DNA of 12,945 nucleotides from Candidatus Heimdallarchaeota archaeon B3_Heim (GTDB lineage Archaea > Asgardarchaeota > Heimdallarchaeia > Hodarchaeales > Hodarchaeaceae). This document shows positions 1 to 12,945 of this stretch, one piece after another. How positions within the stretch are numbered: the stretch's first letter is position 1; the number at the start of each line of letters is the position of its first letter. The notes beneath the pieces were generated by a model. That model was given only the letters and a program-made list of their open reading frames with translations. It did no database searches and was not told the origin of the DNA. The stretch is from the NCBI GenBank assembly GCA_003144275.1, contig NJBF01000067.1, positions 1-12,945 of the forward strand, given 5' to 3'. Position numbers and translations under genes: made by a program.

Positions 1-127
1 CCAGCGAGCTTCGCTCTACCTCGTCAAATATCAGGACACTCCCCTTATCATAATTACGATATACGTTAACTGCCGCTGTAGCTCCACTAGACGCGGGAGT
101 TACAAACTTGTCGTCAATCTGAGCTAA
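1..127. repeat. Terminal direct repeat, left copy (identical to 12819-12945); probable circular-contig/k-mer overlap
   Basis: Bases 1-127 (ccagcgagct...ctgagctaa) match 12819-12945 base for base by eye. 127 is a common maximum de Bruijn k-mer size. Confidence 0.95.
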
Positions 128-384
128 ATTGCCAAGTAAGATTGTGCGGCAGTTTTTCCCTCCTCGGCTAAGCATCCCTTTCATTTGTGCACGAGTCATA
201 TACTGAGCTTCGTCTATTATCAAAACGGCATCGTCGATAGAACGGCCTCGGAAATATGCCATTGAAGTGAACTCGATGTTCGCTCGCTCAATAATATGCT
301 CCACGGTAGCATGGATATTTGCATCATGATCATCATCGGTGTGCATTGAAATCAGCGCATCTGTAATACCTGCTAGTAAAGTCT
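1..384 (-). pseudogene. phoH: 5'-truncated PhoH-family ATPase fragment (continues across the terminal overlap to 12793)
   Basis: Minus-strand translation: LLAGITDALISMH...IEFTSMAYFRGRSIDDAVLIIDEAQYMTRAQMKGMLSRGGKNCRTILLGNLAQID...EVERSSL. This has the PhoH motifs RGRS, Walker B IIDEAQ, GNxxQID and RSxLA. An in-frame stop at 392-394 lies upstream, and no Walker A or N-terminal part is present. Confidence 0.85.
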
Positions 385-498
385 GGCCGATTCACACTTA
401 ACATAAGGAGTAAATCACTTTTAGCTCAAACCACCTCAAAAACCCTAACTAAAGTGCAATTATTAGGATGACATTTCAAAATTCAAATAAAAATATGG

Positions 499-526
499 TT
501 GAATTTACATTTATTCTATGTATTGT
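499..526 (+). promoter_or_regulatory. Candidate sigma70 promoter upstream of the small peptide ORF
   Basis: TTGAAT (499-504), 16-nt spacer, TATTGT (521-526). Pattern match only, in AT-rich DNA. Confidence 0.3.
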
Positions 527-619
527 AGTATAAGTTCAAGGATGAATTGTGTAGTGCCTTGAATAAGTTGCGTTAGGAATCGCTAACGTTTTCTCTAACT
601 TATTTTTGTGGAATCTATC

Positions 620-670
620 ATGAAAAATCGTAAAAAGAACGGCCAGTATACTGGTTCATTGCTTGGCTAA
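620..670 (+). CDS. Small 16-aa basic peptide MKNRKKNGQYTGSLLG; putative precursor/scaffold peptide of the cluster
   Basis: ATG 620 to TAA 670 with a weak SD (GGA at 610-612). Not in the ORF track. Lys/Arg-rich N-terminus, followed by a hairpin and then CgnB/E-like genes. Confidence 0.6.
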   Translation: MKNRKKNGQYTGSLLG

Positions 671-691
671 TTTCAGTTAGTTAGTACAAGC

Positions 692-726
692 TGAGGTCGG
701 CTTTGCCCGGCCTCAATTAGTTTTTT
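692..726 (+). terminator. GC-rich hairpin plus offset T-tract downstream of the small ORF (leaky terminator or mRNA-stabilising stem)
   Basis: TGAGGTCGG (692-700), loop CTTTGC, CCGGCCTCA (707-715): 9-bp stem with one G-U pair, then ATTAG and TTTTTT (721-726). Confidence 0.6.
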
Positions 727-828
727 AATTTTAGGTTGTTACATTGGTATGTAGTTGCAACAGTCTTAGCGTCTACACATCTTTGTACCATCTTAGATTT
801 TTTAGCCTCACAACAATAAAGGGATGTT

Positions 829-1917
829 ATGAAAACGATCATTGTTAACCCTGATGATATTGTTTCATTGGGAGACGATGGGGCAGAGGGTTTTTATTTA
901 GTAACCAACACTCCTTACTTAGAAAACTTTTCTCTAGGTGCGTCAAATAAGTATAAACACACTGAAATATTGTCTTGCGATGCTCAAGACAATTTCATCG
1001 AAAAAGTTCTTGGCAATATTCCAGAATCTAGCTGTGTATTAACCATAATGCCTGATTGCCTTGTAAAATCTGTTCCCTCAGAAGTACTAGGTAAGCGAAA
1101 ACTCCTAATTATGGCTTGCAGATCCGGTAAAACAGGGTTAGACGGAATCGAGCATTTTCTCAACTGCACCGCAAACTTCGATATAGATAGACAAATTGAG
1201 GCTGGCGAATCTTTTTTTGACAAAGGAGAGAAAAGTCAGTATCTCGAACTCGTAAATCATCGGCAAGGTGCAAGTTGTCGCTTTGAACATTTGAATGAAA
1301 TATATGAATGGCATGAGCAATATGGTCGTGTTGAGTGGAATGAACAGCAAGTCTTCCCATCAGGTGAGATTGCTTGCTTTTTAGTTCCTTTGTATATCGA
1401 AAAATTGTCTGAAAACACTAGGTTTGATTTGAATGGTGAAATCATTATGGAAGGTCCAGTCATTGTTCAATCTGGTCCACCATCTTTCCAACTAAAAGAC
1501 CAACTTAACATCCACGATGCACTGACAACTGAAGAAGGAAGTGGTGTAAAGCTCACAATCAAAAGTGGGGAAATTATAAAACATGAACCGGTCAATGAAT
1601 CAGGACAAAAAGCGGCAGATATGTTGTCAAGCTTGTTCGCTGTCGACTCACGCTTTCGGACGATATATGAAGTTGGATTTTCGCTCAATGAATCAATAAA
1701 ACTATGGCCGGGGAACACAGCGATGAATGAAATTTGGGGTGGTTCAGGTGGTCGGCTTCATCTAGGTCTAGGTATGCTTCCTCATACTCAATATCATATA
1801 GATGCCTTTTGCGCAAACACTCAAGTTAAAACAGATTCAGGTGAAGTCATATTTGGGCCTAGAGCTAAAAGCATGAATAGAAGGAAAAGCTCTCATTGTC
1901 CATGTGTAGAATTATAG
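829..1917 (+). CDS. M29/leucyl-aminopeptidase-fold metalloprotein, CgnB/CgnE-like, paralog 1 (362 aa)
   Basis: SD AAAGGGA upstream. Motifs WHEQ..PSGEI, YEVGFSLN, AMNE, LHLGLG and HID correspond to the Glu/Glu/Glu/His/His/Asp metal ligands of the M29 fold. Extra C-terminal tail MNRRKSSHCPCVEL. Confidence 0.75.
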   Translation: MKTIIVNPDDIVSLGDDGAEGFYLVTNTPYLENFSLGASNKYKHTEILSCDAQDNFIEKVLGNIPESSCVLTIMPDCLVKSVPSEVLGKRKLLIMACRSGKTGLDGIEHFLNCTANFDIDRQIEAGESFFDKGEKSQYLELVNHRQGASCRFEHLNEIYEWHEQYGRVEWNEQQVFPSGEIACFLVPLYIEKLSENTRFDLNGEIIMEGPVIVQSGPPSFQLKDQLNIHDALTTEEGSGVKLTIKSGEIIKHEPVNESGQKAADMLSSLFAVDSRFRTIYEVGFSLNESIKLWPGNTAMNEIWGGSGGRLHLGLGMLPHTQYHIDAFCANTQVKTDSGEVIFGPRAKSMNRRKSSHCPCVEL

Positions 1918-2961
1918 GTGCAAGGGATTATGACATTTCAATTAGACGTATCAAAATTAGATAATTTTGGAGAGATCTCGGGAGCAGATTTCATCTTGGT
2001 GACAACTGATGAACTCGCTAGCAAACTAGATTTAGTGGATACAAAAAAAGCTTACTCATCGCTTATTAAAGAATGTGTGACAAACTACAACCAATTTGAA
2101 GAAGCGCTTAGCTCCAAATTTCCAGAAAAAGCTCACATCTTGGTAGTTTTACCGTCAATATATGTAGCTTCCCCTCCCCCTGAAGTTTTAGGTAAGTACC
2201 GCAAACTTGCAACACTTGCGTGTTTTTCTACCCCCACTTCAATTGAGTCGATATTTCATTTTCTTGAGCAGGCAACACGCACAGATTCTGCCATGCAAGA
2301 AAAGATTGCAGATCGCTTTTTCGAAGTAGGTGAATCTGCGAAACACATCAAATTTGTAAACGAAGAATATGGAACTTCAGCAGTATTTAAACATTTAAGT
2401 GATGACCTTACATGGCATGAGCAAATTGGGAAGCTAGATTGGGGAGAGCAACAACTACTGCCTTCTGGAGAGGTAAGTACTCTTCCTGTATCTGTCTTCG
2501 GTGAAGATATAAAATCAAAATTGGACCTGAATGGTGAAATCCTATTGAAAGGGCAACCTGTTTTACATGCTGGCAACGTGTCCTTTTTGAGAAAAGATCA
2601 AGACCGAATTTTTAATGCTCTCAACTCAATAACTGAACATCCCCTAAAACTTGAAGTTAAACAAGGAGAGATCCAACACGTTACTGCAATCAGCTCAAAA
2701 GGAAAGGGTTCAGCTGATATGCTGAACGCATTATTCGATGTTGACTCTCGATTTAGGACTATCATCGAATTAGGCTTTGGAATAAATACAAATCTTGAAT
2801 TGTTTCCCGGAAATCAAGCAATGAACGAGGTGTACGGAGGAAAATCAGGGGTAATTCATTATGGAATAGGCCTTTTGCCCTTTACACAATACCACATTGA
2901 CTTTATTTGTCCTGATACCAGAGTTATGGATAACAATGGAATTCCTCTAGTGGGCGAATAA
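1918..2961 (+). CDS. M29/leucyl-aminopeptidase-fold metalloprotein, CgnB/CgnE-like, paralog 2 (likely true start ATG 1930)
   Basis: Same motif series: WHEQ..PSGEV, IELGFGIN, AMNE, IHYGIG, HID. Aligns block-wise with 829-1917 (DLNGEI, DMLxxLFxVDSRFRTI). SD AAGGGA precedes ATG 1930. Confidence 0.75.
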   Translation: MQGIMTFQLDVSKLDNFGEISGADFILVTTDELASKLDLVDTKKAYSSLIKECVTNYNQFEEALSSKFPEKAHILVVLPSIYVASPPPEVLGKYRKLATLACFSTPTSIESIFHFLEQATRTDSAMQEKIADRFFEVGESAKHIKFVNEEYGTSAVFKHLSDDLTWHEQIGKLDWGEQQLLPSGEVSTLPVSVFGEDIKSKLDLNGEILLKGQPVLHAGNVSFLRKDQDRIFNALNSITEHPLKLEVKQGEIQHVTAISSKGKGSADMLNALFDVDSRFRTIIELGFGINTNLELFPGNQAMNEVYGGKSGVIHYGIGLLPFTQYHIDFICPDTRVMDNNGIPLVGE

Positions 2962-2962
2962 A

Positions 2963-4135
2963 ATGGAATACGAATTAGAGCAAGAGATTAACAATTACAA
3001 ATCATACTTCGATTTAGATGGTTATCATTATCTAAACTGCGCATACATGGGCCCCTTGGCTACTTCGACCAAAAATGAAGGAATTGCCGCAATAGAAAGA
3101 AAAACTAACCCCAAATATGTAACGAAAGAACATTTTTTTTGCCATTCCACCGAAATTAGGCAACGTTTTTCTAAGCTTATTAACGAAGACGAGCCGAGTT
3201 CAATAGCAATAATCCCTTCCGTTTCCTACGGCATGTCGATAGTAGCTAATAATGTTGATATCCGGGAAGGTCAAAAAATCATTGTTGTCGCGGATGAGAT
3301 GCCTTCGAATTATTATATTTGGTATAGGTTAGCCAAAGAGAAACACGCAGAACTCGTTGTTATTGATAAACCATCCGATGCTAATGTTCGTTCAGATGAA
3401 TGGAATCAAACCATACTATCAACTATCTCCGATTCTACTGCGATTGTATCAATTCCAAATGTACATTGGTTAGATGGTTGCCTTTTTGATCTAGCTACTA
3501 TCAGCAAGAAGATACATGAACATGGAGGCCTGTTGATTGTCGACGGAACACAATCAATAGGAGCATATCCATTTGACAATAAGATAATCAGGGCCGATGC
3601 GGTTGTGTGTGCGGGATACAAATGGCTACTCGGTCCCTATGCTATTAGTATAGCTTACTTTTCTGAAAAGTTTTGGAAAGGCAAACCGCTTGAAGAAGGA
3701 TGGTTGAATAGAAAAAATAGCAACGATTTTGAATCTCTAACAAATTATCAGGATCAATATCGGGAGGGGGCGATCAGATTTGATATGGGTCAATCAAGTA
3801 ATTTTCTTAATGGTCCGATGTTAGCAGACTCTCTAAAAAATACTGAAATTTGGACCCCTTCAAAAGTGTCTGAACATTGTGCTTCGCTGAATAGCTTATT
3901 GGTGCAAGAATTATGTGATGTGCCGATTAAAGTATTAGCTGAAGATCAGAGAGGGCCTCATTATGTTGGTTTAGAAATAGACCCAATACTCTTGGAAAAA
4001 ATCGGACCTAAATTTTCAGACAACAACGTTTCTGCGTCAGTAAGAAACGGAAATATAAGAGTTACTCCGCACATATATAATGATATCGAGGATATCAAAG
4101 CTCTCGTTAAAGTTGTAAGAAGTTCTTTAAAATAG
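2963..4135 (+). CDS. Aminotransferase class-V fold PLP-dependent enzyme (lyase/epimerase-like; probably not a cysteine desulfurase)
   Basis: YLNCAYMGP, VDGTQSIG, PLP-lysine motif CAGYKWLLGP (K220, codon 3620-3622) and RVTPHIYN. No Cys in the segment before RVTPH. Starts 1 nt after the previous stop. Confidence 0.85.
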   Translation: MEYELEQEINNYKSYFDLDGYHYLNCAYMGPLATSTKNEGIAAIERKTNPKYVTKEHFFCHSTEIRQRFSKLINEDEPSSIAIIPSVSYGMSIVANNVDIREGQKIIVVADEMPSNYYIWYRLAKEKHAELVVIDKPSDANVRSDEWNQTILSTISDSTAIVSIPNVHWLDGCLFDLATISKKIHEHGGLLIVDGTQSIGAYPFDNKIIRADAVVCAGYKWLLGPYAISIAYFSEKFWKGKPLEEGWLNRKNSNDFESLTNYQDQYREGAIRFDMGQSSNFLNGPMLADSLKNTEIWTPSKVSEHCASLNSLLVQELCDVPIKVLAEDQRGPHYVGLEIDPILLEKIGPKFSDNNVSASVRNGNIRVTPHIYNDIEDIKALVKVVRSSLK

Positions 4136-4212
4136 GTTTGTTAAAATTTTAACCTAGAGGCTTCTGGAATCATTTTAGCACCAATTTTATAGGCAATTCT
4201 TAAAGTAAAACT

Positions 4213-6159
4213 TTGGACAATTTAATCGCGGCAAACATTATGGAAAAAAAAATCTTTGGCTCAGTTATTCCAGCGCCTAACCCAACCGGTGAATTGCATT
4301 TAGGGCACTTCCTCAACCTTTCGATTCAAGATCTTTTTTGTAGATGGCGGAGAACACAAGGTTGTGATATCAAATGGGCACTTGCATTAGATCATGGAGG
4401 TTCATCCACTGAATACGTTGCCACCAAGAACGATAAAAATTACATACAAAACTGCTCAGACAGAAAGTATATCTCAAATAAAATAACATCTTGGGTTGAC
4501 GGTATAACCCCAACAATACTCGAGCAGATAGATAAAATGAACTTGATCATTGATAGCGATGAGTTTAGATCTATGGCTGACAGTAAACGTGAGTATGAGT
4601 TTTTACAGTTCATTTCTCAAATGGCAAAAAGTGGAACAATATACAAAAGTGACCGTGTAATACCGTGGTGTACTGACAGACAATCTTTTGTAGATATTGC
4701 AGATATAGTGAAAAGTGAACATACAATTTACAAATATTCATTAATTTATAAAAGTGATGAAAACGAAAAGATAACTATAGATTCTGAAGACTTAAGTCTA
4801 TTGCTTAATGAAACAATAATTTTGATGTCAGAAGATTTTTATCAACGTTTACATGGTTCGCCTAAGTTTATTACAAACCCGCTCGGAGAAAATATAAAAA
4901 TAATTGTAAGTGATAAATTAATTTCCTTATTTTCTGGTAAAGAAATTGTAAGCATAACTCCGGGCCATTGTATTAATTCTTATTTCATATCTTTATATCT
5001 CAACGAAAAGATAAGTAGGGCTTTTAACGAAGGAGGCTATATTGAAAAAGAAGGTGAATACTTCAAAGTTCATAAGGAAGATGTAGAAAAAAGGCTATTA
5101 GAAGTTCTCCAATCTAGCAATCTTGTGAGTAAAATTCAGAAGTTAAATGTCATGGCAGATACATTTCGACTCAGTGGAAAGCGTGTCGAAAGTTTGCTTT
5201 CTAGGCAATGTTTCTTTGATGTCTCATCTCTAGCAAAAGATGCTTTAGAAAAAATAAGGAAAGGCACTGTCGATATAAAGCCTTCGCTATACAAACAAGC
5301 CTTAGAAAATTACTTAGAGGAACTTAACAAACCAGTCTTTCAATCTTTCAATGAGAGCGTATTTCTTAGAGATATTTGTATTTCTCAACAACTAGTATGT
5401 GGTACGGACTTTTCGTTAAAATCAGAAGAATTACGCTTCAAAGGAGACAAGTATCTTTTGGAAACCCAGATACCAAAAGAGGAAGTATACGTTGCAACAA
5501 TGAGGCTGTCTTGTGCTTTGTGGGCATTTTCGGCACAAATGGTATATGAAAAAGAACAAGCTAAATTAGAAAACTTAGGACAAAATAGTGTGTGTGTTAC
5601 AGGTATGGATCTGACAACGTTTTGGATTGCACCTATTTTGATGATGTCAGATGAAATTGGGTTCGCTCCATTTAAAACAGTTTACATACACCCTTTAATA
5701 ACCGATACAAAAGGTCGAAAAATGAGCAAGAGTTTTGGAAACACTGAAACTCCAGATACATTGATTGACAATTATGACGTTGATTCTGTAAGGCTATCAC
5801 TTTTCCTGTCCATAGATAACTCACTTCATAGGGTTATCGTAGACAAAAGTAAAATCGACTCAGTTCACCGCAACTTAAAAGATTTTAGAGAAAAGATTGT
5901 TTCTAAAACTACAGATAAGGAAAAATTCGAAATAGATTCATTAATAAATTCAAGTACAAAAGTAGTAAATGAATCTTTGCAAGTTAGCGATATACAAAGA
6001 GCTTCATCAGAAATAGAACAACTATTGAAAGCTGTAATAAGTAATCAAAACACCCTTTCAAAAAGACAAGTTTTTGATATTGCTAATGTGATAGAACCAT
6101 TTCTTCCTGAAACATCAGAATTTCTAAACCATAGCCTTGAATCTACATTAAAGGATTAG
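4213..6159 (+). CDS. Divergent, C-terminally shortened class Ia aminoacyl-tRNA synthetase paralog (ValRS-like); alternative start ATG 4240
   Basis: PNPTGELHLGH (HLGH 4297-4308) and GRKMSKSFGN (KMSKS 5719-5733). ValRS-like blocks LDHGG, ITPGH, ICISQQL, LSCALW, VTGMD..FW and PFKTVY. About 140 aa follow KMSKS. Confidence 0.85.
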   Translation: MDNLIAANIMEKKIFGSVIPAPNPTGELHLGHFLNLSIQDLFCRWRRTQGCDIKWALALDHGGSSTEYVATKNDKNYIQNCSDRKYISNKITSWVDGITPTILEQIDKMNLIIDSDEFRSMADSKREYEFLQFISQMAKSGTIYKSDRVIPWCTDRQSFVDIADIVKSEHTIYKYSLIYKSDENEKITIDSEDLSLLLNETIILMSEDFYQRLHGSPKFITNPLGENIKIIVSDKLISLFSGKEIVSITPGHCINSYFISLYLNEKISRAFNEGGYIEKEGEYFKVHKEDVEKRLLEVLQSSNLVSKIQKLNVMADTFRLSGKRVESLLSRQCFFDVSSLAKDALEKIRKGTVDIKPSLYKQALENYLEELNKPVFQSFNESVFLRDICISQQLVCGTDFSLKSEELRFKGDKYLLETQIPKEEVYVATMRLSCALWAFSAQMVYEKEQAKLENLGQNSVCVTGMDLTTFWIAPILMMSDEIGFAPFKTVYIHPLITDTKGRKMSKSFGNTETPDTLIDNYDVDSVRLSLFLSIDNSLHRVIVDKSKIDSVHRNLKDFREKIVSKTTDKEKFEIDSLINSSTKVVNESLQVSDIQRASSEIEQLLKAVISNQNTLSKRQVFDIANVIEPFLPETSEFLNHSLESTLKD

Positions 6160-6162
6160 TAC

Positions 6163-7083
6163 ATGAAATGTTTTATTTCGGGCTTAAAATATGAAATCGG
6201 CGATATTTTTGATATAGATGAGCTTTTAGTGAGTCCTGAAGTTACTGAATCAGATATCAAAAGGTTTAGAAACCTTGGGTTAAAAAATTATTCAAAATAT
6301 GAAGGATCTCTAGCAAGCCTATATGTGAAGTCTATTTCAAGTTCAATTGAATCTAGCGGTTTCATACCAGAGTCAATTGACGCGGTTATTCCTAGTGTAA
6401 TGACAGACTCTACGCCTGAAGATGATATGGAAATGTGGAAGGCTCTACATCAGTCAGGTCTAAACTCTCCGGCGGTTTTTGGGCTAGGCTGTCAAGAGTC
6501 AGCAACATTTGGAGGGGCAATTGATTTAGCAAAGAATCTTGTCAAGTCAGGTTCTTATAAAAGAGTACTAATATTAGTTGGTGCCATACGTAATAGCATA
6601 AAAGATAGAGTTACTCTTGGAGGTGAGACTATAGTAAGTGACGGAGCAGCGAGCTGCATTGTTTCGGATCATCCTGCTCAGTTCGAAATACTATCAACAA
6701 AAGTCATATCGAACCCCAAAAAAGCAGCTTCTTACAAGAGCGACCTTAGTCATGGTTTCATGATTGATGAATCTATAAGAATGATATCGGAAATCTCGAA
6801 ACTCCTTTTAGGCGAAGCAAATTTAAAATCATGTGCTATAGATAAACTTTTTTGTACAAACGCCAATGACCCCATATATACAATGTTCTCGCACTTTTCA
6901 AATATTGACGATCATAAAGTTATTAAAGAAGGGCTTAGAAAATACGGTCATGTAAATTTATGCGATAACGCTGTAGATATCTCATCTAAAATGCAATCAG
7001 GCGGCATTTCAATGGGAGAGAACTTAATGCTGCTTAATTGGGCAAGAAACCTTTTTTCAGGTGTTTGTCTGAGATACCTATGA
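6163..7083 (+). CDS. 3-oxoacyl-ACP synthase III (FabH/thiolase-fold)-like protein with a non-canonical active site; probable carrier-protein-dependent acyltransferase
   Basis: FabH-like blocks IDAVI, FGLGCQESATFGGAIDLAKNLV, RVLILVG, SDGAASCIVS, LFCTNAN and YGHVNLCD. Ser113 sits at the usual Cys position, with TNAN for HQAN and GH for GN. Confidence 0.8.
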   Translation: MKCFISGLKYEIGDIFDIDELLVSPEVTESDIKRFRNLGLKNYSKYEGSLASLYVKSISSSIESSGFIPESIDAVIPSVMTDSTPEDDMEMWKALHQSGLNSPAVFGLGCQESATFGGAIDLAKNLVKSGSYKRVLILVGAIRNSIKDRVTLGGETIVSDGAASCIVSDHPAQFEILSTKVISNPKKAASYKSDLSHGFMIDESIRMISEISKLLLGEANLKSCAIDKLFCTNANDPIYTMFSHFSNIDDHKVIKEGLRKYGHVNLCDNAVDISSKMQSGGISMGENLMLLNWARNLFSGVCLRYL

Positions 7084-7086
7084 CTA

Positions 7087-7332
7087 TTGATAGGCTATGG
7101 AATTGATATGAAAAACGTGCTTAGAAATATTTTTAAAGAACATTTGAGTCAAAATAACATTAATGATACTTCGAATTTTTTTGACCTTGGGGGAGATTCA
7201 CTCTCAGCAGTCTTATTATTAATAAAAGTAGAAAAAGAAACTGGCATTAAAATACAAAATGAGCAGTTTTACGCAGAACCTACGATAAACGGCCTTACAG
7301 AAATATGTGAAAAAAAGAACGAAAATAAATAA
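7087..7332 (+). CDS. Stand-alone phosphopantetheine carrier protein (PCP/ACP); likely start ATG 7108
   Basis: NFFDLGGDSL (Ser codon 7198-7200) and FYAEPTINGL match the NRPS T-domain pattern FFxLGGxSL...FxxPTIxxL. Confidence 0.9.
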   Translation: MIGYGIDMKNVLRNIFKEHLSQNNINDTSNFFDLGGDSLSAVLLLIKVEKETGIKIQNEQFYAEPTINGLTEICEKKNENK

Positions 7333-7374
7333 AAATCCCCTAGGAATAATTACAAATGAATATATCAAACCTTT

Positions 7375-7398
7375 ATAGATTACGTAGCTATAATCTAT
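7375..7398. promoter_or_regulatory. Dyad ATAGATTA-N8-TAATCTAT, candidate operator upstream of the efflux genes
   Basis: Perfect 8-bp inverted repeat (7375-7382 and 7391-7398) in the 176-bp intergenic gap. Confidence 0.3.
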
Positions 7399-7508
7399 TA
7401 TGCCCACTTATATATACTTACATGGACAGTTCTTATGAAAGTAATTTTTTTAGAACAAATTTTTTACATCATTACGAAAACGCTGTTTCCTACTGGTAAT
7501 TTCTAAAA

Positions 7509-8534
7509 ATGAAATTTACTGCTACCAGAGTTTTTACTATATCTTCGATTCTTATAGCGGCTTTGGTATTTTTTTTGGCAGAACTTCCCAAAGAGCTTGA
7601 TTTATTTGAAAGGGTTGGGACTGATAATGCTTATGTCCATGGTCATCTCTTTCACATTGGCAGCCCAATTTCAGGAATTGTCGAAAAAGTATACGTTAGT
7701 GAATTTGATTCTATCAAAGAAGGTCAGTTACTAGTAAAACTATCTGATAAGGAGCTGATAGCTAGTTTGGAAAGAACAGTTTTGGAACTAGATGTGAATA
7801 ATCAAGCAATAATTTCTTTAGATTCTGATGAAGCTCTTCAAAAGAAGATACTTGAGCAAGCTCAATCAAACCTTAAAGGTCTAAAAGAGCTGTCCGAGAT
7901 AGTAAACAGGGAAAGAAGAAGGTCAGAAGAGTTATTTAAAAGTAACGCACTTGGACAGTCGGACTTTGATGCTGCCACATTTAGAGCCAAAGAGTTGGAA
8001 AATGAGATAAAAGATGTTAGCGCACAGATTGATATAGAGTCAGCAAAGCTACAGGTTATTTATAGCAGAAAAGCCATGTTAGTCGCAGAGGGGGAAGTTC
8101 TCAGGAAAAATATTGAAGTAAAAAAGTACAACATCAATAAACTTAACATAGTAGCACCATATGAAGGAACCATTGGTAGATTACATGTTCATAGTGGTTC
8201 TTGGGTTTCAGAGGGTGACAATGTTCTATCAATTGCTGACAGTTCTGCACTTTGGGTTGAAGCTAACTTTAAAGAGTCTCAATTATTAGAAATTTCAATT
8301 GGAGACGAAGTATACATTTATGTTGACGCTATCCCTGATAGGAAGCTCTTTGGTTCAGTAAAACAAATTTCTCCAGCAACAGCTTCAGAATTTAGTTTCC
8401 TGCCCTTGAGAAAAAACTCTGGGACTTTTACCAAAACTATACAGAGAGTGCCTGTCAAAATCTCAATTGATGAAGATAACTGGAAATCAAGACTTAGAAT
8501 AGGCATGTCAGTAGAAGTGGAACTTAACAGGTGA
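7509..8534 (+). CDS. HlyD/EmrA-family membrane fusion (periplasmic adaptor) protein
   Basis: N-terminal membrane anchor, TDNAYV, lipoyl-like motif ISGIVEKVYV...GQLLVKL, coiled coil, IVAPYEG, LWVEANFKESQL and FTKTIQRVPVKI. Confidence 0.92.
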   Translation: MKFTATRVFTISSILIAALVFFLAELPKELDLFERVGTDNAYVHGHLFHIGSPISGIVEKVYVSEFDSIKEGQLLVKLSDKELIASLERTVLELDVNNQAIISLDSDEALQKKILEQAQSNLKGLKELSEIVNRERRRSEELFKSNALGQSDFDAATFRAKELENEIKDVSAQIDIESAKLQVIYSRKAMLVAEGEVLRKNIEVKKYNINKLNIVAPYEGTIGRLHVHSGSWVSEGDNVLSIADSSALWVEANFKESQLLEISIGDEVYIYVDAIPDRKLFGSVKQISPATASEFSFLPLRKNSGTFTKTIQRVPVKISIDEDNWKSRLRIGMSVEVELNR

Positions 8535-10111
8535 CTTCGCATAATTCGAGTGACAATGAACCAATCATTACTTCGCTCAGACGTACGATTGGTTTTTTTT
8601 TCATCTTGTTAGGGATGTTTGCTGCATTTTTTGATACTTATGTTACTCTCTCCATCTTCCCTCAAATTAGCGCTTCTCTTGGGGCATCTATCGAAGAAGG
8701 AAGTCGAGTCCAGTCATCATACTTGATTGCTGAAGTACTAATGATTGGACTGAGCGGCTATCTGGTTAAAAGAATGTCTCTAGCTTTCGTATTCTCCGTA
8801 TCATCGATTTTATTTTCTGTAACAAGCTATTTATGCGCTCTAGCAACCAGCATTGATCAACTAACCGTGTGTAGGTTTATACAAGGCCTCGCGGGCGGCG
8901 CTATGATCCCAACAGCATTTTCTGCAATTTATATTCTTTACAACGCAGACAAACATGCATTAGTTGGTGCGATTGCTGGCGCAATAGGAACACTAGCCCC
9001 TACACTCGCTCCTTCATTCGGTGCATATGCCGCAGAAGTATATGACTGGCGAATCATCTTCTATATAAATATATTCCCTTTGATAATAGGTGGTTTCGTT
9101 GTCTATTTAGCTTTCAAATCCGAAACCAATAAGAATCGTCCAAAATCAGAGGAAACGTTCGACTACCAAAGTTTCTTGTTTCTAATAGCGTTTGTTTTTT
9201 TAATACACTATGTCATCGATAATGGGTTGGAAAAGGGTTGGCTCGAATCTCGGGGAATATTTATATCGATAATTTTTCTATTTTTCTTATGTGTTTCCTA
9301 CCTTAATTTTTTCAGCAGAATAAATAACCCTTTAATTGAATGGCGTGTTTTTAAGAGTCAATACTTCATGTTCGGTACGGTTGTGATTTTCTTTTTCAAC
9401 TTAATTCACATAACAACATCTTTTGTGATATCAAGCTATTTTGCTGATATTGCGGGTATGGGGTCGGAATATATTGGCAAAGTTTTGCTTATTGTAGGCG
9501 TGTTTCAAATTCTATGTTCACCGATAGCTCCCTATCTTGCAAGCAAGATAGGCTATGAGACAACGTTAATAACAGGTTTAGTAGTACTTTTTCTATCTAT
9601 TGCTATTGATATAAATATTACTGACGAGTGGACGATCAACGATTTTTTCTTTTCGCAAGCCCTTAGGGGCTGTGTTTTTATGATTATTGCAGTTTCAGCC
9701 CAAAATCTTGCTATGAGTATGCTTCCACGCGATTTGATTAGCGACGGGAGTACAGTAATGAATATGTTTAGGGCTTTAAGCGCAGGCATCGGCATCGCTG
9801 CTATTACTTCTTCGTTGTTGTATTGGAAAGATAAATATTATTCGGATACTACTATTTTCTTAGATTCTCAAAAAACAAATAACGCTTATCAATTCATCAA
9901 CAATTCTATAATTCGCTCCGAAAATCATATAACACCCATCGAAATAGAAAGATATATAGCATATCGGGTAGAAATAGATTCGTCAGTTTTGGCATATTCA
10001 AATACATTTTTTGGTTTAGCAGCCCTAACATTTTTATTATGCCTTTTTTCTGCGCTTTTCTTGATTTTCGTTAAAACGAAAAGTTTAAAGTCTGGCAAGG
10101 TACTTATCTAA
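8531..10111 (+). CDS. EmrB/QacA-subfamily (DHA2) MFS efflux transporter
   Basis: 526-aa polytopic hydrophobic protein with SYLIAEV, CRFIQGLAGGAMIP, PTLAPSFG and WRIIFYINI. GTG start overlaps the HlyD stop (GTGA). Confidence 0.92.
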   Translation: MTSHNSSDNEPIITSLRRTIGFFFILLGMFAAFFDTYVTLSIFPQISASLGASIEEGSRVQSSYLIAEVLMIGLSGYLVKRMSLAFVFSVSSILFSVTSYLCALATSIDQLTVCRFIQGLAGGAMIPTAFSAIYILYNADKHALVGAIAGAIGTLAPTLAPSFGAYAAEVYDWRIIFYINIFPLIIGGFVVYLAFKSETNKNRPKSEETFDYQSFLFLIAFVFLIHYVIDNGLEKGWLESRGIFISIIFLFFLCVSYLNFFSRINNPLIEWRVFKSQYFMFGTVVIFFFNLIHITTSFVISSYFADIAGMGSEYIGKVLLIVGVFQILCSPIAPYLASKIGYETTLITGLVVLFLSIAIDINITDEWTINDFFFSQALRGCVFMIIAVSAQNLAMSMLPRDLISDGSTVMNMFRALSAGIGIAAITSSLLYWKDKYYSDTTIFLDSQKTNNAYQFINNSIIRSENHITPIEIERYIAYRVEIDSSVLAYSNTFFGLAALTFLLCLFSALFLIFVKTKSLKSGKVLI

Positions 10112-10157
10112 CGTCTAAATTTACAGGTTTTATTTAGGGCTTTGAAGGATCAATAAA

Positions 10158-10583
10158 TTGAAATATTCTTCCAATTGTTCATGTGTCTGTGTGAAATTAG
10201 AACTCCAATTACCTCAAGTAATTGCATCTTACAACCCACGAGAGTGCGATTGTAGTTTTTGTAAGAAACGTAGTTTAAGATATCTTTCAGACAAATCAGG
10301 AAAGCTTGTCATTAGGACTGGCTTACAACTCTGTCAATCCAAGCAAGGATCCAAGCAGGCAAATTTTATCAGTTGTTCAAATTGTGGTGATGTGGTTGCT
10401 GTTACTTTCTCCTCACTTGAAGGATTGAAAGGGGCGGTCGTAGCAAATTTATTTGAAGAAAAATTCAAAATAGGTAAACCTATAAGTGTTTCACCTAAAC
10501 TGTTGACTCCAGAAGAAAAACGCATAAGGTGGACGTCGCTATGGCTAACAGTTGATATCCATGAGGATCAAGTTTTTGTTTGA
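10158..10583 (+). CDS. GFA/CENP-V (Mss4-like, aldehyde-activating) Zn-binding protein
   Basis: Cys pattern CSC...CDCSFC...CSNCG in 141 aa. TTG start 46 bp after the MFS stop. Confidence 0.8.
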   Translation: MKYSSNCSCVCVKLELQLPQVIASYNPRECDCSFCKKRSLRYLSDKSGKLVIRTGLQLCQSKQGSKQANFISCSNCGDVVAVTFSSLEGLKGAVVANLFEEKFKIGKPISVSPKLLTPEEKRIRWTSLWLTVDIHEDQVFV

Positions 10584-10621
10584 TGATACTAAGCCTACAA
10601 AAAGTGTTCTGCGCAACTAAA

Positions 10622-11455
10622 TCAGGACACTTTTCTTAAGGAACTTTGTTCATACTCTACTGGCGACAGATCACCATTAGCTGTATAAAGTCGTTCTAAG
10701 TTGTAATAGCGCATATACACTGTTACATCGTTTCTCATATGCTCACGAGTTGGCTGTGGCACTTTCAGCAACCAATCATGTTTTAAACTGCCGAAGAATC
10801 TTTCAACAACAGCGTTATCCCAACAGGATCCAACATCGCCCATGCTAGCTCTCATACCATAGTTAGCTAACAGTTTACGATAATGTTTGCTGGTATATTG
10901 TGACTCTCTGTCAGAGTGAAACACTAAGCCTTTTGGAGGCTGACGTAAGTTATAAGCTTTAATCATTGCCTTGCTAACCAAATCAGTCGTCATCCGCTTA
11001 TCAATATGCCAGCCGACGATACGGCGAGAGTATAAGTCCATCACAATGGCTAGATACATCCAGCCTTCGCCAGTTCTCAAGTACGTCACATCACCAGCCC
11101 ACACCTGATTGGGCGTAACAGGGTTAAAGTTCTGATTCAGCAGATTATCTGCAACAGCATCATTGTGTTTACGTTTGGTTGTCACCTTGTAAGCCACTCG
11201 TTGAGTCACTTCTAGACCAAGTATTGCCATTAATTTCTGAACGCCATAATCACTGACGCTAAAGCCCTCACTGAGTAACTTCTTTCTAAGCTCACGATAA
11301 CCTAAGCTATTTCGGCTTCTCTTAAATATAGCCTTGGCTCTTCGATACAAATTAAGCTGCTCAGCGGTGATGATTTTAGCTGGCCGTTTAAGCCAAGCGT
11401 AATAAGCACTGCGACTTACGTTCATAATTTTGCAGAGCTTAACTACGGGAAACAC
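10622..11455 (-). CDS. IS3-family transposase OrfB (DDE domain)
   Basis: PNQVWAGDVTY, YLAIVMDLYSRRIVGW, FHSDRESQY and WDNAVVERFFGSLK; all three D-D-E residues are present. Confidence 0.93.
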   Translation of the reverse strand: MFPVVKLCKIMNVSRSAYYAWLKRPAKIITAEQLNLYRRAKAIFKRSRNSLGYRELRKKLLSEGFSVSDYGVQKLMAILGLEVTQRVAYKVTTKRKHNDAVADNLLNQNFNPVTPNQVWAGDVTYLRTGEGWMYLAIVMDLYSRRIVGWHIDKRMTTDLVSKAMIKAYNLRQPPKGLVFHSDRESQYTSKHYRKLLANYGMRASMGDVGSCWDNAVVERFFGSLKHDWLLKVPQPTREHMRNDVTVYMRYYNLERLYTANGDLSPVEYEQSSLRKVS

Positions 11456-11484
11456 CGAAGATAACTGCTTAATCGTTTTAAACG

Positions 11485-11784
11485 TTACTTGGTTTCCTTT
11501 AGCAGGAGGGCGCTGGCCTTTTTTAAGACTTCTTTTTCCATCCTTAGCTCTTTATTTTCCTTGCGTAGCCTTAACAGCTCAGCTCGCTCATCTGAATTTG
11601 AACTGGCACCAGATTGCTCTGCTTCAACTTTAGCTTTCCAGTTATAAAGTAATTTATCTGTGATACCTAAAGACGCTGCTGCCTTTGGTACGCTATAGCC
11701 TTGCTCTGTTACTAATGCCACAGCTTCTTGTTTAAATTCTGCTGTGTAACTTCTGTTTGTTCGTTTTGTCATTTCACACCTCAA
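11485..11784 (-). CDS. IS3-family transposase OrfA (HTH)
   Basis: RSYTAEFKQEAVALV...AAASLGITDKLLYNW...ELLRLRKENKELRMEKEVLKKAS. The ATG of MTKR (11770-11772) may be the real start. Confidence 0.92.
   Translation of the reverse strand: MRCEMTKRTNRSYTAEFKQEAVALVTEQGYSVPKAAASLGITDKLLYNWKAKVEAEQSGASSNSDERAELLRLRKENKELRMEKEVLKKASALLLKETK
11518..11524 (-). promoter_or_regulatory. A AAA AAG programmed -1 ribosomal frameshift site of the IS3 element
   Basis: The minus strand reads TTA AAA AAG GCC in the orfA frame. The -1 frame (KKGQRPPAKGNQVTFKTIKQLSSVFP) is open into orfB. Confidence 0.8.
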
Positions 11785-12095
11785 TAATTGGATTATATTC
11801 CATTATTAAAGTGTCCTATTTAATTAAAGCAATTCAAAATACGCTTAAAAGATAACCGTCAATTTCCCTTGGTAATTAAGGACTACGACAAAATCGCGTG
11901 GTGTTAACAGCGGAAAAGAATTTAACTCAAATCTAATTTGTCGCTGAGACCGAAAAACTGGGTAACTGTCAGATCAAGTATGAGCTAATACATCTTAGGT
12001 TTTGGCATTAGCATTTTAGTGCTTATTTCCGCGATATTTACTTCTTTCGTTGATGATAATTTCATTTCCGAGGGCTTTAGGCTTGGCGATAGGCT

Positions 12096-12573
12096 TTGGA
12101 GAGACAACATGAGGCTAAGAAGTGTAAGATGCCGGACATAACAGTTACTTATTTAGAGCTGGGGCTGGAACAAAAGTGGAGTCCAGAACAAATAGCTGGC
12201 GTGGGTAAAATCGTCGGTCAGTTGGTAAGCCATGATTGGATTTATTGCTATTTACAACGCGATAAACTAACAGGTGGCAGACTTTATAAAAGGTTGCGTC
12301 ACGGTCGGCGTTAATACAGTAAAAGCAGTCGCGGGAAGCGTGTGATTAGTTCAAATCGCGTTGGCGAAGCGTGTCGCCCCGCTATCGTGAACAAGAAGAA
12401 ACGGTTCAGCAATTAGTAAGCCGATACAGTTTTAGGTAAGCAAGGAACATGCGCGATTGTCAGCCTTGTCGAGGGAAAAAGTAAACTATATCTGGTAAGG
12501 AAAAGTGTCAGCGAAAAGCGCGGCTGATGCCGCCAAGGCTATGGTTAGTATGCTGTGGAAATACCGGAGCCAC
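12096..12573 (+). pseudogene. Decayed, truncated IS30-family transposase fragment
   Basis: KWSPEQIAG...VSHDWIY...LYKRLRH, then stop 12312-12314, NRVG..RPAIVNKKKRF, SN**ADTVLGKQG (stops at 12414-12419 where GDWExDT is expected), a frameshift near 12500, and SAAD.AKAMVSMLWKY. Homology ends before the DNG motif. Confidence 0.85.
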
Positions 12574-12737
12574 TCTTCCACCTTTCTCGCTTGACGGCCT
12601 CGATTTAGATTTTGTGAGATGCTTCTATTTGTTGATGTATTGATAATGCCTCTGCTAAATCTAAGGCCGAGTTCTTTTTTGTTTAATTGATTACTTTTTT
12701 GATTGAACAGAGATTTAGTTGTCTGGCAAATAAATAA

Positions 12738-12780
12738 TATGGGTACTCAACGCTCAATGACAATACCTTAAGTACCCATA
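12738..12780 (-). terminator. Inverted repeat just downstream of the phoH stop; possible terminator
   Basis: TATGGGTACTCAA (12738-12750) pairs with TTAAGTACCCATA (12768-12780) at 12 of 13 positions, with a 17-nt loop, 12 bp after the phoH stop. Confidence 0.4.
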
Positions 12781-12792
12781 CCTAATCCTTGT

Positions 12793-12945
12793 TTACAAAT
12801 TTTGCTCTGTAAACTGAGCCAGCGAGCTTCGCTCTACCTCGTCAAATATCAGGACACTCCCCTTATCATAATTACGATATACGTTAACTGCCGCTGTAGC
12901 TCCACTAGACGCGGGAGTTACAAACTTGTCGTCAATCTGAGCTAA
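12793..12945 (-). pseudogene. phoH: 3' end of the PhoH-like fragment
   Basis: Reads ...DKGSVLIFDEVERSSLAQFTEQNL* with TAA at 12793-12795, in frame with 128-391 when the ends are joined through the 127-bp overlap. Confidence 0.85.
12819..12945. repeat. Terminal direct repeat, right copy (identical to 1-127)
   Basis: Exact match to bases 1-127. Confidence 0.95.

Follow-up and report, generated by a model that had tools for sequence, protein, structure and literature searches.

The window, a stretch of 12,945 nucleotides, carries ten co-directional genes between 620 and 10583, all of which were located again where the initial annotation had placed them. These genes and the features around them are as follows, with the evidence in brackets.

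1-379, minus strand: left-hand copy of a direct repeat of 580 bp, corresponding to the 3' part of a phoH-like gene
504-531, plus strand: promoter-like site 5' of the peptide gene (consensus match)
620-670, plus strand: gene for a 16-aa putative precursor or scaffold peptide, MKNRKKNGQYTGSLLG (open reading frame, conservation among relatives)
692-725, plus strand: terminator-like hairpin and T-run directly 3' of the peptide gene
829-1917, plus strand: P1, a CgnB/E-fold (M29-derived) metal protein of 362 aa (paralogy with P2, ligands, clade)
1918-2961, plus strand: P2, a CgnB/E-fold metal protein of 347 aa (AlphaFold2/Foldseek, PF26231, ligands)
2963-4135, plus strand: class-V fold PLP enzyme (PF00266, 89.6 bits)
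4240-6159, plus strand: truncated ValRS-like class I adenylating enzyme, 639 aa (valS models, motifs)
6163-7083, plus strand: KAS-III-like acyltransferase candidate, 306 aa (PF08545, 33.2 bits)
7108-7332, plus strand: free-standing carrier protein of the NRPS type, with the motif GGDSL (PF00550, 53.3 bits)
7509-8534, plus strand: EmrA-type membrane-fusion (periplasmic adaptor) protein (HlyD_D23 and HlyD_3 matches)
8531-10111, plus strand: EmrB-type DHA2 MFS efflux permease (TIGR00711)
10158-10583, plus strand: Cys-rich GFA-like protein, 141 aa (homologues in related loci)
10622-11784, minus strand: IS3-family transposase, orfB 10622-11455 and orfA 11485-11784 (NF033516, 306 bits)

The genes had been described as tightly coupled and this stands at most junctions, with the EmrA-like and EmrB-like genes overlapping at GTGA, but two of the gaps quoted hinge on rare start codons. 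Gene callers start P2 at ATG 1930, giving a protein of 343 aa and a gap of 12 nt rather than 0, and both the gene callers and the homologue on contig L011 start the carrier protein at ATG 7108, a gap of 24 nt rather than 3. Alternative TTG starts are found at 4213 for the ValRS-like gene and at 7087 for the carrier-protein gene. Within the exporter the EmrB-like protein scores 253.6 bits with TIGR00711 (cut-off 230.2), the EmrA-like protein scores 182.6 bits with TIGR00998, below its cut-off of 390.8. The contig was also considered as a circle, which was rejected: bases 1-127 are identical to 12819-12945, the right copy of the repeat beginning at 12618, and this 127-bp end match is a repeat artefact, with the longer TARA scaffold L004 carrying the cluster and the IS3 element (including its HTH_Tnp_1 orfA) between 580-bp direct repeats that are 98.6% identical.

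The peptide gene is the most conserved part of the locus. Of 80 genomic loci drawn from at least seven phyla, 77 have a peptide ending in N-x-x-Y-[T/L]-G-[S/T]-L-L-G beside homologues of P1 and P2. The window's own type (YTGSLLG) occurs in 13 non-redundant loci, and the peptide varies hardly at all across Cyanobacteria, Actinobacteria, Acidobacteria, Planctomycetota and Proteobacteria. Between 1 and 7 copies occur in tandem, and in the metagenome contig L013 the two tandem copies have only synonymous differences. Codon-pair differences among 20 distinct DNA versions are synonymous in 1330 cases and non-synonymous in 253; at positions 7-16 the sole change is Q/E, yet Leu14 is encoded by five codons and Leu15 by six. 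The 16-codon frame is a genuine gene, and the suggestion that it encodes a precursor or scaffold gains from this near residue-for-residue conservation across phyla, the mostly synonymous change and the tandem copies. Neither the YTGSLLG-type nor the YLGTLLG-type motif was found in the papers searched.

Four marine metatranscriptome runs hold contigs of the cluster at 99% identity or more, and contigs from RNA libraries can contain DNA. Contigs from three runs in two studies start at 546-554, just 3' of the promoter-like match (TTTACA-16-TAGTAT), which is a weak hint in favour of a promoter. The hairpin, with a 9-pair stem of which 6 pairs are G-C, is probably a partial terminator; one RNA contig covers 554-734, others (546-1200 and 549-1132) run on into P1.

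P1 and P2 are 39% identical and represent old orthologous clades, that of P1 spanning phyla. The AlphaFold2 model of P2 (pLDDT 94.8) gave CgnE (6zsu) and CgnB (6zsv) as the top Foldseek matches at E of about 1e-13, followed by NicX and M29 aminopeptidases, and P2 also has a precomputed match to PF26231 (CgnE_B). The label "CgnB/E-like" is thus borne out by the fold and the family match, not by sequence search, as phmmer and a profile search detected no similarity of CgnB/E to P1 or P2, which are too distant. All six metal ligands (EEEHHD) are complete in both proteins. In crocagin biosynthesis the precursor bound by CgnB and CgnE is short and has a basic leader (PMC10070186), and the proposal that the M29-fold pair handles the peptide is in keeping with the modelled fold and with the co-occurrence of the two in nearly all loci. 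The hallmark of the family is a hyper-conserved peptide of 16-18 aa, with a basic N-terminus and the conserved C-terminus, together with CgnB/E-fold metal proteins, and the cluster in the window, a marine bacterial one, is one variant within this large peptide-defined family, which is widespread and undescribed.

The PLP enzyme keeps its PLP lysine motif (AGYKW) and has homologues in 7 of the 13 YTGSLLG-type loci. A role as cysteine desulfurase was ruled out, all SufS/CsdA models scoring far under cut-off and the desulfurase-loop Cys being absent. The last gene of the ten had been called a GFA gene; the gene itself is present, the name is weakly supported. Two homologues match the GFA Pfam family below threshold, and the model (pLDDT 74) matches 3fac, 8ajq and Gfa 1x6m best, each of them weakly. 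The protein is homologous to the 143-aa product of the gene after the ValRS-like gene of L013 (27% identity, E 2e-8), further homologues occur in Nostoc and Noviherbaspirillum loci, and the cysteines CxC...CxCxxC...CxxC are invariant. It is a recurrent accessory of the peptide family.

The ValRS-like enzyme scores 255 and 230 bits with the valS models (cut-offs 704 and 612), and its alignment to Thermus thermophilus ValRS covers only residues 37-556 of the latter. HLGH and KMSKS are kept, the editing motif TPAHD has become TPGHC, leaving the adenylation motifs intact, the editing site degraded and the tRNA-binding end mostly gone. The family is small, just nine clusters at 90% identity, in all of which HIGH, the alpha-amine Asp51 and KMSKS are invariant. 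The initial annotation had this paralogue replacing an adenylation domain, and a homologous cluster argues for the same. In Cylindrospermum (L098), which has the same peptide, a circularly permuted synthetase domain of the window's derived lineage sits within an NRPS module, flanked by a condensation domain (17-450) and a carrier domain (1178-1240), and has the derived motifs PAPNPTGELH.GH and LSCALW in common with the window's enzyme. As the same lineage is fused in this C-aaRS-T order, loading of the carrier protein by the ValRS-like enzyme is supported. The carrier protein aligns with that of L011 and with the Cylindrospermum T domain, its serine conserved. Such loading may not be general, as the aaRS-like genes of L013, L019 and L075 have no adjacent carrier-protein gene. 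A search of the genome bin, which is 94% complete, turned up no phosphopantetheinyl transferase (PF01648); the same search also missed 4 of 14 control genomes.

In the KAS-III-like protein the Cys, His and Asn positions of FabH are occupied by Ser113, Thr232 and His263, with Asp268 five residues past the His; all four are invariant among the only three known members of the family. Transferase sites of this kind are known, with DpsC-like enzymes having Ser-His-Asp and ChlB3/CerJ having His-x4-Asp (PMC12664062, PMC9573744). The invariant Ser113, His263 and Asp268 make up an acyltransferase-type triad and fit the earlier view of the protein as a transferase and not a condensing enzyme.

It is apparent that the arrangement is not due to chance. 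L013 has two peptide copies followed by P1, P2, PLP, ValRS-like and GFA-like genes in the same order as the window, the proteins being 27-51% identical, and the ValRS-like and KAS-III-like genes adjoin each other on two further contigs, L011, which also has the carrier-protein gene, and one of 4,406 bp. Of the 13 YTGSLLG-type loci, 9 carry either NRPS modules or an aaRS-like gene of class I, with ValRS-, LeuRS- and ArgRS-like synthetases and NRPS all occurring alongside the same peptide. The 68 YLGTLLG-type loci have no aaRS-like gene, and just 4 of them show A- or C-domain matches, which are weak. Minimal clusters in Sessilibacter (peptide, P1, P2, PLP enzyme and MFS) and Acinetobacter (peptide, one P protein and AzlCD) do without amino-acid activation. 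No characterised cluster with the window's combination of genes was found in the literature searched, as had been claimed.

The reading that we favour, with somewhat better than even confidence, is of a hybrid ribosomal-peptide and carrier-protein biosynthetic cluster. Its own promoter and a leaky terminator would provide the peptide MKNRKKNGQYTGSLLG in excess, P1 and P2 with their complete two-metal sites would bind the invariant C-terminal stretch of the peptide and process it or modify it, and the PLP enzyme would work on the resulting amino-acid-like intermediate. The ValRS-like enzyme would adenylate an amino acid, which need not be valine, and charge the free-standing carrier protein with it, and the Ser/His/Asp KAS-III-like protein would hand the carrier-bound aminoacyl group on to a peptide-derived acceptor, before EmrAB exports the product. 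Thus a reduced valyl-tRNA synthetase, together with a carrier protein and a FabH-like transferase, probably adds an amino acid in place of the domains of a peptide synthetase. The chemistry and order of these steps, the substrate of the ValRS-like enzyme and any role of the GFA-like protein are what we infer from the genes.

A rather unlikely alternative, taken as a whole, is that the peptide is a reusable scaffold, as in the pearlins, which contributes no atoms to the product. The aaRS-like enzyme or NRPS would append an amino acid to the C-terminal Gly or a side chain, the PLP enzyme and GFA-like protein would tailor it while it is attached to the scaffold, and P1 and P2 would release the product. 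Conservation of the whole peptide and not just a short core is what is seen in the PEARL scaffold TglA (PMC9016710), one peptide accompanies activating enzymes of differing amino-acid types, and P1 and P2 are of peptidase descent with their metal sites kept. Minimal clusters, however, lack any ligase, M29 enzymes are aminopeptidases whereas release from the C-terminus requires a carboxypeptidase-type cut, and the carrier protein and transferase in the window favour thioester transfer over direct ligation.

It is less probable still that the ValRS-like protein continues to use tRNA, as a dedicated supply of aminoacyl-tRNA or a drug-insensitive spare copy, with the KAS-III-like and carrier proteins forming a separate acyl-priming pair. 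Resistance copies of synthetases and paralogues supplying aminoacyl-tRNA are well known in antibiotic clusters (PMC2922099), the adenylation motifs are intact and the LeuRS-like gene of L075 keeps its editing and anticodon-binding domains. At 639 aa, though, the window's enzyme falls short of ValRS, which has about 860 aa or more, the Anticodon_1 domain and C-terminal coiled coil were not detected in it and its editing Asp is replaced, whilst a separate, full-length ValRS-like frame (991 aa) exists in the genome. Moreover, the same lineage sits beside a T domain in an NRPS module, three synthetase types with one peptide do not fit a single drug target, and the window contains no tRNA gene.

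Pheromone precursors of the SHP and XIP type are short, with a basic N-terminus and a hydrophobic C-terminal heptapeptide. The peptide resembles them in all three, and by this analogy it might be a signal that is exported after trimming by the M29-like proteins, or else a leader peptide that attenuates the operon; the terminator-like hairpin 3' of the frame and the exporter genes always close by would suit such a role. Pheromones usually diversify, whereas this peptide is nearly fixed across phyla, attenuator peptides are not known as 3-7 tandem repeats each with its own start, as these are, and the peptide accompanies PLP, oxidase, NRPS and aaRS-like enzymes, making a signal or regulator very improbable.

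Among the nearest known systems is the crocagin pathway of Chondromyces crocatus, with the precursor CgnA, the binding proteins CgnB and CgnE and the dioxygenase CgnC (PMC10070186). In both, a short ribosomal peptide whose N-terminal part is basic is encoded beside a tandem M29-derived CgnB/E-fold pair, which is also the best PDB fold match, and both have a Tyr within the conserved C-terminal stretch. The window's peptide finishes with YTGSLLG rather than Tyr-Trp, its motifs are not in the supplementary lists of PMC10070186, and the window has no CgnC-type oxygenase, CgnD hydrolase, methyltransferase or carbamoyl/glycosyl-transferase. The metal site is full in both paralogues, whereas in the crocagin-type pairs examined in PMC10070186 the second copy is always defective.

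DpsC, CerJ and ChlB3/ChlB6 use the KAS III fold for acyl transfer from or to carrier proteins without Claisen condensation, as is proposed here, and the window's protein matches them in His-x4-Asp at the FabH Asn position and, as in DpsC, a Ser nucleophile. Similarity is very low, however, with sequence search giving FabH-type chains only, the first FabH His is a Thr, and the presumed acyl group and acceptor would be aminoacyl and peptide-derived respectively.

In the rufomycin pathway a ribosomal peptide, the pentapeptide BytA, is the source of an NRPS building block, with RufO and the aminopeptidase RufB (bioRxiv 10.1101/2024.07.12.603347). Here too a very small ribosomal peptide and a protein of peptidase type share a locus with non-ribosomal machinery that activates amino acids, but the window has CgnB/E-fold proteins where rufomycin uses a P450, its peptide is 16 aa and conserved end to end, and the cluster has no link to a known product. 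With the PEARL/pearlin systems (3-thiaglutamate, ammosamides) it has in common a conserved small peptide hosting amino-acid-derived chemistry with the help of translation-derived machinery. PEARLs are LanB-like users of aminoacyl-tRNA, of which the window has no gene, whereas its synthetase-like enzyme appears to have lost the tRNA-binding parts.

Amino acid:[carrier protein] ligases of Bradyrhizobium and Agrobacterium are SerRS-like class II homologues. They differ in class from the window's ValRS-like class I enzyme, which keeps a degraded CP1 editing domain, but both are tRNA-synthetase paralogues without a tRNA-binding module and with a small carrier protein encoded alongside. The ligases aminoacylate the phosphopantetheine arm of their carrier, and the same is predicted for the ValRS-like enzyme.

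The window is one entire contig (C73 of a genome bin of 3.95 Mb in 103 contigs), and ten genes lie on its forward strand between 620 and 10583, with an IS3 transposase gene beyond them on the reverse strand.

Features of the cluster
504-531: promoter-like site, upstream of the small ORF
Gene 1, + strand: 16-codon ORF encoding MKNRKKNGQYTGSLLG
692-725: strong hairpin with a T-run, directly after the small ORF
Gene 2, 829-1917, + strand: P1, 362 aa
Gene 3, 1918-2961, + strand: P2, 347 aa, a paralogue of P1 (39% identical); neither has a match in the local Pfam copy
Gene 4, + strand: class-V PLP enzyme
Gene 5, + strand: ValRS-like protein, 639 aa
Gene 6, + strand: KAS-III-like protein, 306 aa
Gene 7, + strand: PP-binding carrier protein
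Genes 8 and 9, + strand: EmrA/EmrB-type pump
Gene 10, + strand: Cys-rich protein, 141 aa
3' of the cluster, - strand: IS3 transposase

The tight coupling of these genes described in the initial annotation is real, with the qualification that the gaps of 0 and 3 nt depend on GTG or TTG starts; for P2 a start at ATG 1930 and for the carrier protein one at ATG 7108 are preferred by the gene callers and, in the case of the carrier protein, by a homologue on a metagenome contig (L011).

The small ORF is widely conserved. All loci with a homologue of P1 or P2 were scanned, namely 80 genomic loci (one genome per species) and several contigs from metagenomes. Of the 80, 77 have a very short ORF whose last codons read Y-[T/L]-G-[S/T]-L-L-G-stop, and in two of the three loci without it the sequence before the P gene is short or missing. 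The peptide MKNRKKNG[Q/E]YTGSLLG is common to the window, Nostoc (3-7 copies), Mastigocoleus, Cylindrospermum, Anabaena and Sessilibacter, and is also found in genome bins of Holophagae, Pyrinomonadaceae, Frankiaceae and Planctomycetota. Acinetobacter (3-4 copies), Paraburkholderia and others have MKNRKKNAEYLGTLLG, Streptomyces and Kitasatospora have MKKIKVQKNRNYLGTLLG, the gene for which lies between the two P genes, and a second Nostoc type has MKKVNKNGRYLGTLLG. On the metagenome contig L013, where the P1, P2, PLP and ValRS-like proteins are 51, 45, 45 and 29% identical to those of the window and their genes stand in the same order, two tandem copies of the ORF lie upstream, each encoding MKNRKKNGEYTGSLLG and differing from one another at synonymous positions only. 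Among the 20 distinct DNA versions of the YTGSLLG-type (the loci are classed by the C-terminal end of the peptide), residues 7-16 vary at Q/E alone, with Leu14 written in five codons and Leu15 in six, and the differences between pairs of codons are 1330 synonymous against 253 non-synonymous. As the changes are mostly synonymous and residues 7-16 are nearly fixed, the 16-codon ORF is, to judge from its codons, a translated and selected peptide gene and not a chance ORF.

The two proteins encoded next to the peptide had been proposed to be CgnB/E-like, and a fold search together with a precomputed match to PF26231 (CgnE_B), a family missing from the local Pfam copy, bears this out. Sequence searches failed, with P1, P2 and a 34-sequence profile returning nothing useful from the PDB chains. 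The best PDB matches of the AlphaFold2 model of P2 (pLDDT 94.8) in Foldseek are CgnE (6zsu) and CgnB (6zsv), with E ~1e-13 and TM 0.58-0.70, followed by the M29-fold dioxygenase NicX and then by M29 aminopeptidases. The likeness to the aminopeptidases AmpS, PepS and AmpT is one of predicted fold only (TM 0.32-0.49), and neither P1 nor P2 has a Pfam Peptidase_M29 match at E 0.01 or better. At 50% identity the P family falls into 221 clusters, out of 1.84 billion representative proteins, and the pair is old, since P1 and P2 each form an orthologous clade of their own that spans phyla.

The ValRS-like protein aligns to residues 37-556 of Thermus thermophilus ValRS and keeps HLGH and KMSKS, with an editing motif that reads TPGHC where ValRS has TPAHD. 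Its scores with the valS models are 254.6 against a cut-off of 704 (NF004349) and 229.8 against 612 (TIGR00422), and the anticodon-binding domain PF08264 and coiled coil PF10458, both present in full-length relatives, give no match within its 639 residues. This truncated type comprises only nine clusters at 90% identity among 5.8 billion, all of which share HIGH, the alpha-amine-binding Asp and KMSKS without exception. Because these motifs are invariant, the editing motif is altered and the anticodon and coiled-coil domains are undetected, the protein is by its sequence an active-looking adenylating enzyme whose tRNA-related parts are degraded. As the position of the ValRS pocket Trp reads Arg in the window's clade, its substrate need not be valine.

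A carrier protein that such an enzyme may load is encoded two genes downstream of it in both the window and L011, where the ValRS-like, KAS-III-like and carrier-protein genes are again found together; a contig of 4,406 bp carries both the ValRS-like and KAS-III-like genes. The carrier protein scores 53.3 bits with PF00550, with GGDSL aligned with GGNSL and GGHSL. The strongest available support for the loading comes from plasmid3 of Cylindrospermum sp. NIES-4074 (AP018272.1; L098:4565-8449), which encodes a protein of 1294 aa composed of a C domain (17-450), a class I synthetase and a PP-binding domain (1178-1240), adjoining an RraA-like gene, the same peptide, P1, P2, the PLP enzyme and two ordinary NRPS genes. 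The synthetase part is specifically related to the ValRS-like protein of the window, with PAPNPTGELH.GH and LSCALW in common, and is circularly permuted, its KMSKS half coming before the HIGH/CP1 half, such that window residues 378-539 match 482-652 of the fusion and 6-369 match 781-1147. By its order of C-aaRS-T, a synthetase core of the window's lineage occupies the place of the A domain in an NRPS module. Predicted as a complex, the ValRS-like and carrier proteins score 0.01, which weighs neither for nor against binding, and a search of the genome bin for a PPTase (PF01648) was negative, which is uninformative since the same search missed 4 of 14 control genomes. To our knowledge, the loading of carrier proteins by tRNA-synthetase homologues is so far known only for class II SerRS-like ligases, and the literature searched held nothing relevant on ValRS paralogues with carrier proteins.

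Two further metagenome contigs carry relatives of the ValRS-like gene in other company. On L010 (JGI 3300039269), which has the closest of the divergent relatives (PLP enzyme 64%, ValRS-like 51%), the PLP gene adjoins the ValRS-like gene, with genes for PhyH, a carbamoyltransferase, TauD and a class I/II aminotransferase after them in convergent orientation, and the contig ends just upstream of the PLP and ValRS-like genes. L012 (JGI 3300065074) has a more distant truncated ValRS-like gene (32% identical) adjoining genes for a methyltransferase, a B3_4 (PheRS beta-subunit tRNA-binding type) protein and an M20 peptidase, along with a protein of 833 aa whose match to the LanB N-terminal domain (PEARL-like) is faint, and is possibly another synthetase-paralogue pathway.

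The KAS-III-like protein has three known members, each adjoining a ValRS-like gene, and matches PF08545 with 33.2 bits against a cut-off of 24. In an alignment to FabH, Ser113 stands for the Cys, Thr232 for the His and His263 for the Asn, with Asp268 beyond it, and all four residues are invariant in the three members. KAS-III-fold acyltransferases have a Ser-His-Asp site (DpsC-like) or a His-x4-Asp site (ChlB3/CerJ) (PMC12664062, PMC9573744), and the aligned pattern agrees with these rather than with a condensing enzyme. With Cys-His-Asn replaced and Ser113, His263 and Asp268 invariant, the protein is a candidate for the transferase that the initial annotation had proposed. The same annotation named the last gene of the cluster a GFA gene. 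Its 141-aa product has seven invariant Cys in the GFA pattern, but Pfam and fold support is weak, there being no Pfam match for the protein itself, scores of 20.8 and 21.9 bits against a GFA/CENP-V (PF04828) cut-off of 24.3 for two homologues, and for the predicted model (pLDDT 74) weak fold matches to 3fac (E 2e-4) and Gfa 1x6m (E 0.12). Its homologues include the gene that comes next to the ValRS-like one on its 3' side in L013, as well as genes in loci of the Nostoc type and of Noviherbaspirillum.

The PLP enzyme keeps the PLP lysine motif. Its assignment as a cysteine desulfurase (SufS/CsdA/IscS) was rejected, as the best score is 77.6 bits against 475 and the C-terminal loop has no conserved Cys in seven members. 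Of the pump genes, the EmrB-type permease, of the DHA2 family with 14 TMS, scores 253.6 with TIGR00711 (cut-off 230.2), and the EmrA-type adaptor matches HlyD families with a score under the EmrA cut-off; the window has no gene for an outer-membrane channel.

How far the enzymes belong with the peptide can be seen across the family. In 13 non-redundant YTGSLLG-type loci a PLP enzyme is found in seven, a class I synthetase-like gene in five and NRPS modules in six, with nine having either a synthetase-like gene or NRPS. The five synthetase-like genes differ in kind, being ValRS-like in the window and L013, the C-aaRS-T fusion in Cylindrospermum, a LeuRS-like protein of 764 aa, still with editing and anticodon-binding domains, in a Planctomycetota bin (L075:12183-14477), and a 575-aa protein with an ArgRS catalytic domain in a Frankiaceae bin (L019:5494-7221), the last two directly 3' of the P genes. 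In contrast, the 68 YLGTLLG-type loci contain no synthetase-like and no PLP gene, and only four have weak A- or C-domain matches; a heme-oxygenase-like iron enzyme is present in 59 of them.

There are also minimal clusters. Sessilibacter corallicola has the peptide, P1, P2, the PLP enzyme and an MFS gene, and two Acinetobacter loci and Paraburkholderia azotifigens have 1-4 tandem copies of MKNRKKNAEYLGTLLG, a single P with its metal site intact, and AzlC/AzlD-type genes. AzlC/AzlD being a family of branched-chain amino-acid exporters, this neighbourhood suggests a small amino-acid-like product. From the minimal clusters and the distribution over 13 and 68 loci it follows that amino-acid activation is an add-on specific to the YTGSLLG branch, and NRPS modules and synthetase-like enzymes look interchangeable in the activation role.

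The actinomycete loci (L027-L095, Streptomyces, Kitasatospora and others, e.g. L030:9857-16623) are of the YLGTLLG-type and have MKKIKVQKNRNYLGTLLG between two P genes, the second of which has lost metal ligands. Two annotated ones (L030 and L083) have the heme-oxygenase-like iron enzyme and an uncharacterised protein of 262-275 aa 3' of the P genes, with Fe-alcohol and aldehyde dehydrogenase genes nearby, and L030 also carries DUF2817 and serine dehydratase genes. Nothing relevant was found in the literature searched on heme-oxygenase-like enzymes with RiPPs.

The assignment of the cluster to its host is supported by binning alone, with a GC content of 0.375 for C73 and 0.361 for the bin, a compatible composition. 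A TARA Oceans scaffold of 16.5 kb (L004) contains the stretch at 99.985% identity, and on it the cluster and IS3 element are flanked by 580-bp direct repeats (98.6% identical; window 1-379 and 12618-12945, L004:1850-2429 and 14668-15247). The repeat is the 3' part of a PIN-PhoH (phoH-like) gene, the upstream copy being a 123-aa phoH fragment, and it accounts for the 127-bp identity of the contig ends; a circle or plasmid of 12.8 kb was rejected, as that identity falls inside the repeat on a longer and otherwise collinear scaffold. Recombination between the repeats could excise a unit of 12.8 kb. Between IS3 orfA and the right phoH repeat, the ~830 bases of 11785-12617 hold a 72-codon ORF (12096-12314) alone. 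The P family was not found in 40 related genomes, 21 of them of the same genus, and the outer flanks of the longer scaffold are missing from the genome bin assembly, with C73 not linkable to the rest of the bin; therefore, the cluster is a sporadic island, probably one that was acquired horizontally.

The stretch was found in DNA runs from several marine studies, and four marine metatranscriptome runs contain contigs at least 99% identical to it. Three RNA contigs, from three runs, start at 546-554, one of them covering 554-734 and ending right after the hairpin and the others continuing into P1, which points weakly to transcription that begins downstream of the predicted promoter and ends in part at the hairpin. 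The RNA contigs at 546-734 fit a short transcript of the peptide gene, with transcription running on into the enzyme genes, and parts of the cluster that RNA contigs do not cover do not count as silent.

From the gene content, motifs, conservation, fusion and co-occurrence observed, a chemistry may be inferred in which the peptide would be bound and processed by P1 and P2 and the intermediate tailored by the PLP enzyme. The ValRS-like enzyme would load an amino acid onto the carrier protein, the KAS-III-like protein with its Ser/His/Asp site would pass the aminoacyl group to the peptide-derived acceptor, and EmrAB would export the product. In the main rival to this scheme the parts are unchanged and the peptide would be a scaffold that is used again, in the manner of pearlin pathways; PEARL systems use a LanB-like peptide aminoacyl-tRNA ligase, whereas the window has no Lant_dehydr domain in Pfam. 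Less likely are readings in which the cluster works through tRNA, confers resistance, or serves in signalling or attenuation. No tRNA gene is found in the window, and an Rfam search of it gave no family at the gathering threshold, T-box and riboswitch families included.

Taken singly, the parts of the cluster are of known kinds: RiPP-type precursor, CgnB/E-fold proteins, synthetase paralogue, KAS-III-like transferase, carrier protein and efflux pump. The searched literature contains neither the peptide family, nor a CgnB/E pair that keeps both metal sites and lacks an oxygenase partner, nor a class I synthetase core in the place of an A domain, and there is a substantial chance that the window cluster is the first view of a new class. 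The fullest form of the claim is tentative, with doubt slightly outweighing belief: that the N-x-x-Y-[T/L]-G-[S/T]-L-L-G peptide and its CgnB/E-fold partners make a new, phylum-spanning class of ribosomal-peptide-derived metabolite with a core product conserved like a cofactor, and that in the YTGSLLG branch this core is joined to amino acids by interchangeable modules. These would include, in a use not recognised before, class I (Val-, Leu- or Arg-type) synthetase cores that load carriers as A-domain surrogates, either free-standing with a FabH-like transferase as in the window or permuted within an NRPS module as in Cylindrospermum.

If so, the enzymes of an uncharacterised biosynthetic family would act on an unannotated peptide of 16 residues. 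Hosts of the family include Streptomyces, Nostoc, Acinetobacter, Paraburkholderia, marine Gammaproteobacteria and several metagenome-only phyla, and its product could be found through expression of a four- or five-gene cluster. The loading of a carrier by a class I synthetase core would be a new feed for non-ribosomal assembly and a new part for pathway engineering.

The closest known system is that of crocagin, whose precursor, short and with a basic leader, is bound by CgnB and CgnE for presentation to the dioxygenase CgnC (PMC10070186). Like crocagin, the window has a tandem pair of CgnB/CgnE-fold proteins, but the crocagin precursor core ends x-Tyr-Trp, with the Tyr and Trp positions strongly conserved in crocagin-type candidate precursors (PMC10070186), whereas the window peptide ends YTGSLLG and has no Trp; neither peptide motif is in the supplementary lists of the crocagin paper (PMC10070186) or in the literature searched. 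Crocagin has a CgnC-type Fe/2-oxoglutarate dioxygenase, whereas no dioxygenase domain is found in the window with Pfam or NCBIfam. In the duplicated pairs examined the second copy always has a broken metal site (PMC10070186), and the second P copies of YLGTLLG-type pairs are also short of ligands (KEENAA, EEEHAT or EEEHAI), whereas P1 and P2 of the window both read EEEHHD with all six ligands kept. If the proposed class is real, two kept metal sites and no oxygenase partner raise the question of whether P1 and P2 are themselves catalysts, and the CgnB/E proteins, so far those of one myxobacterial alkaloid pathway, would become a general module for handling peptides.

Follow-up and report, generated by a model that had tools for sequence, protein, structure and literature searches.

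A conserved gene cluster that places a 16-residue peptide and CgnB/CgnE-like proteins beside a truncated ValRS paralog and a carrier protein

What might be made by genes that set a very short ribosomal peptide beside an aminoacyl-tRNA synthetase paralog and a stand-alone carrier protein is the question raised by contig NJBF01000067.1 of the Candidatus Heimdallarchaeota archaeon B3_Heim assembly (GCA_003144275.1), whose positions 1 to 12,945 are here called the window. A first-pass annotation had proposed ten co-directional genes at 620-10583, and the ORF listing confirms ten tightly packed genes on the plus strand, which encode a 16-aa peptide, two CgnB/CgnE-fold paralogs, a class-V PLP enzyme, a truncated ValRS paralog, a KAS-III-like protein, a PCP, EmrA/EmrB-type efflux and a GFA-like protein. 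The features of the window are as follows.

1..346, minus strand: 3' fragment of a PIN-PhoH gene (PF02562), left island boundary
504..531, plus strand: promoter-like site upstream of the peptide gene (TTTACA-16-TAGTAT; weak, 9/12 consensus match)
620..670, plus strand: gene for a 16-aa precursor or scaffold peptide, with near-identical peptides before CgnB/E-like genes elsewhere
692..715, plus strand: terminator- or attenuator-like hairpin with T-run directly after the peptide gene (9-bp stem, 6 G-C pairs)
829..1917, plus strand: CgnX1, CgnB/CgnE-like M29-fold protein, 362 aa, paralog of CgnX2
1918..2961, plus strand: CgnX2, CgnB/CgnE-like M29-fold protein, 347 aa (PF26231 CgnE_B, fold match)
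2963..4135, plus strand: class-V aminotransferase-fold PLP enzyme, 390 aa (PF00266, E 3e-25)
4240..6159, plus strand: truncated ValRS paralog, 639 aa, candidate amino acid:carrier-protein ligase (valS profile, motifs, model, clade)
6163..7083, plus strand: KAS-III-like protein, 306 aa, putative acyl/aminoacyl transferase (PF08545, 33 bits)
7108..7332, plus strand: stand-alone peptidyl carrier protein (PCP), 74 aa (PF00550, E 3e-14)
7509..8534, plus strand: EmrA-type periplasmic adaptor, 341 aa (HlyD_D23 and HlyD_3 matches)
8531..10111, plus strand: EmrB-type DHA2 MFS efflux permease, 526 aa (TIGR00711, 253.6 bits, over the cut-off of 230.2)
10158..10583, plus strand: GFA/CENP-V-like Cys-rich protein, 141 aa (ESM Atlas match, Cys pattern)
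10622..11784, minus strand: IS3-family element bounding the cluster (NF033516, 306 bits; HTH_Tnp_1), with OrfA at 11485-11784 and OrfB at 10622-11455

The listed ORFs coincide with these genes, except that two open further upstream, at 4213-6159 and 7087-7332. The ValRS-like protein is read from the ATG at 4240, with a TTG at 4213 possible, and for the PCP the ATG at 7108 is likelier than the TTG at 7087 (81 aa). Other gene callers start CgnX2 at 1930 (343 aa) and the GFA-like protein at 10191. The intergenic gaps of 0, 1, 3 and 3 nt reported earlier stand, provided that the last is counted from the TTG at 7087, and the GTGA overlap is found at 8531-8534, which emrA and emrB share. The family assignments were upheld as Aminotran_5, class I tRNA-synt_1 (ValRS best), ACP_syn_III, PP-binding, HlyD/EmrA and MFS/EmrB. 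No tRNA genes or Rfam families were detected in the window, and neither a PPTase nor a dedicated protease is present in it.

Positions 1-127 are repeated exactly at 12819-12945 (a 127-nt repeat), and TARA contig L002 has the island flanked by direct repeats of 580 bp (98.6% identical, 12,818 bp apart). The IS3 element shares ~81% DNA identity with IS3 copies on Moellerella and Providencia plasmids; since it abuts the last cluster gene, the cluster has possibly been cut short. The genome-bin assignment of this IS-flanked contig is doubtful; it is probably an island of bacterial, Alteromonas-like origin that was mis-binned into a Heimdallarchaeota-like MAG.

The 16-aa ORF suggested by the first-pass annotation is real, as an identical or near-identical peptide precedes CgnB/E-like genes across phyla: at L013, L014, L015, L016 (3 copies), L018 (7), L019 (6 copies), L036, L042, L068 and L116. 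Copies are found in cyanobacteria and, in near-identical form, in Acidobacteriota, Planctomycetota and Proteobacteria. Its N-terminal half is rich in Lys and Arg, while the C-terminal half is invariant and ends in Tyr-Thr-Gly-Ser-Leu-Leu-Gly. Compared with the cyanobacterial copies, 38-44 of 51 nt are identical, and the 7-13 DNA differences are all synonymous, so that 16/16 residues are kept; judged by these comparisons, the peptide gene is therefore under strong purifying selection. A related peptide is present at 70 of the 80 loci fetched with the CgnB/E-like family, a short ORF ending in Tyr-x-Gly-x-Leu-Leu-Gly at 69 of them, and L042 holds a 39-aa version. Three hairpin and T-run sites were found in the window against 0.1 expected; promoter-like sites are no more numerous than in shuffled sequence, and that at 504..531 is to be read as a consensus match only.

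CgnX1 and CgnX2 are paralogs (39% identity, E 5e-85). Neither has a match in the local Pfam, and CgnX2 carries a precomputed match to PF26231 CgnE_B. Its AF2 model (pLDDT 94.2) finds CgnE as the best Foldseek hit (6zsu, E 4e-13, TM 0.62/0.69), followed by CgnB (6zsv), NicX and M29 aminopeptidases, which for CgnX2 bears out the earlier proposal of an M29-fold, CgnB/E-like pair. In the tree, CgnX1 falls into the starred X1 clade with Sessilibacter, Pyrinomonadaceae, Frankiaceae and cyanobacterial first copies. Six His/Glu/Asp sites conserved in the family (H-E-E-H-H-D) are kept in both proteins and are putative metal ligands. The peptide and CgnB/E-like unit forms a large multi-phylum family that is able to stand alone.

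The closest known counterpart of this unit is found in crocagin biosynthesis, where a Lys/Arg-rich leader is bound by CgnB and CgnE, and where the metal site of CgnE is lost (Adam et al. 2023, PMC10070186). In both systems the precursor is short, with an N-terminal part rich in Lys and Arg and a C-terminus that is functional, and the two M29-derived proteins are adjacent paralogs that carry no extra domains; the best fold match and PF26231 on CgnX2 agree with this. However, identity to CgnB/CgnE in structural alignments is only 14-17%, a sequence profile of the CgnX family fails to pick up CgnB or CgnE, and both CgnX proteins keep the His/Glu/Asp pattern, unlike CgnE. The crocagin precursor ends in Tyr-Trp, unlike the window peptide, and the window has no CgnC-type dioxygenase, CgnD hydrolase, methyltransferase or carbamoyltransferase. 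Peptides of the window type are absent from the mined peptide lists of PMC10070186.

The gene for the PLP enzyme follows that for CgnX2 at L011, L015, L017, L036, L042 and L116. Its best solved relatives are SufS and C-DES, in a match that spans residues 64-246 only, and Lys220 and Arg366 are invariant. The enzyme was rejected as a cysteine desulfurase because the SufS catalytic Cys loop is absent. The kept Arg is presumably a carboxylate-binding residue typical of enzymes acting on free amino acids, and a free amino acid therefore fits better than a peptide as the substrate.

The ValRS-like protein scores 229.8 bits against valS TIGR00422, whose cut-off is 612, and a housekeeping ValRS is encoded elsewhere in the same genome (G000). 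It keeps HIGH (20-23), the amino-group Asp51 and KMSKS (494-498), while the editing motifs are replaced, with Cys244 lying within 'PGHC'. Its AF2 model covers residues 31-696 of the 862 of T. thermophilus ValRS (Z 29); the last ~165 residues (697-862), which we take to be the anticodon-stem-binding domain and the coiled-coil arm, are missing. The model retains the CP1 fold as well as a bundle of five helices, alignable with the anticodon-binding one of MetRS/ValRS, a stub owing to which tRNA use or binding may persist; Pfam Anticodon_1 was not detected in ValRS-like proteins P0001-P0009. ValRS-like pocket residues are kept, such as the Trp of the 'FW' motif, presumably an amino-acid pocket residue, which suggests an ordinary small aliphatic amino acid. 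All 15 truncated paralogs fall into one long-branched clade of 608-709-aa proteins beside bacterial ValRS (SH-aLRT 100), and on this phylogenetic evidence the ValRS-like proteins are a single clade derived from ValRS.

The first-pass annotation had the ValRS paralog replace an NRPS A domain, and the genomic contexts are consistent with this. A carrier protein adjoins the ValRS-like gene in 6 of 12 contexts (the window, L008, L009, L120, L121 and beside P0301), and a seventh, on Cylindrospermum plasmid3, is a fusion that reads C-[permuted ValRS-like]-T. In sister clusters of Nostoc, Iphinoe and Holophagae, A-T or C-A-T proteins occupy the ValRS-like position. Further partners of the ValRS-like and carrier proteins are the KAS-III-like protein, an MBOAT (L120, in a Dlt-like layout) and HpaB (L121).

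The KAS-III-like protein reaches 55 bits against fabH TIGR00747 (cut-off 292), and its closest solved relatives are ordinary FabH proteins, with E-values no better than 4e-9. The positions of FabH Cys112/His244/Asn274 read Ser113/Thr232/His263, which are common to three diverged orthologs (the window, L008 and L009); this loss of the Cys-His-Asn triad would fit the transferase role proposed earlier. The PCP carries a GGDSL motif with Ser31. The EmrA-type adaptor scores 183 bits against TIGR00998, under its cut-off of 391. The GFA assignment of the first-pass annotation rests on an ESM Atlas match to PF04828 clusters (feature score 0.96, TM 0.93) and on the Cys pattern (30, 32, 35, 73, 76), as no match was obtained in the local Pfam; homologs occur in sister clusters, at L116 (27% identity, E 2e-8), seven Nostoc loci and L088.

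The first-pass annotation would have been refuted had the genes failed to co-occur elsewhere, but the gene set does recur in other genomes. The order pep-CgnX1-CgnX2-AT5-ValRS-like is found again at L116/L117, where the ValRS-like protein is 26% identical and L116 has no KAS-III-like gene or PCP up to the contig end, and the trio of ValRS-like protein, KAS-III-like protein and PCP is found again at L008 and L009 (41-43% identity). Because the set recurs in such diverged loci, the arrangement is far beyond chance. The order pep-X1-X2-AT5 is itself recurrent; with an MFS gene it stands on its own in Sessilibacter (L036) and L011, L015 has no activation enzyme near its peptide-CgnX unit, and the ValRS-like and PCP pair elsewhere has quite different partners. 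The two modules are thus separable, and their adjacency in the window could join two pathways.

Several known systems offer parallels to the second module. In the Dlt system DltA is an ANL-family adenylating enzyme, DltC the carrier and DltB an MBOAT. At L120 a member of the ValRS-like clade is likewise followed by a small carrier protein and then an MBOAT; DltA, however, is not an aaRS, and the window has the KAS-III-like protein instead of an MBOAT. CerJ, ChlB6 and DpsC use a thiolase/KAS-III fold to move an acyl group from a carrier to an acceptor without malonyl condensation, and in DpsC Ser replaces Cys. The KAS-III-like protein would share their fold and, like DpsC, has Ser in place of Cys, although an aminoacyl cargo instead of an acyl one would be unusual. 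The known amino acid:[carrier protein] ligases (Mocibob et al. 2010, as cited in PMC9437257 and PMC2922099) are also aaRS paralogs minus the tRNA-binding parts, encoded beside a carrier protein, and by analogy the proposed reaction would likewise lead from aminoacyl-adenylate to the phosphopantetheine thiol. They are, as cited there, class II SerRS-like enzymes, whereas the window protein is class Ia and ValRS-derived. The aaRS-paralog reviews searched name no ValRS paralog, and the aaRS-paralog literature examined reports no class I carrier-protein ligase. A literature search likewise gave no published description of the gene combination at 620-10583 and no characterised counterpart, in agreement with the first-pass statement that no characterised cluster has it.

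With gene set, folds, motifs, conservation and recurrent synteny observed directly, the cluster is best read, with moderate confidence, as a real, conserved and uncharacterised hybrid that combines a RiPP-type core with a module for carrier-protein aminoacylation, and on balance its product is probably an exported peptide-derived small molecule made by the two coupled modules. The first-pass interpretation is supported in part, in that comparative genomics backs its architecture; the chemistry, including PCP loading, the amino acid, the acceptor, any metal binding and the product, we infer as follows. The peptide would be overproduced from its own promoter, with the attenuator hairpin behind its gene, and CgnX1 and CgnX2 would bind its Lys/Arg-rich half by analogy with CgnB/CgnE, while the invariant C-terminal half would be processed with the assistance of the PLP enzyme. 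The ValRS-like enzyme would adenylate an alpha-amino acid, probably small and aliphatic, and load it onto the phosphopantetheine arm of the 74-aa PCP, thereby standing in for the A domain of an NRPS. The KAS-III-like protein, with Ser113 replacing the catalytic Cys and the decarboxylation residues absent, may then transfer the PCP-bound aminoacyl group to the peptide-derived intermediate, at a hydroxyl or an amine, in the role of a C domain. The GFA-like protein may be an additional tailoring zinc enzyme, and EmrAB would export the product from a presumably diderm host.

Two other readings give the peptide a different fate. It is unlikely, though by no means negligible, that the peptide, CgnX pair and PLP enzyme supply a building block, either a non-canonical amino acid or a very short peptide: within the 16-mer a residue would be modified, released by the metal-bearing M29-fold proteins, activated by the ValRS-like enzyme (or by an A domain in sister clusters) and put on the PCP. 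The M29 relatives are indeed aminopeptidases, both CgnX proteins keep the six conserved positions, the PLP enzyme is apparently built for a free amino acid, the unit adjoins large NRPS genes at L013 and L042, and minimal loci hold the peptide, one CgnX and an AzlC-type amino-acid exporter. Against this, the window has a single PCP and no further assembly enzymes, and the ValRS-like pocket points to an ordinary small aliphatic amino acid. CgnB and CgnE, moreover, showed no aminopeptidase activity (PMC10070186). A preprint reports a RiPP-to-NRPS precedent (10.1101/2024.07.12.603347), which speaks for this reading. We consider it quite unlikely that the 16-mer is instead a reusable scaffold that is not consumed, like LysW or the PEARL peptides (for the latter, Ting et al. 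2019, as cited in PMC12945691), with an amino acid joined to the C-terminal Gly, tailored by the PLP enzyme (in sister clusters also by a kinase, dehydrogenase or hydroxylase) and cleaved off by an M29-fold protein. LysW is a small conserved scaffold peptide of an amino-acid pathway, and the window similarly has a small conserved ribosomal peptide with enzymes normally acting on amino acids. The entire peptide is conserved across phyla, and not a core alone, with Leu-Leu-Gly invariant at its C-terminus; clusters of the Tyr-Leu-Gly-Thr-Leu-Leu-Gly subfamily contain an amino-acid kinase, a semialdehyde dehydrogenase, an aldehyde dehydrogenase and a DUF2817 protein, which we take to be a zinc hydrolase, a set that recalls LysZ, LysY and LysK. 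In Nostoc clusters a GCS2-type carboxylate-amine ligase and a PhyH hydroxylase are also present. The window, however, has no ATP-grasp or LanB-like ligase, CgnB/E-like proteins are not known to belong to the LysW or PEARL pathways, L088 and L082 (peptide, one CgnX and exporter only) hold nothing to supply or attach a cargo, and the up to 7 tandem copies (Nostoc linckia) together with the attenuator better suit a consumed substrate.

The remaining readings concern the ValRS-like enzyme, which might charge tRNA or use aminoacyl-tRNA while a separate acyl group sits on the PCP for the KAS-III-like enzyme to handle. A precedent is SbzA, an IleRS-like aminoacyl transferase that uses Ile-tRNA (PMC12945691) and is likewise a homolog of class Ia aaRSs put to use in natural-product biosynthesis; the kept CP1 and helix bundle, the near-full LeuRS-like gene with editing and anticodon domains that follows the CgnX pair at the ValRS-like position of L068, and the location of P0006, which has as neighbours a B3_4-domain protein and a protein of 833 aa whose LanB N-terminal match is faint, all lean the same way. 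Yet SbzA has the full IleRS architecture, whereas the window protein is truncated and linked to carrier proteins, and given the missing residues 697-862, the undetected Anticodon_1, the replaced editing residues and a carrier protein adjacent or fused in 7 of 12 contexts, which this route leaves unexplained, we regard it as very unlikely. When a cluster holds an additional aaRS copy, this is often a resistance gene, as SbzA also is, but it is extremely improbable that the ValRS-like gene is a resistance copy within an otherwise ordinary RiPP cluster: a long-branched paralog at 230 bits against a cut-off of 612, with about 165 C-terminal residues and the editing residues gone, is unlikely to sustain translation. 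Read as a peptide core coupled to a carrier-protein aminoacylation module, the operon points to a new route for building peptide natural products.

The ten co-directional genes on the forward strand between 620 and 10583, which the first-pass annotation had proposed as a single biosynthetic system, are confirmed by open reading frame (ORF) and family calls, and the intergenic spacings that it gave are correct. The window spans contig C73 of its assembly from end to end. Scans for tRNA genes and Rfam families found none in the window.

Genes of the cluster and the adjoining insertion element (coordinates, strand, description)
620-670, +, 16-aa ORF (ORF scan)
829-1917, +, CgnX1, about 350 aa, CgnB/CgnE-like, paralog of CgnX2
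1918-2961, +, CgnX2, about 350 aa, CgnB/CgnE-like, paralog of CgnX1
2963-4135, +, class-V aminotransferase-fold gene, the PLP enzyme (family models)
4240-6159, +, 639-aa class I aminoacyl-tRNA synthetase (aaRS) homolog, ValRS closest (family models)
6163-7083, +, KAS-III-like gene (family models)
7108-7332, +, carrier protein, PCP (PF00550)
7509-8534, +, EmrA-type adaptor (HlyD domains)
8531-10111, +, EmrB-type DHA2 permease (TIGR00711), in GTGA overlap with the EmrA-type adaptor gene
10158-10583, +, Cys-rich 141-aa GFA-like gene (ESM Atlas, Cys motifs)
10622-11784, -, IS3 element, OrfA and OrfB in different frames, abutting the last cluster gene

The aaRS homolog is a truncated ValRS paralog that scores 229.8 bits against the valS model TIGR00422 (cut-off 612.1). 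When aligned with T. thermophilus ValRS (1gax; 862 residues), its model covers residues 31-696 (Z 29), which indicates that CP1 and a short helix bundle are retained; everything after residue 696 of ValRS, made up of the domain that binds the anticodon stem and of the coiled-coil arm, is absent here. Neither an Anticodon_1 nor a Val_tRNA-synt_C domain is on record for the protein. The HIGH motif (HLGH, residues 20-23), KMSKS (494-498) and Asp51, the aspartate for the alpha-amino group, are kept and are invariant in nine paralogs. Among these paralogs the ValRS editing motif TTRPET has no conserved counterpart, and the editing-site Asp of the motif TPAHD, universally conserved in ValRS, is replaced by Cys (TPGHC) in seven ValRS-like paralogs (P0001-P0007). 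In the window the PGHC residues 241-244 are encoded at 4960-4971, in a stretch of CP1 modelled with high confidence, and the conserved thiol sits at the position that, in class Ia enzymes, retains the aminoacyl group during editing.

A true ValRS gene is present on another contig of the same assembly. A self-resistance copy of ValRS was considered for the window gene and rejected on the basis of the low TIGR00422 score and the loss of both the C-terminal part and the editing residues. An initial scan of the genome contigs with the ValRS-like protein returned zero relatives, and a profile search over 1.84 billion representatives yielded a handful of truncated ValRS-like proteins followed by ordinary ValRS. 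All truncated paralogs (15 of 15) form one clade in the tree (SH-aLRT 100), which lies beside bacterial ValRS.

The key evidence on the role of this clade comes from its gene neighbourhoods, in which a carrier protein is adjacent or fused to the ValRS-like protein in 7 of the 12 contexts examined. Adjacent carrier proteins occur in the window, at the database loci L008, L009, L120 and L121, and beside the paralog P0301, and at L008 and L009 the carrier protein is found together with a KAS-III-like gene. Furthermore, plasmid3 of Cylindrospermum sp. NIES-4074 (AP018272; L042 3373-7275) encodes a 1300-aa protein, annotated merely as 'condensation domain-containing', with the order C-[permuted ValRS-like]-T, in which the KMSKS half comes first and the half with HIGH and CP1 second, and this fusion gene adjoins the same peptide, CgnX pair and PLP enzyme. 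No second C-aaRS-T fusion was found among the 120 best matches besides the Cylindrospermum protein itself; longer matches of the profile search were considered as fusions and rejected as ordinary ValRS with extensions. A carrier protein next to or fused with an aaRS homolog, the arrangement expected of an amino acid:carrier-protein ligase, is thus displayed by these seven contexts.

Other loci with the same peptide (sister clusters) have different genes at the corresponding position: a type II thioesterase and an A-T didomain in Nostoc, and C-A-T proteins in Iphinoe and Holophagae. A Planctomycetota MAG has a LeuRS-like gene of 764 aa there (L068 12183-14477), which includes editing and anticodon domains; it comes directly after the CgnX pair and precedes PhyH, a PCP-containing protein of 157 aa, a thioesterase and a C-A-T protein. 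Loci L116 and L117 share the window order of peptide, CgnX1, CgnX2, PLP enzyme, ValRS-like and GFA-like genes, with 26% identity between the ValRS-like proteins. The clade is also found apart from the peptide and CgnX genes: both are absent from L120 (1481-5268), where a ValRS-like gene and a small carrier protein precede an MBOAT gene in a Dlt-like trio, and from L121 (1294-5307), with ValRS-like, carrier-protein and HpaB-family flavin oxygenase genes. At L010 (131-11614), the neighbours of the 32% identical paralog P0006 include a methyltransferase, a B3_4-domain protein, an M20 peptidase and a protein of 833 aa that faintly matches the lanthionine-dehydratase N-terminus; the context may be tRNA-related or PEARL-like.

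The KAS-III-like protein scores 54.9 bits against the FabH model TIGR00747 (cut-off 292.1), and the FabH positions Cys-His-Asn are occupied by Ser113, Thr232 and His263, conserved in the three orthologs (window, L008 and L009). This replacement of the triad favours acyl transfer over decarboxylative condensation. The PCP is clear (53.3 bits against PF00550, cut-off 20.8) and carries a GGDSL motif with Ser31. Modelled as a complex, the ValRS-like protein and the PCP scored 0.05, which is uninformative for or against their pairing. The PLP enzyme reaches 77.6 bits against TIGR01979 (cut-off 475) and keeps Lys220 and Arg366; the region of the SufS loop is shortened and Cys-free, with zero Cys after residue 318. 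As the catalytic cysteine loop is absent, a role in cysteine desulfuration or sulfur transfer was rejected.

The permease passes the EmrB model (TIGR00711; 253.6 bits, cut-off 230.2), as befits an EmrAB-type exporter, and the adaptor has clear HlyD domains, with 182.6 bits against the EmrA model (below its cut-off of 390.8). The product of the last gene has no local Pfam or NCBIfam match, with none in Pfam even at E<=10. It looks like a GFA/CENP-V zinc protein from its Atlas feature score of 0.96, a TM of 0.93 to GFA (PF04828) clusters, and its CxCxxC and CxxC motifs, and a GFA-like gene recurs in several sister clusters.

On sequence grounds, the 16-aa ORF is a true gene. It has Lys or Arg at positions 2, 4, 5 and 6, a hairpin with a T-run lies 3' of it (692-715), and CgnX1 starts 158 nt downstream. 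Its occurrence elsewhere was surveyed in 80 loci that had been retrieved through their CgnX genes, using tblastn of the window proteins and six-frame scans. Matches over 16 of 16 residues were found in cyanobacteria by tblastn, with 38-44 of 51 nt shared between the window and the identical copies, so that all DNA differences are synonymous. The same or a near-identical 16-mer lies directly upstream of the CgnX pair in Mastigocoleus (2 copies), Nostoc PCC 9305 (3 in tandem), Nostoc linckia (7) and Iphinoe (6), and also in Sessilibacter corallicola and in Holophagae, Pyrinomonadaceae, Frankiaceae and Planctomycetota MAGs; the Cylindrospermum plasmid3 has a 39-aa version. Overall, a related peptide is present in 70 of the 80 loci.

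A second peptide subfamily, with the C-terminus Tyr-Leu-Gly-Thr-Leu-Leu-Gly, occurs in dozens of Streptomyces, other Nostoc and Proteobacteria, and in Streptomyces its gene lies between the two CgnX genes (for example L020 at 11111 and L077 at 13186 and 13330, within the range L020-L090). Recurrent neighbours of this subfamily are a weak Haem_oxygenas_2-like protein, a 260-aa protein of no known family, DUF2817, aldehyde and semialdehyde dehydrogenases, an amino-acid kinase, SDR and EamA. The smallest versions of the peptide/CgnX system are L088 (8802-12535; LysR regulator, peptide, single CgnX, AzlC-type exporter and GFA-like gene) and L082 (3633-5852; peptide, single CgnX and AzlC-like gene).

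CgnX1 and CgnX2 share 39% identity (E 5e-85). The AF2 model of CgnX2 (pLDDT 94.2) finds CgnE (6zsu) as its top structural match (E 4e-13, TM 0.62/0.69), followed by CgnB (6zsv), the M29-fold dioxygenase NicX and the aminopeptidases AmpT, PepS and AmpS. A single-domain fold of about 300-360 aa derived from M29 aminopeptidases is thus predicted for the pair, by the model for CgnX2 and by 39% identity for CgnX1. PF26231 (CgnE_B) is precomputed in the public collection for CgnX2 and some relatives, and is 'weak' for the CgnX1 ortholog of L116. Searches of both proteins against the local Pfam and NCBIfam gave no match, with none in the local Pfam copy even at E<=10; phmmer of both did not find CgnB or CgnE among PDB sequences, and a profile of 30 CgnX sequences matched zero PDB sequences at E<=1. 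The tie to the CgnB/CgnE family is therefore a predicted one, with the fold and the precomputed Pfam match as its sole basis. In the tree, CgnX1 groups with the first and CgnX2 with the second genes of other phyla, which indicates that the duplication is old.

The crocagin proteins CgnB and CgnE derive from the M29 fold and bind a short precursor whose leader is rich in Lys and Arg; where such proteins come in pairs, the metal site of one copy is lost (PMC10070186). The window likewise places a short putative precursor with a positively charged, leader-like half next to the CgnX pair. However, both window copies keep H-E-E-H-H-D at six positions, set by family conservation and not by residue-level mapping to the zinc ligands of CgnB, as do both copies at all 12 of 12 loci of that pattern, and a degenerate site in one copy is thus not seen in the window pair. 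In the Tyr-Leu-Gly-Thr-Leu-Leu-Gly subfamily, the second CgnX is degenerate (Y-K-E-N-A-A and similar). Also unlike crocagin, the window peptide has no Trp and no C-terminal Tyr-Trp core, and a CgnC-type dioxygenase is absent from the window; PhyH dioxygenases occur in some sister clusters.

In our reading, the window combines a RiPP-type core (peptide, CgnX1, CgnX2 and PLP enzyme) with a module for carrier-protein aminoacylation, and EmrAB would serve for export. Sessilibacter has the core by itself, accompanied by an MFS exporter. The ValRS-derived enzyme would take the role of an A domain and load an amino acid onto the PCP, and the Ser-type KAS-III-like enzyme would take that of a C domain, passing the amino acid to a putative acceptor to give the product. 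Other readings assign the parts differently. The core might instead make a building block that is then activated by the ValRS-like enzyme, which we consider unlikely, and it is more doubtful still that the peptide is a reusable scaffold, an idea kept alive by the amino-acid kinase, the semialdehyde and aldehyde dehydrogenases and DUF2817 beside the second subfamily. That the ValRS-like enzyme still works with tRNA seems the least probable of the three.

A more far-reaching reading, to which we assign a low probability, is that the loci hold a class I amino acid:carrier-protein ligase family and a new scaffold-peptide system, both at once. Under it, a ValRS-derived clade would have been recruited repeatedly for NRPS A domains, with KAS-III-like, MBOAT, HpaB and C-domain partners and with a circularly permuted form inside an NRPS module. 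The 16-18-residue Tyr-x-Gly-x-Leu-Leu-Gly peptides would form a new biosynthetic system in at least five phyla, in which a PCP-delivered amino acid would be built up and tailored on the C-terminal Gly of the peptide.

The origin of the contig bears on which organism carries this cluster. Its ends are identical over 127 nt (1-127 and 12819-12945), and these ends are part of a 580-bp repeat, the 3' end of a PIN-PhoH gene. In TARA Pacific metagenome contigs, the cluster and the IS3 lie between direct copies of this repeat (in L002 at 1850-2429 and 14668-15247; 98.6% identical, 12,818 bp apart), with the left PIN-PhoH copy truncated and the right one full (473 aa), and an IS4 identical to an Alteromonas copy also flanks the island. 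This layout resembles that of a Campbell-type insertion, or of an element that could leave in circular form, and such excision is possible; a 12.8-kb circular plasmid was rejected as the main reading, since the TARA contigs embed the island in longer sequence. A plasmid search with the window matched only the IS3. As the IS3 abuts the last gene, the 3' end of the cluster may be cut short. A 72-aa ORF (12096-12314, +) resembles a transposase remnant in appearance only, with no Pfam match, and was set aside.

The remainder of the assembly is Heimdallarchaeota-like: its housekeeping genes are archaeal in look (contigs C88, C21 and C10), its ValRS falls into a >=90% cluster with a 'Candidatus Heimdallarchaeota' protein, none of the bacterial RecA, EF-Tu and RpoB models reaches its cut-off, and two EF-1-alpha-like genes are present. 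The EmrAB and IS3 genes of the window are of bacterial type, no DNA is common to the window and the other contigs, and in tetranucleotide composition the window correlates with the bin at 0.937, compared with a median of 0.989. The proteins of the window also occur in TARA Pacific metagenomes and in entries labelled 'Ectocarpus fasciculatus'. In all probability the contig is bacterial DNA that was placed in the wrong bin.

To conclude, literature searches on the peptide strings, class I aaRS-like carrier-protein ligases, KAS III with RiPP, and crocagin follow-ups, incomplete in coverage, found no published account of this system. The 16-mer is unchanged from Nostoc to a marine gammaproteobacterium-like contig and CgnB/E-fold neighbours accompany such peptides in 70 of 80 loci, dozens of them from Streptomyces, which points to a widespread product family, seemingly undescribed and probably missed by standard RiPP rules. 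If the peptide is a scaffold, LysW and PEARL would be joined by a third kind of carrier-peptide logic. If the ValRS-derived enzyme loads the carrier protein, then within the literature searched it would be the first carrier-protein ligase of class I to parallel the aaRS-like ones of class II, a natural substitute for NRPS adenylation domains and a new part for pathway engineering, and it would bear on the evolutionary tie between ribosomal and non-ribosomal peptide synthesis.

Follow-up and report, generated by a model that had tools for sequence, protein, structure and literature searches.

A short ValRS-derived protein in a biosynthetic operon as a candidate class I amino acid:carrier-protein ligase

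Several paralogs of aminoacyl-tRNA synthetases (aaRS) are known to act outside translation. The amino acid:[carrier protein] ligases related to class II SerRS, for which Mocibob et al. (2010, 2013) are cited in PMC9437257 and PMC5370406, combine an aaRS core without a working tRNA-binding module with a small adjacent carrier gene, and proceed through an aminoacyl-AMP to a thioester on phosphopantetheine (Ppant). SbzA, from SB-203208 biosynthesis (PMC6331615), has HIGH and KMSKS motifs and is a class Ia aaRS paralog encoded in a carrier-containing metabolite cluster; it is full-length and IleRS-like and needs an Ile-tRNA donor, and ANL adenylating enzymes load the carriers of the cluster. The MetRS-like hydrazine synthetase domains (PMC12376268; PyrN, PDB 9L8V), and with them the MetRS paralogs that Aravind et al. 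(2010) predicted (PMC2922099), are class I ligases of natural-product pathways that activate an amino acid for a non-tRNA acceptor. They have a MetRS parent, are fused to or paired with a cupin, and transfer to hydroxylamine rather than to a carrier thiol. None of the aaRS paralogs listed in a 2022 review stems from ValRS.

We analyzed a short ValRS-like gene in the window, meaning the whole 12,945-nucleotide stretch of DNA (Table 1). Judging from its sequence and its neighbors, we give about an even chance to the reading that the encoded enzyme is a class I-derived amino acid:carrier-protein ligase. To our knowledge, the aaRS-derived carrier-protein ligases described so far all belong to class II. 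The ValRS-like protein shares with bacterial ValRS (Thermus thermophilus, 1GAX) the fold, HIGH, KMSKS, the alpha-amino-binding Asp, Asp490, Trp495 and the CP1 insertion, but its gene stands in a biosynthetic operon and it no longer has the motifs that mark the anticodon bundle. It resembles the class II ligases in its tRNA-module-poor core, its adjacent carrier gene and its predicted two-step chemistry. The class II ligases, however, have an antiparallel-sheet fold and SerRS lineage, whereas this protein shares no homology with the catalytic core of class II SerRS and has a class I Rossmann fold of ValRS lineage; carrier loading by it would therefore be convergent. SbzA is likewise a class Ia paralog in a carrier-containing cluster, but the present protein has a shortened architecture.

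Table 1. Features of the window and of the ValRS-like protein. Residue numbers, here and for sequence strings in the text, are those of the translation of ORF 4213-6159.
Feature	Position	Strand	Evidence or remark
Tandem CgnB/CgnE-like genes	829-1917 and 1918-2961	+	46-51% identical to orthologs in L015, L099
Class V PLP enzyme, frequent partner of the family	2963-4135	+	PF00266
ValRS-derived short gene	4213-6159	+	648 aa counted from TTG 4213
HIGH motif, HLGH, residues 29-32	4297-4308	+	H29, G31, H32 unchanged in 16/16 members
CP1 domain, residues 166-335	4708-5217	+	pLDDT mostly >90
TPGHCINS, residues 249-256, replacing TPAHDxxD	4957-4980	+	Alignment to canonical ValRS
TMRLSC replacing DTWFSS, residues 429-434	5497-5514	+	Arg431 for pocket Trp456
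Asp466, equivalent to ValRS Asp490 (thiol-binding subsite)	5608-5610	+	1GAX alignment; invariant in family
KMSKS loop, residues 503-507	5719-5733	+	K503, M504, K506 invariant in family
Reduced C-terminal helical domain, remnant of anticodon-binding bundle	5818-6156	+	Pairwise identity in family 16%
KAS III-like protein, DpsC type, Ser113/His263/Asp268	6163-7083	+	Triad as in PMC12308425
Stand-alone carrier protein (PCP), GGDSL	7087-7332	+	PF00550, E 3e-14; Ser38 at nt 7198-7200
EmrA/EmrB-type exporter pair	7509-8534 and 8531-10111	+	Profile matches

The ValRS-like gene probably starts at ATG 4240, giving 639 aa and matching database copy P0002. The product scores far below the cutoffs of ValRS models (254.6 bits against 704 bits for NF004349; 229.8 bits against 612 bits for TIGR00422) and matches MupA and MupB weakly, while 1GAX is matched at E 1e-35 with 22% identity. 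Its AF2 model (pLDDT 86) gave a Foldseek TM of 0.78, and VIA-align matched residues 9-646 of the model to residues 30-698 of the 1GAX chain (Z 32; 599 residues aligned); PyrN (9L8V) was also among the structural matches. The Pfam search found no PF00501 AMP-binding fold in the protein, and none elsewhere in the window either. In a tree, 20 short ValRS-like sequences were monophyletic (SH-aLRT 100) and nested within bacterial ValRS, and a profile of the family separated its members (691-836 bits) from canonical ValRS (508 bits or less). By this tree and profile, the gene is a member of a rare, undescribed family that comprises about 20 metagenomic clusters and has a single origin in bacterial ValRS. 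Its members differ widely (25-50% identity), yet their adenylation residues are invariant, and the reading frame is unbroken in many metagenomes.

Wider searches left the family at this size. Pattern scans of genome and metagenome contigs used generic patterns, were dominated by canonical ValRS and yielded no new members; tblastn against plasmids and a profile search of 401 genomes from the GTDB order to which Alteromonas belongs returned canonical ValRS only. Searching proteins a second time by word index, with the profile of the family, gave no further members, and an ESM Atlas look-up gave only generic class I synthetase clusters. Nothing relevant to the family came from literature searches on ValRS-like proteins, ValRS paralogs and aaRS-like carrier loaders.

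Motifs were located by alignment to 1GAX and 18 canonical ValRS sequences, and retention was scored in 16 family members at the columns conserved in canonical ValRS. The catalytic-core columns of true ValRS are largely retained, with 24/49 and 20/33 conserved columns kept in the two Rossmann halves and the alpha-amino-binding Asp60 kept in 15/16 members. An earlier note on this DNA had reported, from the letters of ORF 4213-6159, that HLGH and KMSKS are intact, and its observation on this ORF is confirmed: both motifs are present in the translation. So are the strings that it had read as substitutions, at the canonical positions in our alignments, with ICISQQLVCG (residues 388-397) for WCISRQxWWG (WCISRQLWWG in the note) and TMRLSC for DTWFSS. 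The valine pocket, reportedly formed by Pro41, Pro42, Trp456, Ile491 and Trp495 in 1GAX numbering (Fukai et al. 2000), is altered at three of these positions (P42 to Ala21, W456 to Arg431, I491 to Leu467), with P41 and W495 retained. The Trp456 position is Arg or Lys in 12/16 members. Canonical ValRS forms Val-S-CoA thioesters through its thiol subsite at Asp490 (PMC5370406, where this role is listed in Table 3), a precedent in the parent enzyme for the proposed carrier-loading chemistry; Asp490 aligns to the invariant D466.

The CP1 domain, which edits in ValRS, has kept only 4/38 of the canonical conserved columns in the same 16 members. The editing Asp residues are replaced (D276 by Cys253, D279 by Ser256), and DSEDLSL occupies residues 190-196 at the canonical TTRPET position. 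The earlier note had both editing motifs replaced, TTRPET by DSEDLS and ITPAHDxND by ITPGHCINS; the two strings are there, and the pairing of DSEDLS with TTRPET is one residue out of register (SEDLSL aligns opposite TTRPET), which is immaterial. Loss of TTRPET is confined to the window protein and its nearest relative, and PET is kept in the other members. Erosion alone does not describe CP1, however, which has a confident fold in the model and bears a new motif, GHCxxS, that the main clades conserve. We offer, as a doubtful extension, that with this His-Cys...Ser motif (H252, C253, S256), which occupies the old editing site, CP1 might have turned from tRNA proofreading to the aminoacyl thioester, proofreading it or carrying out a transthioesterification, in what would be the first class I (ValRS-derived) carrier-protein ligase, a general replacement for A domains in at least five pathway types.

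After KMSKS there are 141 residues in the window protein and 123-174 across the family, against 332-389 in canonical ValRS, as the earlier note's figure of about 140 versus several hundred had it. The C-terminal domain keeps 1/22 canonical columns (16 members), and the model stops at about residue 698 of the 862 of 1GAX, so that the last ~165 residues, comprising the stem-binding and coiled-coil parts, are absent. The Pfam search found neither PF08264 nor PF10458 in the window protein; 5/20 family members still give a PF08264 match. Model scores far below the cutoffs, an altered valine pocket, lost editing Asp residues and an anticodon-, stem- and elbow-binding C-terminus in part eroded and in part absent bear out the view that this is a repurposed ValRS and not a working one.

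Genomic contexts were available at 13 places (none of them for members P0069, P0072, P0073, P0075, P0076, P0078 and P0084). In 7/13 the gene has a carrier protein or an NRPS T domain beside it, in five architectures: a KAS III-like gene following the ValRS-like gene together with a PCP (window, and L010 and L012 with orthologs of the KAS III-like gene), a PCP with an HpaB-type monooxygenase (L013), a PCP with a DltB-like MBOAT (L014), a PCP with PhyH (the contig of P0068), and an NRPS C-A-T (L099). There is no AMP-binding gene on the contigs of the first four architectures, which would normally call for an adenylation domain. The layouts recall DltA/DltC/DltB and the stand-alone A-T-tailoring cassettes of the SyrB1/SyrB2 and SgcC1/SgcC2/SgcC types, in which a carrier accompanies a DltB-like MBOAT or an oxygenase of the PhyH or HpaB family; those cassettes have an ANL-type adenylating enzyme, whereas the homolog contexts have the ValRS-like gene in its place. 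The GGDSL Ser of the PCP is invariant in five neighboring carriers.

Upstream, the class V PLP enzyme has kept its PLP lysine and lacks the SufS catalytic-Cys loop, and in L009, L012, L015/L016 and L099 a homolog of it immediately precedes the ValRS-like gene. The CgnB/CgnE-like orthologs of L015 and L099 have a precomputed Pfam match to PF26231 (CgnE_B), and the cassette of CgnB-like, CgnE-like, PLP enzyme and ValRS-like genes recurs in the window, L015/L016 and L099.

As a carrier-protein ligase, the ValRS-like enzyme would activate a non-valine amino acid with ATP, perhaps a polar or acidic one and perhaps one made or modified by the co-conserved PLP enzyme, and would then pass it to a carrier's phosphopantetheine thiol, here that of the PCP two genes downstream. 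Class I would thereby have its own counterpart to the class II ligases, one that stands in for the A domain of an NRPS. The DpsC-like KAS III homolog might then move the tethered group onward or load a second acyl unit, and EmrAB would export the product. That no tRNA gene was found in the window or beside the homologs counts for this reading. The earlier note's choice of the PCP as acceptor is favored by the recurrence of adjacent carriers in different architectures; its weak point is that the DpsC-type protein may be an alternative loader. Such Ser-His-Asp acyltransferases belong to a class known to load carriers (PMC12308425), and for that reason the argument from a PCP without any other loader fails for the window. 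We count further points against the ligase reading: carriers are not visible in 6/13 contexts (several on short contigs, but the P0009 contigs and L097 with long flanks), the PLP enzyme is as regular a neighbor as the carrier in the main clade, the T domain of L099 already has an A domain, and the folded CP1 has been kept with no obvious need for it in a pure Ppant ligase. A complex predicted from the family and PCP alignments scored 0.10 against a mark of 0.32, which we weighed neither way on binding.

If the DpsC-like enzyme loads the PCP from acyl-CoA, the ValRS-like enzyme would be free for another acceptor. It could then be an ATP-dependent amino-acid ligase that passes the amino acid from its adenylate to a small-molecule or peptide nucleophile, candidates being a product of the PLP enzyme and a peptide held by the CgnB/CgnE-like pair, with the PCP loaded separately by the acyltransferase, a possibility that we place on the unlikely side. 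It would account for the conservation of the four-gene cassette regardless of the downstream genes, and for the PLP enzyme and ValRS-like pair of L009, and probably of the P0009 contigs, where no carrier is visible, and class I aaRS-like small-molecule ligases (MshC and the MetRS-like hydrazine synthetases) provide precedent. However, it leaves unexplained the carriers of L013, L014 and the P0068 contig, where the KAS III-like gene and the PLP enzyme are both missing, and no acceptor can be named.

Less probable still is continued dependence on tRNA, either by charging a tRNA with a non-standard amino acid or by using an aminoacyl-tRNA donor in the manner of SbzA, itself a class Ia aaRS-like aminoacyl-tRNA-dependent transferase (PMC6331615). 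The persistence of CP1 and of the helical-bundle remnant fits such a role, as do the PF08264 matches in some members and, near P0007, a protein with a B3_4 domain and a faint match of LanB type (Lant_dehydr_N). Against it are the loss or deletion of 21/22 conserved C-terminal columns together with the missing last residues, the loss of the editing-site Asp residues, the lack of a dedicated tRNA gene, and the lack of a Fem/GNAT/CDPS/PEARL partner in the window; the strictly invariant HIGH and KMSKS also point to ATP use over pure transfer. That the enzyme is a self-resistance or spare ValRS charging tRNA-Val, or a pseudo-enzyme in decay that catalyzes nothing, is highly improbable. Resistance copies such as MupA and AgnB2 do usually occur in this setting, an aaRS-derived gene within a biosynthetic operon that also encodes an exporter, but its scores are about one third of the ValRS cutoffs, valine-pocket residues are changed across the family and the tRNA-binding C-terminus is missing, while decay is at odds with invariant catalytic residues in so divergent a family and with an intact frame in many metagenomes.

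Should the carrier-protein ligase reading be right, both synthetase classes would have crossed independently from ribosomal to thiotemplate chemistry, a crossing that Jakubowski predicted from the latent thiol-aminoacylation activity of ValRS. An unusual amino acid would here be fed into small-molecule biosynthesis by a route other than an NRPS adenylation domain, and the enzyme would offer a compact means, with a proofreading-domain scaffold, of putting unusual amino acids on carrier proteins. It would also be an adenylating enzyme missed by current BGC-mining rules, since such genes are annotated as valyl-tRNA synthetase.

The contig of the window appears to be mis-binned, with bacterial genes inside a Heimdallarchaeota-like bin; its IS3 transposase is bacterial (84% identical to Morganellaceae copies), and EmrAB lies on the same stretch. 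Contig C88, from the same bin, has a canonical valS that was considered as proof of paralogy and rejected, because its product is archaeal-type and clusters with Heimdallarchaeota proteins, in contrast to the bacterial transposase and EmrAB of the window. Pieces of the operon that include the ValRS-like gene were found in contigs of three marine metatranscriptome runs, which is a weak hint that the operon is expressed.

The ValRS-like gene is a stop-free ORF encoding 648 residues from a TTG start. Starting at an alternative ATG would give 639 aa, the form in which the protein appears in public collections (P0002), and there is no strong Shine-Dalgarno sequence at either codon. All motif strings quoted in an earlier note were recovered from the translation, and 141 residues were counted beyond KMSKS, where about 140 had been estimated. 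These strings fall at the canonical motif positions both in the alignment to 1GAX, the T. thermophilus ValRS structure (E 1e-35; query residues 14-531 against chain residues 35-556), and when the protein is aligned by MAFFT to 18 canonical ValRS.

Positions of features in the window, the ValRS-like protein and related loci
Feature	Found in	Position (strand)
Identical contig ends (127 nt)	window	1-127 and 12819-12945
Metatranscriptome matches	window	620 to ~8089
Class V PLP enzyme	window	2963-4135 (+)
ValRS-like ORF, TTG start	window	4213-6159 (+)
Alternative ATG	window	4240
HLGH	ValRS-like protein (translation)	residues 29-32
DSEDLSL	ValRS-like protein (translation)	residues 190-196
TPGHCINS	ValRS-like protein (translation)	residues 249-256
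ICISQQLVCG	ValRS-like protein (translation)	residues 388-397
TMRLSC	ValRS-like protein (translation)	residues 429-434
KMSKS	ValRS-like protein (translation)	residues 503-507
KAS III-like gene	window	6163-7083 (+)
Carrier protein (PCP) gene	window	7087-7332 (+)
IS3-family transposase	window	10622-11455 (-)
P0008 gene, then small carrier and MBOAT (best match DltB)	L014	1481-5268
Downstream of P0007: methyltransferase, B3_4 domain protein, M20 peptidase, 833-aa protein with faint LanB N-terminal match	L011	2662-11614
PhyH, carbamoyltransferase, TauD, aminotransferase, convergent to the PLP/ValRS-like pair of P0003	L009	3386-8060
ValRS-like neighbours: KAS III-like and PCP	window, L010, L012	
ValRS-like neighbours: PCP and HpaB-family monooxygenase	L013	
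ValRS-like neighbours: PCP (faint match) and PhyH	P0068 contig	
ValRS-like neighbours: NRPS C-A-T module	L099	

The class I catalytic domain (PF00133) was the sole Pfam match, with PF08264 and PF10458 unmatched in the same search. The top NCBIfam models were those for ValRS, but the scores, 254.6 bits (cutoff 704) and 229.8 bits (cutoff 612), fall short. The AlphaFold2 model (pLDDT 86.4, pTM 0.87) best matched 1GAX (Foldseek TM 0.78; VIA-align Z 32, 599 residues aligned, model 9-646 on chain 30-698 of 862). The modelled protein thus has the ValRS body, including the former editing insertion CP1 and a shortened helical bundle. The last ~165 residues of 1GAX, which form its anticodon-stem-binding and coiled-coil domains, have no counterpart.

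In a phmmer search of 1.84 billion cluster representatives, about 20 short relatives (525-740 aa) outranked ordinary ValRS. A maximum-likelihood tree groups 20 short sequences in a single clade (SH-aLRT 100) that branches within bacterial ValRS; its basal member, P0087, retains a recognisable anticodon domain. Scores against the family profile were 691-836 bits for members and no more than 508 for canonical ValRS. Every member of this rare family is metagenomic in origin; searches of 72,556 plasmid records and of 401 genomes from one gammaproteobacterial order found none. A 2022 review of aaRS paralogs contains no ValRS-derived paralog, and the amino acid:carrier-protein ligases it describes are all class II, as the earlier note had stated. 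Nothing relevant came from searching full texts for ValRS-like or ValRS-paralog enzymes, or for carrier loaders resembling aaRS. Ligases of aaRS origin that act on a non-tRNA acceptor are already known as a kind of function; a ValRS-derived family linked to carrier proteins is not known within the literature searched.

We then followed the 177 columns that reach 85% conservation or more among 18 canonical ValRS, and counted a column as kept when 80% or more of 16 family members share it. Retention was 24 of 49 columns in the Rossmann N half, 20 of 33 in the C half with KMSKS, 7 of 33 in the CP core, 4 of 38 in CP1 and 1 of 22 in the C-terminal domain. Mean pairwise identity within the family followed the same pattern (0.38 and 0.50 for the Rossmann halves, 0.23 for CP1, 0.16 for the C-terminal domain). 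Residues unchanged in every member compared include H29, G31, H32, G464, D466, D498, G501, K503, M504, K506, N510 and R527; D60, which aligns with the alpha-amino-binding Asp81 of 1GAX, and W471 are each kept in 15 of 16. Because the adenylate-forming residues are invariant across 25-50% identity, the sequences argue for retained amino-acid activation.

The erosion reported in the earlier note was borne out for the substrate pocket, which carries the family-wide switches Pro42 to Ala21, Trp456 to Arg431 and Ile491 to Leu467, and for the tRNA-binding C-terminus, where hallmark anticodon-domain motifs are gone or deleted. The editing site has indeed lost its residues (Asp276 to Cys253, Asp279 to Ser256), but CP1 is modelled with high confidence and GHCxxS is conserved in the main clades, so this domain has been altered, not just left to decay. 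The changes in the pocket speak for a non-valine substrate, and a basic residue where ValRS has Trp456 (Arg or Lys in 12 of 16 members) suggests one with a polar or acidic side chain. That the tRNA-reading parts and the editing residues are lost speaks against tRNA being the acceptor. Apart from an unrelated tRNA-Leu that sits among housekeeping genes in L097, no tRNA gene was found in the window or beside homologs.

The following window ORFs lie on one strand: two CgnB/CgnE-like genes, the PLP enzyme, the ValRS-like gene, the KAS III-like gene, the carrier (81 aa, GGDSL), EmrA and EmrB, and a small GFA-like gene. A carrier adjoins the ValRS-like gene in 7 of 13 recovered family contexts. In layouts of these kinds, L099 aside, an adenylating enzyme normally loads the stand-alone carrier, and no AMP-binding gene occurs on the other carrier-bearing contigs. 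Classical versions are the Dlt, SyrB1/B2 and SgcC systems. L014 holds a Dlt-like trio with the ValRS-like gene in DltA's place; a divergent serine-O-acetyltransferase-like gene lies upstream.

Work by Jakubowski, reviewed in PMC5370406, shows that canonical ValRS aminoacylates thiols, CoA among them, at a thiol subsite attributed to Asp490; in the 1GAX alignment this residue corresponds to the invariant D466. Given this residue and the carrier association, the most economical explanation is that the enzyme would activate an amino acid and move it onto the Ppant thiol of the carrier, a prediction from sequence to which we give about an even chance. The window PCP has another possible loader. 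In the KAS III-like protein, Ser113 aligns with the FabH cysteine, His263 and Asp268 align with the DpsC-type (DpsC/OxaC) triad, and TNAN replaces HQAN of FabH, which predicts a carrier-directed acyltransferase rather than a condensing enzyme; DpsC-like enzymes are carrier-loading acyltransferases (PMC12308425).

In a credible though less likely alternative, the enzyme would ligate its amino acid to a small molecule or a peptide bound by the CgnB/CgnE-like proteins. Such proteins bind RiPP precursors in crocagin biosynthesis (PMC10070186), and the window, L015/L016 and L099 share a four-gene CgnB-like/CgnE-like/PLP/ValRS-like cassette. Besides the carrier, the class V PLP enzyme is a recurrent neighbour of the ValRS-like gene, in at least five contexts (window, L009, L012, L015/L016, L099 and probably the P0009 contigs). 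The window copy keeps the PLP lysine (AGYKW) and lacks the SufS/IscS catalytic-cysteine loop, so it is not a cysteine desulfurase. The oxygenases and carbamoyltransferase of L009, locus of the closest relative (P0003), resemble the crocagin cluster. A tRNA-dependent role like that of the IleRS-like SbzA (PMC6331615) is more doubtful, fitting poorly with the truncation. The L011 gene set could be a tRNA-dependent peptide pathway; its B3_4 domain is a PheRS-beta-type tRNA-binding fold. A resistance copy or dead gene is very improbable.

Because the contig ends are identical, either the element is circular or the assembly contains a cycle. The window genes are bacterial, with a Gram-negative-type EmrAB pair, whereas the rest of the bin resembles a Heimdallarchaeota MAG and its canonical ValRS (contig C88) is of archaeal type, grouping with Heimdallarchaeota proteins. 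The contig is thus probably a mis-binned bacterial element, and the ValRS-like gene only a candidate paralog of the true host's housekeeping valS. The contig is also a tetranucleotide outlier (rank 7 of 79). The IS3-family transposase flanking the operon is 84% identical to Moellerella/Providencia plasmid copies and was not found elsewhere in the bin; together with transposases upstream of the ValRS-like gene in L010, it suggests a mobile cluster. Marine metagenomes from several studies, and a subsurface metagenome of 2017, contain the operon at ≥99% identity; one DNA run covers the whole stretch. In three marine metatranscriptome runs, contigs match pieces of the operon at ≥99%, three of these pieces within the ValRS-like gene and none beyond the tabulated interval, a weak hint of expression.

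What the first reader, a model, noticed from the sequence alone, without database searches (positions are those of the whole stretch)
4213..6159. ValRS paralog that looks repurposed: adenylation motifs kept; editing site, substrate pocket and tRNA-binding C-terminus eroded
Seen: HLGH and KMSKS are intact. The editing-domain motif TTRPET is replaced by DSEDLS, and ITPAHDxND by ITPGHCINS. WCISRQLWWG becomes ICISQQLVCG, DTWFSS becomes TMRLSC, and only about 140 aa follow KMSKS, versus several hundred (anticodon-binding bundle plus coiled coil) in housekeeping ValRS. Known: described amino acid:carrier-protein ligases derive from class II SerRS. Inference: this is a class I-derived adenylating enzyme with a new substrate and a non-tRNA acceptor, most plausibly the PCP encoded two genes downstream. 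That would be an unusual replacement for an A domain.
Basis: partly seen in the sequence, partly recalled or inferred. Interest (0 to 1): 0.87.

Follow-up and report, generated by a model that had tools for sequence, protein, structure and literature searches.

The report
ValRS-derived carrier-protein loading enzyme
This gene is a cut-down, rewired copy of valyl-tRNA synthetase that most likely loads an amino acid onto a small carrier protein instead of onto tRNA, so a translation enzyme appears to have been recruited as the "adenylation domain" of a peptide natural-product pathway.

Summary
ORF 4213-6159 encodes a 648-aa (or 639-aa) ValRS-fold protein. It keeps HLGH, KMSKS, the alpha-amino-binding Asp and the GxD Asp. 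It has lost every ValRS editing residue, changes the valine pocket (Pro42->Ala, Trp456->Arg) and keeps only 141 aa after KMSKS.

It belongs to a rare, monophyletic, ValRS-derived family (about 15 clusters among 1.8 billion representatives). Eleven of 16 family loci have a carrier protein or domain within two genes, including two Dlt-like ValRS-like/PCP/MBOAT trios. In a Cylindrospermum plasmid the domain is circularly permuted and fused in frame between a condensation and a thiolation domain. In sister clusters an ordinary A-T didomain takes the slot of ValRS-like + PCP.

No biochemistry exists, and no paper in the searched library describes it.

Two things are new relative to the finding. The operon is headed by a conserved 16-20-aa precursor peptide (...KNGQYTGSLLG) and two CgnB/CgnE-like genes, so it looks like a ribosomal-peptide/NRPS-like hybrid. 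The 12.8-kb contig assembles as a circle, carries bacterial IS elements and was binned with an apparently Heimdallarchaeota MAG, so the host is uncertain.

The parts
4213..6159 (+). ValRS-like protein (648 aa from the TTG start; 639 aa from the ATG at 4240). It has a class Ia Rossmann catalytic core, a retained CP1 fold and a short helical stub.
   Evidence: valS models score far below their cut-offs. The fold matches ValRS 1gax.
4297..4308 (+). HIGH motif (H29-L-G-H32), inside the family-specific PAPNPTGxLHxGH box
   Evidence: Invariant in the family.
4705..5262 (+). CP1 ('editing') domain remnant, about residues 165-350. The fold is predicted with high confidence. The editing residues are replaced: T-rich box -> DSEDLS; K270/D276/D279 -> S247/C253/S256. 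The family motif is TPGHCxxS(F/Y).
5497..5514 (+). The former DTWFSS pocket motif, now T429-M-R-L-S-C434. Trp456 of the Tth ValRS valine pocket becomes Arg431.
5719..5733 (+). KMSKS motif (K503-S507)
5734..6156 (+). C-terminal stub of 141 aa: a reduced helical bundle. There is no Pfam Anticodon_1 hit and no ValRS C-terminal coiled coil.
7087..7332 (+). Stand-alone carrier protein (81 aa, PP-binding) with the GGDSL phosphopantetheine serine (Ser38). It is the proposed acceptor.
6163..7083 (+). KAS III-like protein (306 aa). The FabH Cys-His-Asn positions are Ser113, Thr232 and His263, with invariant Asp268. It is probably an acyl/aminoacyl transferase rather than a condensing enzyme.
2963..4135 (+). 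Class V PLP enzyme (390 aa). The PLP lysine is present. The loop that carries the catalytic Cys in SufS-type desulfurases appears to be missing.
829..1917 (+). CgnB/CgnE/NicX-fold protein, copy 1 (362 aa), with a conserved C-terminal ...S-x-C-P-C tail
1918..2961 (+). CgnB/CgnE/NicX-fold protein, copy 2 (347 aa)
608..670 (+). Candidate precursor peptide (20 aa; core MKNRKKNGQYTGSLLG). It is conserved upstream of the CgnB/E-like pair in 13 other loci.
7509..10111 (+). EmrA-like adaptor (7509-8534) and EmrB/DHA2 MFS pump (8531-10111). Probable exporter.
10158..10583 (+). Cys-rich 141-aa protein of the GFA/CENP-V family. A homolog follows the ValRS-like gene in L015.
10600..11840 (-). IS3-family element, 80-81% nucleotide identity to IS3 copies on Moellerella, Providencia and Pseudoalteromonas plasmids
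12819..12945 (.). 127-nt terminal repeat, identical to bases 1-127. The contig closes into a 12,818-bp circle.

Best explanation
The gene encodes a ValRS-derived amino acid:carrier-protein ligase.

Shown from sequence:
- A class Ia synthetase catalytic core with intact ATP motifs (HIGH, KMSKS).
- The Asp that holds the substrate's alpha-amino group (D60).
- The GxD Asp (D466 = Tth ValRS D490), which a published review names as the thiol-binding-site residue of ValRS.
- All post-transfer editing residues, most of the anticodon-binding bundle and the tRNA-binding coiled coil are gone.

Inferred mechanism:
1. The enzyme makes an aminoacyl-adenylate from a free alpha-amino acid. The acid is probably not valine, because the pocket changes Pro42->Ala and Trp456->Arg.
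2. It passes the aminoacyl group to the phosphopantetheine thiol of the 81-aa PCP at 7087-7332. This specialises the weak CoA/pantetheine aminoacylation that ordinary ValRS already shows.
3. The KAS III-like protein between them (Ser/His/Asp in place of Cys/His/Asn) then probably moves the aminoacyl group from the PCP to an acceptor.
4. The likely pathway acceptor is the product derived from the ribosomal peptide MKNRKKNGQYTGSLLG. That peptide is handled by the two CgnB/E-like proteins and the class V PLP enzyme, and the product is exported by EmrAB.

In relatives the transfer step is taken by condensation domains or an MBOAT.
For: (1) Catalytic motifs are kept and tRNA/editing determinants are lost across the whole family. 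The fold is ValRS.

(2) The family is one clade on a long stem, beside bacterial-type ValRS (SH-aLRT 100). It is rare: four representatives score above 790 bits and about ten more truncated forms score 400-560 bits among 1.84 billion representatives.

(3) A carrier protein or domain lies within two genes in 11 of 16 loci:
- the window
- L010 and L013, each ValRS-like-KAS III-like-PCP
- L012, PCP + HpaB
- L014 and L017, ValRS-like + PCP + MBOAT. This mirrors DltA/DltC/DltB, which is established knowledge of the dlt system.
- P0086 and P0090
- L026, where the next gene is C-A-T
- L032
- L018

(4) Rosetta-stone fusion. Cylindrospermum sp. NIES-4074 plasmid3 has one 1300-aa ORF with Condensation(23-456) - ValRS-like - PP-binding(1184-1246). 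The ValRS-like domain is circularly permuted: query residues 387-548 match 488-658 and query residues 1-378 match 771-1153.

(5) Non-orthologous replacement. In clusters headed by the same precursor peptide and CgnB/E pair, the slot holds either ValRS-like + PCP followed by PhyH (L032) or TE + (C)-A-T followed by PhyH (L036, L029).

(6) Chemical precedent. Canonical ValRS aminoacylates CoA-SH to Val-S-CoA, and Asp490 is listed as its thiol-site residue (PMC5370406). Class II SerRS homologs are proven aa:CP ligases (cited).

(7) There is no tRNA gene in the contig.
Against: - No biochemical data exist for any family member.
- Five of 16 loci show no carrier protein in the DNA available (L009, L011, P0009, L015/L016, L024). 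Several of these contigs are short or cut.
- In one locus (L011) the neighbours include a LanB-like protein and a PheRS B3_4 domain, which could point to aminoacyl-tRNA use.
- The CP1 domain is conserved with a new motif (TPGHCxxS) whose role the model does not explain.
- The condensation domain fused to the Cylindrospermum homolog has HE in place of the catalytic HH, so that module is itself unusual.
Confidence: 0.7

Rival explanations
1. Direct ligase without a carrier. The enzyme adenylates an amino acid and transfers it straight onto a hydroxyl, amine or thiol of the ribosomal peptide, or onto a small molecule, as MshC does for cysteine. The PCP would serve another step.
For: The cassette of precursor + CgnB/E pair + PLP enzyme + ValRS-like + GFA-like occurs without a visible PCP in L015/L016. 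The precursor peptide offers Tyr, Thr, Ser and Lys nucleophiles. Class I paralogs acting as direct ligases are known or predicted: MshC and MetRS paralogs (PMC2922099).
Against: The in-frame fusion to a thiolation domain, the Dlt-like trios and the A-T replacement all point to a thioester carrier. The L015/L016 contigs end about 0.5 kb after the cassette.
Confidence: 0.12
2. It is still a tRNA synthetase of relaxed or new specificity. It would feed an aminoacyl-tRNA-dependent tailoring enzyme (PEARL/LanB-, Fem- or CDPS-type).
For: HIGH, KMSKS and the whole catalytic core are intact. One relative sits about 7 kb from a LanB-like gene and next to a B3_4 domain protein. Dedicated aaRS paralogs that feed biosynthesis are known (PMC2922099).
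Against: The following are lost: the ValRS coiled-coil arm, most of the anticodon bundle, the Arg of the ISRQ box in most members, and all editing residues. Scores are far below the valS cut-offs. There is no tRNA gene. No aminoacyl-tRNA-using enzyme family was detected in the window. The domain is fused between C and T domains in Cylindrospermum.
Confidence: 0.08
3. Self-resistance or spare housekeeping ValRS copy for a ValRS-targeting product.
For: It lies in a biosynthetic-looking operon with an efflux pump. Resistant aaRS copies in clusters are a known theme (MupA/MupB models appear).
Against: A resistance copy must still be a complete ValRS. This protein scores 254.6 bits against a cut-off of 704 and lacks the editing, anticodon and coiled-coil determinants. 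The same family appears in unrelated cluster types (Dlt-like and NRPS-fused).
Confidence: 0.02
4. It makes an amino thioacid or another activated species, by attack of sulfide or persulfide on the adenylate, in a sulfur-transfer pathway with the class V PLP enzyme and the GFA-like protein.
For: The gene is adjacent to a SufS/CsdA-like PLP enzyme in at least 6 loci, and a GFA-family (C-S chemistry) protein follows it in two loci. The first CgnB/E-like copy ends in a conserved CPC tail.
Against: The PLP enzyme appears to lack the loop that carries the persulfide-forming cysteine in SufS. This is my reading against the SufS motif recalled from memory. The PLP enzyme also occurs with the precursor and CgnB/E pair where no ValRS-like gene is present (L027/L035). 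The idea does not explain the PCP links.
Confidence: 0.05

Closest known systems
Amino acid:[carrier-protein] ligases derived from class II atypical SerRS (Mocibob et al. 2010, 2013; cited in PMC2922099, PMC9437257 and PMC5370406)
   Same: A translation synthetase that has lost its tRNA-binding parts. Its gene sits next to a small carrier protein. The proposed chemistry is aminoacyl-AMP followed by transfer to the phosphopantetheine thiol.
   Different: A different enzyme class and fold: class I Rossmann ValRS lineage rather than class II. A CP1 insertion domain is retained. Members are also found fused inside an NRPS module and in Dlt-like trios. No activity has been demonstrated.
Housekeeping valine-tRNA ligase (TIGR00422 / PRK05729; structure 1gax)
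   Same: Nearest relative by sequence, tree and fold. HIGH, KMSKS, Asp81 and Asp490 equivalents are kept.
   Different: Scores about one third of the family cut-off. The editing residues, Trp456 of the valine pocket, most of the anticodon bundle and the C-terminal coiled coil are missing.
NRPS adenylation (ANL, PF00501) domains and DltA
   Same: It occupies the same genomic and architectural positions: before a PCP, between C and T domains, or with a PCP and an MBOAT. It is replaced by an A-T didomain in sister clusters.
   Different: An unrelated fold and unrelated ATP-binding motifs. No A-sub-domain that could alternate between two conformations.
MshC, GluQRS, CDPSs and the MetRS paralogs predicted by Aravind et al. 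2010 (PMC2922099)
   Same: Class I synthetase catalytic domains recruited to non-translational ligation or secondary metabolism.
   Different: They derive from CysRS, GluRS, TyrRS/TrpRS or MetRS. Their acceptors are an amino sugar, a tRNA base, aminoacyl-tRNA or an unknown amine. None is linked to carrier proteins in this way.
Crocagin system (CgnA precursor, CgnB/CgnE binding proteins; PMC10070186)
   Same: Tandem CgnB/CgnE-fold genes directly after a short, lysine/arginine-rich precursor whose conserved part is C-terminal.
   Different: The core ends ...QYTGSLLG rather than Tyr-Trp. No CgnC-type dioxygenase is present in the window. Both copies keep the conserved His/Glu/Asp columns. The system is coupled to a carrier-protein loading module.

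Membership tests
Valine-tRNA ligase (ValRS) | Score above the curated cut-off of the valS equivalog models | tested here: not met
   PRK05729 scores 254.6 bits against 704. TIGR00422 scores 229.8 against 612.1.
Valine-tRNA ligase (ValRS) | Class I signature motifs HIGH and KMSKS | tested here: met
   HLGH at 29-32 and KMSKS at 503-507
Valine-tRNA ligase (ValRS) | CP1 post-transfer editing site (T-rich box, Lys270, Asp276, Asp279 in Tth numbering) | tested here: not met
   The T-rich box is DSEDLS. The three residues are Ser247, Cys253 and Ser256.
Valine-tRNA ligase (ValRS) | Anticodon-binding domain (PF08264) and C-terminal tRNA-binding coiled coil (PF10458) | tested here: not met
   No Pfam hit to either. 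141 aa follow KMSKS, against 332-389.
Valine-tRNA ligase (ValRS) | Charges tRNA(Val) | not testable with these tools
   Needs an aminoacylation assay or valS complementation.
aaRS-like amino acid:carrier-protein ligase (functional class) | Synthetase catalytic core with the tRNA-binding module lost | tested here: met
aaRS-like amino acid:carrier-protein ligase (functional class) | Carrier protein encoded beside the ligase | tested here: met
   PCP at 7087-7332. 11 of 16 family loci, and one in-frame fusion.
aaRS-like amino acid:carrier-protein ligase (functional class) | Homology to class II atypical SerRS (the described family) | tested here: not met
   Class I ValRS fold and sequence. It can only be an analog, not a member, of the described family.
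aaRS-like amino acid:carrier-protein ligase (functional class) | Aminoacylates the phosphopantetheine thiol and not tRNA | not testable with these tools
   Needs MS of holo-PCP loading. The complex prediction gave no verdict.
NRPS adenylation domain (ANL superfamily) | AMP-binding fold (PF00501/PF13193) | tested here: not met
   No such hit; the hit is tRNA-synt_1.
NRPS adenylation domain (ANL superfamily) | Position between C and T domains of a module | tested here: met
   Met for the Cylindrospermum homolog only. In the window the parts are separate genes.
Crocagin-like RiPP cluster | Two tandem CgnB/CgnE homologs with a short precursor gene within 1.5 kb | tested here: met
   Fold hits to 6zsv and 6zsu. 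Pfam CgnE_B on the L015 orthologs. Precursor at 608-670.
Crocagin-like RiPP cluster | C-terminal core with conserved Tyr-Trp, and a CgnC-type dioxygenase | tested here: not met
   The core ends QYTGSLLG. No dioxygenase family among the window ORFs.

The most novel reading that the evidence does not exclude
A ValRS-derived domain is a genuine second kind of NRPS 'adenylation domain'. It works both as a stand-alone loader for free PCPs and, after circular permutation, in line as C-[ValRS-like]-T. It serves a previously undescribed ribosomal-peptide/NRPS hybrid pathway that decorates the conserved peptide MKNRKKNGQYTGSLLG.
Probability: 0.45. Interest if true: 0.9.

Novelty: new variant of a known kind. 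Interest (0 to 1): 0.8.

Why it matters
aaRS-derived carrier-protein ligases are known only from class II (SerRS-like) enzymes. A 2022 review table of aaRS paralogs lists no repurposed ValRS.

A class I enzyme doing this job, including a version fused inside an NRPS module, would matter for four reasons:
- It would be a second, independent bridge between ribosomal and non-ribosomal peptide chemistry.
- It would turn the long-noted weak thiol-aminoacylation activity of ValRS into a physiological function.
- It would reveal an adenylating unit that genome-mining tools keyed on ANL domains may miss.
- It would offer a new, compact, engineerable loading module.

The linked precursor peptide family also defines an uncharacterised natural-product class. 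One member lies in a named cyanobacterial strain, Cylindrospermum sp. NIES-4074.

Tried and rejected
- Complex prediction of ValRS-like with the PCP: no verdict, score 0.11. It is not used as evidence either way.
- Word-indexed search for longer (fused) relatives: only ordinary long ValRS/IleRS were found. The long proteins among the top 150 representatives were also ordinary ValRSs with extra domains. The Cylindrospermum fusion is therefore the only fused form found.
- PLSDB searches: the protein query hit only ordinary valS genes, and the DNA query hit only the IS3 element.
- The Cylindrospermum record is not in the annotated collections, so its deposited annotation could not be read.
- PDB sequence searches with the CgnB/E-like proteins found nothing. 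Only the fold search linked them to CgnB/CgnE/NicX/M29.
- Promoter and terminator scan: no more sites than in shuffles.
- No tRNA gene in the window.
- The last protein search (EmrB) gave only relatives of 32% identity or less, one of them named Gammaproteobacteria, so it did not settle the host.
- Literature searches for a class I or ValRS-derived carrier-protein ligase, for a permuted aaRS in NRPS, and for the peptide motif found nothing relevant.
- Rejected readings: pseudogene or decaying copy, because family-wide invariant motifs are shared by sequences only 26-51% identical and the model is confident; and self-resistance ValRS, because it fails the ValRS membership tests.
Full report
**1. 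What is at 4213-6159**

The ORF translates without stops to 648 aa. The database representative starts at the ATG at 4240 and is 639 aa.

- Pfam finds only the class I synthetase catalytic domain, tRNA-synt_1, at E 3.9e-49. It finds neither Anticodon_1 nor the ValRS C-terminal arm.
- NCBIfam ranks valS models first but far under their cut-offs: 254.6 bits against 704, and 229.8 against 612.1.
- The best solved relative is T. thermophilus ValRS 1gax, with query residues 14-531 aligned to residues 35-556.
- An AlphaFold model built on the nine family sequences has mean pLDDT 85.2. It superposes best on 1gax (TMq 0.78), then on IleRSs.

**2.

Residues kept (Tth ValRS numbering -> this protein):
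- HIGH: H29-L-G-H32.
- KMSKS: 503-507.
- Asp81 -> D60. From my knowledge of the 1gax structure, this Asp binds the alpha-amino group.
- Asp490 -> D466.
- Trp495 -> W471.

Residues changed:
- Pro42 -> A21.
- Trp456 -> R431.
- Ile491 -> L467.
- Arg of the ISRQ box -> Gln.
- Editing residues T214/R216/T219 -> S/D/S.
- Lys270 -> S247, Asp276 -> C253, Asp279 -> S256.

Only 141 residues follow KMSKS, against 332-389 in full-length ValRSs. What remains aligns with parts of the anticodon bundle and ends in its PFxP motif. That P41, P42, W456, I491 and W495 line the valine pocket, and that D279 anchors the editing substrate, rests on my knowledge of the ValRS structures. The numbering was re-derived from the alignment.

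**3. It is a family, not a one-off**

A search of 5.8 billion proteins found eight relatives of 608-667 aa at 26-51% identity, all from metagenomes. After these come full-length ValRSs at 27% identity or less.

A profile search of 1.84 billion representatives shows the same gap. Four family representatives score above 790 bits. About ten truncated forms score 400-560 bits, of which five look family-like by Pfam score. Ordinary ValRSs follow at 400 bits or less.

A scan of one genome per species added a Stellaceae MAG and Cylindrospermum sp. NIES-4074 plasmid3.

In a maximum-likelihood tree rooted on IleRS, the eleven family rows form one clade (SH-aLRT 100). These rows include the de-permuted Cylindrospermum domain, whose two segments I re-ordered inside the script for alignment only. 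The clade sits on a long stem beside bacterial-type ValRS.

Family-wide conserved boxes:
- PAPNPTGxLHxGH
- (A/V)(L/V)DHGG
- TPGHCxxS(F/Y)
- xM(R/K)LSCALW
- VTGxDLxxFW
- KMSKS

Conservation of new motifs at 26-51% identity argues against decay.

**4. Gene neighbourhoods point to a carrier protein**

| Locus | Arrangement |
|---|---|
| Window | ValRS-like, KAS III-like, PCP |
| L013, L010 | the same three genes |
| L012 | PCP + HpaB-type monooxygenase, divergent |
| L014, L017 | ValRS-like + PCP + MBOAT |
| P0086 | ValRS-like + PP-binding protein |
| P0090 | PP-binding (faint hit) + PhyH + ValRS-like |
| L026 | ValRS-like followed by a C-A-T NRPS |
| L032 | ValRS-like + PCP + PhyH + radical SAM |

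The ValRS-like + PCP + MBOAT layout is that of DltA/DltC/DltB, from established knowledge of the dlt system.

Together with the fusion described in section 5, that is 11 of 16 loci. The five without a carrier are L009, L011, P0009, L015/L016 and L024, and several of these are short or cut contigs.

**5. Fusion and replacement**

On Cylindrospermum plasmid3 a single 1300-aa ORF reads Condensation (23-456), ValRS-like, PP-binding (1184-1246, GGHSL).

BLASTP shows that the ValRS-like part is circularly permuted. The second half (ISRQ box, pocket motif, GxD, KMSKS and helical stub; query 387-548) comes first, at 488-658. The first half (HIGH and CP1; query 1-378) follows at 771-1153. The new termini, where the C and T domains are attached, fall in the loop just before the ISRQ box. 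In the model of the window protein this loop is the low-confidence stretch at about 373-412. I infer, but did not measure, that this places the T domain near the acceptor-end entrance of the active site. The fused C domain has HE instead of the catalytic HH.

A degenerate DNA pattern for the precursor peptide (section 6) pulled ten more loci. In L032 the CgnB/E pair is followed by ValRS-like + PCP + PhyH. In L036 and L029 it is followed by a thioesterase, a (C)-A-T NRPS, PhyH and the PLP enzyme. An ordinary A-T didomain and ValRS-like + PCP therefore fill the same slot.

**6. The operon around it**

- Bases 608-670 encode a 20-aa peptide ending ...MKNRKKNGQYTGSLLG.
  - The same C-terminus is encoded just upstream of a pair of CgnB/E-like genes in L015/L016 (two copies), Cylindrospermum, and ten metagenome loci. 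L036 has up to six tandem copies.
  - In the one locus that is cut short (L028) no downstream DNA is available to check.
- The two genes at 829-2961 are 37% identical to each other and 46-52% identical to L015 genes that carry Pfam CgnE_B.
  - A model of the first (pLDDT 77) matches NicX dioxygenase, CgnB (6zsv, TMt 0.66-0.67), CgnE and M29 aminopeptidases.
  - CgnB and CgnE are the peptide-binding proteins of the crocagin RiPP pathway (PMC10070186).
- The class V PLP enzyme keeps the PLP lysine. It appears to lack the segment that carries the catalytic cysteine in SufS (the SufS motif is from memory).
- The KAS III-like protein has an invariant Ser at the FabH Cys position, Thr at the His position, and His at the Asn position with an invariant Asp five residues on. 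From memory this resembles the Ser-His-Asp acyltransferase DpsC, which is a lead and not a test.
- EmrA/EmrB-type genes follow, then a Cys-rich GFA-family protein.

**7. Mechanism proposed**

Shown:
- an intact adenylate-forming core with an alpha-amino anchor;
- loss of the tRNA and editing determinants;
- physical and genomic coupling to carrier proteins.

Inferred:
1. Amino acid + ATP give aminoacyl-AMP.
2. The Ppant thiol of the PCP attacks the adenylate. This is the reaction that canonical ValRS performs weakly on CoA-SH, with Asp490 (here D466) listed as the thiol-site residue (PMC5370406).
3. The KAS III-like transferase, or C domains or an MBOAT in relatives, passes the aminoacyl group on.

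The substrate is unknown. Arg in place of Trp456 suggests a polar or acidic side chain, but this is speculation.

A speculative whole-pathway sketch is that the CgnB/E-like pair and the PLP enzyme modify the ribosomal peptide and the carrier-bound amino acid is then attached to it.

**8. Rivals**

The rivals considered are a direct ligase without a carrier, a dedicated tRNA charger, self-resistance, and thioacid formation. They are set out with their evidence in the Rival explanations section. The fusion to a T domain and the A-T replacement are the main arguments against all of them.

**9. Provenance caveat**

- The window is the whole contig C73. Its first and last 127 nt are identical, so it closes into a 12,818-bp circle.
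- No replication gene was seen. The remaining DNA holds a truncated PhoH-like gene, an IS30 fragment and an IS3 element that is 80-81% identical to copies in Morganellaceae and 73-75% identical to Pseudoalteromonas copies. It may be a small plasmid, or a composite transposon that the assembler closed.
- The MAG's own ValRS is of the archaeal type and shares a 90% cluster with a 'Candidatus Heimdallarchaeota' protein.
- No other contig of the MAG encodes homologs of the pump, IS, KAS III-like, PCP or GFA-like genes.
- No relative genome matches the contig, and 21 same-genus genomes lack the family.
- Tetranucleotide distance is at the 94th percentile, which is atypical but not extreme.
- The identical ValRS-like protein's cluster also holds a fragment from an Ectocarpus assembly.

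The host is therefore most likely a bacterium and the binning is doubtful. This does not affect the functional argument, but 'paralog of the host's valS' cannot be assessed.

**10. Novelty**

Searches of the paper library found class II SerRS-derived aa:CP ligases, MshC, GluQRS, CDPSs, predicted MetRS-paralog ligases and tRNA-dependent enzymes. They found no class I or ValRS-derived carrier-protein ligase, no aaRS domain inside an NRPS module, and no mention of the peptide motif. The library is incomplete, so prior description elsewhere cannot be excluded.

I rate this a new variant of a known kind: the known reaction type, reached from a different synthetase class and with new architectures.

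Noticed in passing
window 608-670 (+); also L015 1328-1390 and about 1428-1490, L018 13413-13532, L027-L036: A conserved short ORF ends ...(K/R)(K/N)KNG(Q/E)YTGSLLG and lies directly upstream of a tandem pair of CgnB/CgnE-like genes. It is present in up to six tandem copies (L036). It looks like the precursor of an undescribed RiPP-like family. No paper in the library holds the motif.
   Followed up: partly
window 1-127 and 12819-12945: The contig ends are identical over 127 nt, so the contig assembles as a 12,818-bp circle with no recognisable replication gene. It may be a small plasmid or an IS-bounded unit closed by the assembler.
   Followed up: partly
whole contig C73 versus the rest of G000: The MAG appears to be Heimdallarchaeota-like: its ValRS clusters at 90% with a protein of that name. 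The contig, however, carries bacterial-type EmrAB genes, an IS3 close to gammaproteobacterial copies, and genes with no homologs elsewhere in the MAG. Mis-binning or a foreign mobile element is likely.
   Followed up: partly
L018 8540-12442 (Cylindrospermum sp. NIES-4074 plasmid3): A 1300-aa NRPS-like ORF in which the ValRS-like domain is circularly permuted between a condensation domain and a T domain. The condensation domain's HHxxxDG motif reads HExxxDD.
   Followed up: partly
window 829-1917 C-terminus; L015 1559-2647; L018 13994-15106: The first copy of each CgnB/E-like pair ends in a conserved basic stretch followed by S-x-C-P-C. The second copy lacks this tail. Both copies keep the same conserved His/Glu/Asp columns, whereas the crocagin paper reports that the second copy of a duplicated pair has lost the metal site.
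   Followed up: no
window 6163-7083: The KAS III-like protein has Ser/Thr/His at the FabH Cys/His/Asn positions and an invariant Asp five residues after the His. This suggests a Ser-His-Asp acyltransferase rather than a condensing enzyme.
   Followed up: partly
window 10158-10583: A Cys-rich 141-aa protein has no Pfam hit, but the ESM Atlas places it in the GFA/CENP-V family (feature score 0.96, structure TM 0.93). A 27%-identical homolog follows the ValRS-like gene in L015.
   Followed up: partly
window 12096-12314 (+) and 12793..346 (-, across the junction): Two gene remnants: the N-terminal part of what looks like an IS30-type transposase (by eye), and a 123-aa C-terminal fragment of a PhoH-like ATPase.
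   Followed up: no
G000 C88:112536-115115 (L001 1462-4041) and relatives G001, G015, G021: The MAG's own ValRS (859 aa) reads HLGF at the HIGH position. Several same-genus genomes carry both an approximately 860-875-aa ValRS and an approximately 930-950-aa bacterial-type ValRS. Only the shorter type was found in G000.
   Followed up: no
L011 2662-3883 and 9113-11614: One family member (P0007) sits near a methyltransferase, a PheRS B3_4-domain protein and an 833-aa LanB-like protein. This is the only context that hints at aminoacyl-tRNA chemistry.
   Followed up: no
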